A stretch of DNA of 61,972 nt, from assembly GCA_964344605.1 (NCBI GenBank), contig CAYFNR010000004.1, forward strand, positions 1-61,972. The letters run 5' to 3'. Every line of letters starts with the position of its first letter. Positions within the stretch are counted from its first letter, which is position 1. Positions 1 to 61,972 of the stretch are shown piece by piece. Made by a program: the position numbers and the translations under genes. Origin of the DNA: Candidatus Woesearchaeota archaeon. GTDB taxonomy: Archaea > Nanobdellota > Nanobdellia > UBA10117 > ARS21. The notes under the pieces were generated by a model. That model was not told where the DNA came from, did no database searches, and worked only from the letters and a program-made list of their open reading frames with translations.

Positions 1-1412
1 TTAAGATCTTTTGTGTTTGTTTTTTTGACAAAAGATAATACTCTCCCAATATCTTTATTTTTGACCGCTTTCTCCAGTTCTTGTTTACTCTCACTTGAAA
101 GGTATGTGGGAAACGTTTGAATAATTTTTTTTATTTGTGAAAGTCCAAGATATTTTCTGATGTACTCACTGCTACTTGAATACTTGTATGTCGTCATGAA
201 CTCACTATCAGTCTCATCTCTGAAATTTTCTAAAAGCAGATTGGCGTAATCCTTTAACAAAATCTGTTCTTCGTAGGACATAGGATCCATAAAAATTTGG
301 ATTGGGTGCGTTCGGTATTTGGCCCTTGATACTAATATGCCTTCAACTCCAAAAACTTTTTTAGTTTCATATAATCCGGCTCTGCCATTCATCTTTCCTG
401 TGTCAACAGTTCTAACAAATAGTATATTTGATTTTATTTTGTTGTGTAGGTTTTGGTTAACACTAACTTTCTTTTTCTCATATCCTGTACTTCCAAATTC
501 ATTTGCGTCTATGACTCTAACTTCAAACTTTCCTTTGTTTTGTTCAAGTTCTTCTGATTCTAAATAAAAATAAGTTTTGAGAGGTTTTACTGCTTTGTAT
601 CTATTTACGAACTCTTCAAAATTACCTCCTGCCCTATATTGATTTTTTGGATCCAGAACATATTCCTTACTTTGGATATTCTTGTTAATCTTGCTGCCTT
701 GAAAAGTCAGAATTTCTTCTTTAGAGTTAGATTTTTTAGTGAAGAAACAAACAACTACATTTGTTCCGGTGTGTTTGAAAATTTCTTTTTCAAAAATTAA
801 CGCGTTTTCGATTTTGTAGTTCCTTAGGAAATCTTTCCTTATTTTGTTTGAGACAGAAGATCCGAATAAGAAGTTAGAAGGTATTATGTAGATCATATTC
901 TGGATATTGTGACGTAGGTCGTTCATCATGCCTAATTGGTATAGGTCTTGATATCCTCTGTTAGGGCCTTCAAAGTAAGCCAAATATTTTTGTGTAGCCT
1001 TGTTCTTTACTATATATCCTATGTAAAGATAAGGTGGATTTGTTATATGATATACTGGCAATTCAGATTCGGTCAAATATTTTGGATAATCTCTGATAGT
1101 GTCCCTTTGTTTTATATTCCTTCTAGCGATTTCTTCTGGAATACCATAATCCATGGCTTTTTTGATTGAGGATTCAACTAGATTCTTTTGCACATCAAAA
1201 AGAAAAATGTGATTTTCGAAGAAATTGGTTTGGTCTTTTTTCGGAATTAGTTCTAAAATAGGAAGTATAAGATTGCCCTCACCTGCAAACAAATCTACCC
1301 ATCTATAATCCCAAAGTTTATCTTTTATTTCTGGAAGAATGAACTTTTTGAATATTTGTATTGGAGTCAGATGCTGACCATAAATTCTCCTTTTTTTATT
1401 TTCTGTTCCCAT
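1..1412 (-). CDS. N6-adenine DNA methyltransferase (Eco57I/TaqI-like, gamma-type motif order); 3' end runs off the window
   Basis: Hand translation from ATG 1412 (MGTENKKRRIYGQHLTP...) is open to position 1 with no stop, which explains its absence from the ORF track. Motif I DLFAGEG and motif IV ITNPPY are present. Confidence 0.85.
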   Translation of the reverse strand, partial: MGTENKKRRIYGQHLTPIQIFKKFILPEIKDKLWDYRWVDLFAGEGNLILPILELIPKKDQTNFFENHIFLFDVQKNLVESSIKKAMDYGIPEEIARRNIKQRDTIRDYPKYLTESELPVYHITNPPYLYIGYIVKNKATQKYLAYFEGPNRGYQDLYQLGMMNDLRHNIQNMIYIIPSNFLFGSSVSNKIRKDFLRNYKIENALIFEKEIFKHTGTNVVVCFFTKKSNSKEEILTFQGSKINKNIQSKEYVLDPKNQYRAGGNFEEFVNRYKAVKPLKTYFYLESEELEQNKGKFEVRVIDANEFGSTGYEKKKVSVNQNLHNKIKSNILFVRTVDTGKMNGRAGLYETKKVFGVEGILVSRAKYRTHPIQIFMDPMSYEEQILLKDYANLLLENFRDETDSEFMTTYKYSSSSEYIRKYLGLSQIKKIIQTFPTYLSSESKQELEKAVKNKDIGRVLSFVKKTNTKDL

Positions 1413-1521
1413 TCTCGTTGCTTCGGTGTGCTGTTAAAACATTAAAATATTGTCGGTGTTGAACAGAACCGGAGAACTAAGATTAGCAAGACTTTTAAAG
1501 TGAAATAGTCTTCATTAGTAC

Positions 1522-1824
1522 ATGGTTACAAAAACAAAATTCGAGGATAAGCTTGCAGTAATTAGAGTTAAAAAGCAGTATGCTGCACCCTATTTGAAAC
1601 ACAGATATTTGTACCTAAAGAGAAAAGATTTGCGTTCTGAAATGGCCTTTAAACAATCTGTTAATGCAGTTTCTATTAATTGGCCGCCTGATGTTTACAT
1701 GTTAAAACTGTCAACAGGAAAGGTATTTGCAAGATTTAGAATTTCTAATGGACAAGTAACTTTACTTTACAGAGTGTCACCAGCAACAGGTGAACAGTAT
1801 CCTATATGGGATTTCTTTGACTAA
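1522..1824 (+). CDS. hypothetical basic protein, 100 aa
   Basis: Fills the gap between MTase and rpl35ae, with TTTTAAA upstream; no recognisable motif. Confidence 0.6.
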   Translation: MVTKTKFEDKLAVIRVKKQYAAPYLKHRYLYLKRKDLRSEMAFKQSVNAVSINWPPDVYMLKLSTGKVFARFRISNGQVTLLYRVSPATGEQYPIWDFFD

Positions 1825-2081
1825 ATAATTTCAATCTTTCCACCAAGAGATTGTCCCGGTAGACCTTTGTCATCAAATCTAACTCTTACTGCACCTTTAC
1901 TTCCATGTGGTTTTGTAATTATGCCTTCAATCTTCTTTCCACTAGAAGATGTCCATACAGCCTTCTTGCCTTCAAATTTAGCAGCATCTCCTCTACTCTT
2001 AGATCCTTCAGGAATTAGAACCATATGCTTAGGTCTCTGAGTCTTGTGTGAGCCCCTGTATGCAGCTATTACGGCTTTCAT
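1821..2081 (-). CDS. rpl35ae: 50S ribosomal protein L35Ae (eL33)
   Basis: YRGSHKTQ, GKKIEGIITKPHGSKGAVRVRF, LPGQSLG signatures. Confidence 0.93.
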   Translation of the reverse strand: MKAVIAAYRGSHKTQRPKHMVLIPEGSKSRGDAAKFEGKKAVWTSSSGKKIEGIITKPHGSKGAVRVRFDDKGLPGQSLGGKIEII

Positions 2082-2123
2082 AAAAAATCTAAAGCCCTAA
2101 AGGGTTTAAAAACCTTTCTTAGA

Positions 2124-3965
2124 CTATCCAAGAACTAATCTAACATCGTTTGCAAGAATTTCTTTCAAGCTCTTAACTGTATCTTCTGTAATTTCTGTTG
2201 GTTTTCCAGCGAAAGTAGCGAGCTTCTTTTCAACCATTTTTAGGCTCCCTGTCTGCGGTTCCTGCAAAGAGCCTTTTTTGCTGAGTCTGTATTTTGTAAT
2301 CGGAGCTCCCGGCTTGCTTATATCATCCATAATGAATGCTTCATCTCCAAACATCCACAGATTAGCAGTCTTTTTTCCTCCAGCGTAGTTCGCAACTATT
2401 TTGAATTTCTCAGAACCTTTTCCTTTCTCTGCATTAATCCTATCAAATACTTCTTTGCTTAGTCTTTCTTCTTCGAATTCCAAACTGGCAACTTCTTGCC
2501 TAGTTGTTTCCAGAGATGCGTTTATCTTTATGACTTTCTCAATTAAAGACAAGTACCCTCTAGAAGCTAATTTCCTACCAACCAACTCTTGTTTGACTGC
2601 AGCTACGATGTTCTTCTTGTTGGCCTTGCTGCCAATCATTTTCAATGCGGCTTGTGCGTTGTCCGCAGTCTTTTCGTACAGTTCTTGTGCAGCTTCTTTG
2701 ACTTTGCTTTTCTCCAATTTGTCAAACAACTTTTCTAGTCTGTCCAAATATTCTTTTGCTTTTTTGCTGTAATCTAAAACTAGTTGTGGAGCTACTTTCT
2801 TTATCTTCCTATGTTCTATATCTTTTCTAAGCTTGAATAAGTCATCCCAGATTTTAGCATATTTTTCTTCTAAAAGTCCTGGCTTGACTAAATGTTCTCT
2901 TATCTTTGAGCTGATTTCTTTTGGAGCAACCGGTGGAACTCCCAAGAGCATAAGCAAACCTTGCGAAGGTGTAATTGTTGCCCAATGCAAGTCTTCCATA
3001 GCTATGCTTCTTAATTTCATCTCAACTTTGTCCAATGCCATTCTCCCACTTTTTAGATAATTGTCAACTGCTTCTGGGGTAGGGGAAACTCTTCCTTTCT
3101 TTAGCAACAATCTCCAAGGAGTAAACATTCCTCTGTCATATAGTGGAACTCCATCCCTTAAGAAAGTGAAAACAACAGGGTTTGCATTTTTTATGGAATT
3201 CCAAACGTCTGTTAGCACATGAACTTGAATGTGAACTTTGTTTCTTATTCCTAATTTGCTTTCTATATCAAAAGCCATTGTGTTAATCATACCTCTTAAT
3301 CTAGTTATAAGCTCAGAAGCAGTCATTCTTGTGACGTCTGTGTCGTCAATGATTATGTAAGCATCCAAATCAGATTCGGGACCAACATCTCCTCTTACTA
3401 ATGAACCCACTACAACATAGGAAACAACATACTTATCCAACTTAGCAACAACTTGTTTTTTGTGTAGCTCTACAGCTTTAAGAGCAGTAAGCCACCCACT
3501 GTCCTGTACGATTTTTCCAACAGCAATGAGTCTGAGAACTTCGTGGTGTCCTTTCATACAGGCAGCCCATATCTCACCTAGGAGTATTGGATTAACTTTG
3601 ATACCAGGTAAGGAAGTTTTCCCTTTATCTATTATATCTTTAAAAATAGGAATTGCATTTTTAACTTGCTCAGAAAGATTCTTCCCTTTCTTAACATCCA
3701 ATACAACAAGAAGTTCTGGAGTTAATTTGGGTTTTTCTTTGGGATCTCTAGGTGGCTTTGGTGGAACAATTACCACTCCTAAAAGTTCTTTTTTGTATTT
3801 TTTAGCGATATCTTGAACAAATTTTTTGGAATCTTTTTCAGTTTTATCAAACAAATCTTTTAGCTCTTTAGCAATCTTCTGCTGCATGGCTAAGAATTTT
3901 TCACGGTTCCCTGTCGGAATCATATCTTTGTTAGAAATTTCAGGGCCTTTTGTTTCTTTTACCAT
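2124..3965 (-). CDS. nucleotidyltransferase (Pol-beta/MNT) + HEPN-like fusion, 613 aa
   Basis: GSLVRGDVGPESDLDAYIIIDD NTase motif; downstream helical domain with RKDIEH (Rx4H); possible degenerate N-terminal NTase domain. Confidence 0.8.
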   Translation of the reverse strand: MVKETKGPEISNKDMIPTGNREKFLAMQQKIAKELKDLFDKTEKDSKKFVQDIAKKYKKELLGVVIVPPKPPRDPKEKPKLTPELLVVLDVKKGKNLSEQVKNAIPIFKDIIDKGKTSLPGIKVNPILLGEIWAACMKGHHEVLRLIAVGKIVQDSGWLTALKAVELHKKQVVAKLDKYVVSYVVVGSLVRGDVGPESDLDAYIIIDDTDVTRMTASELITRLRGMINTMAFDIESKLGIRNKVHIQVHVLTDVWNSIKNANPVVFTFLRDGVPLYDRGMFTPWRLLLKKGRVSPTPEAVDNYLKSGRMALDKVEMKLRSIAMEDLHWATITPSQGLLMLLGVPPVAPKEISSKIREHLVKPGLLEEKYAKIWDDLFKLRKDIEHRKIKKVAPQLVLDYSKKAKEYLDRLEKLFDKLEKSKVKEAAQELYEKTADNAQAALKMIGSKANKKNIVAAVKQELVGRKLASRGYLSLIEKVIKINASLETTRQEVASLEFEEERLSKEVFDRINAEKGKGSEKFKIVANYAGGKKTANLWMFGDEAFIMDDISKPGAPITKYRLSKKGSLQEPQTGSLKMVEKKLATFAGKPTEITEDTVKSLKEILANDVRLVLG

Positions 3966-4002
3966 ACACTCGCTTGATTTGTCCTCCTTTTAAAGGTATC
4001 TA

Positions 4003-4815
4003 TTATTTAATCTTGCGGCTTTCGATGAACTTTCTCATCTCTCCAACAAACTCATTTGAGAGCTTTTTGTATCTGTCATAGGCCTTTCCATCGAATCCTG
4101 AAGCTTCCCGGTGTAAAATCTTTTTAGAAACATCGTACAAATGGCGCATTATATCGGCCTGCCTCTTGCTGACATATTTGGGTTTTACCATTTTTTTCTC
4201 AATCATATTAGATACATGTGATGGACTTACAGGAATTTCACCTAGAGTCATCAACGCAGCGTGCGCAGCGTCGATTGCAGCCCAATATAGATCTACAATA
4301 GCCATATCTACATGTGTTTTGGAACGGCTTAAGCTTGCTGGGGCCATTGCATAATAAGTCCATATTGCTTCGGCGGTTGGCCTAATTCTTCCGGCTGACA
4401 AAAGTATTTGTAGTGGGTCAAAGAATCCTGTGTCTATTAAAGCCACGCTGTCTCGTAAAATATTTATTGCAACAGGATCACCTGAACGCACATACTCCCA
4501 AAAAGCAGACCATTCCATTGTCTGGACGTGTAGCCTTTTAGGATCTACGTCTGCGACGGCTTTGGCAATTATTATTCTGTAAGTTTCGACAATATCTTTG
4601 TTAAGTTGCACATGTATATCATCAATAATAATTAATATATCTATGTCGCCGTGCTTTTTCCTCTCGCCACGGGCGGAGGATCCAAAAAGAGTTAGGGCAA
4701 CAACAAAATCACCAAGTTCGCGATAGACTTTCTTTGCAAACTTTCGAGCAATCCTTAATTCTTCAGCAGGATACTTTTTGCGAGCTTGACCTCTCCTTTT
4801 GAGTGGAAACTTCAT
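4003..4815 (-). CDS. nucleotidyltransferase (MNT) + degenerate HEPN-like fusion, 270 aa
   Basis: FGSSARGERKKHGDIDILIIIDD motif; C-terminal half is paralogous to the 613 aa neighbour. Confidence 0.8.
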   Translation of the reverse strand: MKFPLKRRGQARKKYPAEELRIARKFAKKVYRELGDFVVALTLFGSSARGERKKHGDIDILIIIDDIHVQLNKDIVETYRIIIAKAVADVDPKRLHVQTMEWSAFWEYVRSGDPVAINILRDSVALIDTGFFDPLQILLSAGRIRPTAEAIWTYYAMAPASLSRSKTHVDMAIVDLYWAAIDAAHAALMTLGEIPVSPSHVSNMIEKKMVKPKYVSKRQADIMRHLYDVSKKILHREASGFDGKAYDRYKKLSNEFVGEMRKFIESRKIK

Positions 4816-4871
4816 ACGTAAATTAAGCAGTAGTAGTTTTTAATATTGCGTAACTACTCAATGTTAGAAAA

Positions 4872-6620
4872 TTATTCAAGAGGAATCTCTGACCACGTGA
4901 GCGACTGTTTCTCGCCCCCAACAGGCAAATAGCTTTGAATTACATAATTAGGTGAGAATGTCCTTCCGAAGTAACCGTGCTCTATGTCTGTCCAAGATCT
5001 GCTAGTGTGGTCTATTTTGTACATCGGACTTTCCAAAGATCTCCAGGCACCTAACAATGCCCGGTAATCATTGTGAGCAGGCTCCGCTATCATGGTTCCT
5101 TTATACCCTGATTTTTCCATCTTTTCTAGGAAATCCTTTGCTGGAGCAGTGCCTTCTCCCAAAGTACCATGTTCATCTTCATATCCAAAGTTGTCTGACA
5201 TGTGTACGTGCCCAATTACGCCTGCTTTGTTCATGTCATCAACCTTTCCCATAAGCCACTTTTTGAATCTTTTATCGTGTTTTTCCATTGTTTCTCCCGG
5301 TTTCATTTTAAAATGCTTTTTCCAAGTATTCGCGTGCCCAATGTCAAAAGTGGCTCTGATATGCTTGGAAGCCATATCCTCAGCTCGCCCTCTAGACATG
5401 TTTTTGTCCTTTACGAGCTTGTCAGCCATTTTTTTTCTGGACTCTGTGATGATATCCTTCAACTCATCTGGATGCGAACCGTAACCAGTTTCCGCCCATA
5501 TGTTTTCAGGCGCAATAAAAATGGGATTCTTGAGCTTTCTTTCTTTGGTTGTGTTCATTGCGTCAATACCTAACTTAGCTAAGGAGTCAAAGCTCCTTTG
5601 CTTTGCGTAATCTGCGAGAGGTACTGTGCGTTCAAGCTGTTGATTTATATTCTCAACTCTCTGCATGTGGGATGAAGCAACTCCACGATGATATTCCATA
5701 CTGTGGATTTGTTGGTCCCGCATTTTTTTCAGCTCTTCAATTTTCCCAAGGTCTTTTTCTTCCGCCAGATATTTTGTAATAACCTCTATTTTCTCCTTTG
5801 CTTCGTTGAGTGCGTGGCTGTGTTGTCTGGTCCAAGCTAAATCATCTTCTTTCCTTTCATCTAAGGTTGCTTTATACATTAGATAAGCAGGATCAGATTC
5901 ACCACCTTTAATCCCTGCTAAACGGTTTTTATTTGCTTGAGACTCAAAATCGGAGAATTTCATTTCTCGCATTTTTGGTTGTAGCAAACCTTCTTTAGTC
6001 CTGACCAATTCAATTGAGCCATCTGGTTTTTTCATAGGTACTTTGACTACGTGGTCTCTCCTTAGCCCTCCAATCATTTCACCAGTATGTTGGTCAACTA
6101 GATACAGTACTGCTTTCTTTTCTTCTTCAGGATAGTATTCTAATTTGCCTTTATCTCCAGGAATCTCTGTAAGTGGCCTAGGGAATTCTCCCACATGCAT
6201 AACAACTGCTCCACCTTCTGTTGTGTCGGCCGCAAAGTCTATAGCTCTCCTGACTTCGTCCATGTTTTTCTTACGCTCGTGGTCATCAAAGCCACGACCT
6301 GTGAATCCGGCAAACCCTGTAATTGCTGGACTTGCATGAACGGAAAGATTGACTTTGTTGACTTTTGCAAGCTCCTTCATTGCTTGCCTTTCATCTTTTC
6401 CATACATTCCGGGTGTGGTATTTCCTTGCTGCATTGAGCCCTTACCTCTACCCATAAACCCGAGCTCTACATTCTGAGCTCCAAGCATAATTCTTCCTTT
6501 TAGACCTTGAAGTTGGTCTTTGGCAGGATGGGTAGGAATACCCATTTTAGAAGGAGGTACATTTATATTCCTCTCAGATTGTTTATCTAAAGAATGCCAA
6601 TACCCTGTTTTGAACTCCAT
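4872..6620 (-). CDS. xylose isomerase/AP-endonuclease-2-like metal TIM-barrel protein with a large helical insertion
   Basis: Metal-ligand pattern SVHA, VMHVGE, APENI, TFDIGHAN, HVHMSDN, DEH..LGEG, IAEP. Confidence 0.75.
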   Translation of the reverse strand: MEFKTGYWHSLDKQSERNINVPPSKMGIPTHPAKDQLQGLKGRIMLGAQNVELGFMGRGKGSMQQGNTTPGMYGKDERQAMKELAKVNKVNLSVHASPAITGFAGFTGRGFDDHERKKNMDEVRRAIDFAADTTEGGAVVMHVGEFPRPLTEIPGDKGKLEYYPEEEKKAVLYLVDQHTGEMIGGLRRDHVVKVPMKKPDGSIELVRTKEGLLQPKMREMKFSDFESQANKNRLAGIKGGESDPAYLMYKATLDERKEDDLAWTRQHSHALNEAKEKIEVITKYLAEEKDLGKIEELKKMRDQQIHSMEYHRGVASSHMQRVENINQQLERTVPLADYAKQRSFDSLAKLGIDAMNTTKERKLKNPIFIAPENIWAETGYGSHPDELKDIITESRKKMADKLVKDKNMSRGRAEDMASKHIRATFDIGHANTWKKHFKMKPGETMEKHDKRFKKWLMGKVDDMNKAGVIGHVHMSDNFGYEDEHGTLGEGTAPAKDFLEKMEKSGYKGTMIAEPAHNDYRALLGAWRSLESPMYKIDHTSRSWTDIEHGYFGRTFSPNYVIQSYLPVGGEKQSLTWSEIPLE

Positions 6621-6652
6621 TTTCTACAAAAATAAGAAGGCAACGGCTCTTT

Positions 6653-7144
6653 TTAAGCTTGTTTATCTTTATTCTGTGAGGTATATTTCCTATTTTCTGG
6701 AAGAAAACTTTCTCTAACATCTTCTACCGTTTTAGCACTACGGGTCTCTTCACTAACTTTTTCAAAAGATGAGTCATAACCTTCTGAAAAATAGCCTGCT
6801 CCTTTAGGCCCCGATTCTGTTTGGTAAGTCACTTCGTCATTTTCTTTTTGGGTCTTTGGAACTGGAACATTGGCGACGAGGTCCTCAAGTTCCCCACTCC
6901 TTCTTGAACTTTCATCGGTTATCTTCCGCAGTCGTTTACCTATTGAAAGCCCTCCACTGGATTCTCTGGTCGGAGCCATATTTTGAATTTCTAAAACTGC
7001 TTTCTCAGTAAGGTCTTTGATTTCCTTTATTATACTTTTATCAGCTGTCTGAACCAGCAAAACCTTGAGCTCTTTCAATCTTCTTTCTGGTGGAAGTTCA
7101 GCTAGTTTTTTCTTAATCTTGTTCCAATCTGTACGAGATAACAT
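6653..7144 (-). CDS. hypothetical charged protein, 163 aa
   Basis: ORF in a tightly packed minus-strand run. Confidence 0.75.
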   Translation of the reverse strand: MLSRTDWNKIKKKLAELPPERRLKELKVLLVQTADKSIIKEIKDLTEKAVLEIQNMAPTRESSGGLSIGKRLRKITDESSRRSGELEDLVANVPVPKTQKENDEVTYQTESGPKGAGYFSEGYDSSFEKVSEETRSAKTVEDVRESFLPENRKYTSQNKDKQA

Positions 7145-7153
7145 GTTGTAAAA

Positions 7154-8476
7154 TTACCACTGGACCATCTGGTGCGCTTTCTTGAAAATTTCATAGACGA
7201 TCTTACAATCGCCACTTGACTTTGCTTTTGCAGATTCTCGCTCTTGCTTTTCGCTCCAAGTTTCTTTGGTTCTTCCTTTTGAGCCTATACCTTTTTTAAG
7301 AGCAAAAAGTTGTCCGAATCCAGCAAAGGCTTCTAGCATATTTGCCCTAGATTTCTTTTCTTCAGCTTCCTCTTCTTCACCAATAAGCTCTCCGGCCTCC
7401 TTTAGATATTTATCCAAATCATCTTTTATGGCATCTATAGAGGCATTAACGGACGACAAAAGTTCCATATCTTCTTTATCTTTTGCTTCCCTGTATTTTT
7501 CCAAGTCCTCTTTCGTGGCAGTATATGCATAAAATTTCATTGTTGCCCTACCTAGATGTAATGGTCCTTTTTGATATTCTTGTTGATACATCAGGGCTGG
7601 ACGCGTTCTCCAATGGATCTTGACTTGGACTACAGGAAAATACTTTTTGTATTTGTAGGTAAGTTCTTCTCCAATATTTGGTTCATGCAATTTTTTCACT
7701 GCAAGAATTTCTAGATCTATAACAGCTCCTTCGGAAGAAGTTAGAAGGTCTGTTGAGTTTATAGTCTCTCCTTGCTGTAACTTCCTAATATTTCTCAAAT
7801 AAGGTTTGACCCATCCTATATACAACTTTACGACATTGAAATGTTGTCTCAAATATTTAAGAGTAAAATTGCGTCTAGTTGATATTTCTTTCTCAGTTTG
7901 CTCTTTCCATTCCATATATTGGTAAAGCTTTCTTTTCAAGATTCTCTTGACAGAATCGTTGACGCCATCTATCTTATCTACAGCTGCGTCTACATCTTTT
8001 GAGGTTTTGGGTGTGATGTCAAAGAACAAGTCTGGAAGTGTTACAAATCCTACTTGTGCAGCCATCCCAAAAACCGAACGTGGATTCTGTGCCCCACCCT
8101 CAACAAGATCTGTCCAAAGAGATTTCAGTGCGACCTCAGCTCCCTTGTCTCCAGCATTGCTCTTTTGGTAGTACTCCCATCTCTCATCCATTATCCTTAA
8201 ATCTCTTAGAATCTGCTGCATGCTTTTAATCATTCCACCAATTGTTCCTAAATATTGTGAGGCTTTATCCTGCTGTAGGCCTTTTCTTTGTTCAAGGTTG
8301 GCCCACCAAGAAGAGGTTTCAGATGAGGCATATTCATCCTCTATCTTTTCAACGTCGTATCCAAGATTATCTTTAAGAAATTCGACAATCCAAAAATAGT
8401 ACTTTTCTACACTGTCTTTGTAGTTTTCGTATTCTAATTCATATCCACCTCCACTTTTTTTGCCTGGATTATCCAT
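7154..8476 (-). CDS. conserved hypothetical helical protein, 440 aa
   Basis: Long ORF heading the minus-strand cluster; divergent AT-rich promoter region at 8480-8565. Confidence 0.85.
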   Translation of the reverse strand: MDNPGKKSGGGYELEYENYKDSVEKYYFWIVEFLKDNLGYDVEKIEDEYASSETSSWWANLEQRKGLQQDKASQYLGTIGGMIKSMQQILRDLRIMDERWEYYQKSNAGDKGAEVALKSLWTDLVEGGAQNPRSVFGMAAQVGFVTLPDLFFDITPKTSKDVDAAVDKIDGVNDSVKRILKRKLYQYMEWKEQTEKEISTRRNFTLKYLRQHFNVVKLYIGWVKPYLRNIRKLQQGETINSTDLLTSSEGAVIDLEILAVKKLHEPNIGEELTYKYKKYFPVVQVKIHWRTRPALMYQQEYQKGPLHLGRATMKFYAYTATKEDLEKYREAKDKEDMELLSSVNASIDAIKDDLDKYLKEAGELIGEEEEAEEKKSRANMLEAFAGFGQLFALKKGIGSKGRTKETWSEKQERESAKAKSSGDCKIVYEIFKKAHQMVQW

Positions 8477-8567
8477 AGAGATATATAGTGTAGTTTATAT
8501 TAATAGTTTTCTTACGGCTTTTGAAAAGCAAATTATTTAAGTAATTAACTTGCTCTTATAACACTAA

Positions 8568-8969
8568 ATGGTAAGGCTTTTTGGAAAGAAAATTGGCAAG
8601 GATAAAGATTATGTTGAGCCAAGTAGAGGCTTGGGTGGTGCTGGCGTTCCTGGTCCAGCAGCCGATGATATTGGTGCTCCAGGGGGAGATTTTCCAGCGA
8701 TACCTTCACCAATCCCTGCAGCAGCCCCGTCAAACGAGCACATGCAGACAATTTCAAGGAATATAGATTTACTATCAAGCAAATTAGACACACTTAAAGC
8801 ATCTTTAGATGCACTAAATCAAAGACTGGCAAATATAGAGGCAAGTTTGAAACAACCTGCACAACCAACCCGGGAACAATCTCAACAGCAACAGACGTCA
8901 CCTTATTTCCCAACAGCAAGTGCCGAGCAACAGCCCAGTAGCACAGAAGAAACTGGCTGGCACTATTGA
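8568..8969 (+). CDS. hypothetical Pro/Gly/Gln-rich protein with a central coiled coil
   Basis: Low-complexity ends flank the heptad segment IDLLSSKLDTLKASLDALNQRLANIE. Confidence 0.75.
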   Translation: MVRLFGKKIGKDKDYVEPSRGLGGAGVPGPAADDIGAPGGDFPAIPSPIPAAAPSNEHMQTISRNIDLLSSKLDTLKASLDALNQRLANIEASLKQPAQPTREQSQQQQTSPYFPTASAEQQPSSTEETGWHY

Positions 8970-8979
8970 TTGAGTATAA

Positions 8980-9789
8980 ATGGCATTTTCAGAATTATTG
9001 AGTAATTATTTTTTGCGACCAATAATCTCCGAGCAAAGTTATAATTATATCAATACAATAGCATACGCATTAGTTACATTTGCTTCACTTTTTTTGCTTA
9101 GCAAACTTTTCAAGAGAAATAGTACGAAGATTGATTTGAGATTTTTTCTTTCTTTGATACCTTTAATAATTTTAGGGTCATTTGCCCGATCTCTTGTCGA
9201 TGCTGGCGAAATTCAACGTGGATTTTGGTTAGTTGCTCCGGGAATTTATTTGTTGGTTGCTTTGGTATTTTTTGTTTCTTATCTTTTTGCAACTTGGTTG
9301 GAAAAATCCAGTAATATTGAAACTTGGAAAACTATTCTCATTTTTGGGTCCCTGCCCCTTTTGATGTTTGTAGTATACTCTTTGCCTTTGCAATTGAGTA
9401 ATCTAGCACAAGCTACAGTTATTTTGTTAATTTTTGTTTTACTGACTTTTATGAGTTACTTTTTACTCAAAACACTTGGATGGTTGTGGGCCATAACTCC
9501 TTTGAATTTTACAGCAATTGCTGCACAATTGTTTGATGCAACCAACACAGCTTTTTTGGTAGAGTTTTTCGGGGCCGTTGAGAAACATCCTTTACCTAGA
9601 ACCGTGATAGATTTCTTTGGATCGGGATTCGCATTTTATCCATTGAAAATAATTGTTATACTCTTTGCAATATATATCCTAACAAAAGATGTTAAAGACA
9701 AGTATTTTAAAAATACACTTGTGGCTGCGATAGCAGTTCTTGGTTTGGCCCAAGGGATGAGAAATATTTTGACTTTTATATTAATTTAA
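8980..9789 (+). CDS. DUF63-family archaeal membrane protein
   Basis: YNYINTIAYA, PGIY, QLFDATNT, EKHPLPR, FYPLK pattern; multiple TM segments. Confidence 0.8.
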   Translation: MAFSELLSNYFLRPIISEQSYNYINTIAYALVTFASLFLLSKLFKRNSTKIDLRFFLSLIPLIILGSFARSLVDAGEIQRGFWLVAPGIYLLVALVFFVSYLFATWLEKSSNIETWKTILIFGSLPLLMFVVYSLPLQLSNLAQATVILLIFVLLTFMSYFLLKTLGWLWAITPLNFTAIAAQLFDATNTAFLVEFFGAVEKHPLPRTVIDFFGSGFAFYPLKIIVILFAIYILTKDVKDKYFKNTLVAAIAVLGLAQGMRNILTFILI

Positions 9790-19336: not shown

Positions 19337-19816
19337 CTAGAAAACGATGTGTTCGTCAGCCCGTTTGTAGCTATGTAATTCTTTCCTGCTAAACCACAAA
19401 TTTATTTCCTTCTTTGCCTCAGACTCGCTTCCTGATGAGTGAATTATATTCGCAATAGACTTGCCCTTTTTGTCAGCATATGCGTAAGTATGATGTGCAT
19501 AATCTCCACGTATTGTGCCAGGGGTTGCATCACCTGGAGCTGTCGCACCTGTAATTTTTCTTACATTTTTGACGGCGTCCACTCCCTCTAAAACCATAGC
19601 AACCACTGGACCAGACCTTATGAATACATCAAGACTTTTGAAAAATGGTTTTGATATATGTTCAGAGTAGTGCTTCTTAGACAAAGCTTTGTCTACCCAA
19701 ACCATTTTCATTCCTATAACTTTCATTCCAGCCTGTTCAAACCTTCGAACTATTTCTCCGGTGAGGGCTCTCTGTACACCATCTGGTTTGACTAGAACTA
19801 AGGTGCGTTTTACCAT
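19337..19816 (-). CDS. ndk: nucleoside-diphosphate kinase
   Basis: RTLVLVKPDGVQR, SGPVVAMV, PGTIRGD, NIIHSS. Confidence 0.96.
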   Translation of the reverse strand: MVKRTLVLVKPDGVQRALTGEIVRRFEQAGMKVIGMKMVWVDKALSKKHYSEHISKPFFKSLDVFIRSGPVVAMVLEGVDAVKNVRKITGATAPGDATPGTIRGDYAHHTYAYADKKGKSIANIIHSSGSESEAKKEINLWFSRKELHSYKRADEHIVF

Positions 19817-19895
19817 TACTTCTTTCTTAATTCAGAACTTAAAAATTTATCGATGGCTCAGAAACAATTAAAAGCAAGCAGAGCAATTATTTTTT

Positions 19896-21140
19896 ATGGC
19901 CCGCAAGATTTTGGGTTTCAAAAGAGATGTCTTTCTCCTCTTGGCAATAGTCTTCTTTTTTGTTCTCACGACATCTATTATTGACAAGTTCTTGCCGATA
20001 TATATGGATGCGGTTGGTGTAAGTTTAGCTAGCATTGCGGTGGTTTATGCTTTAAGTTATTTTGTTTTGGGCTTTGTTCGCCTACCTGCTGGTGCCTTTG
20101 CGGACTTCTATAGTAAGAAACTATTGCTTCTGGCGTCTTTAATGGGTGTTCCAATATATATCTATGGCATGACGCTTGCTTCTACTGCCCAACATTTCAT
20201 TTTATTAAAGATACTCTTCGCAGCAATATTTGGACTATTTTGGACACCACTTATGGGTATTTTTTTAGACAAAGTTAGAGCGGGTGCTGTAGGATCTGAA
20301 CTTGCCAAAAGAAGTGTTGTTGCGGCGGTTGCTGGTGCTTTGGCAGGTCTTGGGGCAGGAGTTTTCATAGATAGTTTTGGATTCATTAGCTTGTTCAGAC
20401 TTGCATTAATTATTAGCTTTGTACCCATCCTGCTGGGCTTTTTGGTGACCGAAGAAAAAATGAAAAGAAGATTCCCTTCATTTAAGGAAACAGAGCAAGA
20501 ATACAGAGAGATTATTCTAACTAAAGGTTTTTTATTGCTTTTAGCATTTGGACTTATCCAATCTGCGGTTTTTGCAGTCTGGCTTATTTACACACCAATT
20601 TATCTAAGTAATAACATCGGATTGTCTATGTCAATGATTGGACTTCTATTCGCAATAAACTCTGCTGCATCTATTCCAATACATATACCTCGTGGAAAAT
20701 TAACAGATAAGTTTCATGCCAAATGGTTAATAATACCTGGATTCTTTTTGGCTTGGTTTTCAGGATATGCTTTCTTGAGAATGAAAGATTTTATTGGTCT
20801 CGTGGTATCAAGGTATGGTGTTCGTCTTGGTTTGGATCTGATTTGGAGCCCTTCTGCAGCTAGAGTGGCTGAAATGACGACAAAAGAGAAACATGCAGGA
20901 GCGTCTGCTTTATTCTATTCACTTGGAAACTTTGGGGCAGGTTTTGCTGCGCTTGTTGCAGGATATATGATCAGCTTTGTTGGCGTGAGAAGTACGCTTT
21001 CTTACTTTATCAATGTGCTTCTAATATTCGGTTTCGCTGCATTCCTTTTCCATAAATATATGCGATGGAAGTATAGATTCCACTATAAACGCCACCATTT
21101 ATTGCATTTGAGGCCTCTTTATGGCAGTGAACGTCAGTAG
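19896..21140 (+). CDS. MFS transporter
   Basis: About 12 TM segments, GAFADFYSKK and GKLTDKF loop motifs. Confidence 0.88.
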   Translation: MARKILGFKRDVFLLLAIVFFFVLTTSIIDKFLPIYMDAVGVSLASIAVVYALSYFVLGFVRLPAGAFADFYSKKLLLLASLMGVPIYIYGMTLASTAQHFILLKILFAAIFGLFWTPLMGIFLDKVRAGAVGSELAKRSVVAAVAGALAGLGAGVFIDSFGFISLFRLALIISFVPILLGFLVTEEKMKRRFPSFKETEQEYREIILTKGFLLLLAFGLIQSAVFAVWLIYTPIYLSNNIGLSMSMIGLLFAINSAASIPIHIPRGKLTDKFHAKWLIIPGFFLAWFSGYAFLRMKDFIGLVVSRYGVRLGLDLIWSPSAARVAEMTTKEKHAGASALFYSLGNFGAGFAALVAGYMISFVGVRSTLSYFINVLLIFGFAAFLFHKYMRWKYRFHYKRHHLLHLRPLYGSERQ

Positions 21141-21197
21141 TTCTTAAACCAAACTCTTTTAAAGCTCCAGAGGTGCCTATTTTTAGGATGGTGCAAA

Positions 21198-22967
21198 ATG
21201 GCAACTCGGCAACCGATAATAGTGGTGCTGGGCCATGTAGATCATGGTAAAACCAGCTTACTTGACTGGATTAGAGGTACGACTCTTGTGTCAAGGGAAG
21301 CAGGCCAAATTACGCAACATATAGGGGCAACTGAAATACCTCTTAATACCATTCAAAAAGTTTGTGGAAATATTTTAGATCTTTTCAAATTAGAGTTTGA
21401 TTTGCCAGGTCTACTTTTTGTTGATACACCTGGGCACGAGGCTTTTGCAAACTTGAGAAAGAGAGGAGGTTCCATTGCAGACCTTGCTGTTTTAGTTGTT
21501 GATATTAACCAAGGCGTACAGCCTCAAACTAAAGAGGCAATTGAAATTTTAAGAGACATGAAGGTACCTTTTGTCGTAGCAGCCACTAAATTAGATGTTA
21601 TACCTGGTTGGAAAAGTCACGAAAGTCTTTTCATAAATAATGTTAATAAACAGATTGAATCAGCGAAGAAAGTTTTTGAGGATCGTTTATACAACTTACT
21701 TGGGCAAGTATCTGAGTTCGGCTTCCAGCTTGAACTTTACAACAAAGTTGATGATTTTTCTAAAAGTGTCGCCGTTGTTCCTGTGTCATCAAAAACTGGA
21801 GAAGGCATACCTGAATTACTAGCCATTCTTTCTGGTTTGTCTCAGAAGTTTTTAAAAGATAAGCTTGAGATTTCTGAGGAAGAGCCAGCACATGGAACCA
21901 TATTGGAGATAAAAGAGGAAAAAGGAATGGGTACAACTGCAGATGTAATTGTTTATTCCGGAACTTTAGACAAAGATGATTTCCTTGCTTTAGGGGGGGT
22001 AAACGACATCGTGACTACAAAAATTCGTTCCTTGCTTAAGCCTGAGGAACTTACAGAAATTAGAGACACTAAAAGTAAGTTTAGGCATGTAGATTCCGTA
22101 ACTGCCGCGTCTGGGGTAAAAATTCTTGCTTTAGGATTAAGCAAGGCTTTGGCTGGCGCACCTATAATTTCAGCACGTTCTAAGAAAGGTTTAGAAAGTG
22201 CCAAGAAGGAGATTATTGAAGATGTTGGAAGTGTATTAATTGAAACGGAGGAAGATGGAGTAATTCTTAAAGCAGATACGTTAGGCTCATTAGAAGCAGC
22301 TATTGGTCTTCTTAGAAAGAATGATATCTCTATCAAAAGAGCTGCAATTGGTAATGTTAATAAGAGAGATATTGCTGAGGCTTCTAGTACAAGTGATCCA
22401 ACCAAGTCATTTGTTCTAGCTTTTCATGTCAAGGCTTCTGATGCCATTGTGAAAGAAGCAAAAGAGGCAAAAGTTGACATTATCGCAGATCCTGTAATTT
22501 ACAAGATACTGGAAAGATATGAAGATACTGTTGAAGATAAGAAAAAGCGTGTTGAATTAGAGAATATAGAAGGCTTGGTTTTTCCGGCTAGAATAAGAAT
22601 TTTACCACAGTATATCTTCAGACAGAGTGGACCTGCAATATGTGGAATTGAAGTTCTGGCTGGAAGGTTAAAGCCGGGCGTGGCTTTGATGAATTTAGAA
22701 GGTAAAAAAGTTGGAACGGTTAAAACTATAGAAGAGAGCGGTAAGAAATTAGATGAACTATCAAAACGCCATCAAGCATCTGCTTCCATAGCAGGTTTAA
22801 CTATTGGGAGACAAGCAAAAGGTGGAGATGAATTAATGGTAGATTTGAACGAAGGTCAATTTAGGACACTCAAAGAAAAGAAAAAATTCTTAGAAGCAGA
22901 AGATATTGAAATCCTCAAAAAACTTGCAGTAATTAAAAGAAAAGGAAACGAAACTTGGGGAATTTAA
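21198..22967 (+). CDS. infB: translation initiation factor aIF5B (IF-2)
   Basis: GHVDHGKT, EAGQITQHIG, DTPGHEAF, TKLD. Confidence 0.97.
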   Translation: MATRQPIIVVLGHVDHGKTSLLDWIRGTTLVSREAGQITQHIGATEIPLNTIQKVCGNILDLFKLEFDLPGLLFVDTPGHEAFANLRKRGGSIADLAVLVVDINQGVQPQTKEAIEILRDMKVPFVVAATKLDVIPGWKSHESLFINNVNKQIESAKKVFEDRLYNLLGQVSEFGFQLELYNKVDDFSKSVAVVPVSSKTGEGIPELLAILSGLSQKFLKDKLEISEEEPAHGTILEIKEEKGMGTTADVIVYSGTLDKDDFLALGGVNDIVTTKIRSLLKPEELTEIRDTKSKFRHVDSVTAASGVKILALGLSKALAGAPIISARSKKGLESAKKEIIEDVGSVLIETEEDGVILKADTLGSLEAAIGLLRKNDISIKRAAIGNVNKRDIAEASSTSDPTKSFVLAFHVKASDAIVKEAKEAKVDIIADPVIYKILERYEDTVEDKKKRVELENIEGLVFPARIRILPQYIFRQSGPAICGIEVLAGRLKPGVALMNLEGKKVGTVKTIEESGKKLDELSKRHQASASIAGLTIGRQAKGGDELMVDLNEGQFRTLKEKKKFLEAEDIEILKKLAVIKRKGNETWGI

Positions 22968-23308
22968 TGTTTGAGAAGGCGACGTTCTAATTCACTATTT
23001 TGTACAACATATTGTATATCTTTATTATCATCTAAGTATAATTGTTCCCCATTCCAATCAGGTAGTTTTTCTCGAACCCAGTTCTTCATTCCCCATACTC
23101 CTATATCATATCTTCCAGAAATAATACTGTCACGTCTTATAGATCCCACTTTGACTATATCTTTGTCCTTACTTAATACATTTCCCAATTGTTGTGAAGT
23201 TGTTCCATGTCGTGTCTCTGAGTTTATATAACTTTGAATCTCAGTAGTATTCTTAGTTCCATCTGCCAAATACTCTTTTATTTTTTTTCTTAGTATTACT
23301 GAACTCAT
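22964..23308 (-). CDS. DUF3860-like winged-helix protein (paralog 1)
   Basis: RHGTTSQQLGNVLSKDKDIVKVG, as I recall it from the marine Poseidoniales DUF3860 family. Confidence 0.75.
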   Translation of the reverse strand: MSSVILRKKIKEYLADGTKNTTEIQSYINSETRHGTTSQQLGNVLSKDKDIVKVGSIRRDSIISGRYDIGVWGMKNWVREKLPDWNGEQLYLDDNKDIQYVVQNSELERRLLKH

Positions 23309-23637
23309 GGTTTTCTTCCTTCTTTTTTAATATATTTTGGTTCTTCTTGCTGTAGTTGATATGTAATAAATATATTCTCTCCTTCTTCCCAGTCAGGAAC
23401 ATTTTCGTCTATCCATACTTGAGTAGCCCATTCACAGATGTTGTATCCTCCAGAAGCTATGCCTGAGCGTTTAATATATCCTACTCTGATAATTTTGTCA
23501 GATTCCTCCAGAATTTCTTGAAGATTTTCAAGAACTATGCCTTGCCTCATTTTCATTTTTAGATGTTCAAGAATCTCAGGTGTATTTCGTGGCCCATCTT
23601 CCAGATAAGTTATAATCCTTTTCAGAACTTCGGTCAT
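23305..23637 (-). CDS. DUF3860-like winged-helix protein (paralog 2)
   Basis: PRNTPEILEH, VGYIKRSGIASGGYNICEWAT; alignable with paralog 1. Confidence 0.75.
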   Translation of the reverse strand: MTEVLKRIITYLEDGPRNTPEILEHLKMKMRQGIVLENLQEILEESDKIIRVGYIKRSGIASGGYNICEWATQVWIDENVPDWEEGENIFITYQLQQEEPKYIKKEGRKP

Positions 23638-23726
23638 ATATTGGATTGTTACTCTCCATTTATATGTTTTAGTATACTAAATTAAGAAAAAATTTATATT
23701 AAAATAGTGGTTAGGACTAAGAGCTT

Positions 23727-24314
23727 TTACTCCTTCTCTTCTTTAGATGGCTTTTCTTCTATCTTTTGATCTTCTTCTTTCTTCTCTTCGGGAGCCTCAG
23801 TCTTTTCTTCTTTTTTAGGTTCTTCCTCTTTAGTAGGTGCCTCTTTTGCCTTAGGAGCTTCTTCTTTCTTTTCAACTGGTTCCTCTTTTACAGGAGCCTC
23901 AGCTTCATCTGAAGTAACTTTAAAGACTTTAGAAAGATCTTCCTTGCCTTTTTTAATAACTTTACAATTTATTTGGGAAGTTGAGTCTGAAATTGTATTC
24001 CCTGTGACAGTTTTCCTTCTCCTTTCACCCTTTCTTTTAGGGCCGAATCCTTTCCCACCCGAAAGAATAGGCTTTTTTCTTCCAGATCCCATTATTCCTG
24101 GAAGCATTGGAAATCCAGATTTGTCTGAACCGCCAGTTATCTCTAATTCATATCCAGAAGCGCCAATTAGTGTCCCGTTAAATTTTTCTCCAATCTTTTT
24201 GCCAATTAACTTTTCAGCATCTGGACCAGTTAACCCCGATTTGAAGGTTTTCCCGGTTTCTGTTCCAATTGTTAACTTAAATTCTGTCATTTTAGTTATT
24301 TTCTCCGTACTCAT
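23727..24314 (-). CDS. rps6e: 30S ribosomal protein S6e with acidic tail (start may be 24290)
   Basis: LIGKKIG, ELEITGGSDKSGFPM, RRRKTVTGN. Confidence 0.95.
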   Translation of the reverse strand: MSTEKITKMTEFKLTIGTETGKTFKSGLTGPDAEKLIGKKIGEKFNGTLIGASGYELEITGGSDKSGFPMLPGIMGSGRKKPILSGGKGFGPKRKGERRRKTVTGNTISDSTSQINCKVIKKGKEDLSKVFKVTSDEAEAPVKEEPVEKKEEAPKAKEAPTKEEEPKKEEKTEAPEEKKEEDQKIEEKPSKEEKE

Positions 24315-24367
24315 CGCTCATTAAATAAGCTACCAATTTTTTAATTTTCGAAATTTTTTCATCCATT

Positions 24368-25075
24368 TTATCTTGAAGCCTGAGCTTGTCTCTCCAAATC
24401 TATTTTATGTGATATGCAATTTGACTTGTTGTCATTGTCATATGTTAACATTATCTCTTCAGCTAAAGCCCGCGCTACCGTCTTCTTTGCTTTTGAGGAA
24501 GCTGAAGTATGAAATGCGCCTTGTGTCATCCATCTCAAAACAAGGTCTATTCGTTTTTGTGGAGACAAATCAACAGCTTTAGGATAAGGTCTTCCACCAT
24601 ATTCTATTGTAATCAAACCTTCACGGGGACTTCCTTTTTCTACTGCTTTTACAAAGACTTCCACAGGATTTTTCTTTGTACGTTCTTCTATTACTTCAAA
24701 GGCCTCTTTTGTTATTCTGTAAGCTAAATGCTTCTTGCCAGAAAATGTTCCGGAGGTTCTGAAATGCTTTTTTCTCTTGTGACCTGATACCATAATTCTG
24801 TTCACAAGACGCTCAATTATTGGCTTTTTTGACTTCCAAAACTGTTTTTCAGTAAATCTGCCTGCTGTAAATGGAACCAAAACAGGAGTTAGTGTAATAT
24901 ACTTTTTGAGACCTGGATCTGAAACTTGAATTCCAGTTGTGTCCCATCGTCCAAATGCTTTGAAACTAAAGGCCTTTTCTGCCTTTTTTGTGATAGTTTT
25001 AACTATTTTTTTGGGAGTTTCCTTTTCTTCAACCTTTATTTTGGGAGTCTTTTTATCAACCATTTTATCTTCCAA
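24368..25075 (-). CDS. rps7: 30S ribosomal protein S7
   Basis: [36 protein letters not shown]. Confidence 0.96.
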
Positions 25076-25505
25076 TTATCTTCTCTATCTTTCCTCTTAC
25101 AAGCTCTATCAATGGCTGGTCGTTAACCTTTACAACTTGCCAACGCACGTTCGGGATGTCTCCTTTGGATTTTCCCATGTGTCCACCTATGCCTTCCACT
25201 AAAACTTCGTCGTGTTCATTTATGTAAGAAATTGCTTTATCATTTGGACAGAAAGCTGTAATCTGCTTACTGTTCTTGATTAATCTTACTCTAACACATT
25301 TTCTCATAGCTGAGTTAGGTTGCTTAGCTTCTAATTGACGTTTTTCAAGAACTATTCCTCTTGCCTGCGGAGATCCTTGAAGAGGATCGGATTTCTCTTT
25401 AAGCTTAAGAACTCTGCGTACGTACCATTTATTCTTCCATCTAAACTTAGCTCTACGTTTCTTAAGTTTCTTTCCTGAGTTCAATCCTCTCGATTTCTTT
25501 CCCAT
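25065..25505 (-). CDS. rps12: 30S ribosomal protein S12
   Basis: [23 protein letters not shown]. Confidence 0.97.
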
Positions 25506-25547
25506 ATTCGCCTCTCGTTTTTGGTATTTATAAAGTTTAGCTTTTGC

Positions 25548-25967
25548 TCAAAGTATCCGTATATCCTTAACTTTTGAGTTATATCTGGACACCATAAATT
25601 TAAGCTTTTTAAGTTCTTTTTGATTATTATTCAAAACTACTCTCCTATCTTTGCCTGAAGGAAATGTTACATATACTATTCCGTTTTCTTCTTTAATTTC
25701 TTTAACTTTGATTGGGAAGAGATAATTTTTAATCAAGCCAGACGTTGATTCTGAATTCTCCACGACTTTAACTTCATGGTTAAGTGCGGCTTGAAGTTTC
25801 TTGATGTTTGCACCATTTTTACCTATTGCTTTAGCGGTTTGACCTGGTTCCGTTATAAAAACCGTTGTTCCTTCCGCATCGAAGCAATCAATTGGATTGC
25901 TTCCACATACAGAACTAAATAATTTCATTGTTCTAATACTATCAAATGTAAATTTTCTAATTGCCAT
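25548..25967 (-). CDS. nusA: transcription elongation factor NusA (archaeal, KH only)
   Basis: KAIGKNGANIK KH motif; conserved operon position. Confidence 0.9.
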   Translation of the reverse strand: MAIRKFTFDSIRTMKLFSSVCGSNPIDCFDAEGTTVFITEPGQTAKAIGKNGANIKKLQAALNHEVKVVENSESTSGLIKNYLFPIKVKEIKEENGIVYVTFPSGKDRRVVLNNNQKELKKLKFMVSRYNSKVKDIRIL

Positions 25968-26221
25968 TACTTAATTAAACCAAGCATAATCACTGAGTGC
26001 GGCCTCCTGCAACGGGCCCCAAGTTCTTCACTAGATATTTTTAATTTGTTAATCTTAAATTCCCATACCTCGGCTGCGTTTTCTATTTCAGAAATCTTAT
26101 TTTCTGGAAAGTTTGAACTTATAAAAACTTCTTTTATTTTCCCGTCCTGTATAGCTTTCAAGGTACGTTCGCTGCCAACAATTATTTTGTCTTTTAGTGT
26201 TAGAGCCTCCTTAAGATCCAT
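25967..26221 (-). CDS. rpl30e: 50S ribosomal protein L30e
   Basis: IIVGSERTLK, SEELGARCRRPH; position between rpoA2 and nusA. Confidence 0.88.
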   Translation of the reverse strand: MDLKEALTLKDKIIVGSERTLKAIQDGKIKEVFISSNFPENKISEIENAAEVWEFKINKLKISSEELGARCRRPHSVIMLGLIK

Positions 26222-27376
26222 TTATTTTGAAACTCCTTTCTTTTCTTTCATTTTAACTTTGAGTTCTGGAAGTCCAGTACCAATTGGAATTGGCTGGTTA
26301 ATCATGATGTTTTCAACCACACTAGTAAGTCTATCTTCTTCTCCAATTACACTTGCCTCTACAAGGTGAGTAAGAGGTATTTCAAATGATGCTCTTGCAA
26401 GAACAGATTTCTTATCTTTAGTTATACCGTGACGAGTAATCCCTTTCAAATCTCCAGTTTTGCACATTGCGTCCGCAATTAACAAAATATGTCTAATGTC
26501 AACAGGCATACCTTCTCTCTCTAATACTTTCATGATTTCATTTATTATTGTCTGCCTTGCAGCTTCGATTCCAAGAACAGCTGCTGTTTCATAAAGATCA
26601 TTCGTTGTAGTTCTTCTTTCATTGACTTCTTTTATTTTCATAACGTCAGGAAGATTAGATCCAAGTGTTTGAATTATGAACTCATTGTCCTTCGCAACAG
26701 CCAGAACGTCAATAGCTCCTTTTATTCCAGATACTGGAACTTCCTTCAGTCTTTCTTTAAGATTGTATAATTTCTTAATGTCTTTATCTTTAGTTGTAAC
26801 AGTAATGCTCTCTTTTAGGGCCTTTGCCTTGATACCTTTTACTGTTTTGCCTATTATTGTTGAAACATTTGATAGGGTCAACCCGTGTGTTTTCAAAGCG
26901 TCTTTGTCTAATTTGATGTTGATGCTGAATGATGTTAAGTCAAGTCTAAACTCACTTGCCACTTCTTTGAGTACAACTTGCTTTATCTTATTTGCAATTT
27001 TTTCCGCAGCCTTTTTGTTTTTGTTGTGGGGTGAATTTAGGTAAATTTGCATGGCTGGAGTTTTTGGTGTTTTGCGAACATCAAGTAGTTCAATAATCCT
27101 GTCCAAACCCATAGTGACATTAACTTCACCAACTCCTACGAAGTGGAATGTTCTCATTGTCATTTGTGTTCCAGGTTCACCTAAAGATTGTGCGGTGACT
27201 ACTCCTACTGACTCACCTGGAGCAAGTTGCATTTTCTCGTACTTCTTCTCAAGCTTTTTTCTATCTGAAGTAGAAAGCTTCTTTTTGTTTGCTTCTGCTT
27301 CGATTTTTTCTGGAAGGTTCTCTATTAACCATCTTTTACTCAATTCGAACACCTCCCGCATCGCTTTTAGAAACAT
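26222..27376 (-). CDS. rpoA2: RNA polymerase subunit A'' (Rpo1C)
   Basis: [28 protein letters not shown]. Confidence 0.96.
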
Positions 27377-29909
27377 CTATGTTATCTCCACCAAAAGAGA
27401 ACTGTACTATCCTTCCTCCGGCGTCGCGAACTGTCCCGTCATAACTTGTTTTAAGATCTTGGAGGGCGTTGATAAGTCTACGCTGCATGTAACCAGATTT
27501 AGGTGTTCTCATTGCTGTGTCCATTAAACCATCTCTTCCAACAATTGAATTGAAGAAGAATTCTATTGGACCCAAACCAGTTGCGTATCCTTGTTCTATA
27601 AATCCTCTAGCTTTTGGAGATAGGTCTCCTCTAGAGAAATGAGGTAGAGTTCTATCTTTATATCCTGAATTTATTCTTTCCCCACGGAGAACTTGCTGCC
27701 CTGCAAATCCAGACATAAGAACAATATTTAATATCTTGTCTCCAGCACCAGCTCTAGCAGAGTTGACAAGTGTACTATCTTCTTTAATTTTTTTATCGGC
27801 AAGTTCAGCTAATTTAGTTCTTGAAGCACCTAAAAGTGTAAGCATCCTAGTTTCAAAAGTTTCATAGACGGTTTTTCCGGGCAGAGGAGAGATCTTGTCT
27901 TTGTTATAATCTACAATTGCTTTTTCGGCGTCAGTATGTGTATTTTCAATTATTTTCTTAACTTTTCTTTTTTCGTTCTCATCCATATCAAAATCATAAA
28001 ATGAAATTGTATGGGCAATTTTTCGACTAACAGACAGTCCTAAAAGGTTTGATTTGTTTATGAATTCCGCTGCAATGTGTGGGGAATAATCGCTATAAAG
28101 TTTCTGTATTAATGAACCTCCTTCTGATCCAACGAAATCTTTATCCATTAATCCCTGAACAAGCTGTCCTTTTTTCATAATAACATCTCCCTTAATCACT
28201 TTTCCATCTTTGTATATCTTTCCAGTTCTTGTATAGTTCAAATCCTTTGGAAGGAGCATGCTGAATATTTGTTTTCCATCCCAATACTCTCCTTCTTTAT
28301 TTTTTCCTGCCGGTTTAGGAAGATCTTCTGAAAGACCTACAGAAAAGATAAGTTGGGACGCTGTTTTTTTATCTAGTTTTAGATTTTTTGTTAAGTAATA
28401 TAGTCCAAGAAGGGTATCCTCAGCGTTTCCAATAATACTTTCTCCATATCTTGGAGTTATTATTTGATTTCTCAAAAGTAATAGGCTCTTTGCTTCAGCT
28501 CTGGCCTCTTCATTTTGAGGTAAGTGCAAGTTCATTTCGTCCCCGTCAAAGTCGGCGTTGTAAGGAACACAAACTATTGGATTTAGACGTAAAGTTCTAC
28601 CTGGAATAATTCTAACACGGTGGCCCATCATAGATAATCTGTGAAGAGATGGCTGTCTATTGAAAATTATAATATCTTTCTCCAACAGGTTTCTTTCAAC
28701 AAGCCAACCAACATCAAGTTCTTCTAGTATTATATCTTTCGTGTCTTTAGTAATCTTCTTTCGTTTCCCATCTGGAGATATTACATAATTTGCACTAGGA
28801 TATTCTCCCATATTCTTTATCATTTTTTCTAGCCACTTTTTGTTCCATTCTGTAACTTTTTCAGGGAGGGTAAGTTCCTTTGCTGCAAGATAAGGTACAC
28901 CTACTTCATCCATATCTATGAATGGATCTGGTGAAATTACAGATCTAGAGCTGAAATTTACTCTTTTTCCAGCAAGGTTTTGCCTAAAACGGCCTCCTTT
29001 CCCAACGAGCCTCTGGGCAAGAGTCTTCAACTGCCTTCCTGTCCTATGTCTTGCTGGAGGTATTTGAGAAATGTTATTATTGAAGAATGTAGATATATGG
29101 TACTGAAGCAAATCCCAAAGATCTTCTATAATAATCTCTGGAGCTCCGGCATTTATATTCTCCAAAAGTCTCTGGTTTACCCTAACTACATCAGTTAATT
29201 TGTGAGTTAGATCATCTTCTGAACGCTCTCCAGTTTCGAGGGTGATAGAGGGACGTACAGTAATAGGTGGTACAGCCAGTACAGTGAGGATCATCCATTC
29301 CGGTCTTGCTGCAAATGGCTCATAACCAAGTAGTCTCACATCTTCATCAGGTATTTTTTCAAGCCTTTCTCTTATTTCAGTCGGCCATAATCTTGCACCA
29401 TCTTCCTCAAAAGTTGTGGGCTTTTTGAATTTTATTTTCTTCTTTTCAGTTTCGCAGTGTGGACATTTCTTTATTGTGCTTGCAGATTTAATGACCGTTT
29501 TAACATAGGTTCTTAGGGTGAAAAGATCATGTTCCCTCTTTGCTTTGTTTATCTTTTCTCTCCATTGTTCTACCTTTGTGTCTGGAAGTGTTAGTCTTCC
29601 ACATCCCCCACAAGAAGACCTAAGGAAGTTGTATACTTGGCCAGAATAGAGTGCATGGATAATTGGTCGAGAAAGATTGATTATTCCAAAATGTCCAGGG
29701 CAAGTTTTTAATCTTCCACCACAAGTTTTACATTTAAGTCCCGGATCTATAACACCCATTGATGTATCCATTAGTCCTTTTTCAACAGGATATCCATCGG
29801 CGTCATAAATTTCTGCAGTGTTTATACTTACAGCACCCATCTTTTTGATGAGTTTAGGAGATACTACTTCAAATGTAATTCGGTCTATTTTTTTTGAAAT
29901 TGGTCTCAT
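27336..29909 (-). CDS. rpoA1: RNA polymerase subunit A' (Rpo1N)
   Basis: [10 protein letters not shown] catalytic motif intact; no intein. Confidence 0.97.
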
Positions 29910-32900
29910 TTTCTAAACTTGTCCTTAAGTATAAGTTTTGGTTTAATACCCATACTCTTCAGTTCCTCCAAAAATAATTTGAATGCGTAAGATAATTCTA
30001 TCCTATGAACTTTTGCTTTTTCTTCACAGCTTATACATGAAGATTTTCCTTTGAAGTAGTTAAAGGCAGCAATATCTCCACATCTCTCGCAAACATAAAC
30101 TTCAACCCTATCTGAGTCAAATCTTTCTTTCATTAAAAGAGATGCTCCATGTGCAACAAGAGTTTCTTTCTCCATTTCTCCGAAACGTAGACCACCTTCC
30201 ATTGCTTTTCCTGCTGTTGGTTGTCTTGTAAGAAGTGCAACTCTTCCTCTTCCTCTAAACTGTATTTTATCTTTAACTTGATGTTTTAGTCTTAGATAGA
30301 ATATGTTACCAATGAAAATTTTAGCCTCGTAAGCTCTTCCTGTTTTTCCATCATAAAGCGTTTCTGTTCCGTCTTCTTTGAATCCAAGTTTTCCTAGGGT
30401 TTCCCTTAGATCTGTGACTTCCTCTTCTTGGAAAGGTGTACCATCAATAAATCGTCCGTTTAATGCTCCAACTTTTGCACCCAATATCTCTATTAAGTGG
30501 CTAACAGTCATTCGTCTCATTCCAAAAGGTGAGAACATCAAGTCAGGTTGTATTCCTGAAGCAGTAAATGGAACATTCTCTGGTTCCGCAATGTAGCCTA
30601 TTACTCCTTTCTGTCCATTTCTTGCGGCAAGTTTGTCCCCCACTTCTGGAGATCTTGAATCTCTGAAGATTATATTAATCAATGGTGCACCATCGTCACT
30701 TTCTGTGAGATATGAAGTTGATATGTACCCTTCTTCACCATATTTTACTCTAACAGACGTATCTTTTCGAATGTTTGCTGCAACGTTGAAGGACTCAAGT
30801 TTACTTAAGAAACGTGGGGGAGAAGTTTTACCAATTAGAACGTCTCCACCTTTAATCTTAATCTCTGGGAAAACTATACCTTCCTTATCCAGGTTTATGT
30901 AATCTTGCTCTAAAGTGTATCCCTGTACATCTTTGTCTGGTACCAGAATTTCGTCAACTTGTCCTCCAGGATATCTACGTTTTTCAGTAGAGTAAGGCCT
31001 ATAATAAGTAGACCTTCCAAAACCACGATCAATGCTTGCTCTATTTATAACAGCGCCATCGAGCATGTTGTAGCCTTCGTAGTTCAGAATGGCAATTATA
31101 ATATTTTGTCCTCCAACAGAATGGCCCCCAACAATATCGTGCATAAAGCTTCGAACTATTGGAGTTTGAGGGTAATGAAGTATATTTGTGTTTGTATCTA
31201 AACGAGTAAGAAAGTTTGTAGCATAGCAACTAGTACCCTGTTTTTGAGTTTTCTGACCCCTTAACAAACGAGAGCTTTGATTGAAATTTGAGTAAGGAAC
31301 CAAAGAAGTATTAATTCCAAAGATAGTTATAGGATTTATCTCGACGTGAGTATGTTTTTTTGTTATTTTATCTTCAGAAAGAGCAACTAGAGCTCCTTCT
31401 TCTTCTAAAGCATCAATTTCCTCTATTATACTTTGCTCAATAAGCTGGCTCCATGTTATCTCTCCTTTCTCGATTTTTTTCTTAATAGAATCAGTAAGTT
31501 CAGATTTTCCATTCTTAACTATAATCAAAGGTCTTCGTACCCTGTTTTTATCCAGAGTTAAATAAACAGTATTTTCAGCTATATCAAAGGAAACGTTAAG
31601 AAGACGAGAAATCTTGCCCAAACGCCGGGCGGAAACAACAGAAGAAACAAATTTTTGGGAGTCGGAAACGGAGCCAATCAGCACACCATCAAAAATCACA
31701 TCAATGCTGTTAGGTTTGGCGTCTTTTATGTCCAAAGTTTTAATTGCTTTGATTGCTTTCTCTCTTTCTACTTCATCCACTTCTGTTGTAATACTAGCCA
31801 TAAGCGACAAAGTCTTTCTTAATCCTATATTCTTTCCTTCTGGAGATTCTATTGGACATAATCTTCCCCAGTGAGTAGGATGTAACTGTCTGGCGGCAAA
31901 ACTTTCACGGGTTGACGCAAGTAATGATGTTACATTTCTAAGTTGAGAAAGAGCAGCAATTGGATTGTCTCTCTCTAATCTTTGACTCACACCTTGCCTA
32001 TTTGCAGACCATTTTCCTGTGGCCATTGCACTGTTCAATCTAGCACTGATAAAATTAGTTCTTACGAGGGCAGTGAGAGGAGTAATTCTTCCTCTTCTAA
32101 CACCTCTTTGAAAGATGTATAAGATATCATTAATCAAAGCCTTGAAGACTGTCCTCCACAAATCTTCCAACATATTTCCAGAAAGCCTTACTCTTTTGTT
32201 TGCGTAATGATCCTTGTCATCCTCTTCGATTAGTTTATTACGTAAAAGGAAAAGCTTCTTTGTCATCCTACCTATGAGCTGAGCTTTTTCAAGTCTATGT
32301 GCCTTTCCTTTTCCAATGTGAGGAAGTAATAAATCATCAAGTATGTGATTTATTCTTTCAATTTTTCTTTCCTTTGTTATTCCCATATGCAAGGATTTTG
32401 CAAGGAACTCCTGGGCTTCGGACTGTTTGGTTATGTCTCTAAATTCATACAAATTTATGTAAAGGTCCTCGTCAACTCCACTTACTGGGGCTGGCCAATT
32501 CTCTGTTATACCTATTGCATCAACTATCTCTTTGTCATTTAGACCAAGTGCTTTTAGTACAACAACAAGAGGAACCCTTGTAAAGCTACTAAAACTTAAA
32601 AGGAAAAGTCCGTCTTTAGAACGCTCAACTGTATGAGGTATCTTATAGCTTTCACTTGAAGAAAATATTCTGGAACTGTGAGTAACAACTCCAATCTTCT
32701 CTTTTTTTACAAAGATTCTGTTTGGAGCTAAATCTTCCAAAAGTGTTAAGGCACGTTCTGTACCATTAATGATAAAATAACCACCAGGATCTGTTGGATC
32801 TTCTCCAGCTTCTATGAGGCCTTTTGCGTCTAATCCATTGAGTCTACAAATATCGGATTTAAGCATTACGGGAATGTTTGCAACAGGAACTTCTGCCCTA

Positions 32901-33241
32901 TCTCTTTCCTTTCCATCTATTTCTAAACTAATTTCCAAAACTATTGGAGCGGAATAAGTGAGCTTTCTAAGTCTTGCTTCGGACGGGAAAAGAGGCCTTT
33001 CAGAACCATCGGCTTCTATGATTACAGGGTCTTTAACAATAACATCTCCAAAGACAAACTTAACTTCCTCAACATTTGGAGGGATAACAGCTGGAACTGC
33101 AGAATCTTTGGATTCTTCAATTATTTTTGCTATTTTATCTTTTATAAAACTGTTATAAGATTGTATATTACTTTGAATAAATTTATTCTCCTCAAAGAAT
33201 TTCTTTATGATTGTTCTGTTCTCAAAGGAGGTCTTGGCCAT
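29906..33241 (-). CDS. rpoB: RNA polymerase subunit B (unsplit)
   Basis: GYFIING, GDKLAARNGQKG, GGLRFGEME. Confidence 0.97.
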   Translation of the reverse strand: MAKTSFENRTIIKKFFEENKFIQSNIQSYNSFIKDKIAKIIEESKDSAVPAVIPPNVEEVKFVFGDVIVKDPVIIEADGSERPLFPSEARLRKLTYSAPIVLEISLEIDGKERDRAEVPVANIPVMLKSDICRLNGLDAKGLIEAGEDPTDPGGYFIINGTERALTLLEDLAPNRIFVKKEKIGVVTHSSRIFSSSESYKIPHTVERSKDGLFLLSFSSFTRVPLVVVLKALGLNDKEIVDAIGITENWPAPVSGVDEDLYINLYEFRDITKQSEAQEFLAKSLHMGITKERKIERINHILDDLLLPHIGKGKAHRLEKAQLIGRMTKKLFLLRNKLIEEDDKDHYANKRVRLSGNMLEDLWRTVFKALINDILYIFQRGVRRGRITPLTALVRTNFISARLNSAMATGKWSANRQGVSQRLERDNPIAALSQLRNVTSLLASTRESFAARQLHPTHWGRLCPIESPEGKNIGLRKTLSLMASITTEVDEVEREKAIKAIKTLDIKDAKPNSIDVIFDGVLIGSVSDSQKFVSSVVSARRLGKISRLLNVSFDIAENTVYLTLDKNRVRRPLIIVKNGKSELTDSIKKKIEKGEITWSQLIEQSIIEEIDALEEEGALVALSEDKITKKHTHVEINPITIFGINTSLVPYSNFNQSSRLLRGQKTQKQGTSCYATNFLTRLDTNTNILHYPQTPIVRSFMHDIVGGHSVGGQNIIIAILNYEGYNMLDGAVINRASIDRGFGRSTYYRPYSTEKRRYPGGQVDEILVPDKDVQGYTLEQDYINLDKEGIVFPEIKIKGGDVLIGKTSPPRFLSKLESFNVAANIRKDTSVRVKYGEEGYISTSYLTESDDGAPLINIIFRDSRSPEVGDKLAARNGQKGVIGYIAEPENVPFTASGIQPDLMFSPFGMRRMTVSHLIEILGAKVGALNGRFIDGTPFQEEEVTDLRETLGKLGFKEDGTETLYDGKTGRAYEAKIFIGNIFYLRLKHQVKDKIQFRGRGRVALLTRQPTAGKAMEGGLRFGEMEKETLVAHGASLLMKERFDSDRVEVYVCERCGDIAAFNYFKGKSSCISCEEKAKVHRIELSYAFKLFLEELKSMGIKPKLILKDKFRK

Positions 33242-33495
33242 TATTGTACAACCCTCCTATAATATTTTTCTTTTCCGGAGGCTCCTTGACGAATTATTTC
33301 AAGAATATCATCTTGCTTTGCTTTGATAGCAATAACAACTGGGTCTTTTTGGCTTATTTCAGGTAGCTGTATTTTAGAAATATTATAATTATCTAAAATT
33401 TCTTTTACTTCCTTCTCCGATAAAATTCGGTGTTTCGGAACCAAAGTATGATTTAAGATATTGATTTTCTGTGCCAAGTGTGCCTTAACCCCCAA
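33241..33495 (-). CDS. rpoH: RNA polymerase subunit H (start may be TTG 33477)
   Basis: HTLVPKH, QLPEISQKDP, YYRRV. Confidence 0.95.
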   Translation of the reverse strand: MGVKAHLAQKINILNHTLVPKHRILSEKEVKEILDNYNISKIQLPEISQKDPVVIAIKAKQDDILEIIRQGASGKEKYYRRVVQ

Positions 33496-33769
33496 TATGA
33501 ATGAGCTAAGGGTATTTATTGGTAACTCTTAAAAATGTTTCGCCAAACCCCGCTCCAGTCAATATGGTGTGATTTAGTTTTACTTGCTCTTTATAAATCT
33601 TTCTTAGAGACAAATAAAGATAGCAAAAGATAAGGAAAACATATATTCTTTCAAAAGTTCAATTATGATATGTCCGATAGTAGTGGTTCTCTGTACGAAA
33701 GTCTAAAATGTGTAGAAGGACTGAAAAAATTCTATAAACCAAAGACGGCACTAGAAAAGAAGTTTAAAT

Positions 33770-34717
33770 CTATTCTTCCTCATCACGTTTACCATAAATT
33801 TCACTTGTAATATCTATTATGGTACCGTGATCTATATTTATACTTGCAACAAGTCCCGAATCGTTTGTGAAAGTTGCGTAATCAATTGGATTGCCAAAGA
33901 AGTCCGTCATAGTCCCCCCAACTTCATCAAGTATGACTGAGACAGGTACGACATCCCATAAGCCGCTTTTTCCAGACGGTGGGAAAAGTGCTAAGTTGGC
34001 AGTGCCTTTCGCGAGCTCGACTACTTTAAACATGCCACCTAGTTGTCTTCTGCTACGGAGTGAAGGTAGTCTGTCTATTACTCTTCCAAGATCTGGTCCT
34101 GTTTCAAACGGACTAGTTACAACATGAATACCGTCCAGTTTCTCAGGTGTGAGAAATTCATCCGAATTATAGAAGAGCACTTCTGTTCCATCTCTGAATA
34201 GAGTGTATCCACCATGTTTAATGTAGGCTCCTCGTCCCCTTACTGCATGAACTATTTCAATAGGAGAGTCATTAGATGTTACTCCTAGGATGGGTTGGTA
34301 TTCTTCATTTACTCTTTGTAACAATCCAATTAGTGGTCCAAAATAACCATCTCCATTAATGAATCCTTTTGTGTTATCAATAGGATCGGAGGTCCAGCAA
34401 TACTCAACTTCAGACAGATAATCTCCCACTACTCTAGGCACATCTAATGTCCTACTTCCATCTGCCATGGCTTTCATAATTTCATCCGCTACTTTTTCTT
34501 CATCAAGTAAACCATAGTTAGAAGTCTCATCAGGTAACTTACTCATAATGTCTGAGGATATTATTCTCTCAAATGTTGTTACTTCAGATCCATCAAGCTT
34601 TTTCTGTGTGCCAAGAACCAATTTGCCCCACCACCTACGTACTAAAGTAGTGGCTTCTATAGCTGTGTCTATAGCAGAGTCTAATTTAGCCAGTAAATAA
34701 GGATATTCTTCATCCAT
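33770..34717 (-). CDS. inositol monophosphatase/CysQ-family phosphatase (divergent)
   Basis: LDEE, WTSDPIDNTKGF (DPIDGT variant), WDVVP. Confidence 0.8.
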   Translation of the reverse strand: MDEEYPYLLAKLDSAIDTAIEATTLVRRWWGKLVLGTQKKLDGSEVTTFERIISSDIMSKLPDETSNYGLLDEEKVADEIMKAMADGSRTLDVPRVVGDYLSEVEYCWTSDPIDNTKGFINGDGYFGPLIGLLQRVNEEYQPILGVTSNDSPIEIVHAVRGRGAYIKHGGYTLFRDGTEVLFYNSDEFLTPEKLDGIHVVTSPFETGPDLGRVIDRLPSLRSRRQLGGMFKVVELAKGTANLALFPPSGKSGLWDVVPVSVILDEVGGTMTDFFGNPIDYATFTNDSGLVASINIDHGTIIDITSEIYGKRDEEE

Positions 34718-34856
34718 AAAAGGTTTAGGAGCTAAAAAGTTAAAATACTACTTATCAAAATGTATTTTATTGAGTTCTTCTCTTATTATTGCACGCCAGC
34801 AAATACCTGTCCAAAGGAAAGAGTAAAGGTTAAATAATTTCCTCCAAATACCAGTT

Positions 34857-35384
34857 ATGGAAAATCAAAACACAATCTCATTAGGGCAAAAGGCACCAGA
34901 TTTTGAAGCAGATGTTTATGAAAACGGCGAATTCAAAAAATTCAAATTCTCAAATAATAATGGAAAGTGGACCGTTCTGTTTTTTTATCCACTAGATTTC
35001 ACATTTATATGTCCGACAGAGATAAGAGCCTTCGCTAAAAGCGAAAGCAAATTTAATGAACTTGGAGCTCAAGTAATTGGAGCAAGCACAGATTCAGTAC
35101 ATTCACACAAAGCATGGTTTCAGAAAGATTTGCCTGACGTAAAATTTCCGATTATTGCAGATACAACTCATGAAGTTTCAAAATTATTCGGAGTTCTAAA
35201 AGAGGATGAAGGAATTGCATATCGAGGAACATTCATACTAGACCCAGAAGGAGTGCTAAGATATTCTGTAATCTCGGACTTAGATGTCGGGCGCTCGGTT
35301 GAAGAAACAATAAGAGTTTTGGAATCGCTAAAAAACGGAGGACTTTGTCCTGTTGAATGGAAACCAGGAGAAAAAACACTTTAG
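34857..35384 (+). CDS. ahpC: 2-Cys peroxiredoxin
   Basis: FYPLDFTFICPTE, LCPVEW. Confidence 0.95.
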   Translation: MENQNTISLGQKAPDFEADVYENGEFKKFKFSNNNGKWTVLFFYPLDFTFICPTEIRAFAKSESKFNELGAQVIGASTDSVHSHKAWFQKDLPDVKFPIIADTTHEVSKLFGVLKEDEGIAYRGTFILDPEGVLRYSVISDLDVGRSVEETIRVLESLKNGGLCPVEWKPGEKTL

Positions 35385-35669
35385 GATTTCTTCTTTCCAT
35401 TCCTGTTTACACCATTCCAATTCTGAGCTTCCATATCTCCAAACCAAATTAAAAATTCATGAACTCGAAGTCTTTCAGAAGTAAATCTCTTAGAAGTTCC
35501 AAAAAGGTTGATATCTAAAATATATAACATTACTAATAAAGAACAAGAGACTGAGATTTTTGAGGAAAAGGAAATAGCGTCCGTACTTAACGATATCAAT
35601 AAAGCAATGAGATTAGAAATTCATGATATGGAAGGAGGATCACAAGAGGTCATTCAAAAACCTTTCGTA

Positions 35670-36329
35670 TTAGTGCTTAACAAAAGCACAGATTTTACAA
35701 CCTTTCTTTTTGTATTTACAGTCCCTACCATGGTCTATAATTTTGTACGTTACTGGGAACCACTCTTTTTTAGGCAGTTGTTTCATTAAATCTTTCTCAA
35801 TTTTGTTTGGATTTTTCTCATCAGATAAACCTGTTTTGTATGAGAATTTTTTCACGTGAGTATCTACCGCAATACCTTCTACTTTTCCAAATGAGTTTCC
35901 TAAAACAATATTTGCAGTCTTTCTAGCAACCCCTGGCAGAGATATTAGATCTTCCATCTTATTTGGGACTTTCCCATTGTATTTTTCAAGAATTATATTG
36001 GCTGTAGCTTTGATATTCTTTGCCTTGTTTCTATAAAAACCAGTAGATCTTACGTCTTGCTCTAGTTCATGAATATCGGCATTTGCGTAATCTTCAACAG
36101 TTTTATACTTCTTAAACAATTTCTCAGTGACTTTGTTTACCATTTTATCTGTGCACTGAGCCGAAAGAATTGTGGATACAAGCATTTCCATTGGGTTTGA
36201 AAATCCCAAGGCACACTTTGCTTTGGGATATTCTCTCTCTAAGGTATCTAAAATATCTTTAACTCTCTTCTCCATATAAGACAGAAGGTAGTCTTGTATT
36301 AAAAAATTACTATTCGTTTCTGGAACCAA
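35670..36329 (-). CDS. nth: endonuclease III
   Basis: ILSAQCTD, LPGVARKTAN (HhH), AVDTHV. Confidence 0.93.
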   Translation of the reverse strand: MVPETNSNFLIQDYLLSYMEKRVKDILDTLEREYPKAKCALGFSNPMEMLVSTILSAQCTDKMVNKVTEKLFKKYKTVEDYANADIHELEQDVRSTGFYRNKAKNIKATANIILEKYNGKVPNKMEDLISLPGVARKTANIVLGNSFGKVEGIAVDTHVKKFSYKTGLSDEKNPNKIEKDLMKQLPKKEWFPVTYKIIDHGRDCKYKKKGCKICAFVKH

Positions 36330-36363
36330 ATCTTTTTATATTTTCATAGAATCACAAAGGATT

Positions 36364-36759
36364 ATGGCAATAAGATTGGAAGAGAGTGGAGGCAGTCCAG
36401 TTTATGGGGATAACAAACTTGTCCTTTCTTACAGAGTAGTTAGGAGTGGAGATAGCTTAATTAAAATAGAAATGCTTGGCACTTCAGGGAAGTACTCTTT
36501 TAGTAATAATTTGGAATTACAAGAAGGGAATTTTGATGTTAATTTTGAACTAGATAAATATGGTTTAAGGGCAGAGATAGATGGAGAAATTTTAAGATAT
36601 ATTGGGGGTAGAAACTTGTCTAGGTTGGTTAAAAATATTGGTTCAGAGAATCTTAATAGACTAGAAAGGAATTTAACTACTGGATTACAGGAAAGGCTGA
36701 ATATAGAAGAGACTGAGCAAGAAAGTCCTACTCTAAACCCCACGCTTAAGGATTTCTAA
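36364..36759 (+). CDS. hypothetical protein, 131 aa
   Basis: ATG ORF with coding-like composition. Confidence 0.65.
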   Translation: MAIRLEESGGSPVYGDNKLVLSYRVVRSGDSLIKIEMLGTSGKYSFSNNLELQEGNFDVNFELDKYGLRAEIDGEILRYIGGRNLSRLVKNIGSENLNRLERNLTTGLQERLNIEETEQESPTLNPTLKDF

Positions 36760-36788
36760 AAGTAAGTGTTTTATTCTAGAGTGCTTAT

Positions 36789-37004
36789 ATGGATGTAATT
36801 ATAAGTAACATGATAAAACGTGATATTGCTCATCCTTTGATTGTAGGTCTAATCCTCGGATTTTTGATATTGATAATTATAACTTTTGCCCTATTCAGAT
36901 CTATTGATTACTTTGGACAAAGAGGATTAATATACTGGTTTGTCTTTCTTTTCATAATTTGGAGAATATCCAAAGCGATGGGAAAAAGAAGCATGAATAA
37001 ATAA
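36789..37004 (+). CDS. small 2-TM membrane protein
   Basis: Two hydrophobic helices. Confidence 0.65.
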   Translation: MDVIISNMIKRDIAHPLIVGLILGFLILIIITFALFRSIDYFGQRGLIYWFVFLFIIWRISKAMGKRSMNK

Positions 37005-37007
37005 GTA

Positions 37008-37081
37008 CGCCCGCGCCGTGATTCGAACACGGGTCACGAGCTCGACAAGCTCGTATGATAACCAGGCTACACCACACGGGC
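37008..37081 (-). tRNA. tRNA-Asp(GTC)
   Basis: Cloverleaf with anticodon arm CGAGC-TTGTCGA-GCTCG and TTCGAAT T-loop. Confidence 0.95.
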
Positions 37082-37106
37082 ACGAAATGTTATGGTTTTA
37101 ATGGAT

Positions 37107-37556
37107 TTAAAAGCTTTTTGACTCCGCTAAATCCAAAAGTTCAAGAGCAACCATTTTAACGTCATCAAGTAATTCTCCATCGTTCTCTAAGTCCTCACGA
37201 TAAAACCATTTCATCTCATCAGCCCCACCATCAGGAATATTCAACTCATCAGTCTCAGACTTTGCAAAATAAACCATGTCAATGTGCTGATGAAACTCGT
37301 TAATATTATGTAACATTATATGAAAAGGTCCTATTAATTCCTCACCGTTGCTACACTTCAAAAGAGGTTTTGGAATTATTAATTCCACATCCAAACCAGT
37401 TTCTTCTTTTACTTCTCGTACTGCAGCATCTGGAGGTAACTCATCACGATCTATATGTCTACCAACTGGAATCCATATTCTTAGCTTTTTATGAAAATGT
37501 AACAGAACATGATTATTAAATAAAACATAAGTTGTAGCAGTGAAATGTCGGGTAAC
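37107..37556 (-). pseudogene. Nudix hydrolase with no canonical start codon (possible GTT start or pseudogene)
   Basis: Frame open from 37556: VTRHFTATTYV...WIPVGRHIDRDELPPDAAVREVKEETGLDVEL; an in-frame TAA lies immediately upstream. Confidence 0.7.
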
Positions 37557-37765
37557 TTATACCCTTAATCAGGTTTCTGTCTTAAATTTAAAACATTTTG
37601 TAATGTTAAGGGAATATGAGAAAGCGAGCCAGAACAAAGTCCTAAGCTCACCTTCTCGAAGTTGTCCACGAGGGAGGTCAAGCTTACGCTCAACCAGAAT
37701 GTTGTTACAACTAAGTAGTTTTAAATATTTCTTTGGTTAAAACATTAGTTTCTGTCTGCCAAAAT

Positions 37766-38002
37766 TTATTTTATAATATCGCTTAATTCTTTTTGCTGAT
37801 TTTTACGCGATTCGGCGGTAGACATTTTATAAAATGCTCCAAAATAAACTGCACCTATTCCTAAACCTATAACTGGATCTCCATATTCATATATAGGTAA
37901 TCCAACGGCTAGCGCTGGCAAACTGCTCAAAGCCATTTGAACTGGATGTTTAGCAAAATCTTCAAGTATTTCTTTACCGTTGTCATACAATGAACTTGAC
38001 AT
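37766..38002 (-). CDS. small membrane protein, 78 aa
   Basis: Two hydrophobic segments; lies downstream of tRNA-Tyr. Confidence 0.6.
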   Translation of the reverse strand: MSSSLYDNGKEILEDFAKHPVQMALSSLPALAVGLPIYEYGDPVIGLGIGAVYFGAFYKMSTAESRKNQQKELSDIIK

Positions 38003-38049
38003 AAGAGAACACTAAAACATAATTAATAAAATAGTTTCTAAAATTAAAG

Positions 38050-38155
38050 TCCCGCCAGCCGGAGTCGAACCAGCAACCTCACGGGGATCGCACGTATGCT
38101 CCTCTCGGAGTAACCCTCTACAACCGTGCGCTCTACCAAATTGAGCTATGGCGGG
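38050..38155 (-). tRNA. tRNA-Tyr(GTA) with 32-nt intron at 37/38 (38086-38117)
   Basis: C1:G72 pair (archaeal Tyr identity); CACGG-TTGTAG|intron|C-CCGTG; TTGT/GCGA central helix. Confidence 0.9.
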
Positions 38156-38209
38156 ATATAAACTTAGCAGATTTAGGGTTTAAAAATGTTTGCTAAGATC
38201 TTAATATAC

Positions 38210-38617
38210 TCAGAATTTTCTTTTACTGTAGTTAGACATACCTAAAATGTACACCGAATGATTTCCCTTGTTATTTTTATACATTGCTCCAATTAAGCGA
38301 TCGCCTGATGGAACATGTGCAACAACTTTTATAGGGGTTGCATTCTCGAGAAGTGACTGTAAATCATCATTCAAACCTGAGACAAGTCGGTCATAATCGG
38401 CTTTAAGTCTAGCGTCGGAAGGCCTTATTGGGACTATTCCATTATGTTTTCCCTTACTTGGACCCCTATATCCATGCCTAATTGCCGCATTTCGAAGCTT
38501 ATGAATTTCATCCATAGGAAATTTTTTCGGAAAAACATCTAGTTCTGCCAGAAATTTTCTGTCAAATATAATCTCATCTAAGATTACTCCACTCCTGTCA
38601 GTTCCAAATGAAGACAT
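38210..38617 (-). CDS. hypothetical protein, 135 aa (weak RelE-like pattern)
   Basis: ATG ORF directly downstream of metG. Confidence 0.65.
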   Translation of the reverse strand: MSSFGTDRSGVILDEIIFDRKFLAELDVFPKKFPMDEIHKLRNAAIRHGYRGPSKGKHNGIVPIRPSDARLKADYDRLVSGLNDDLQSLLENATPIKVVAHVPSGDRLIGAMYKNNKGNHSVYILGMSNYSKRKF

Positions 38618-38633
38618 ACTAAGATTAAGAACT

Positions 38634-40127
38634 TCAGTTTATTAAAAGTTTTGTGAACAAATGCTTGCCTCTTTTCACTTTTGTTCCTGAATTGATCTTG
38701 GGATCTTTTAACTTTGGGACTGACTTCAAACCAAGCTGTTTAGATATTTCTTCGGCTTTGGAAGGAATTATTGGATAAACCAATGTAGATATTACTCTTA
38801 AACTCTCAGCTAAAGTGTAAAGAACGTTGTTTAATTCCTTTCCAGAAAGAGTCCATGGTTTCTTAGTGTCTATATACTGATTAACTCTAGCTATAAACAA
38901 CCAAATAGAGTCCAATCCATGGTGAAATTGAAAGTTTTCAACATATTTATCAAGATCTTTTAGAGTTTTATTTAGTGCTTTTTCTAATCCCGAATCAAAC
39001 TTTCCCACCGGGATTTTACTACCATTTTTTTCAATTAAATTTATAGATCTACTAAGTAAATTACCTAAATTATTAACTAATTCAGCATTGTGTCTAGAAA
39101 CAAGATCTTTTTCTGAATAAGCGCCATCCTGATTAGAAGGGATTGCTCTAAGAAGATAATATCTCAAAGAAGGAGTTCCATACTTCTTAATTTGATCTTG
39201 TGGAGCAATTACATTTCCAAGTGTCTTAGACATCTTTCTACCTTTTGCATCGTTGACCATTCCATGAACTAACAGTTCTTTTGGTGTTTTAATCCCTGTA
39301 GAAAGCAGCATTGCTGGCCAATAAACTGCATGAAATCTAGATATATCTTTGCCAATTAAGTGAACATCAGCTGGCCATAATTTATTGAATTTTTTAGCAT
39401 CTCGCCCGTATCCTATACCCGTTAAATAATTAGATAAAGCATCAGTCCAAACATATATTACTTGATCTTTGTCTCCAGGAACAGGTATTCCCCAAGGCAA
39501 CCGACTTTTAACTCTGGAAAAACTAACATCTTCAACGTCTCCTCGAAGGAAAGATAAGACTTCATTTTTTGCTCTTTTAGGTTGAATCTTATATTTATCT
39601 GACTCAATTAATTTGATTAATTTAGTTTTATACTTTGACAACTTGAAAAAATAATTCTCTTCTTCAATAATTTCTATTTTCTTTCCTGGATGAAATTGGC
39701 ATTCTCCATTTTCTAACTCACTATCTGTTTTGAACATCTCGCAACCCACACAATACTTTGCTTTGTAAGACTTTTTGAACAAATCACCTTTCTTTTCTAA
39801 CAATTTCCATATCTTTTCAACTCCAGGCCAGTGCTCTTTCTTATCTGAAGTTCTTATAAAATTGTCATACTCAATGTTTAGTACTTTATAAAAATCCTTG
39901 AACTTTTTTGTATTAGTATCAGCAAGTTTTTTTGGAGTTAATCCAGCTTTCTGAGCAGTTTGGAATATTTTAATCCCATGCTCGTCAGTTCCAGTCTGGT
40001 AAAAAACATCTTCGCCTTTTTGTTTATGATATCTTGCGATAAAATCAGCTAGTACTTTCTCGTACGCGTGTCCAAGATGTGGTTCTGCATTTGGATAATC
40101 TATTGCTGTAGTTAGGTAAAATTTGAT
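38634..40127 (-). CDS. metG: methionine--tRNA ligase (short, bacterial-type); no ATG at the N-terminus, putative ATC start
   Basis: Frame open from 40133: (I)KFYLTTAIDYPNAEPHLGHAYE, GTDEHG, YVWTDAL, IGKDI, KMSKT. The ORF track missed the first ~108 codons. Confidence 0.92.
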   Translation of the reverse strand: MKFYLTTAIDYPNAEPHLGHAYEKVLADFIARYHKQKGEDVFYQTGTDEHGIKIFQTAQKAGLTPKKLADTNTKKFKDFYKVLNIEYDNFIRTSDKKEHWPGVEKIWKLLEKKGDLFKKSYKAKYCVGCEMFKTDSELENGECQFHPGKKIEIIEEENYFFKLSKYKTKLIKLIESDKYKIQPKRAKNEVLSFLRGDVEDVSFSRVKSRLPWGIPVPGDKDQVIYVWTDALSNYLTGIGYGRDAKKFNKLWPADVHLIGKDISRFHAVYWPAMLLSTGIKTPKELLVHGMVNDAKGRKMSKTLGNVIAPQDQIKKYGTPSLRYYLLRAIPSNQDGAYSEKDLVSRHNAELVNNLGNLLSRSINLIEKNGSKIPVGKFDSGLEKALNKTLKDLDKYVENFQFHHGLDSIWLFIARVNQYIDTKKPWTLSGKELNNVLYTLAESLRVISTLVYPIIPSKAEEISKQLGLKSVPKLKDPKINSGTKVKRGKHLFTKLLIN

Positions 40128-40183
40128 TTTAGCCTACCTCCAATTATGAATTAAGTTGTAAAAATAAGTATTAAAAGCTATTG

Positions 40184-41302
40184 TTAGCGTCCAACAATAT
40201 CAACTGGAGTAGAGAAAGCCTGCCTTTCTCCTTTGCGAACTTTCTGCGTAAGAACCGCAGGAGGCAATGTAATCTTTCCAATTACACGAAGCTTGGATTG
40301 TATTTGATATGAAAGAACTCTTTCTTCTCGTGGTGCTAGTTCAGAGAATTTCCAAGTGAGCTTAATGTAATTTTTCTGCTTGCTGACCGAATCTGGCTCT
40401 ATGGTAATGAACTTCTTAACCAAATTGAAAGGAACTGGTATGTAATCCTCAACTACTACATTTTTCTGTGGCTTGCCTGTCTTGTTTTTAACAATTATTT
40501 CAGTCTTCAGAGACTTGCGTCCGCCCTCTTGAGAAACTCTCACAGACTTTGTTAACCTAAAGCTTGAAGAATAATATACTCCAAACAATATCAGAGCAAC
40601 TACGAGTAGCAGACCTCCGGCAAGTAAAGGTATGTAAGAAACAGAGTATGAAAGGGTAGTGGATTCCCCTGGTTCCAGAGAATATGCCCAGGCAACGCGC
40701 TTGTTCTTCCCATAGTCAGATACTCCAGAATATTCAGGATTAGACGCTATTAAATATAACTCAAGTTCTGTAAACGTTTCGGTCCATTCATTTTCAATAG
40801 TTGTTTCTCCTGTATTATTTAGGAAAATGGAATATGATCTTTTAATCCACGAATCAGTTGCTTCTTTTTCTATAATTGTTAGCTCAGTTTTTGGGTCAGG
40901 AAGGTCAGCTGTACTAGTCACGAAAACATGCAAATATCTGTAATCTTTCACTGTTGAGTTAGTTGCAGACTTGATCTCAACATATATCGCATATTTTCCA
41001 GGAGGAGTGTTAATTGGTGGAGCTGCTCTCATCTTTGTTTTTGCAACCCATTTTGCGTTCAAAGGAATATAATAATCTTCAAAAGATATATGCCACTTAC
41101 TCCTTGGTGCAGATAGGTATATATCATCCTTGAATTCTTGATTGTTTGTTATTTCCAAAAGAAAACTTGCAGATTCGTCAGATCTGATTGTGTCTGTGGA
41201 TTCAGTTCGATTCACTTCCACTGATATTGGAGATAGAGCTGCAGCAGAATATACTAAAGACAATACAAAGAACAATAGGACTGTGAGTCTAATCAAACGC
41301 AT
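40184..41302 (-). CDS. secreted/membrane-anchored Ig-like repeat surface protein
   Basis: Signal peptide, beta-rich domains, one TM segment, then a DUF11-like C-terminal domain (VVVEDYIP...LTW). Confidence 0.7.
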   Translation of the reverse strand: MRLIRLTVLLFFVLSLVYSAAALSPISVEVNRTESTDTIRSDESASFLLEITNNQEFKDDIYLSAPRSKWHISFEDYYIPLNAKWVAKTKMRAAPPINTPPGKYAIYVEIKSATNSTVKDYRYLHVFVTSTADLPDPKTELTIIEKEATDSWIKRSYSIFLNNTGETTIENEWTETFTELELYLIASNPEYSGVSDYGKNKRVAWAYSLEPGESTTLSYSVSYIPLLAGGLLLVVALILFGVYYSSSFRLTKSVRVSQEGGRKSLKTEIIVKNKTGKPQKNVVVEDYIPVPFNLVKKFITIEPDSVSKQKNYIKLTWKFSELAPREERVLSYQIQSKLRVIGKITLPPAVLTQKVRKGERQAFSTPVDIVGR

Positions 41303-41335
41303 ACTTCTATTCTAAGACTTTGCTTAATAAAAAGA

Positions 41336-41899
41336 TTACTGCTTTAGTTTTTTCAGAACGTCGTCTGCTTTTTGATACAATTCTTCCAAAGTTCCTTCAT
41401 TTCTTATCTTAAATTCAGCTAAACTAAGCGCCTCTTCAAATGTTTCGTAAAGCTTGAGCTCACCTTTTTCGTGCTTTCGGAATTTTTCCCAAGTGTTTGG
41501 AAATCCCACTCTTCCACGTCCCTTAAGTCTATCAAACCTGATTTTGGGGTCTGCATCTACAGAAACGAGGTGGAAAATTGGGCCAAATCTCTTTCTGTAA
41601 ATCTCAAGCTCCTGGACCCTTCTAACTCCATTTATTATGGACTTCTCCCAATTGAGTTTAAGTATTTTGTCGCAAACTTTATCTCCCCAATAATACATTC
41701 CATGCTTATCTGTAAAGCTCTTTGAAACTTTTTGCAGATTCTCTCTCTTTAGTTCCAATCCTTGCTCTTCTGTTGCTTCTCTTACAAGATCTCCCATGCT
41801 TATGGACTGAAAACCGTACTCTTTAACTAGATAATCACCAACAACATCTTTTCCAGAGCCTATTGTACCTATCAATCCAAGAACTAATTTGGGCTTCAT
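41336..41899 (-). CDS. P-loop nucleotide kinase (dephospho-CoA kinase/NMP kinase-like)
   Basis: GTIGSGKD, SMGDLVRE, INGVRR, RFDRLKGRGR. Confidence 0.85.
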   Translation of the reverse strand: MKPKLVLGLIGTIGSGKDVVGDYLVKEYGFQSISMGDLVREATEEQGLELKRENLQKVSKSFTDKHGMYYWGDKVCDKILKLNWEKSIINGVRRVQELEIYRKRFGPIFHLVSVDADPKIRFDRLKGRGRVGFPNTWEKFRKHEKGELKLYETFEEALSLAEFKIRNEGTLEELYQKADDVLKKLKQ

Positions 41900-41977
41900 A
41901 TACAAAGTTAACTTAGCTAGAATATAAACTTTATTTGTTTGCGGTAGATTTTTAAGCATCAAAAAACACTATTTTAT

Positions 41978-42337
41978 ATGCCTGAAAAGCGTAAAAAGAA
42001 GAGGAAGATATTTCCAATTTTTGGCTGGGTAATTGATATTGTAGATTTGGCTCTAAACTTCCTTCCAGGTAAAGCGGCTACAGCAATGCTCCTAATGGGA
42101 CTTGTAGCTGGTGGGTATGGTGGATTTCAGTATGGAGTTGGCTCAGTAGATATTCTAGAGTGCCCGACTTGTCCAGAATGTCCCGAATTCCCCACATGTC
42201 CTGAAGTTCCTGAATGTCCAGAACAAGTGGAATGTCCAGAATGTCCAAAAGCATTAGAAGATTACACTTGTGAAGAAATTAGCGACGCTTTGAAGGGCAA
42301 ATGTGCATGTGAAAGCGTTCCGCAAAGTAACTATTAA
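41978..42337 (+). CDS. membrane-anchored protein with Cys-Pro-x repeats
   Basis: Basic N-terminus, hydrophobic segments, CPTCPECPEFPTCPEVPECPEQVECPECPK. Confidence 0.75.
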   Translation: MPEKRKKKRKIFPIFGWVIDIVDLALNFLPGKAATAMLLMGLVAGGYGGFQYGVGSVDILECPTCPECPEFPTCPEVPECPEQVECPECPKALEDYTCEEISDALKGKCACESVPQSNY

Positions 42338-43191
42338 GTAAGTTTTCTCTCATTATTTTGAACTATTCTTTCTGCAATCTGCTCTAAAGTCTTTTCTATC
42401 AATTTTGATGTATGGCTATTCCTTCTGTAATCAGCGGGCCCTATTCCAAAAATCCTGTTTTCTTCTCTGAGCTGATAAGCGTCTGTGAAGGCTTCTTCCG
42501 ACTTTGGGTCGTAAACAGCTATGCTGTAGCCGCCTTTTTTATTCATTAAAGAAAAACAAGGCACGTCGGTTGGTCCGTCTCCAATGTAAATCATGTTTTC
42601 GAAGGGAATTCTTCTATCTTCAGGTGATATTTTCTCATTAACTTCTACATCGGGACCTTTGTTAATCTCAAATATGAACCTTGTCTTATTTGTGTATCCT
42701 ACAGCCCTAGCTATTTCAGATATTAACCCTTCTCTCTCCAAATACTCAGAAGCAAACACATCTGTCAGAGAATCATTGAGGCTACTACCTAAAATCATTT
42801 CCTTGAGTCCTGTGCTAATTATATAATGCTCGACCTTTATATCGTGTTTTTCAAATCTTGGGTTTTTTTCAATTAAAGACTTAACCCTTGAAAAATATGA
42901 GGGAAGTCCATGGAAAAGTTTGATTTCAGATCCAAGTTCCCTAAGCTTTCGATTCGAAAGACCTCCAAACTTCGGATCCGATTCTCCACGAACATGCCTT
43001 AGTATGGCATTCATGTAGGCCATTTCCTGGTCCACATTAACATTTTTGTCCTCTTCCACTATACTTAAACATTCTGTCCAAAACTCACCTTCATCTACAC
43101 CATACTCATCGAATATTGGGACCTGCATAAAATCAGGAATAAGAGTCTTGTCGCAATCATAAATAAGTGCTATAATGTTATGTGAAGCCAT
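42334..43191 (-). CDS. HAD-superfamily hydrolase
   Basis: YDCDKT motif I, IISTG motif II, YIGDGPTD motif IV. Confidence 0.88.
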   Translation of the reverse strand: MASHNIIALIYDCDKTLIPDFMQVPIFDEYGVDEGEFWTECLSIVEEDKNVNVDQEMAYMNAILRHVRGESDPKFGGLSNRKLRELGSEIKLFHGLPSYFSRVKSLIEKNPRFEKHDIKVEHYIISTGLKEMILGSSLNDSLTDVFASEYLEREGLISEIARAVGYTNKTRFIFEINKGPDVEVNEKISPEDRRIPFENMIYIGDGPTDVPCFSLMNKKGGYSIAVYDPKSEEAFTDAYQLREENRIFGIGPADYRRNSHTSKLIEKTLEQIAERIVQNNERKLT

Positions 43192-43249
43192 AAAACCCAC
43201 TAATAATTAATTTTTTTAAAGTGAACGATTCCTAGATGGGAATTTTTCG

Positions 43250-43435
43250 TTAAGTTCTCGCTACTGTAATTGCTTCCACATTATTTCTTCGTTTAAGTTT
43301 GTAGGGTGTACCAGAAGTCTTATCAAATCCAGGTTTGTAATATGTGTTATTTTCTCCGGAGAAAATCTCAGTAAGATGCTCAGGAGTATTCTGTTTAAGT
43401 GCAGTGATATTCCCTTCTTGATTTTCGTATTCCAT
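43250..43435 (-). CDS. short hypothetical protein or gene fragment, 61 aa
   Basis: ATG ORF with its own AT-rich upstream region; no motif. Confidence 0.4.
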   Translation of the reverse strand: MEYENQEGNITALKQNTPEHLTEIFSGENNTYYKPGFDKTSGTPYKLKRRNNVEAITVART

Positions 43436-43472
43436 ATTTTCGCTTCTTAAATTGAGTATAAAAACCTTGCTA

Positions 43473-44300
43473 TTAGTGTACTACAATACCAGTATCTCTT
43501 AGTATATCTATCCACCTTACATGTGGTTCAAACTCAGGTGTGTGCCTGTTGCCCACTAAAGCCGCGTACACAGAAAGAGGTCCACAGTTATGTCCATCCT
43601 CTTGTATTCTGCGAATGTTTATCATATTCAAATGATAACCTGTGGCAATTAAATTTTCAAGGTTTTCTTTTGTTGGTTCAAGTAGTGCATCCATTGCTTT
43701 TACAGGTATAGCCTTATCCCAAATATAATCTTCTGGCTCAATACTTTTATGGACTTCTCCAGTAGCTACTAAAAATATAAAATCTGAGAGTGGTTTTTCT
43801 AATATAGTTTGGCTAGAGTTATAAAATCCCAACGGATCATATATCCTTAACTGATCACCATCCAATATGTCTGTAACAAGCGTCCAGTGTTTTCCGTCAC
43901 CTGCAAAAACAGCACTTACATTGTAAAGATTCGCTGTAGCGTAGATATCAGTTTGATTATACCATTCAGGTTCTGGTCTATTGCGGATCTCTCTTACAGC
44001 CCTACAAAAATGCTTCCCTGCTCCTATGTTATTAATTTCCATTATTTGCTTTTTAAAAAAGGATATAAAAACCTTATGTTTTGTGAAATATTTACTGAAA
44101 TCTAGATTTTTTGCAATAGAAAGATTTATATAGGGATAATCTCTCTGGAAACCGGAAATAATTGGGCGCTTGCGTTCGGTTGTTTCTACCGAATTGTCTT
44201 CGGATAATTCACCCGAACTTTCTTCGGAAAGTTCATGAATGATCTTCGGATCGTTCAACCTTCGGAAGGGCGGGGACTTGGCTTGCTGAGTTCCTTGCAC
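43473..44300 (-). CDS. clan CE (Ulp1/C48-like) cysteine protease
   Basis: WYNQTDI, GKHWTLV, IYDPLG, IQEDGHNCG give a His-Asp-Gln-Cys order as in Ulp1/SENP. Confidence 0.72.
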   Translation of the reverse strand: MQGTQQAKSPPFRRLNDPKIIHELSEESSGELSEDNSVETTERKRPIISGFQRDYPYINLSIAKNLDFSKYFTKHKVFISFFKKQIMEINNIGAGKHFCRAVREIRNRPEPEWYNQTDIYATANLYNVSAVFAGDGKHWTLVTDILDGDQLRIYDPLGFYNSSQTILEKPLSDFIFLVATGEVHKSIEPEDYIWDKAIPVKAMDALLEPTKENLENLIATGYHLNMINIRRIQEDGHNCGPLSVYAALVGNRHTPEFEPHVRWIDILRDTGIVVH

Positions 44301-44341
44301 GTCCGATTTTAATCTTTTTTAAAATTTAAACGTTATAGAAA

Positions 44342-44845
44342 TTATATTATTTGGTCCTTATCTAAAATTGCAACCATTCCTCTTGTTCTGATTATAGGTT
44401 CATTTTGCCAAGAAAATTTATCGGCTGTATCTCTAGAGAATTTCATTTCGTAAGCTACTACTGCGTCTTCTCTTACATCAAAAAATAGCTGCGTTCGAAA
44501 GTGGCTATCAGAGGACTCATGAAACTTGTAATAGAATTCCAGAGCTCTTAGTGGATCATTCGCAGTTTCAAGGCTCTCTATTACTTCATTTATTTCACTA
44601 GGACCAAACTTTCTAGCGTAGTACTTCTTTATCCTTCCATCTTTAATGAACGTAACCTGGTCTGCATCATCATCTAAATAGAAATCCTCAAGTGCTTCGC
44701 GTAAAGATTCATAAATTCTGGGTTGAACTATCTGTGCCTGATCAAAATTGGTACCGTTAGATTCTTCTTCATACCACTTCTCCCATAGTTCTCCACCAAT
44801 TCTAGGAGTTACAGGGTTCAAAACTATATCTTTGAAGTCTTCCAT
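44342..44845 (-). CDS. hypothetical acidic protein
   Basis: Starts within 8 nt of the tRNA-Thr 3' end. Confidence 0.7.
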   Translation of the reverse strand: MEDFKDIVLNPVTPRIGGELWEKWYEEESNGTNFDQAQIVQPRIYESLREALEDFYLDDDADQVTFIKDGRIKKYYARKFGPSEINEVIESLETANDPLRALEFYYKFHESSDSHFRTQLFFDVREDAVVAYEMKFSRDTADKFSWQNEPIIRTRGMVAILDKDQII

Positions 44846-44852
44846 TTTCAAG

Positions 44853-44926
44853 AGCCCCGGACGAGATTTGAACTCGTGGCCTTTACCTTACCAAGGTAAC
44901 GCTCTACCAGACTGAGCTACCGGAGC
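44853..44926 (-). tRNA. tRNA-Thr(GGT)
   Basis: TTACC-TTGGTAA-GGTAA anticodon arm; TTCAAAT T-loop. Confidence 0.95.
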
Positions 44927-44969
44927 ATAAATATTTTATCGTTTGTTCGCTTTTTAAAGTTTGTCAGAA

Positions 44970-45374
44970 CTATTTCAATTTAACAACTTTGATTTCTTCG
45001 TTGCACTTTGCGCAATTAAAAGATACTCCTAGTTTTGTTTTTTTCTTGCCTCTAATTTCAACTCTAAGTTTTTTGCGTTCGAAAGGTATTCTTATTGTAT
45101 CAGAATTACCACATGAACAAGTGTATTGAACATTTGCTTTGAGAGTATCTTCATAATCTTCCTTATCTACAACATGCATACATTCTGGGCAAACATATTC
45201 TTTCGCACGTATTTTGGCCTTGCCAGTCTTTGGATTTTTTGGCTTACCCATTATGCCTTTTTCACATTCTGGACAAGGTCCACGAAAAACCCACACTTCG
45301 ACTCTGCCCTGATCGTCGGCTCTACGAGTGTAATAAACAAGCTCATCCATTGAATTTGGTCTTTCTATAGCCAT
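44970..45374 (-). CDS. conserved hypothetical multi-Zn-ribbon protein
   Basis: CPEC, CPEC, CSC, CAKC motifs. Confidence 0.8.
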   Translation of the reverse strand: MAIERPNSMDELVYYTRRADDQGRVEVWVFRGPCPECEKGIMGKPKNPKTGKAKIRAKEYVCPECMHVVDKEDYEDTLKANVQYTCSCGNSDTIRIPFERKKLRVEIRGKKKTKLGVSFNCAKCNEEIKVVKLK

Positions 45375-45458
45375 AATATACTCTTGAATATAGGGTTTAA
45401 ATATCTTTTTAATCCAATCAGCAAACTTTAAAAGCGGCTTCGAGCTAAGATTTCTTAC

Positions 45459-45542
45459 GCAGGGGTTCCAGAGCGGTCAAATGGGTAGGGCTTAAGACCC
45501 TATGGCTTAGTGCCTTCGCAGGTTCGAATCCTGCCCCCTGCA
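45459..45542 (+). tRNA. tRNA-Leu(TAA)
   Basis: TAGGG-CTTAAGA-CCCTA anticodon arm, long variable arm, GGTTCGAATCC. Confidence 0.95.
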
Positions 45543-45710
45543 CTAGAATCTAGACAGAGAATTCATAATGTTGATACTAAACATGCAGAAGCCATAAACG
45601 AACTTTCAAACAGAGTTATAGACAACTTTGTCCACTCTGATTCTTAAGTCTTATCAAGCCTAGGCTACAATACTAGAATAAACTTACTTCAACAACTAAG
45701 TTAAGTTCCT

Positions 45711-45893
45711 TTATTTTTTCATCATTGGAGCACAGCAATGTGCGAGTTTCTTTATTCCCCAGATTGCAACTACTGCTCCAACACCTTGTTCAAGAGACCA
45801 GGTGCCTACCCAAAGCAAGTAACCTACAGCTAGGAAAAGAACTCCAATTAAACCGTAGAACCAATTTCCACAACTCTCACAAATGTGAGCCAT
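45711..45893 (-). CDS. 60 aa 2-TM protein with Cys/His at both ends
   Basis: HICESC...TM...TM...AHCC. Confidence 0.7.
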   Translation of the reverse strand: MAHICESCGNWFYGLIGVLFLAVGYLLWVGTWSLEQGVGAVVAIWGIKKLAHCCAPMMKK

Positions 45894-45979
45894 AGTTTAA
45901 AAAAGCATGTTCTGTATATAAATTTTGTGCGATAAATCATCGATAGTTTTATATAAATCGTGTATTTAAGACTGGCACG

Positions 45980-46711
45980 ATGTCTGAACATAAAGAGCAT
46001 GAAGAACCTGTGAAAAAAAGAAAGCTCAAGAAAATCACGATCTCTTTTTCTATTTGGCAACTAATTAGTGCCCTTTTAGCAATAGCGCTTGTAGTTTCTA
46101 TATCTACCGGAGGATTTGGACTATTTGAAGATGACTCTAATGGAGCCGCAACTGCGGAACCAGAAGCCCCCTCGAGAGTCCAAGTCGATACAGACGATGA
46201 CGCTGTCCTTGGAGACGAAGATGCTCCAGTAACAATTATAGAGTTTTCAGACTATGAGTGCCCATTCTGTGCAAGATTCTGGAGTCAGACATTGCCTAGT
46301 TTGAAATCTAATTATATCGACACAGGAAAAGTGAATCTTGTTTATAGAGATTTGCCACTTCCTTTCCACGCAAATGCCCAAAAGGCTGCCGAAGCCGCAG
46401 AATGCGCTGGAGACCAAGATAGATATTGGGACATGCACGATGCTATCTTCGGAAACAATGATGATTTAAGTATATCTGCTATGAAAAGCCATGCTGTAAG
46501 TATGAGTCTAGACACAGCTGAATTCAACTCATGTTTGGATTCTGGAAAATACGAAGGTGAAGTGAATAGTGACTTATCAGATGCAGGCAAATACGGGGCC
46601 AGCGGAACACCAACATTCTTCATTGGCAATGATGATGATGGATATGTGAAAGTAGTTGGAGCTCAGCCGTACGCCGTATTCCAACAAGTAATTGACGCCG
46701 AGCTTGCTTAA
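45980..46711 (+). CDS. membrane-anchored DsbA-family thiol-disulfide oxidoreductase
   Basis: EFSDYECPFC, cis-Pro loop GTPTF, GAQPY. Confidence 0.92.
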   Translation: MSEHKEHEEPVKKRKLKKITISFSIWQLISALLAIALVVSISTGGFGLFEDDSNGAATAEPEAPSRVQVDTDDDAVLGDEDAPVTIIEFSDYECPFCARFWSQTLPSLKSNYIDTGKVNLVYRDLPLPFHANAQKAAEAAECAGDQDRYWDMHDAIFGNNDDLSISAMKSHAVSMSLDTAEFNSCLDSGKYEGEVNSDLSDAGKYGASGTPTFFIGNDDDGYVKVVGAQPYAVFQQVIDAELA

Positions 46712-46755
46712 ATTCATACCAAAAAGCTTTTAAATCAACTATATAAGAGATTTTT

Positions 46756-47247
46756 ATGACAAGATATATTCCAGTTGATACGGAAGAAATTTGTGGTCGA
46801 TACACAGACGGAGAAAGAACAAACACTGTTTCTTTAGTAGCTGTAAGTTTTGAGGATTATTTTGATAAAAAAAGTACAACATTTCTAGAAGATCCTTCTC
46901 TCATAAATGGAGAGATAGGGAATGAATATGAATACTCAAGACACGAGGTAGAGCAAATTAGACGTGGATGGATTTTACCAAGAACTAGTGAACAGAAAAA
47001 AGATTATTTACTCAGCAAACTACTAAGAGAATGCTTAGAGAAAGGGTATGATACTATCCTTATAGACGAAGGCTATGCAAAGGACTTGGAATCTGGAGAC
47101 ATGGAAATGCAAGGCAGGTTCTTAAGATTAGACATTACTCATATATTAAATATGAACGGCGAAACTGAAGCCCAATTACCAATTCAGGAGTATGATACTT
47201 TGTCAGAAATAATAACAATATATTGTGTTGATGAAGGAGATAATTAA
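46756..47247 (+). CDS. hypothetical acidic protein, 163 aa
   Basis: ATG ORF, coupled to the next gene. Confidence 0.7.
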   Translation: MTRYIPVDTEEICGRYTDGERTNTVSLVAVSFEDYFDKKSTTFLEDPSLINGEIGNEYEYSRHEVEQIRRGWILPRTSEQKKDYLLSKLLRECLEKGYDTILIDEGYAKDLESGDMEMQGRFLRLDITHILNMNGETEAQLPIQEYDTLSEIITIYCVDEGDN

Positions 47248-47248
47248 A

Positions 47249-48013
47249 ATGGCTGTTAAAATTTTACCAAAGTTAGAAGACGTAGATACTTTAGAAGCAA
47301 AATATCAGAACGGAGAAAGATCCCCAAAGAGCCTGTTTAGGGGCAGTTATGACTCCATGTTTGCGGAGAACAAATCTTCTCTATGGGTAGATACAGATTA
47401 TATAAAAATGGGGAGCGGCTGTGAATATCAGGAATTTTTTGAGCCGCAGAGATTTGGTGCAATTAACATGCCAAAAACAACTCTTGGCCGTGTATCAGAA
47501 GTACATAAAGAACTGAAAGAATTCAACACAGAGTGCTTAGCTTATGTTGACTCTGCCTACCAAGAAAACGAAAACAGTGTTGTAATTGTAAGATACTTGC
47601 CGGTTAACGACGTGGATGGTTCAACAATTATGAAATTCCTTGCTGTGCACAATACACTAGAACCAATAGATCTAGATATATTAAAACCAGGTCATGTCTA
47701 TCAACTGTCTGATGAAGGTTTAGTACTTGGTTCAGTTGACAAAGAAAACCCAGCTGTAGTACATTTTCAGTATTCTCTGGCCGATAAAACAGATAGTAAT
47801 TTCGTAGAGAAAGAAAACCTCGAAACTGTTGTAAACGATTTTGTAAGGCAGGGATATTTTAAGGGTTTACTTTTTGACAAAGTTTATGCTGAGGAACTAG
47901 ATATCGAACATGGTTGGCGCTCTTCAAGAATCGTTGTAGATATACTGGACAACGACGGAAATGTGGATCCTGTTCCATTGATATATCTTTTTGATGTTGG
48001 CTTGCTTGGATAG
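47249..48013 (+). CDS. hypothetical acidic protein
   Basis: GGAG SD before ATG 47249. Confidence 0.72.
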   Translation: MAVKILPKLEDVDTLEAKYQNGERSPKSLFRGSYDSMFAENKSSLWVDTDYIKMGSGCEYQEFFEPQRFGAINMPKTTLGRVSEVHKELKEFNTECLAYVDSAYQENENSVVIVRYLPVNDVDGSTIMKFLAVHNTLEPIDLDILKPGHVYQLSDEGLVLGSVDKENPAVVHFQYSLADKTDSNFVEKENLETVVNDFVRQGYFKGLLFDKVYAEELDIEHGWRSSRIVVDILDNDGNVDPVPLIYLFDVGLLG

Positions 48014-48050
48014 TCAAATGTTTTTTAACCTTTTCACTTCTTAAAAGTTT

Positions 48051-49301
48051 ATGATTTTACTTAAGAATTGCCGATTTGTTGTTACTCAAAATTCTCAAAA
48101 GGACATTCTCGAAAATGTTGACATCTTGATTAAAAAATCAAAGATATCCAAGATAAAATCTGATTTGTCTGTGGACTTAGCTGAAGAAATAGATGCATCA
48201 AAAAAGATTGTTATGCCTGGTTTAATTAATTTACATACTCATGCTGCTATGACTCTGTTTCGGGGGGCTGCTGACGATATGCCTTTTCATAAAGCCTGGC
48301 CCAAAATAATCTGGCCTGCTGAAGCAAAGATGAAAGAAAAGGATTACATTCACGGGAACACTCTGGCGGCAAAGGAAATGATTATGACTGGAACAACTTG
48401 TTTCAATGATATGTATTTTCGCCTTGATCTTGCCGCTGAAATTTTTCATAAATCGGGTTTGAGAGCATTTTTGAGTCATGCAACCTTTGACACTTTTGGT
48501 GAATTCAACGCTGAAAAATTTAAAGAAAGTTCTACAGAATTGAAGAAAATATCTCATCTCGTTAGAACACTAAAATCAGATACCATAAACTTTGCTTTGG
48601 GTCCACATGCTCCCTATACAAACTCAGGAGATTTGCTGGATAAGAGTAGGGGCTTGGCTGAAGAATGGAGGGCCTTGCTACATATCCACTTATGTGAAAA
48701 CAAGCAAGAAGTTGACGACTTCCAAAAAGATAAAGGACTAACAGAAATAGAGTTTTTAGATAGTATTGGGTTCTTAAGCAACAAAGTTATTGGAGCTCAC
48801 TGCTGTCACCTAACTGACAAAGATATAGATATTATCTCCAAAAATGATGTATCAATTGCACATTGTCCTTCCTCAAATATGAAACTTGTGTCTGGAGTTC
48901 TACCTCTAGAAAAGCTGCAGAAAGCAGGAGTTAATGTAGGATTAGGCACAGATGGATGTGCATCAAATAATTCTTTAGACATGTTTCAAGAGATGAAAAT
49001 TTGTGCTTTAAAACATAAAAGTGCAAATTCAAATGCAACAATTGCCTCAGCTCAAGAAGTTTTAGATATGGCCACAGTAAACGGAGCAGAGGCTTTGAAG
49101 ATAAAAGCTGGTTCTATTGAAGAAGGGAAATTGGCAGACATAATTTTAGTGGATCTTAATGAAGTCAAACTTCAGCCAACAACGAAGAAAAATGTGATTT
49201 CGAATTTAGTGTATTCTTGTTCCGGGGAATGCGTATCAGATACGATAGTCAACGGGAAAATATTGATGAGGAATAGGAAATTAATATCCAGATTCTCTTA
49301 G
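48051..49301 (+). CDS. amidohydrolase, MTA/SAH deaminase family
   Basis: NLHTH, PHAPY, HIHLCE, AHC, HCPSSNMKL, LGTDG. Confidence 0.9.
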   Translation: MILLKNCRFVVTQNSQKDILENVDILIKKSKISKIKSDLSVDLAEEIDASKKIVMPGLINLHTHAAMTLFRGAADDMPFHKAWPKIIWPAEAKMKEKDYIHGNTLAAKEMIMTGTTCFNDMYFRLDLAAEIFHKSGLRAFLSHATFDTFGEFNAEKFKESSTELKKISHLVRTLKSDTINFALGPHAPYTNSGDLLDKSRGLAEEWRALLHIHLCENKQEVDDFQKDKGLTEIEFLDSIGFLSNKVIGAHCCHLTDKDIDIISKNDVSIAHCPSSNMKLVSGVLPLEKLQKAGVNVGLGTDGCASNNSLDMFQEMKICALKHKSANSNATIASAQEVLDMATVNGAEALKIKAGSIEEGKLADIILVDLNEVKLQPTTKKNVISNLVYSCSGECVSDTIVNGKILMRNRKLISRFS

Positions 49302-49505
49302 TATTCTCAGCTTTAGCTCTTCCATCTCCTTAATTATTTGCGTATAATTTTTGTTTGATTCCGCCCATCTCTTAATTGCAGTACTAACAGCGTGAGACGG
49401 CCCCTGTTCAGGAGTGATAGCTGCTGCTTGATGCAAACCTGTTTCGGTGGCTAATCTATTTATTTCACGCACTCTTTCAAAATATTGTTTAGGAGTCCAA
49501 GGCAT
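49281..49505 (-). CDS. hypothetical protein, 74 aa
   Basis: ATG ORF, helical. Confidence 0.55.
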   Translation of the reverse strand: MPWTPKQYFERVREINRLATETGLHQAAAITPEQGPSHAVSTAIKRWAESNKNYTQIIKEMEELKLRILRESGY

Positions 49506-49565
49506 ACAAAGACCTTACTTTGGGAGAATAAAAATCTTTTTAGCTTCCACTTAAGTAGTAATTAC

Positions 49566-49691
49566 ATGGCAGAATGTGGTAAAGGAGTATGTGGTGGAAT
49601 CCATAACTGCTCTTTGGATGAAGAGCACGAAGGAAACTGTTACTGTCCTGTTTGCAAAGGATTTAGAAAACCTACAACAGAAAAAGAATAA
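49566..49691 (+). CDS. 41 aa Cys/His-rich small protein
   Basis: MAECGKGVCGGIHNCSLDEEHEGNCYCPVCKGFRKPTTEKE; inner ATG of ORF 49485. Confidence 0.6.
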   Translation: MAECGKGVCGGIHNCSLDEEHEGNCYCPVCKGFRKPTTEKE

Positions 49692-49757
49692 GCAAAAAAG
49701 TATATGATGTTTGCTTGCCTAAGTAACACTTATATATTTTCGAAATAATCGATATAC

Positions 49758-50492
49758 ATGAATGAGTTAGGTGCTTTATTTTTGATTGGTGCTATTTTTC
49801 TTACAATAATATTAATCAATGATATAAGAAACAAGAACTTCAGAAACATACCAAAATATTTTATTGTGGGTGGAATAGTAAGTGTTTTGGATATAATCAT
49901 AGAAACAATAGGTACATTTAATGGATTTTGGACATACAATGAGTCTTTCTATTTTTTATTCGGCACAGTTCCTATTGAACTGCCCTTGATGTTTTTTGTT
50001 GCGGGATCTATAGGAAAATGGATACATAACATAACCAAAAAGATACAATACAATCTACAGTTGAATATAATATTCTTTGCCTTAACTTTCTTAGGAACAA
50101 TTATCTATTTGAGATCCACTGTTCTGTTGGGAGTAAATGAGAATATAATTTTATTCACAGTTCCTGCGGCGTTATGGGGATTCCATACCATTAAAGAAGA
50201 TATTGACAAAGCAAGCGTTCTAATTGTTGCACTTTTTGTTTCACTTCTTGACTACATTACAGAGATAATTATAATTGGCAGGGGCAGCTATGCATATGCT
50301 GTTGGGTTCTCTCATTTGACTCCAATCAATTATGGCTTGCTCACTATAGCCTTTTTTGGTCTGATGGAAAGACTAGAAGTATTAGATAAACTACTTGATT
50401 ATCCTATTATTAAACAAATTATCCAAACCGCAGGGGTAAAAAGAAGAGAGTATTTCAGCAAGATTAAACGAAGGCTCCCAAGAAGAAAGTAG
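49758..50492 (+). CDS. polytopic membrane protein with two related halves
   Basis: About 7 TM segments; repeated D.I.E..G...G.(W/Y).Y pattern. Confidence 0.75.
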   Translation: MNELGALFLIGAIFLTIILINDIRNKNFRNIPKYFIVGGIVSVLDIIIETIGTFNGFWTYNESFYFLFGTVPIELPLMFFVAGSIGKWIHNITKKIQYNLQLNIIFFALTFLGTIIYLRSTVLLGVNENIILFTVPAALWGFHTIKEDIDKASVLIVALFVSLLDYITEIIIIGRGSYAYAVGFSHLTPINYGLLTIAFFGLMERLEVLDKLLDYPIIKQIIQTAGVKRREYFSKIKRRLPRRK

Positions 50493-50717
50493 TTATTTTT
50501 TAGATAGCTTATTTATTTTTCTTTCAATTCTTGTTAAATCAGACTGCATTTTTGAAACAATCTCTAGCTTCTTTCGGTTTATAACTAAATTTACAACTGC
50601 AAAAATTAACCAAACAACAATAACAAGTCCAAGTGCTTGCAACCAAAGCCCAATCTTCCCTAACTCAGTAAAAAGTAAAGTCGCAACTTCTGCGGAAACA
50701 TTAATCGGGTCAACCAT
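50493..50717 (-). CDS. small single-TM + coiled-coil protein
   Basis: TM segment followed by MQSDLTRIERKINKL. Confidence 0.7.
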   Translation of the reverse strand: MVDPINVSAEVATLLFTELGKIGLWLQALGLVIVVWLIFAVVNLVINRKKLEIVSKMQSDLTRIERKINKLSKK

Positions 50718-50756
50718 GATTAATTAAAACAATAGAAGTATTTAAATTTAAAGGTA

Positions 50757-50831
50757 TGCCCCCTGCGGGATTTGAACCCACGTCACGTGGCTGAGAACCA
50801 CGTATGATTGACCGGACTACACCAAAGGGGC
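50757..50831 (-). tRNA. tRNA-Glu(CTC)
   Basis: CGTGG-TTCTCAG-CCACG anticodon arm. Confidence 0.95.
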
Positions 50832-50964
50832 AGTAGAAAATAAACTGAAAAGCTGCCTTTTAAGGGTTGCGGTAGAGAAACTTTCTAAAACTAAATACAA
50901 AGACAAAAAAAGTCTAACATAAAAAACTGTTGTATGGGCTATTTCCCGGGTATCCTATCTCTTC

Positions 50965-51051
50965 CTACTTTAGGAAGAACCACCATAGGAGAAGTAGAAC
51001 AACGACGAGTCCTACCCATACTCTCCAGTCTTTTAGATTTAATCCAGCCAT
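50965..51051 (-). CDS. 28 aa single-TM micropeptide (not in ORF track)
   Basis: MAGLNLKDWRVWVGLVVVLLLLWWFFLK*; TTTAAAA box about 30 nt upstream (leaderless-like). Confidence 0.6.
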   Translation of the reverse strand: MAGLNLKDWRVWVGLVVVLLLLWWFFLK

Positions 51052-51109
51052 AATAACACATTAAAGTATGTGCTGTATTTTAAAGGTTTCGGAAAGCAGT
51101 TGCCACTTC

Positions 51110-52168
51110 TCAATAAAAATCGACATCTAATTTTTCAGCAAATTTGTATGCTTTAGTGACATTAAGTAATGAGAATATATTATCCATGATGAAGTCCGGG
51201 CACGATTGCCACAATTTATGTATTATAATGCCTCTTATGATAGGTAATCTAAACTTTGAATGGGCCTTTTTCTGGTATATCTTCTTGAGGAACTTTTCAT
51301 TGTATGTCTCAGACTCCAAGGCAACCGCGGCAGCATGAGCGCATAATTGCGAAGCTATTAGAGAGTAAGTTATTCCTCCCCCACTGAAAGGTTTTACTTG
51401 TGATGCTGCATCTCCAATCAGCAAAACTCTATCTGAAACTATTTTATTCTGATACTTGCACTTTATTGCTCCACTTACATCTGGTTTTGGAACATATCCT
51501 AGTTTGGATTTGGTAAAATCTTTGTAGTATTTGTAAGCACTGTGTTTGGTTGCTAACCCAATTCTAGCTCTCTTTTTGTTTATTGGAACAAACCAGGCAA
51601 AATATTTGGGAGCCACCTTAGATCCGAAATGAAGTTCTGCAAAACTGTCGTCGAATTTGCCCCCAACCGTAGACTGTATTCCAAAGAATTGCGCTTTAGA
51701 ATCTAGGCCACAAGACCTTGCCACTTCAGATTGAGGACCGTCTGCGCCAATGAGAAGCTTTGCCTTTAACTTTCCTTTGGAAGTACTGACCTCAATATGA
51801 TCTCTTCTCAACTTTTTACTTTTGAATGTTACTCCTGGTTTAATTTCAACCCCGGCTTTCTTAGCACGTTTAATCAAATAACCATCTAATTTTCCACGAT
51901 CCATTACTAAAAATTCTGAAGCATTTAGGTAAAAATTCTTTTTGTTTGGAGAATAGAACTTGGCTTTGGAAATTTTGTTGTATCTGTACCGTTTTGGAAA
52001 ATCAGGTAATAATTCTAAAAATCTGTGACTTACAAATCCAGTACACTGAATAGGATTATTTATTTCTATGCGACTGTCAATCAAAAGAACTTTTGCTCCT
52101 TTATCTGCTAAAAGTTCTGCGGTTCTTGCTCCAGCAACTCTGCCACCCACAACAACTGCATCATACAT
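51110..52168 (-). CDS. geranylgeranyl reductase-family FAD oxidoreductase
   Basis: VVVGG Rossmann start, QCTG, IGADG, YFAWFVP, LIGDAASQVKPFSGGGI. Confidence 0.88.
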   Translation of the reverse strand: MYDAVVVGGRVAGARTAELLADKGAKVLLIDSRIEINNPIQCTGFVSHRFLELLPDFPKRYRYNKISKAKFYSPNKKNFYLNASEFLVMDRGKLDGYLIKRAKKAGVEIKPGVTFKSKKLRRDHIEVSTSKGKLKAKLLIGADGPQSEVARSCGLDSKAQFFGIQSTVGGKFDDSFAELHFGSKVAPKYFAWFVPINKKRARIGLATKHSAYKYYKDFTKSKLGYVPKPDVSGAIKCKYQNKIVSDRVLLIGDAASQVKPFSGGGITYSLIASQLCAHAAAVALESETYNEKFLKKIYQKKAHSKFRLPIIRGIIIHKLWQSCPDFIMDNIFSLLNVTKAYKFAEKLDVDFY

Positions 52169-52233
52169 GATTGCTCAAAAGAGTGGTCAATACTTAAAAA
52201 ACTAACCTATCGGCCCTAAAAAAATAAGTGTAA

Positions 52234-52254
52234 GAGGACGTTCGGTACGCCCTC
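52234..52254 (-). terminator. GC-rich 8-bp hairpin followed by a T-tract, downstream of tRNA-Arg
   Basis: GAGGGCGT-ACCGA-ACGTCCTC then TTACACTTATTTTTTT on the minus strand. Confidence 0.45.
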
Positions 52255-52258
52255 AGCA

Positions 52259-52358
52259 CGGGCCTAGGAGGATTTTCATGCTTCCCAGAAGGTGAGCTTT
52301 TGAACCCCCACCGACCGGGCCGAAACCGGTCGCACTATCCAAGTTATGCTATAGGCCC
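52259..52358 (-). tRNA. tRNA-Arg(TCG) with 26-nt non-canonical intron at 59/60 (52273-52298)
   Basis: ACCGG-TTTCGGC-CCGGT anticodon arm; T-arm GGGGG-TTCAAA|intron|T-CCTCC; TTCA/TGAA central helix. Confidence 0.88.
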
Positions 52359-52428
52359 ATAAATTACAAGGGCTTTTATGGATTTAAAAAGATGATGTTT
52401 TAAATATTACTACTAAATATGTACTAAA

Positions 52429-52704
52429 ATGGACACATATTATTTTATCATACCTTTTGTTAATGTCGACACAGAAGAAGTCAAACGGGCTAAGGATTCT
52501 TTGGGAATTTCTTTGGAAAGCCTTGTTTTTCTTTTAGAAAATGAATTTAGTAAACTTAAATTAAGATTTAAAGGTGATAAAGACTCAGAGTATAGTTTGG
52601 ACCAAATTGAAAATATGATTCGCGGAGGACCGCATTATTATATTTTTGATTCTGAGAGTAAGAAAAGAATTTTAGAAATCTACAAAAGACGAAGTAAAGA
52701 TTAA
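52429..52704 (+). CDS. hypothetical protein, 91 aa
   Basis: ATG ORF after a TTTAAA box. Confidence 0.6.
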   Translation: MDTYYFIIPFVNVDTEEVKRAKDSLGISLESLVFLLENEFSKLKLRFKGDKDSEYSLDQIENMIRGGPHYYIFDSESKKRILEIYKRRSKD

Positions 52705-53072
52705 GGACTTATTCTCCTTGGAGTCCTAGGAAAAGCTATACAATCTTAAAAGGCTTAGAACAGTATATTGAAAAAATCGGCTTGAGTATTGAAGTAATAG
52801 CTGCTCAAAGCTCCGAGGCAAGTATAACTTCAGAGGTAGATAGACCTTTTGTGAGCAAAGCTGCTGAGGCTTGTTTGTATGGGTTTAGTAAGGAAACTTT
52901 GTATGTGGGTTGTAGGCGGTTCAATTGAGTCTATACTTCCGCTTCAAAGGGTGTTCCCACACGTTACAATGATTCTTCTAGCGCAGAGCTTAATGTCTGA
53001 TGGCTATCATACACCAACGAGGAGTTCCAGTTCAAACAAGCTGTTAATGGAATAAAAGCTATTGCCAAATAG
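52704..53072 (+). pseudogene. C-terminal remnant of an M20-family dipeptidase, two frameshifts
   Basis: Stitched translation ...YVGC/GGSIESILPLQRVFP...MSDGYHTP/(N)EEFQFKQAVNGIKAIAK* resembles the GGSI...HxPNE terminus of M20 peptidases. Confidence 0.65.
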
Positions 53073-53304
53073 TTAAGTTCGATTGATGATTTAGAGAGTT
53101 GTTTTAGACTCTTGGAAATCTTTATAAATCCCTAAGGGCAAATATTTTTATGAAGATTGAGGACACTCAAAGCGTAGAATCAGTTGAAGCAACCAAAGGT
53201 TTAACGGAATTAGGTGAGTGCCCCAATCCACAGTGAAACCTTTTTAAACAGCACTGTCCTACATTATTTTTACTGTCTAATTAAGACAAAGTTAATTAGG
53301 CAAT

Positions 53305-53412
53305 GCCTGGGTAGCTTAGTAGGTAGAGCGTACGGCTGTTATCACAACGAGCTCCACGGAACTTGCTGTGTAAGTAACCGTGAGGTCGGAGGTTCGAGTC
53401 CTCCCCCAGGCG
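53305..53412 (+). tRNA. tRNA-Asn(GTT) with 35-nt intron at 37/38 (53342-53376)
   Basis: GCCTGGG acceptor stem; TACGG-CTGTTA|intron|A-CCGTG; AGGTC variable loop; TTCGAGT T-loop. Confidence 0.9.
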
Positions 53413-53421
53413 CTTATAAAC

Positions 53422-53706
53422 ATGAAAGTAGACAAGAATTTGGTTGATAGGGTAGCTAGGATTGCTCGAATTAATCTTAGTGAAAAAGAGAAGCAGAAAT
53501 TTGCTGGAGACCTAATGGACGTTCTTAAAGCGTTTTCTATTATAAATAAGGTAGATACAAGTAATATGTCTATGAGTTTGCAACCAATTACCTTGCTTGC
53601 TAAGTACAATGAGGATATACTAACAAAATGTCTTACTCAAAAAGATGCTTTGGCAAACACGAAACATAAAGAGAAAGGATATTTTAAAGGCCCAAGATTG
53701 AAATGA
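53422..53706 (+). CDS. gatC: Asp-tRNA(Asn) amidotransferase subunit C (set 1)
   Basis: RVARIARINL, ALAN, GYFKGP; true ATG is 9 nt after the tRNA. Confidence 0.9.
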   Translation: MKVDKNLVDRVARIARINLSEKEKQKFAGDLMDVLKAFSIINKVDTSNMSMSLQPITLLAKYNEDILTKCLTQKDALANTKHKEKGYFKGPRLK

Positions 53707-55025
53707 AAAAGGTTAGTGATGAAGCTAAAGAACTCAACGAAAGATACGGTTGTTTTATTACTATTGCCAGCAAATGGCAGTATAAAAAAGGCCCATTATC
53801 AAAGTATATTATCGCTGTAAAAGATAACATTAGTACAAAAGGCATACGAACTACCGCAGGTAGTAAGATACTTGAAGGCTATGTGCCTGTTTTTGATGCA
53901 ACTGCCATTACTAAAATCAAAGAAGCAGGAGGTAGGATCATTGGAAAATGTTCTATGGACAATTTTGGATTTGGGACCTTCTCAATGAATACTGATTTTT
54001 CCGTACCTAAAAACCCATATGATATAAGCAGGAGTGCTGGAGGAAGCTCTGGTGGCGTAGCTGCTTATGTTGCTGCATCCAAATTTAAAGTACTTGGTTT
54101 GGGGCAATCTACGGGTGGCTCTATATCCTGTCCTGCTGCTTTTTGTGGAGTAGTCGGATTGACTCCCACATATGGTTTAGTTTCCAGATATGGACTGATT
54201 GACTACTCAAACTCTATGGATAAGATAGGATGTATAACAAAAACTGTTGTGGATGCTGCACTTTTGTTGTCAGTAATTGCAGGTTATGACCCAGCAGATT
54301 CTACTTCAATAAAACGAAGAAAGATAGATTACAGAAAAGCATGCGGTAAAACGTTGAAGGGGGTAAAGATCGGTGTACCTAAGGAATATTTTGTTGATAT
54401 AGATAATAATATTAAATCAGCAACTGAAAAAGCCATAGCAGAGTTGAAACTACTGGGTGCTACTGTGCGCAAGGTATCCTTACCAACGACTAAGTATGCT
54501 CTTGCTGCATATTACATCATTGCCACTGCTGAGGCCTCGACTAACTTAGCAAAATACTCTGGAATGCGTTATGGCTTGGAATTACCCCTCGACTCTCCAT
54601 TCAATGAGTATTTTTCAAAAGTACGTGCTACAGGTTTCGGTGAAGAAGCAAAGCGCAGAATAATATTAGGCACCTTCGCTCGCATGGCTGGGTATAAAGA
54701 CGCCTATTACTTTAAGGCTCTAAAAGTACGTACGAAGGTCATTGAGGACTTCAAAAAAGCATTCAGGTCAGTTGATGTAATTGCTGCACCAACAATGCCA
54801 ATAATAGCTCCAAAATTCTCTGATATAGAGAAAATGTCGCCTATACAACAGTATAATATAGACAAACTCACTTGCCCTTCGAATTTGGCGGGTTTACCAC
54901 AGGTATCCATACCTTGTGGAACAGTAAAATCTATGCCCATCGGCTTACATTTGCTAGCAAATCACTTTGAGGAAGAGAAATTAATTCGTGTGGGATCAGC
55001 TTTTGAAGCTAGGAGAGCAAAATGA
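53703..55025 (+). CDS. gatA: amidotransferase subunit A (set 1)
   Basis: AVKDNI, GGSSGG, STGGSISCPA amidase signature. Confidence 0.93.
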   Translation: MKKVSDEAKELNERYGCFITIASKWQYKKGPLSKYIIAVKDNISTKGIRTTAGSKILEGYVPVFDATAITKIKEAGGRIIGKCSMDNFGFGTFSMNTDFSVPKNPYDISRSAGGSSGGVAAYVAASKFKVLGLGQSTGGSISCPAAFCGVVGLTPTYGLVSRYGLIDYSNSMDKIGCITKTVVDAALLLSVIAGYDPADSTSIKRRKIDYRKACGKTLKGVKIGVPKEYFVDIDNNIKSATEKAIAELKLLGATVRKVSLPTTKYALAAYYIIATAEASTNLAKYSGMRYGLELPLDSPFNEYFSKVRATGFGEEAKRRIILGTFARMAGYKDAYYFKALKVRTKVIEDFKKAFRSVDVIAAPTMPIIAPKFSDIEKMSPIQQYNIDKLTCPSNLAGLPQVSIPCGTVKSMPIGLHLLANHFEEEKLIRVGSAFEARRAK

Positions 55026-56413
55026 GTGATATAAGAGGAAAAATTGGTCTGGAAATCCATGTGCAGCTTGCTACTAAGACAAAGCTCTTTTGCGGGTGCT
55101 CAACAAATGCGGATAAGCCAAACACAGCAACATGTCCAATATGCCTAGGTATGCCTGGAGCCAAGCCGGTTTTGAACAAGAAAGTCATTAAGTTAGCCAC
55201 GAAGCTAGCCTCAGCTTTTGGCAGCTCGGTGCAAAATGAAATGGCATTCTCAAGAAAGACATATTTTTATCCAGATATGTCAAAAAATTACCAAATTACT
55301 CAATACGAAAAGCCATTGGCTCTGGGTGGTTTTCTTAAAGTAGGTAAAAAGAAAATCCACATACGTAGAATACACATAGAAGAAGATCCTGCAAGTTTAA
55401 AACATCCTGGTGGTATAGGTGAGTCAAATTTTGTTCTTGCAGATTACAATCGCTCTGGCATACCTCTAGTTGAGATTGTTACAGAACCAGATATAGAAAC
55501 CCCCTATGAAGCGCGAGCATTTATAACCAGCCTGCTTAATGTTTTAGGGTATTTACATGTTTATGACCCACATAATTTTAGTCTAAGAGCGGATGTAAAT
55601 GTATCTTTGAAAGGAGGACAACCAGTTGAGATTAAGGAAATAACGGGCTCCAAAGAGATAGAAAAAGCTATCGCCTTTGAAATCGTTCGGCAAGAAAGCT
55701 TGCTTAAGAGTGGTATAAAAATCGAGAAGCAAACTCGTCACTATAGTACAGATACTGGTTCAACTGAGTTGATGCGAACAAAGGAGACTGAAGAAGAGTA
55801 TGGATATATATTTGATGCTGATTTGCCTGTGTTTAAGATAGATAAAAAATTGGTTGAGAGTATCAGAAAATCCTTGCCTGAACTACCTTATCAAAGACTG
55901 CAGAGGCTCAAGATACAGTATAATCTTACTGAAACTATCGCTGAGCAAATTGTTGTTGATAAAGACCTCGCAGATTGCTTTGAATTAGTTGCAAAACATA
56001 TAAGTAGCAAGCTAGTAGCAAGTTGGTTTACAGGATATCTGAGAAAAACATTAAGCTACAACTCACTTAGTTTTAAAGAAACAGGGCTCAATGCCAAGCA
56101 CATGCTAAATTTTATGGGCTTAGTTAAAGAACACGCAGTTACAGACCGTGGCGGTGAGATGCTTCTAAGAAAATTGGTGCTAGAGCCTCAAAATCCACGA
56201 CAGCTTGCCAGCAAATTAAAGATTCTAAAGATATCCGAAGCAGAACTAAGAAAGATTGTTTTGAGGATTTTAAATGAGAATAAAAAAGCCGCCGAAGACT
56301 ACAAATCTGGAGAATCTAAAGCCTTGCAATTCCTCATTGGCCAAACTATGCGAAGGACAGGCGGCAGGGCCGATGCGAAAATTGTTGGTAAACTAATTGA
56401 AAATATGATTTGA
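55022..56413 (+). CDS. gatB: amidotransferase subunit B (set 1)
   Basis: IGLEIHVQL, SRKTYFYPD, HIEED, DYNRSGIPLVEIVTEP. Confidence 0.95.
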   Translation: MSDIRGKIGLEIHVQLATKTKLFCGCSTNADKPNTATCPICLGMPGAKPVLNKKVIKLATKLASAFGSSVQNEMAFSRKTYFYPDMSKNYQITQYEKPLALGGFLKVGKKKIHIRRIHIEEDPASLKHPGGIGESNFVLADYNRSGIPLVEIVTEPDIETPYEARAFITSLLNVLGYLHVYDPHNFSLRADVNVSLKGGQPVEIKEITGSKEIEKAIAFEIVRQESLLKSGIKIEKQTRHYSTDTGSTELMRTKETEEEYGYIFDADLPVFKIDKKLVESIRKSLPELPYQRLQRLKIQYNLTETIAEQIVVDKDLADCFELVAKHISSKLVASWFTGYLRKTLSYNSLSFKETGLNAKHMLNFMGLVKEHAVTDRGGEMLLRKLVLEPQNPRQLASKLKILKISEAELRKIVLRILNENKKAAEDYKSGESKALQFLIGQTMRRTGGRADAKIVGKLIENMI

Positions 56414-56545
56414 AACTCCACATAAAAAGTTTTCATCAAAGTTTATTGACTGTGCAACTCAGCTGCTTCGCAGTTTCAAATCAAGTATGCTAGACTAAGC
56501 CCTATAAACCAAAAAACTTATAAAGGTTAGATTAAGCACCACCCC

Positions 56546-57667
56546 ATGACAAAAGAAGTTGTTACATTGGTCACAGGTGGTACTATCGATACTCGCAAGA
56601 CCCCATCAGGCACAAGGGAGCTTGCCAACTTAGCTCCACAAGGTGGGGAAGATTTCCCTTACGGATATGACAAAACTGGAAATCCTATACGAATAGATAG
56701 CTCTGACTTGTATGGCCCATACCACTGGCCAAAATTAGCTAAGCGTGCTATAGAATACCTCAACGATAACAATGTGGGTGGAATAGTAATAACCTACGGA
56801 ACAGATACGATGACTCGAACTGCTCAATTCCTTCAGCTCGCATTGAGGGACCTTACAAAGCCTGTAATAATTACTGGTGCTCAACGCGGTCAAGATGAAC
56901 CACTGAGCGACGGTGAAGGAAATAAATTAGCTGCTATGCTAGCTGCCAAAAAGATAGAAAGTGGCCTTGTGGGATTAGTATTTAATGATTTGGGGGGTGG
57001 CCGATTTGGTGGCTTATACATTAGTTTGGATGATCAAAGAGAACCTTGTGTAAATTTCCGAGTAATGAACCCGGAAAACTCCAGCAAGGAAAACCATGAA
57101 GCCGTTACTCCTTTTAAGACCCGAAGACCGGATTATGGAGAAGTTACTGCTGATGGTCACTTTGAACTATACGATGAAAATTTACCAAATGTTGGAGTTA
57201 ACTCTAAATCAGATACGTGGTTCGATGATAAGTGGAATTGGAATGTTGATACTATTAGAGTAGATCCAACAATGACTTCTGCAAAGCTTAAGAAAAGATT
57301 ACAAGATCTTGACGGAGTAGTCTTGGAAGGACTAGGAGCAGGTCACTTCCGAGCAGATGAAAATTCTTTGGGAAATATTGACTCATTATTGGACCCAGTC
57401 AGAGATTTCAATGGCCCTATAATAATGACTTCAGAGGCAGATGGAACAGTTTCTCCTAGTTTATATGGTATTGCTAAAGTTATGTATAGCAACTGCCCAA
57501 ACTTAATACCGGGTGGTGACCTTAGACCAGAAAATGCTGAATTGCGTCTAATGTATCTTTTGGGACATGGATTGGTCACCAGTGATATAAAGAAAAAGAT
57601 AGGTGGCAGATATAAGGGACATACTATTTTGACTCTTCCATTTGAAGAAATACATAAAAGAATTTAA
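56546..57667 (+). CDS. L-asparaginase (AnsA/GatD-like domain, divergent)
   Basis: TGGTI, YGTDTM, TGAQR...SDG, VLEGLGAG, GDLRPE. Confidence 0.8.
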   Translation: MTKEVVTLVTGGTIDTRKTPSGTRELANLAPQGGEDFPYGYDKTGNPIRIDSSDLYGPYHWPKLAKRAIEYLNDNNVGGIVITYGTDTMTRTAQFLQLALRDLTKPVIITGAQRGQDEPLSDGEGNKLAAMLAAKKIESGLVGLVFNDLGGGRFGGLYISLDDQREPCVNFRVMNPENSSKENHEAVTPFKTRRPDYGEVTADGHFELYDENLPNVGVNSKSDTWFDDKWNWNVDTIRVDPTMTSAKLKKRLQDLDGVVLEGLGAGHFRADENSLGNIDSLLDPVRDFNGPIIMTSEADGTVSPSLYGIAKVMYSNCPNLIPGGDLRPENAELRLMYLLGHGLVTSDIKKKIGGRYKGHTILTLPFEEIHKRI

Positions 57668-57677
57668 ATTAGATTTA

Positions 57678-59072
57678 TTAAGTATTGTTATTCACCCTTT
57701 CTTGTAAGATTTCTTTAACTTCAAGAGGGTCTGCCCTGCCTTCTGTCAGTTTCATAACTTGACCCATCATAAATTTATCAATTTTCTCACGAGGTTTGCC
57801 TGAGGAATATACATCTGGATTTCGATTCAAAGCCTCGTCAACTGCTTCCACTATTTCGTCATGTATCATGCTCTCTAGATTGTGGATTTCGACATAATCG
57901 GCAGGTACAATATCATTGACCACAACCTCCCCAACTACTTGCCTTGCTACTTGGGTGGTTATCCTTCTACCTCTAGACATCTCAAGTATGCTAGAGATTC
58001 TTTCGGGTGTTAGATAAGAATCGGATAGTTCTATTCCACTTTCAGATAACGCACTAGCAATAGCTCCTGTAAAGAATGAGGCAAGCTCAGCAGGATGGAT
58101 TCCGCTGACTTCTAATGTCTGATCAAATAACTCGGCCATTCGATAATCAGTAGTAAGTTTCCGAGCGTGCTCATGACTAAGCCCTGCCTCGAGATATAGT
58201 TCCCTTTTATCTATGGGGCCAACTCTAGTTATCTCCTGCACTTCTGCTAATTTATCTTCAGATATAATTATTGAAGTTAAATCTGGGTCGGGTATATACC
58301 GGTAGTCAGCTGCCACTTCCTTGCTTCTTAGAGGAATTGTAGAAAGAGGATTTTCGACAAAGCCCCTGGTTTCTAGTTTGATTGGCATGCCTCGTTTAAG
58401 CAATCTGGATTGGCGCATTAATTCATACTCAGCTGCTGCTTGTATATTACTTGCAGAATTAATGTTCTTAACCTCAACACGATTATTTCCTTCTATTGAT
58501 ATGTTTGTATCAGCCCTCATAGAACCTTGTCCTTTCATAAGTTTGCCTGTATAACTCAATGTCTCTCTTATCGTCTTTGCAAATTCTCTTGCTTTAGCAG
58601 GTGAAGTCAAGTCCGGCTCTGTAACAATCTCAACTAGAGGTACACCTGTACGATTGAAGTCTATGGTTTTAGAAAGCAAATCGTACCGTCCAGGGTCCTC
58701 TTCAATGTGTACTTCAGTTATTCTAATGCCATCCAGCAGACCATCCACTCCAATTGGAACACTTGTTCGTTGATAACCAGAAGGTAAGTCTGGATAAAAA
58801 TAGTGCTTTCTTTGCACAGGCAAGCCTTTATCAACCACAACATTACAGTTTAACAGCAGAGCAACTTCAATTACTGTATCAAGAGCTCTCTGATTAATTG
58901 GCATAGGTTTGCTACCTGGCAAACTCATGCAGATTGGACATATATTCGTGTTTGTATCTGCCTCATAAAAATTTGTAGGACACTTGCAGAATAATTTTTG
59001 ATCTGTATCCAGCTGATGGTGAATTTCTAAACCTATTTTAACTGAATTATATCTCTTGCTTGACATAGCCAT
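57678..59072 (-). CDS. gatB: amidotransferase subunit B (set 2, Methanobacteriales-like type)
   Basis: IGLEIH, RKHYFYPDLPSGYQRTS, HIEEDPG, FNRTGVPLVEIVTEPD. Confidence 0.93.
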   Translation of the reverse strand: MAMSSKRYNSVKIGLEIHHQLDTDQKLFCKCPTNFYEADTNTNICPICMSLPGSKPMPINQRALDTVIEVALLLNCNVVVDKGLPVQRKHYFYPDLPSGYQRTSVPIGVDGLLDGIRITEVHIEEDPGRYDLLSKTIDFNRTGVPLVEIVTEPDLTSPAKAREFAKTIRETLSYTGKLMKGQGSMRADTNISIEGNNRVEVKNINSASNIQAAAEYELMRQSRLLKRGMPIKLETRGFVENPLSTIPLRSKEVAADYRYIPDPDLTSIIISEDKLAEVQEITRVGPIDKRELYLEAGLSHEHARKLTTDYRMAELFDQTLEVSGIHPAELASFFTGAIASALSESGIELSDSYLTPERISSILEMSRGRRITTQVARQVVGEVVVNDIVPADYVEIHNLESMIHDEIVEAVDEALNRNPDVYSSGKPREKIDKFMMGQVMKLTEGRADPLEVKEILQERVNNNT

Positions 59073-60399
59073 TCACGGATTCAAATGCTTTCATAGCACG
59101 GATCAGATCCTCCTCCCTAAAGTGATTAGCCTGAATTTGAATTCCAACTGGAGTATCTTCTATTACTGGCCCAGGCACAACGCCCGCACAAATTCCTGAG
59201 AGATTCGCTGGAACAGTGAGAAAATCGTATCTGTACATATCCTCCTGTTCTACTTGATCGCCTAATTTGTGTGGCAGTTTAGGAGTGACAGGGCTAACTA
59301 ATATGTCACATTCACCAAACGCCTTGCTAAACGCTTCAGAGATAAATGCTCTTGCTTTAAGAGCCCGACCATAAAATGCGTCAGTATATTCCTTTTGGCT
59401 TATTAACGAGCCACCTTTGATTCTCGCTAGGACTTCAGGTCCAGCGACCTCTTCGATAGGTTTACAGTAGCGCACGCCATTAAGTTTGCGGGTAGCTGAG
59501 AAGAACTCAACATAGTTTATGAGGTAGTACGCGTCAAGAGCTTTCTCTACGTGAGGTAAACTCACCTCAACTAGTTTTAGATTATCAAATTCGCTTACAG
59601 CGGCTTCAGTCGTTTCCCTAACTGCATCATATATTCGTTCATCAAGCATAATCTTCTTAAAATCATCAGACATGCCAATTCTTAGCTCTCTATCTTGGAA
59701 GTTTTGGGCAGCTTCAACATAATTTCCCACAGATCTTGCTGATGTAGTTGAATCACGCTCTGAATGTCCCGATATACACTGTAGCAAAGCTGCAGCTTCG
59801 TCAACCGTCTCAGCAAATGGACCTATTTGTTCTAAACTCATCGATAAATCTATCAATCCAAATCGTGATACTCTACCATATGTTGGCTTAATTCCGACTA
59901 CTCCGCAGTGAGATGCTGGATTTCTGATTGAGCCCCCCGTGTCTGAACCAAGCGCCATGTCGCACAATCCAGATGCTACTGCCACTGCACTGCCGGAACT
60001 TGAACCCCCTGGTATTCTTCCTTCAGCCACGGGATTTAGAGTAGGACCAAAATAGCTTGTCTCACCTGAGCTGCCGCATGCAAATTCATCCATATTGGTC
60101 ATTCCAACAATTACTGCTCCATTTTCACGCAAGAGATGCACTACATCTGCATCAAATGGAGAGATATAATCTTCTAGAGTTCTGGAAGCACAAGTTATCT
60201 TAGACCCAATTACATTAATATTCGATTTAACTCCAATAGTACATCCTTCCAAGAGCAAAATATCTCCATTATCTGCACTGTCCTGAACCTTCTGCGCATC
60301 AGAAATTGCTTTCTCTCCGCGAGAAGAAATGAAAGCATTGAATTTATCAGCATCTATCCTCTCCAGTGCTCTTTCTACTTTTTCTGGTATATCACCCAT
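59047..60399 (-). CDS. gatA: amidotransferase subunit A (set 2)
   Basis: GVKSNI, NMDEFACGSS, PGGSSSGS, SDTGGSIRNPA, YYLINYVEFFSATR. Confidence 0.93.
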   Translation of the reverse strand: MGDIPEKVERALERIDADKFNAFISSRGEKAISDAQKVQDSADNGDILLLEGCTIGVKSNINVIGSKITCASRTLEDYISPFDADVVHLLRENGAVIVGMTNMDEFACGSSGETSYFGPTLNPVAEGRIPGGSSSGSAVAVASGLCDMALGSDTGGSIRNPASHCGVVGIKPTYGRVSRFGLIDLSMSLEQIGPFAETVDEAAALLQCISGHSERDSTTSARSVGNYVEAAQNFQDRELRIGMSDDFKKIMLDERIYDAVRETTEAAVSEFDNLKLVEVSLPHVEKALDAYYLINYVEFFSATRKLNGVRYCKPIEEVAGPEVLARIKGGSLISQKEYTDAFYGRALKARAFISEAFSKAFGECDILVSPVTPKLPHKLGDQVEQEDMYRYDFLTVPANLSGICAGVVPGPVIEDTPVGIQIQANHFREEDLIRAMKAFESVNGYVKQEI

Positions 60400-60631
60400 C
60401 TTCGTCTTCCTCTCTGTTATCTGGCGTGTAAACATACAAATTATCTGCTATACGAGTTGGTGCTAACTCCAAAATCATTTGTCTGTACTTGAATTCTTCT
60501 TCGGGTCCATCTGACCTAGTAATACTTTTGGGCGAAATTGAATACCTACTCTCAATTTCAGGAATATCATTAAGAGATTCTGAAAATGATTTTAAGAGAG
60601 CCAGCACCCTCTTATCTACACTTTCTGCCAT
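60392..60631 (-). CDS. gatC: putative divergent GatC (set 2)
   Basis: Size and position between aspS and gatA; FSESL...R.D pattern of short archaeal GatC. Confidence 0.6.
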   Translation of the reverse strand: MAESVDKRVLALLKSFSESLNDIPEIESRYSISPKSITRSDGPEEEFKYRQMILELAPTRIADNLYVYTPDNREEDEDG

Positions 60632-61878
60632 TATAAGGTATAATTTTGCCTTGGTGTTCTTGGGACAAGTGTTGCTCTTCGGACATTATCTAACCCCATC
60701 AAAAGCTGTGTTAAGCGATTTAAGCCCATTCCAAACCCACCATGCGGTGGCATACCTTTGTCAAAGAATCGTAGATGATCCCCATAATGTTCTGGTGAAA
60801 GCCCTAAATCTAATATGTTTTCTTCCCTCCTTCTTCTATCATGTTCTCTCATGCCACCAGAACATATCTCAACGCCCTTGTAAAGCAAATCAAAGGTCTC
60901 TGTTAAGCCATCCCCAACCCTTAAAGCATAAAATGGCTTCTCCATCTCAGGATAATGTGTAATAAAAACGAAGTCTGCGCCTTCGCTCTCTTTTATTCGT
61001 CCGCCAATTACGACTTCATCGCTTGCGGTTAGCCTGTGCTCCTTCAAAATCTCCACAGGATACTCGCTACTTAGAAGTTCCTTAGCTCCTGCATAAGACA
61101 TAGTATAGAACGAGTTTCCGCTGACTTTCTCAAGTCCCAAGCCTCTACGTTCAATAGACGCATTTATTGAGTGAATTAGTGCGTCTCTGATAGCGTTCAT
61201 CACGCTTTCTAGGTCCGAAAATGCAATTTCGGCATCAACAGACGTAAATTCGCATAGATGTCGTGGAGTATTATGTTGTTCGGCCCTCCAAACAGGACCA
61301 ATTTCATAAACCCTCTGTACGCCTGAAGCTAAGACCAATTCTTTGTAAAGCTGGGGGCTCTGAGATAAATACATTTCGTCATCAAAGAACTCCACTGGGA
61401 AGTAATCTGTTCCGCCTTCAGTAGGAGAATTAGTCAGCTTAGCAGTATGGATTCTCATAAAGTCGTTATTATGGAAGTACTCAGATAAATAATGAGTTAA
61501 ATCACTTAGCATGATAAAGGTACTTTTGTCTAGTTTGTCCCTCATGGTCAAGAAACGCCAGTTTAATCGAGTGTCTAATCCCAGCTCAGCTTCTGTATCT
61601 TTCTCAACATTGAAGCTCGTAACCTTGGATGGGGAATAAAGACCAATTTCGGCCAAATGCAGCTCTAACCCACCTGGTGCTCTGTCGTCTTCTTTGAAAT
61701 TACCACGGAGTGAAACAACATCGCCATGGTTGAGCGCGGAGATTATTTCGGAATCATCATCACTTAGCAAATCTCTATTAGATACAACTTGCGCGTATTT
61801 GTCATGATCATTAACAGTAATAAAAGTCTTTTTACCGTGACGCCGTACCTGATGCACTATCCCATTTAAAGTTTCCAT
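60631..61878 (-). CDS. aspS: non-discriminating aspartyl-tRNA synthetase (archaeal type)
   Basis: OB fold with RRHG (His) and RAPGGLE (Pro) ND signatures; SQSPQLYK, WRAE, GMPPHGGFGMGLNR. Confidence 0.92.
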   Translation of the reverse strand: METLNGIVHQVRRHGKKTFITVNDHDKYAQVVSNRDLLSDDDSEIISALNHGDVVSLRGNFKEDDRAPGGLELHLAEIGLYSPSKVTSFNVEKDTEAELGLDTRLNWRFLTMRDKLDKSTFIMLSDLTHYLSEYFHNNDFMRIHTAKLTNSPTEGGTDYFPVEFFDDEMYLSQSPQLYKELVLASGVQRVYEIGPVWRAEQHNTPRHLCEFTSVDAEIAFSDLESVMNAIRDALIHSINASIERRGLGLEKVSGNSFYTMSYAGAKELLSSEYPVEILKEHRLTASDEVVIGGRIKESEGADFVFITHYPEMEKPFYALRVGDGLTETFDLLYKGVEICSGGMREHDRRRREENILDLGLSPEHYGDHLRFFDKGMPPHGGFGMGLNRLTQLLMGLDNVRRATLVPRTPRQNYTL

Positions 61879-61972
61879 GATACTACCCTTCAGAAATGAC
61901 TATATAAATGTTTCGATGTGTTCTAGTGGCAATTATGTGCGGAGCGAGGACTAATGTCATAACTTCGCTTGA

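Follow-up and report, generated by a model that had tools for sequence, protein, structure and literature searches.

A near-cognate AUC as the probable start codon of the methionyl-tRNA synthetase gene in a DPANN archaeon

Where does translation of an essential gene begin when its reading frame offers no canonical start codon ahead of the catalytic motif? The question is raised by metG, the gene for class I methionyl-tRNA synthetase (MetRS), in the window analysed here (the whole stretch of DNA, 61,972 nucleotides). The genome it belongs to (G000) amounts to 568 kb in 17 contigs with 38% G+C. A search of genome contigs for related loci returned only relatives of at most 52% identity, the nearest named ones being MAGs of Nanoarchaeota, Woesearchaeota and Pacearchaeota, and the close metG family was gathered from the genome search, from metagenome contigs and from a protein collection.

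The metG reading frame and its 5′ end

The product of metG is matched by the MetRS catalytic-domain profile (PF09334, tRNA-synt_1g) at a score of 345.9 bits (cut-off 20.1), and its anticodon-binding domain by PF08264 (E=1.9e-10, above the profile's own cut-off); the match to PF19303 (E=1.5e-4, 22.1 bits) falls under the 23.5-bit cut-off. The protein has full-length relatives of 75-77% identity. Other MetRS families carry a C-terminal tRNA-binding domain (PF01588), which is absent from the MetRS of the family-level group studied here (f1). In one relative, this domain is found as a separate gene downstream of metG.

On the minus strand the 5′ region of the gene reads ATAATT-GGAGGT-AGGCTAAA-ATC-AAA-TTT-TAC-CTA-ACT-ACA-GCA-ATA-GAT-TAT. 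The Shine-Dalgarno (SD) hexamer GGAGGT overlaps the in-frame TAG at which the stop-to-stop frame begins, and just GCT, AAA and ATC separate this TAG from the conserved KFY strand, the ATC being followed by KFYLTTAIDYPNAEPHLGH (Table 1). The first ATG, GTG or TTG in the frame is a TTG found 108 codons after the ATC, the first ATG is codon 131, and both lie 3′ of the HIGH motif. The start-less lead of 110 codons is the longest among 603 long ORFs (median 5, 99th percentile 54), and is therefore far from what chance would give. A preliminary description of the window had taken the ATC, placed by the SD at a spacing of 8 nt, as the start, and had noted the absence of a canonical start for about 110 codons; the coordinates bear out this layout, from the SD, TAG and ATC to a HIGH motif lying 5′ of any canonical start. 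With no canonical start available, the ATC behind the SD is the only plausible initiation codon of metG, and we consider it very probable that the gene is translated from this near-cognate AUC in a DPANN archaeon of the Nanoarchaeota/Woesearchaeota type.

Table 1. Positions of the metG features in the window
Feature	Position	Strand	Basis
Gene for class I MetRS (metG), 497 codons from ATC to TGA	38634..40127	-	PF09334, E=3.4e-103
TGA stop of metG	38634-38636	-	sequence
KMSKS signature (KMSKT, residues 298-302)	39222..39236	-	sequence
Internal ATG (Met131), from which public gene calls derive a 367-aa product	39735..39737	-	
TTG, Leu109, first in-frame canonical start-type codon; a start here would leave no HIGH motif	39801..39803	-	
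HIGH signature (HLGH, residues 17-20), 5′ of every canonical start	40068..40079	-	sequence
ATC, putative near-cognate start codon	40125..40127	-	sole codon one mismatch from ATG between TAG and KFY
In-frame TAG, closing the metG frame 3 codons 5′ of the ATC	40134..40136	-	sequence
Shine-Dalgarno GGAGGT, 8-nt spacer to the ATC	40136..40141	-	complementary to the 3′ end of the G000 16S
TATA-like TTTTAATA of the intergenic spacer (56 nt)	40169..40176	-	sequence

Two simpler origins of the ATC had been put forward in the preliminary description, an ATG-to-ATC consensus error and the loss of a T from GGT-A[T]G-GCT. Both are excluded by independent assemblies and by the relatives. Indeed, over the SD, TAG and ATC the window does not differ by a single base from an ENA contig of run ERR2281800 or from a Logan contig of run ERR2281801, a MAG at NCBI that is 91% identical (GCA_964645925.1) carries GAGGT-ATTTGAA-ATC-AAA-TTT-TAC, and 15 of the 21 related metG copies have only ATC or ATT (AUY in the mRNA) before KFY. 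Moreover, an ATG restored by the lost T would directly abut the SD.

The gene could also be a pseudogene, with another MetRS doing the work, and a second copy on missing sequence is conceivable in a genome that is just about 89% complete. However, the frame and the motifs are intact, and no second metG was found in the 568 kb of the genome, where the other matches were to other class I synthetases; the relatives likewise have one metG per genome. Furthermore, between the window and the 91% relative, the N-terminal 129 codons of metG, which gene callers leave out, differ by 25 synonymous and 8 non-synonymous codons, the changes being distributed 3/3/29 over the three codon positions, with a pN/pS of 0.08. 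These codons are therefore translated in the frame of the ATC, and purifying selection acts strongly on the "start-less" N-terminus. The case of an intact second copy beside a decaying one, against which the preliminary description had measured its own reading, is thus not what this genome presents: the base calls at the ATC are real, and metG is intact and single-copy. We found nothing in favour of an explanation by artefact or decay, and give it hardly any credence.

Conservation and origin of the AUC/AUU start

Twenty f1 copies of metG and the sister contig L148 were compared. The 15 copies without a canonical start before KFY are L148 and 14 of the f1 copies, namely G000, its two other assemblies, the 91% MAG, G005, G003, G002, G006, G004, G008, G010, L147, and P0008 from two Logan assemblies (read on L241; the protein on L242 is identical). 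At the homologous column of 12 aligned f1 copies we counted eight ATC, three ATT, one ATG and no ATA, and ATA was not seen at the start codon of any compared copy. An SD-like core is retained in all 12, and an in-frame stop mostly lies three codons 5′ of the start column; the stop at this same position is TAA in G007 and TAG in the g3 genomes. P0008 has ATT as its start codon, and L148 reads AGAGGG-ATAAAA-ATC, again with no canonical start. Canonical codons are found at the homologous position in G007, P0002 and P0003 (ATG), two codons 5′ of it in G001 (TTG) and L146 (ATG), and further 5′ of KFY in P0007 and P0012 (GTG). Among 146 metG 5′ ends from other DPANN and CPR genomes, 143 have a canonical start (133 ATG, 9 GTG and 1 TTG), and the three that do not are L147, L148 and an ambiguous Aenigmatarchaeota copy, L087. 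This alignment of related 5′ ends, one of the checks named in the preliminary description, suggests that the AUC/AUU start is an old state, common to most of the f1 family. The exact AUY codon used may vary between genomes, given the long distance of 12 nt from SD to ATY in the g3 genomes, some of which have a better-spaced in-frame ATT two codons 5′.

Two other ways of starting metG were rejected. The TTG at Leu5 is present only in G003, G007, L147 and P0008, G000 having CTA at this codon, and KFY is conserved as protein. An upstream mini-ORF with reinitiation (TTG GAG GTA GGC TAA) is not conserved in the relatives.

How did such a start arise? In the MetRS tree all AUY copies group together in a clade with support 95/96, to which L148 is a weakly supported, long-branch sister, and the two copies with an in-frame GTG, P0007 and P0012, are nested within this clade. 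The 5′ end of P0007 is GAGGTGATTACGTTCAAAAAATTTTAT, which encodes MITFKKFY, and that of P0012 is GTG ATT AGA ATC GTC AAA AGG TTT TAC; the GTG of both aligns with the GAGGT(A) of the f1 family. An extension of the form M-I-x-F/I is also found in neighbouring families (MITFAK, MISFPK, MINFAK, MRAFAN). The ancestral start of metG was thus presumably a GUG within GAGGUGAU..., opening an N-terminal extension of the MITF type, and this GUG was later lost; the GAGGU left over from the old GAGGTG start region would now serve as the SD, and initiation would have shifted three to four codons downstream to AUY. Since the GTG lineages are nested and the indels after GAGGT(A) differ by lineage (G000 is shorter by 2 nt and g2 by 3 nt), the GUG may have been lost once and regained twice, or lost several times independently. 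Canonical starts would later have come back on at least two branches, as ATG in the subclade G007/P0002/P0003 (support 97/92) and as an upstream NTG in G001/L146. The toggling between C and T at the tips of the tree (G005/G003, G002/G006) would agree with transition bias. The f1 metG could therefore illustrate how start sites migrate by stepwise turnover, from GUG through its loss and the use of its remnant as SD to AUY, and then back to a canonical codon.

Initiation at the AUC codon

The 16S 3′ end of G000 is GGATCACCTCCTTT, and the duplex with its anti-SD stretch, for which GGAUCACCUCCU was used, has a predicted energy of -10.7 kcal/mol at metG, which places the gene within about the top 6% of the 555 scored against this 16S. 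We propose that the strong SD GGAGGU, carried on a short leader, base-pairs with the 3′ end of the 16S and so brings the AUC, which follows after 8 nt, into the P site, where the ordinary Met-tRNAi (CAU) would pair with the A and the U, the mismatch at the third position being tolerated. The protein would then begin with methionine (MKFYLTTAIDY...), and the predicted N-terminal peptide is MKFYLTTAIDYPNAEPHLGHAYEK, or KFY... if the methionine is removed. The TATA-like box TTTTAATA, if used, would start the transcript about 3-5 nt 5′ of the SD and give a leader of about 18 nt that includes it. The P0008 relative has the same GCTTTTAATAC block in the same geometry.

The translation apparatus of G000 seems ordinary in the components that bear on this proposal. 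Some of its tRNAs contain introns; its only initiator-type tRNA has a CAU anticodon and is standard, with A1:U72 and the GGG/CCC anticodon stem. These tRNA features mark the organism as an archaeon. A dedicated AUY-reading initiator is ruled out, as tRNA-Ile(GAU) is an ordinary elongator without initiator features. So is C33 of the initiator tRNA as the cause for metG, since U33 is found in seven other f1 genomes, among them genomes with AUY starts. The initiation factor aIF1, whose presence the preliminary description had left in question, was detected (PF01253) in G000 and in 23 of the 25 genomes searched, and its gene starts with ATG, so that aIF1 loss is ruled out as the cause of the AUC start. 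In Sulfolobus, the 30S:aIF1A:aIF2:Met-tRNAi complex accepts an AUU model mRNA, which speaks for AUC initiation, but not in the presence of aIF1 (PMC4705826), so that the aIF1 of G000 argues against it. Pyrococcus aIF1 works on SD-led mRNAs, with local scanning (PMC6237735). A weak start is therefore to be expected at metG because aIF1 is present with a normal ATG: initiation at the AUC would be weaker than at an AUG and opposed by aIF1, and part of this handicap could be made up by an SD of unusual strength and by A/U-rich surroundings free of structure.

Two further points speak against SD-led initiation at the AUC, namely the 12-nt distance from SD to ATY in the g3 genomes and the existence of an alternative TATA-like box, TTATTTTTAC, from which the mRNA would not contain the SD and would start in a 5′-end-dependent manner behind an 8-nt leader. 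Accordingly, the AUC could be reached without the SD, if an ancestral leaderless or near-leaderless GUG transcript had left metG with a very short leader; the 30S-Met-tRNAi complex would enter at the 5′ end and settle on the first near-cognate codon. This fits the near-leaderless geometry of the P0007 type, in which the GTG lies about 27 nt after the TTTTTAAG box, the homology of the f1 "SD" to the old GUG start region, and again the g3 spacing. However, the TTTTAATA box of G000 and P0008 lies about 27 nt before the SD, far enough for the SD to be transcribed, the SD-like core is kept in every AUY copy, and the SD strength ranks in the top 6% both at metG and at radA (see below). To our knowledge, leaderless initiation is also the mode that depends most on a cognate AUG. 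We regard entry from the 5′ end as improbable, and favour SD-led initiation at the AUC.

Is metG alone in this genome? A genome-wide scan for an SD followed by a near-cognate start, as envisaged in the preliminary description, gave metG, radA and one more candidate. On contig C1, radA reads TGA-AAC-AAA-ATT, and its HhH domain lies 5′ of the first canonical start; the ATT is identical in four further assemblies from three runs. Its SD, GGGGTGA, is predicted to form a duplex of -10.9 kcal/mol, which like that of metG belongs to about the strongest 6% of the 555 genes, and the 9 nt from the SD-core G to the codon equal those of metG. The same column holds ATG in the radA of all ten other f1 genomes. 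The additional candidate of the energy-based scan is at C2:81043 (GGAGAGTGATTTAA-ATT), and nothing else in it was convincing. AUY starts would thus concern about 3 of 555 genes, less than 1%, and a genome-wide relaxation of start usage is rejected, two censuses of about 555-600 genes having given only these three. G000 would appear to tolerate AUY starts on at least two conserved genes.

The Nudix gene neighbouring metG also misses its start; its relatives, at 38-39% identity, are too distant to explain this.

Regulation, known near-cognate starts and annotation

The preliminary description had suggested that near-cognate initiation on the gene that charges the initiator tRNA could form a feedback loop. 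Our results lend this no support, as no operator was found, radA shares the AUY start and canonical starts recur in the family. Indeed, RNAalifold predicted 0 pairs and 0 kcal/mol for the 5′ regions of 12 f1 copies. The string UUCAUAA of the G000 leader, which resembles an anticodon loop (CAU), is absent from the relatives and was rejected as an operator.

The AUY start could nevertheless have been selected as such, MetRS synthesis being tied to start-codon stringency (aIF1) or to the supply of Met-tRNAi, in a homeostasis of the infC/IF3 kind. In this case one would understand the persistence of AUY down to 60-65% protein identity, possibly into the sister lineage L148, the restriction of the trait to this lineage (the 143 of 146 metG starts found canonical elsewhere), and the fact that the ancestral codon, GUG, was weak as well; aIF1 also discriminates against AUU (PMC4705826). 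Against it, no structure or operator is conserved in the 12 f1 5′ regions, and the logic is weak, as a shortage of Met-tRNAi should make a mismatched codon less, not more, likely to be used. The fidelity factor is aIF1, not MetRS, and the aIF1 gene itself starts with ATG. The pattern of C and T only is that of transition bias. No reason specific to metG is needed, because radA, in G000 alone, has an ATT behind an equally strong SD. Finally, canonical starts occupy three branches (ATG in G007/P0002/P0003, NTG in G001/L146, GTG in P0007 and P0012), which looks like a tolerated weak start that was repaired or retained, more than like a selected device. We therefore hold a selected AUY start to be unlikely.

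A regulatory or dosage-setting reading is kept alive by the long persistence of weak starts, GUG and then AUY, on metG. There is a slim chance that selection holds this weak start (GUG, then AUC/AUU) and that MetRS synthesis reports start-codon stringency: when aIF1 proofreading is relaxed, or when 30S subunits are idle, more MetRS would be made and more Met-tRNAi charged. If this were true, the supply of initiator tRNA would be coupled to the demand for initiation, and metG would be an archaeal counterpart of infC/IF3 acting through a different gene.

Near-cognate starts of this kind have precedents. In E. coli, infC (encoding IF3) and pcnB start with AUU, and translation table 11 includes ATT, ATC and ATA among its start codons. 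The infC start is summarised in PMC4705826. The AUC of metG belongs to this known class of AUH starts; what is new is the sole metG as the gene concerned, the depth of conservation, the confirmation by independent assemblies, the reconstructed origin from a lost GUG and the documented mis-annotation. Like infC, metG is an essential translation gene, its sole start being a near-cognate AUH codon behind an SD, and the codon is of the class rejected by the fidelity factor (IF3 in bacteria, aIF1 in archaea). In infC, unlike metG, experiments link the AUU to autoregulation by IF3, the product of the gene, and MetRS is no fidelity factor; the host here is an archaeon with aIF1 and aIF2, not IF3, and the metG codon toggles among AUC, AUU and canonical codons in the relatives. 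In archaea, Ribo-seq of Haloferax volcanii found near-cognate codons at about 30% of putative alternative initiation sites (PMC7261190), which shares with metG an initiation one mismatch from AUG; those sites, however, are putative alternative or extra ones and were set aside by their authors. In metG, which is essential and conserved, translation would start at the near-cognate codon alone, and this state is kept family-wide.

Among aminoacyl-tRNA synthetase genes, GRS1 (UUG) and ALA1 (ACG) of yeast have non-AUG starts. As in metG, the start is near-cognate, but in yeast it lies 5′ of the normal AUG and yields a second, mitochondrial isoform, whereas metG would give a single isoform and has no AUG alternative that retains the catalytic HIGH motif. 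E. coli thrS is autoregulated through a structured operator beside the SD that mimics tRNA. The idea of a synthetase controlling its own translation initiation is common to both genes, but no conserved pairs are predicted in the metG start region.

If the AUC is indeed used, metG provides a clean case, supported by population and family, of an archaeal ribosome that has to begin translation of an essential gene at AUC/AUU despite aIF1, and its leader with the AUC offers a natural template for in vitro tests of archaeal start-codon fidelity.

Such a start also has consequences for annotation. Standard gene callers exclude ATC and ATT starts, and public MetRS calls in the family are truncated as a result. 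The call for G000 loses about 130 residues of MetRS: a public protein 100% identical to it (P0009), found on several contigs, has 367 aa and begins at Met131. Such truncations drop the catalytic HIGH motif, so that an essential function can look broken or absent in DPANN genomes. The public call for the 91% relative has 386 aa and starts from the Leu109 TTG codon, and another truncated call among the relatives has 477 aa.

Additional start codons in the genome

Besides metG, we noticed a non-canonical start at radA in G000, the genome holding the window. Its 5′ end reads TGA AAC AAA ATT CCA AGA AAG, and at the start column the other genomes of the close metG family (f1) all have ATG (10/10). 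The ATT of G000 is unchanged in four further assemblies (three runs). In public gene calls RadA is shortened to 286 aa, the cut falling within the HhH domain.

A 281-aa ORF on contig C2 has a probable third start at a near-cognate AUC or AUU codon (AUY) in this genome. Its ATT is preceded by GGAGAGTGAT-TTAA, with a Shine-Dalgarno (SD) pairing of -13.4 kcal/mol that is among the strongest in G000, and the nearest canonical codon, nine codons further downstream, has no SD.

The Nudix hydrolase ORF in the window may be a gene damaged at its 5′ end. Within the stop-to-stop frame the NUDIX domain starts at residue 7, the earliest ATG, GTG or TTG is codon 54, and no one-mismatch near-cognate codon occurs in the GTT ACC CGA CAT TTC that follows the TAA. 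Its relatives (38-39% identity) start at ATG.

Features discussed in this part, with their positions
Feature	Location	Strand	Remark
radA (L038)	G000 contig C1:17500-18511, outside the window	+	ATT start behind GGGGTGA
281-aa ORF	G000 contig C2:81043-81888	+	ATT is first codon after stop
Nudix hydrolase ORF	window 37107-37556	-	Pfam NUDIX domain
142-aa ORF	window 38210-38638	-	directly after metG
PF01588 gene, 109 aa	L238:1881-2210		overlaps metG stop
L148 metG	Ga0187833_10019892		TAA GGA TTA AGA GGG ATA AAA ATC GTT AAG AAG AAA TTT
L087 metG	JAWADS010000008.1, Aenigmatarchaeota		ATT in frame; ATG out of frame, adjoining A6 run
Initiator tRNA(CAU)	G000 contig C8:18566-18641	+	C33; anticodon loop CCCAUAA
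tRNA-Ile (UAU)	G000 contig C1:1160-1272	-	contains intron

metG and MetRS in related genomes

Outside f1, two metG genes lack a canonical start: L148, from a sister lineage, and L087, whose sequence reflects an ATT start or else an error in the homopolymer. Across the order, numerous metG genes (L016, L022, L033 and L034, of families f3 and f7, together with L235 and L243) start at a GTG inside GGTGAT or GAGGTG, a context that itself resembles an SD. The N-terminus of their products is extended by a short conserved motif, M-I/R-x-F/I-(A/P)-K, and promoter geometry suggests that their mRNAs would be near-leaderless.

The C-terminal tRNA-binding domain (PF01588) is missing from the f1 MetRS and present in neighbouring families (MetRS of about 615-670 aa). 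A separate PF01588 gene is found in one relative, which bears P0002, an f1 copy with an ATG start; the 142-aa ORF of the window has no Pfam match.

Initiator and other tRNAs

Position 33 of tRNA is usually U, whereas the initiator tRNA of G000 has C33. Seven other family genomes have U33 (GGGCTCATAACCC), and C33 recurs only in G015 (family f6). This residue is unnecessary for the AUY start of metG. C33 is found in the same genome as the extra, private ATT start of radA. ARAGORN detected no elongator tRNA-Met in the 89%-complete G000 genome, and the tRNA-Ile with anticodon UAU decodes AUA directly.

What the first reader, a model, noticed from the sequence alone, without database searches (positions are those of the whole stretch)
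53305..61878. Two unrelated GatCAB operons face each other around an asparaginase, one with tRNA-Asn and one with ND-AspRS
Seen: tRNA-Asn-gatC-gatA-gatB (+), asparaginase (+), then aspS-gatC-gatA-gatB (-). The sets are clearly different subfamilies (AEASTNLAKY versus YVEFFSATR in GatA; YPDMSKNYQITQ versus YPDLPSGYQRTS in GatB), so this is not a recent duplication. All have intact-looking catalytic motifs. Established: archaea normally need one GatCAB for Asn and GatDE for Gln. A reduced genome keeping 8.5 kb of apparent redundancy is unexpected. Inference: either xenologous replacement caught in progress, or division of labour (one set for Glu-tRNA(Gln) in place of GatDE, or different amide donors), with set 2 + AspRS acquired as a ready-made transamidosome cassette.
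Basis: partly seen in the sequence, partly recalled or inferred. Interest (0 to 1): 0.72.

Follow-up and report, generated by a model that had tools for sequence, protein, structure and literature searches.

The report
Two asparagine-tRNA amidation modules replacing AsnRS
A tiny symbiotic-type archaeon has lost the enzyme that loads asparagine directly onto tRNA and, at that same spot in its genome, carries two unrelated imported gene sets for making asparagine on the tRNA; one set is missing from part of the natural population, so a pathway replacement is seen part-way through.

Summary
The window holds an intron-bearing tRNA-Asn followed by gatC1A1B1 (+), an asparaginase-like gene (+), and aspS2-gatC2-gatA2-gatB2 (-). 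The two sets share only 32-37% identity.

1. The 568-kb genome also has GatD and GatE, one GluRS and a second AspRS. It has no AsnRS, GlnRS or AsnB. So neither GatCAB stands in for GatDE.
2. All ten family relatives lack GatB and carry asnS at exactly this syntenic locus. G000 keeps only the last 14 codons of asnS (52702-52746).
3. Set 2, aspS2 and the asparaginase-like gene form one 5,506-bp segment (56450-61955). A public contig from the same study lacks exactly this segment, while other assemblies span its left junction or carry its pieces. A transposase frame runs across the right junction, so the short form looks like a deletion.
4. Set 1 is DPANN-type. The segment's proteins are acidic and have no close relatives (at most 45%, 38% and 29% identity to any public protein). 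AspRS2 has the His/Pro residues seen in non-discriminating AspRS structures.

Among 401 genomes sampled from the phylum, only this one has two GatB genes.

Best reading: two redundant, imported routes to Asn-tRNA(Asn) at the former asnS locus, with one now being lost. Read-level coverage could not be checked.

The parts
52702..52746 (-). Remnant of asnS: the last 14 codons plus the stop codon
   Evidence: It translates to DCIAFPRTPRRISP*. AsnRS of relative G007 ends DCIAFPRTPTRFAP*. Relatives carry an intact asnS at the syntenic position.
53305..53413 (+). tRNA-Asn(GTT), the only tRNA-Asn gene in the genome. It has a 35-nt intron (53340-53374), a 5-nt variable loop AGGTC and a G1-C72 pair.
   Evidence: Rfam 58.4 bits; ARAGORN with introns allowed; loop parsed.
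53422..53706 (+). gatC1 (94 aa), starting 9 nt after the tRNA
   Evidence: TIGR00135 78.6 bits against a cut-off of 47.1.
53703..55025 (+). gatA1 (440 aa), DPANN type, overlapping gatC1 by 4 nt
   Evidence: Pfam Amidase 390 bits. TIGR00132 475.4 bits, just below its cut-off of 481.1. 45-63% identical to the GatA of 53 DPANN loci and 70-72% to L030/L031.
55022..56413 (+). gatB1 (463 aa), DPANN type
   Evidence: NF004012 512.7 bits against a cut-off of 338. It nests in a 28-row DPANN clade with SH-aLRT 100. Best hits are 62-68% identical.
56450..61955 (.). Strain-variable 5,506-bp segment, absent from ENA contig ERZ930070 k127_32369
   Evidence: L021 matches window 45022-56449 and then C6:39 onward, which corresponds to window 61956. 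The window end overlaps the start of C6 by 55 nt. L022, L023 and L025 cross the left junction. L052-L054 carry inner pieces at 99.9-100% identity.
56546..57667 (+). Divergent asparaginase/GatD-like gene (373 aa), without the GatD N-terminal domain
   Evidence: Pfam Asparaginase N-terminal domain 94.6 bits and C-terminal domain 43.1 bits. All NCBIfam models score below cut-off; the best is GatD at 98.6 against 310. The best solved structure is GatD 1ZQ1, and residues 135-220 are unaligned. Best homologues anywhere are 24-29% identical.
57678..59072 (-). gatB2 (464 aa). Its stop lies 10 nt from the asparaginase stop, in convergent orientation.
   Evidence: NF004012 436.1 bits against a cut-off of 338. 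The best public hit is 45% identical (MSBL1, Hadesarchaea, Methanococcales). It falls outside the DPANN clade (AU p = 0.04).
59047..60435 (-). gatA2 (462 aa), overlapping gatB2 by 26 nt
   Evidence: TIGR00132 495.2 bits against a cut-off of 481.1. 29-36% identical to DPANN GatA. Lys, the GGSS motif and the TGGS nucleophile are present.
60392..60631 (-). gatC2-like gene (79 aa). Its start codon shares one base with the aspS2 stop codon.
   Evidence: Weak matches to TIGR01827 (24.5 bits) and NF000681 (23.8 bits), both below cut-off. It sits in the GatC position between aspS and gatA. The exact sequence occurs in three other assemblies.
60631..61878 (-). aspS2 (415 aa), archaeal-type AspRS with the His/Pro signature of non-discriminating enzymes. 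A TTTATATA box lies on the minus strand at 61901-61908.
   Evidence: NF003483 385.1 bits against a cut-off of 353. His9 aligns with W26 and Pro68 with K85 of T. kodakarensis AspRS 1B8A, as in 1WYD and 1N9W. The best of 1.84 billion representatives is 32-38% identical. The TATA box was read from the sequence.
61911..61972 (+). Start of a 5'-truncated DDE_Tnp_1 transposase remnant that continues into contig C6. Its frame runs across the right junction at 61955/61956.
   Evidence: Frame translation. The Pfam DDE_Tnp_1 match covers residues 4-150 of the extended ORF, at profile positions 35-200.

Best explanation
The genome belongs to a DPANN-type archaeon whose family relatives charge tRNA-Asn directly with AsnRS. 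Those relatives encode asnS between tRNA-Arg and tRNA-Asn, upstream of VIT1-RIO1-S15-S3Ae.

In this lineage asnS has been destroyed, and only its last 14 codons remain. Asn-tRNA(Asn) must therefore be made indirectly: an AspRS puts Asp on tRNA-Asn and a GatCAB amidates it. GatDE still serves Gln.

Two non-orthologous modules for the indirect route now sit at the old asnS locus.
- Module 1 is tRNA-Asn-gatC1A1B1. It is of the DPANN type and was shared horizontally with a distant DPANN lineage.
- Module 2 is a 5.5-kb segment. It holds a translationally coupled aspS2-gatC2-gatA2-gatB2 operon with its own TATA box, and a convergent asparaginase/GatD-like gene. AspRS2 carries the residues typical of non-discriminating archaeal AspRS, so this operon is a self-sufficient Asn-transamidosome cassette.

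Both modules act on the single tRNA-Asn, so they are redundant rather than split between Asn and Gln. Module 2 has been deleted in part of the natural population, which marks it as the dispensable, outgoing copy.

What is shown: gene content, synteny, the asnS remnant, the two alleles, and the composition and phylogeny of the parts.

What is inferred: the activities of the enzymes, complex formation, the order of the two acquisitions, and that AspRS1 can charge tRNA-Asn in cells that lack the segment.
For: Gene identities.

Genome inventory: three GatB/GatE-type genes, of which the one on C5 is GatE (559.6 bits) and lies near GatD (494.2 bits). There is one GluRS-type gene, two amidases and two AspRS, with no gene reaching the AsnRS cut-off. 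There is no AsnB.

Relatives: G001-G010 show only a GatE-level hit and all carry a gene that scores as AsnRS (398-440 bits; over the 414-bit cut-off in G001, G005 and G007).

Synteny: relatives have tRNA-Glu, tRNA-Arg, asnS, tRNA-Asn, then VIT1-RIO1-S15-S3Ae. The asnS 3' remnant is.

Two alleles. Pieces of the segment occur in three other run assemblies. The transposase frame continues across the right junction, so the short allele is a deletion.

Module 1 is foreign: GatA/GatB are 67-72% identical to L030/L031, while the other genes of those contigs are only 28-37% identical to G000.

Module 2 is distinct: its proteins have pI 4.9-5.4, against 9.2-9.65 for GatA1, GatB1, GatD, GatE and AspRS1. 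Its tetranucleotide distance is at the 96.5th percentile. Its best homologues are 45%, 38% and 29% identical. Synonymous codon use is host-like, so it is resident DNA and not a contaminant.

Substrates: AspRS2 has His/Pro at the W26/K85 positions. tRNA-Asn has a 5-nt variable loop; tRNA-Asp and tRNA-Gln have 4 nt. PMC2330236 reports that archaeal GatCAB uses this difference.
Against: - No expression or activity data exist for any of these genes.
- AspRS1 has the same residues (Glu/Ser) at the two specificity positions as the AspRS of relatives that use AsnRS and have no GatCAB. It may therefore be discriminating. In that case AspRS2 would be essential and the modules not fully redundant.
- The genome is 89% complete, so an AsnRS elsewhere is not strictly excluded, although the syntenic site is contiguous and holds only a remnant.
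- GatB2 departs from three otherwise invariant residues (E284V, R292L, E317D), more than any of 53 other GatBs.
- gatC2 is only weakly recognisable.
- The exclusion of GatB2 from the DPANN clade is only marginal in the AU test (p = 0.04, with the group named after seeing the tree).
Confidence: 0.62

Rival explanations
1. The modules are complementary, not redundant. The family's own AspRS1 is discriminating, so the segment's AspRS2 is the only source of Asp-tRNA(Asn) for either GatCAB. The deletion allele would then be a defective or dependent minority type, or would carry the cassette elsewhere in the genome.
For: AspRS1 has Glu/Ser at the W26/K85 positions, identical to relatives that use AsnRS and lack GatCAB. 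Only AspRS2 has the His/Pro pair found in the non-discriminating structures 1WYD and 1N9W.
Against: The deletion allele assembled as the long 51.8-kb contig in run ERR2281802, whereas the segment appears there only as a 1.6-kb contig. This suggests the deletion type is common. G019, G021 and G025 combine GatCAB with a single Ser/Ala-85 AspRS, so Pro85 is not required for GatCAB to have a substrate.
Confidence: 0.2
2. The modules are specialised by nitrogen source or condition. The asparaginase/GatD-like protein would feed module 2, either as a GatD-like ammonia donor or by turning imported Asn, which is useless without AsnRS, into Asp plus ammonia. Module 1 would use glutamine through GatA1.
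For: The asparaginase-like gene lies inside the segment, 10 nt from gatB2. Its best structural and family matches are to GatD. Genome G039, which also lacks AsnRS, has aspS, gatB-gatA-gatC and an asparaginase in one cluster. M. thermautotrophicus GatCAB uses Asn as well as Gln (PMC2330236). Earlier notes of this scan report asparaginase-like partners next to aspS-gatCAB operons in bacteria; these are unchecked.
Against: GatA2 keeps its full catalytic triad, so it needs no substitute. The Lys region of the asparaginase-like protein cannot be aligned. None of 80 DPANN gatB loci has an asparaginase within 8 kb.
Confidence: 0.1
3. Assembly or binning artefact: the segment belongs to another organism and was joined to this contig by mistake.
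For: The segment sits at the contig end. Its proteins are compositionally unlike the host's, and its tetranucleotide distance is at the 96.5th percentile. The exact GatB2 and AspRS2 proteins are on record only from this genome's contig.
Against: The left junction is crossed by a k=127 contig from another run (to 56777) and by two Logan contigs. A 66,803-nt record carries both GatB1 and the whole asparaginase gene. The window end overlaps C6 by 55 nt, and relatives' synteny confirms that C6 genes follow this locus. The transposase frame is continuous across the right junction. Synonymous codon use is host-like.
Confidence: 0.03
4. Division of labour between amino acids: one GatCAB makes Gln-tRNA(Gln).
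For: Bacterial GatCAB is bifunctional, which is general knowledge (PMC2330236).
Against: GatD and GatE are present and intact. Both tRNA-Gln genes have A1-U72 and 4-nt variable loops. PMC2330236 reports that archaeal GatCAB rejects such loops.
Confidence: 0.03

Closest known systems
Thermus thermophilus / Deinococcus radiodurans AspRS2 + GatCAB (Asn-transamidosome, PDB 3KFU)
   Same: An extra, horizontally acquired, archaeal-type non-discriminating AspRS coexists with the housekeeping AspRS and works with GatCAB on tRNA-Asn. No asparagine synthetase is present, so Asn is made on the tRNA (PMC4206432). AspRS2 here matches 1N9W/3KFU at 234 bits and shares the Pro in the L1 loop.
   Different: Those bacteria keep AsnRS and have one GatCAB. 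Here AsnRS is gone, there are two GatCABs plus GatDE, the host is an archaeon, and the extra AspRS lies in one operon with its own GatCAB.
Clostridium acetobutylicum duplicated gatCAB and triplicated aspS
   Same: This is the only bacterium among 547 genera surveyed that has an additional GatCAB and extra AspRS genes (PMC4206432). From my recollection of Saad et al. 2012 (JBC 287:20382, not retrievable here), one aspS-gatCAB set forms an operon encoding a whole transamidation pathway.
   Different: It is bacterial, controlled by a T-box, and AsnRS and split asnB genes are present. It has not been reported as a strain-variable segment or as sitting at a former asnS locus.
Canonical archaeal arrangement: GatDE for Gln plus one GatCAB for Asn (for example Methanothermobacter thermautotrophicus)
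   Same: GatDE and GatCAB coexist and AsnRS and GlnRS are absent. tRNA-Asn has a 5-nt variable loop and tRNA-Gln and tRNA-Asp have 4 nt (PMC2330236).
   Different: There is a second, non-orthologous GatCAB with its own AspRS. Both GatCABs are foreign to the family, which otherwise uses AsnRS.
GatB::AspRS and GatA::AspRS fusion proteins
   Same: The synthetase is physically tied to the amidotransferase. Such fusions appear among the distant homologues of AspRS2 (P0277, P0338, P0375, P0273).
   Different: Here the genes are separate though translationally coupled. The segment's proteins are no closer to the fusions (30-37% identity) than to other homologues.

Membership tests
GatCAB amidotransferase (module 1) | GatA of the amidase-signature family with a Ser-cisSer-Lys triad | tested here: met
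   Pfam Amidase 390 bits. Lys in AVKDN, GGSSGG and TGGS are present. TIGR00132 scores 475.4, just under its cut-off of 481.1.
GatCAB amidotransferase (module 1) | GatB with a catalytic cradle domain and a YqeY tail; a GatC subunit | tested here: met
   GatB_N 296 bits and GatB_Yqey 106 bits. NF004012 512.7 against 338 and gatC TIGR00135 78.6 against 47.1. All 52 invariant GatB positions are kept.
GatCAB amidotransferase (module 2) | GatA triad; GatB cradle plus tail | tested here: met
   TIGR00132 495.2 against 481.1 and NF004012 436.1 against 338. Motifs are present. 49 of 52 invariant GatB positions are kept; E284, R292 and E317 are changed.
GatCAB amidotransferase (module 2) | A recognisable GatC subunit | tested here: inconclusive
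   The 79-aa ORF in the GatC position scores 24.5 bits (cut-off 52.1) and 23.8 bits (cut-off 64), and has no Pfam hit.
GatCAB amidotransferase (both modules) | [quoted passage not shown] | not testable with these tools
   This needs enzyme assays.
Archaeal-type non-discriminating AspRS (aspS2) | Class IIb AspRS without the bacterial GAD insertion, scoring as aspartate--tRNA(Asn) ligase | tested here: met
   415 aa. NF003483 385.1 against 353; TIGR00458 308.6 is below its cut-off of 368.4. Best solved structures are the archaeal-type 1B8A, 1WYD and 1N9W.
Archaeal-type non-discriminating AspRS (aspS2) | His at the W26 position and Pro at the K85 position of T. kodakarensis AspRS. The meaning of these positions is recalled from Feng et al. 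2003, PNAS 100:5676, which could not be retrieved here. | tested here: met
   His9 and Pro68 align to these positions, and 1WYD and 1N9W carry Pro there. AspRS1 has Glu/Ser.
Archaeal-type non-discriminating AspRS (aspS2) | Aspartylation of tRNA-Asn as well as tRNA-Asp | not testable with these tools
   This needs aminoacylation assays.
Asn-transamidosome | A stable complex of ND-AspRS, GatCAB and tRNA-Asn | not testable with these tools
   Only the coupled operon suggests it: the overlaps are 1, 44 and 26 nt.
Type I L-asparaginase / GatD | Asparaginase N- and C-terminal domains with a Thr nucleophile and a Thr-Asp-Lys triad | tested here: inconclusive
   Both Pfam domains score above cut-off and TGGT and YGTDT are present. 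All NCBIfam models are far below cut-off, and the Lys region 135-220 aligns to nothing.
Type I L-asparaginase / GatD | GatD-specific N-terminal domain and an adjacent gatE | tested here: not met
   The match starts at GatD residue 94. The genuine gatD and gatE lie on contig C5.
Mobile genomic island | Integrase or transposase of its own, terminal repeats, target-site duplication | tested here: not met
   There is no integrase. No terminal repeats or duplication are seen at the junctions. Only a truncated IS remnant abuts the right end.

The most novel reading that the evidence does not exclude
The 5.5-kb segment may be a portable 'asparagine-decoding cassette' from an unsampled archaeal lineage. 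It would combine a non-discriminating AspRS, its own GatCAB, and an asparaginase/GatD-like enzyme that recycles Asn, which is useless once AsnRS is gone. Its arrival would have let this lineage discard AsnRS, and with it the need to import Asn. A second imported module (tRNA-Asn-gatCAB1) is now displacing it. That would be a serial replacement of one step of genetic-code decoding at one locus, still segregating in a natural population.
Probability: 0.25. Interest if true: 0.75.

Novelty: new variant of a known kind. Interest (0 to 1): 0.6.

Why it matters
The indirect route to Asn-tRNA is usually treated as the ancestral state that AsnRS later displaces. In this family, which uses AsnRS and has no asparagine synthetase, one lineage has gone the other way.

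It appears to have done so by importing two different gene sets into the very locus where asnS lay. The remnant of the old gene and a segregating deletion of one new set are both still visible.

This gives a natural, testable case for three questions:
- Why indirect pathways persist or return, an open question raised in PMC2330236.
- How an essential decoding step can be exchanged without a lethal intermediate.
- Whether AspRS specificity must change first.

The segment also supplies an AspRS, a GatCAB and an asparaginase-like protein that are far from anything else in public data.

Tried and rejected
Independent assemblies were used instead.
- Exact-protein look-ups of GatB2, AspRS2 and the asparaginase found no other record. 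gatC2 did.
- The paper that defines the W26H/K85P determinants, and Saad et al. 2012, could not be retrieved. Both are cited from memory only.
- PRJEB17505 is mentioned in no paper held.
- I tested whether tRNA-Asn was imported together with gatCAB1. Mature tRNA identity is 84% both to L030 and to relative G002, so this is unresolved.
- I tested whether the segment's proteins are close to GatB::AspRS or GatA::AspRS fusions. They are not: identity is 30-37%.
- I looked for terminal repeats or a target duplication at the segment ends and found none.
- The GatB tree has no bacterial rows, so the placement of GatB2 relative to bacteria is untested. GatB2 is a long branch next to the GatE outgroup.
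- No GatA tree was built; only identity ranges were computed.

Full report
**Observation.** The window is contig C4 of a 568-kb, 17-contig genome estimated at 89% complete.
- an intron-bearing tRNA-Asn(GTT) at 53305-53413 (Rfam; ARAGORN only when introns are allowed);
- gatC1, gatA1 and gatB1 on the plus strand, with 4-nt overlaps;
- an asparaginase-like gene;
- gatB2, gatA2, a gatC-like ORF and aspS2 on the minus strand.

GatA1 and GatA2 are 37% identical, GatB1 and GatB2 32%. Both GatA proteins keep the Lys/Ser/Ser motifs and both GatB proteins keep the cradle motifs. GatB1 keeps all 52 positions invariant in 52 other GatBs. GatB2 keeps 49, with its changes clustered at residues 284-317.

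**Genome inventory.**
- A third GatB-like gene on contig C5 is GatE (559.6 bits). GatD lies 1.7 kb from it (494.2 bits).
- There is one GluRS-type gene and so no GlnRS.
- There are two amidases.
- There are two archaeal-type AspRS: AspRS1 on C8 and AspRS2 in the window, 33% identical to each other. Nothing reaches the AsnRS cut-off.
- There is no asparagine synthetase B.
- There is a single tRNA-Asn gene.
- tRNA-Asn has a 5-nt variable loop. tRNA-Asp and both tRNA-Gln genes have 4 nt, and tRNA-Gln has A1-U72. PMC2330236 reports that archaeal GatCAB accepts 5-nt loops and rejects 4-nt loops.

The idea that one GatCAB replaces GatDE is therefore not supported.

**Relatives and the asnS locus.**
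- All ten genomes of the same family show only a GatE-level hit to GatB. All carry a gene that scores as AsnRS, at 398-440 bits: over the 414-bit cut-off in G001, G005 and G007, just under it in the other seven, and well above their AspRS at 281-304 bits. None has AsnB.
- In G001, G002, G006 and G007, asnS lies next to tRNA-Asn and close to the orthologues of VIT1, the RIO1 kinase and ribosomal proteins S15 and S3Ae. tRNA-Glu(CTC) and tRNA-Arg(TCG) flank it in G001, G002 and G007.
- In this genome the same frame is kept. tRNA-Glu is at 50756. tRNA-Asn is at 53305. VIT1-RIO1-S15-S3Ae lie at the start of contig C6, whose first 55 nt are identical to the last 55 nt of the window.
- Between tRNA-Arg and tRNA-Asn there is no asnS. 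On the minus strand at 52702-52746 the sequence reads DCIAFPRTPRRISP-stop, against DCIAFPRTPTRFAP-stop at the end of the G007 AsnRS.

The absence of AsnRS is therefore a real loss at a contiguous, syntenic site, and not a gap in the assembly.

**The 5.5-kb segment.**
- A public MEGAHIT contig from run ERR2281802 (L021, 51.8 kb) matches window 45022-56449 at 99.97% identity. It then continues directly into C6 from position 39, which corresponds to window 61956. It lacks exactly 56450-61955, which is the asparaginase-like gene, gatB2, gatA2, gatC2 and aspS2 with its promoter region.
- The occupied form is also real. A k=127 contig from ERR2281801 runs through the left junction to 56777, and Logan contigs from two other runs cross it.
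- A 66,803-nt record carries both GatB1 and the entire asparaginase gene.
- Short contigs from ERR2281800, ERR2281802 and ERR2281803 carry aspS2-gatC2-gatA2 at 99.9-100% identity.
- In ERR2281802 the deletion form is on the long contig and the segment is on a 1.6-kb contig, which suggests the segment is the minority form there.
- No repeats or target duplication mark the ends.
- The reading frame of a truncated DDE_Tnp_1 transposase runs from about 61911 across the right junction into C6, and the Pfam alignment covers those residues. An insertion would not bring in-frame transposase sequence with it. I therefore infer that the short allele arose by deletion from the long one.

**Origins of the two modules.**
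- Module 1 nests in a strongly supported clade of DPANN GatB: Aenigmatarchaeota, Nanohaloarchaea, Woesearchaeota, Micrarchaeota and Nanoarchaeia.
- Its closest relatives are two NCBI assemblies (L030, L031). They share the intron-bearing tRNA-Asn-gatCAB arrangement at 67-72% protein identity, yet their other genes are only 28-37% identical to this genome. Since the family otherwise lacks GatB, module 1 is also an import.
- In L030 an AsnRS (461 bits) lies about 1 kb downstream of gatB. That looks like a state with both routes present.
- Module 2 is different in kind. GatB2's best public hit is 45% identical (MSBL1, Hadesarchaea, Methanococcales, Methanobacteriales). GatA2 is 29-36% identical to DPANN GatA.
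- AspRS2's best match among 1.84 billion cluster representatives is 32-38% identical. The asparaginase-like protein's best match is 24-29%.
- GatB2 falls outside the DPANN clade, but it is a long branch and the AU test rejects inclusion only marginally (p = 0.04).
- All four large proteins of the segment are acidic (pI 4.9-5.4) with a low Lys/(Lys+Arg) ratio. GatA1, GatB1, GatD, GatE and AspRS1 have pI 9.2-9.65.
- The segment's tetranucleotide distance is at the 96.5th percentile, but its synonymous codon use is within the host range. This fits long residence, or a donor with a similar base composition. It argues against a stray fragment from an unrelated organism.

**Function.**
- AspRS2 aligns His9 and Pro68 with W26 and K85 of the T. 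kodakarensis enzyme. These are the residues carried by the S. tokodaii enzyme (1WYD), and Pro68 also matches the T. thermophilus AspRS2 (1N9W, titled non-discriminating in the PDB). That these two positions set tRNA-Asn acceptance is my recollection of Feng et al. 2003; I could not retrieve the paper.
- aspS2, gatC2, gatA2 and gatB2 overlap by 1, 44 and 26 nt. A TTTATATA box lies about 27 nt upstream of the aspS2 start codon. So the operon reads as a self-contained Asn-transamidosome cassette.
- AspRS1 has Glu/Ser at the two positions, exactly like its AsnRS-using relatives, so its specificity is open.
- Two things argue that AspRS1 can serve. The deletion allele appears common. And G019, G021 and G025 pair GatCAB with a single Ser/Ala-85 AspRS.
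- The asparaginase-like protein is closest to GatD but lacks GatD's N-terminal domain and an alignable Lys region.
- A cluster of aspS, gatBAC and an asparaginase also occurs in G039, which lacks AsnRS. None of 80 other DPANN gatB loci has an asparaginase nearby.
- A sensible but untested role follows from the loss of AsnRS. Free Asn is then useless for translation unless it is deamidated to Asp.

**Comparison with what is known.**
- The nearest cases are the acquired archaeal-type AspRS2 that works with GatCAB in Thermus and Deinococcus, and Clostridium acetobutylicum. The latter is described as unique among 547 bacterial genera in having an extra GatCAB and three AspRS (PMC4206432).
- I found no report of an archaeon with two GatCABs plus GatDE.
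- In a sample of 401 genomes of this phylum, only this one has two GatB genes. None of 80 named DPANN loci has a second gatB within 8 kb.
- The parts are known kinds. What is new is the combination: two xenologous modules at the former asnS locus, with one segregating as a deletion.

**Verdict.** This is a real, unusual and well-anchored case of pathway replacement. It is a new variant of a known kind, of moderate to high interest to people who study aminoacyl-tRNA synthesis and genome reduction. The main open points are the tRNA specificity of AspRS1, the allele frequencies, and whether module 2 is active.

Noticed in passing
G000 contig C5 9854-11275 (not in the window); also relatives: GatE here is only 473 aa. 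It matches the 630-position GatE profile in two stretches, the best covering profile positions 4-264, so an internal part of canonical GatE seems to be missing. GatE-like frames of about 470-490 aa recur across the order.
   Followed up: no
window 52760-53060 (+): Frame-shifted coding remnants, for example ...VVGGSIESILPLQRVFPHVTMILLAQSLMSDGYHTP... and ...EEFQFKQAVNGIKAIAK*. They look like the C-terminal part of a decayed gene lying between the asnS remnant and tRNA-Asn. The identity was not searched.
   Followed up: no
L030 (GCA_053535815.1, JAIYIM010000080.1) 406-5851: A distant DPANN lineage has an intron-bearing tRNA-Asn, gatCAB, a nucleotidyltransferase pair and asnS in one row. Direct and indirect Asn-tRNA routes are therefore encoded side by side.
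   Followed up: partly
L059 (Aenigmatarchaeota, JAUXAV010000091.1) 67-4072: An asnS-like gene sits between gatA and gatB. Among 80 DPANN gatB loci, asnS lies within 8 kb in 5, aspS in 6 and tRNA-Asn in 7. In Micrarchaeota the tRNA-Asn lies directly after gatB.
   Followed up: partly
L041 (G039 contig C11) 2733-9624: A cluster of aspS, an unknown 415-aa gene, gatB-gatA-gatC and a divergent 331-aa asparaginase, in a genome of the same class that lacks AsnRS. The asparaginase is 28% identical to the one in the window.
   Followed up: partly
L050, L051 (G025, G019): gatD, gatC, gatA, gatB and gatE lie in one cluster in these relatives, which also carry AsnRS.
   Followed up: no
proteins P0277, P0338, P0375, P0273: Distant homologues of AspRS2 include GatB::AspRS fusions of 882-955 aa and a GatA::AspRS fusion of 963 aa.
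   Followed up: partly
window 56406-56417 and 56472-56483: A perfect 12-nt inverted repeat brackets the left junction of the segment. One arm overlaps the gatB1 stop codon and the other lies inside the segment. Its meaning is unknown and it may be chance.
   Followed up: no
window 57678-59072 (GatB2 residues 284-317): GatB2 alone among 54 GatBs lacks three otherwise invariant residues (E284V, R292L, E317D) and a near-invariant Tyr (Y296A). All lie between the two Pfam domains of GatB.
   Followed up: partly
window 53305-53413 compared with L135-L138: tRNA-Asn of this genome has a 35-nt intron and a D-loop one base longer than in family relatives, whose tRNA-Asn has no intron. L030 and L031 share the intron position and the loop features. 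Overall identity does not show whether the tRNA was imported.
   Followed up: partly
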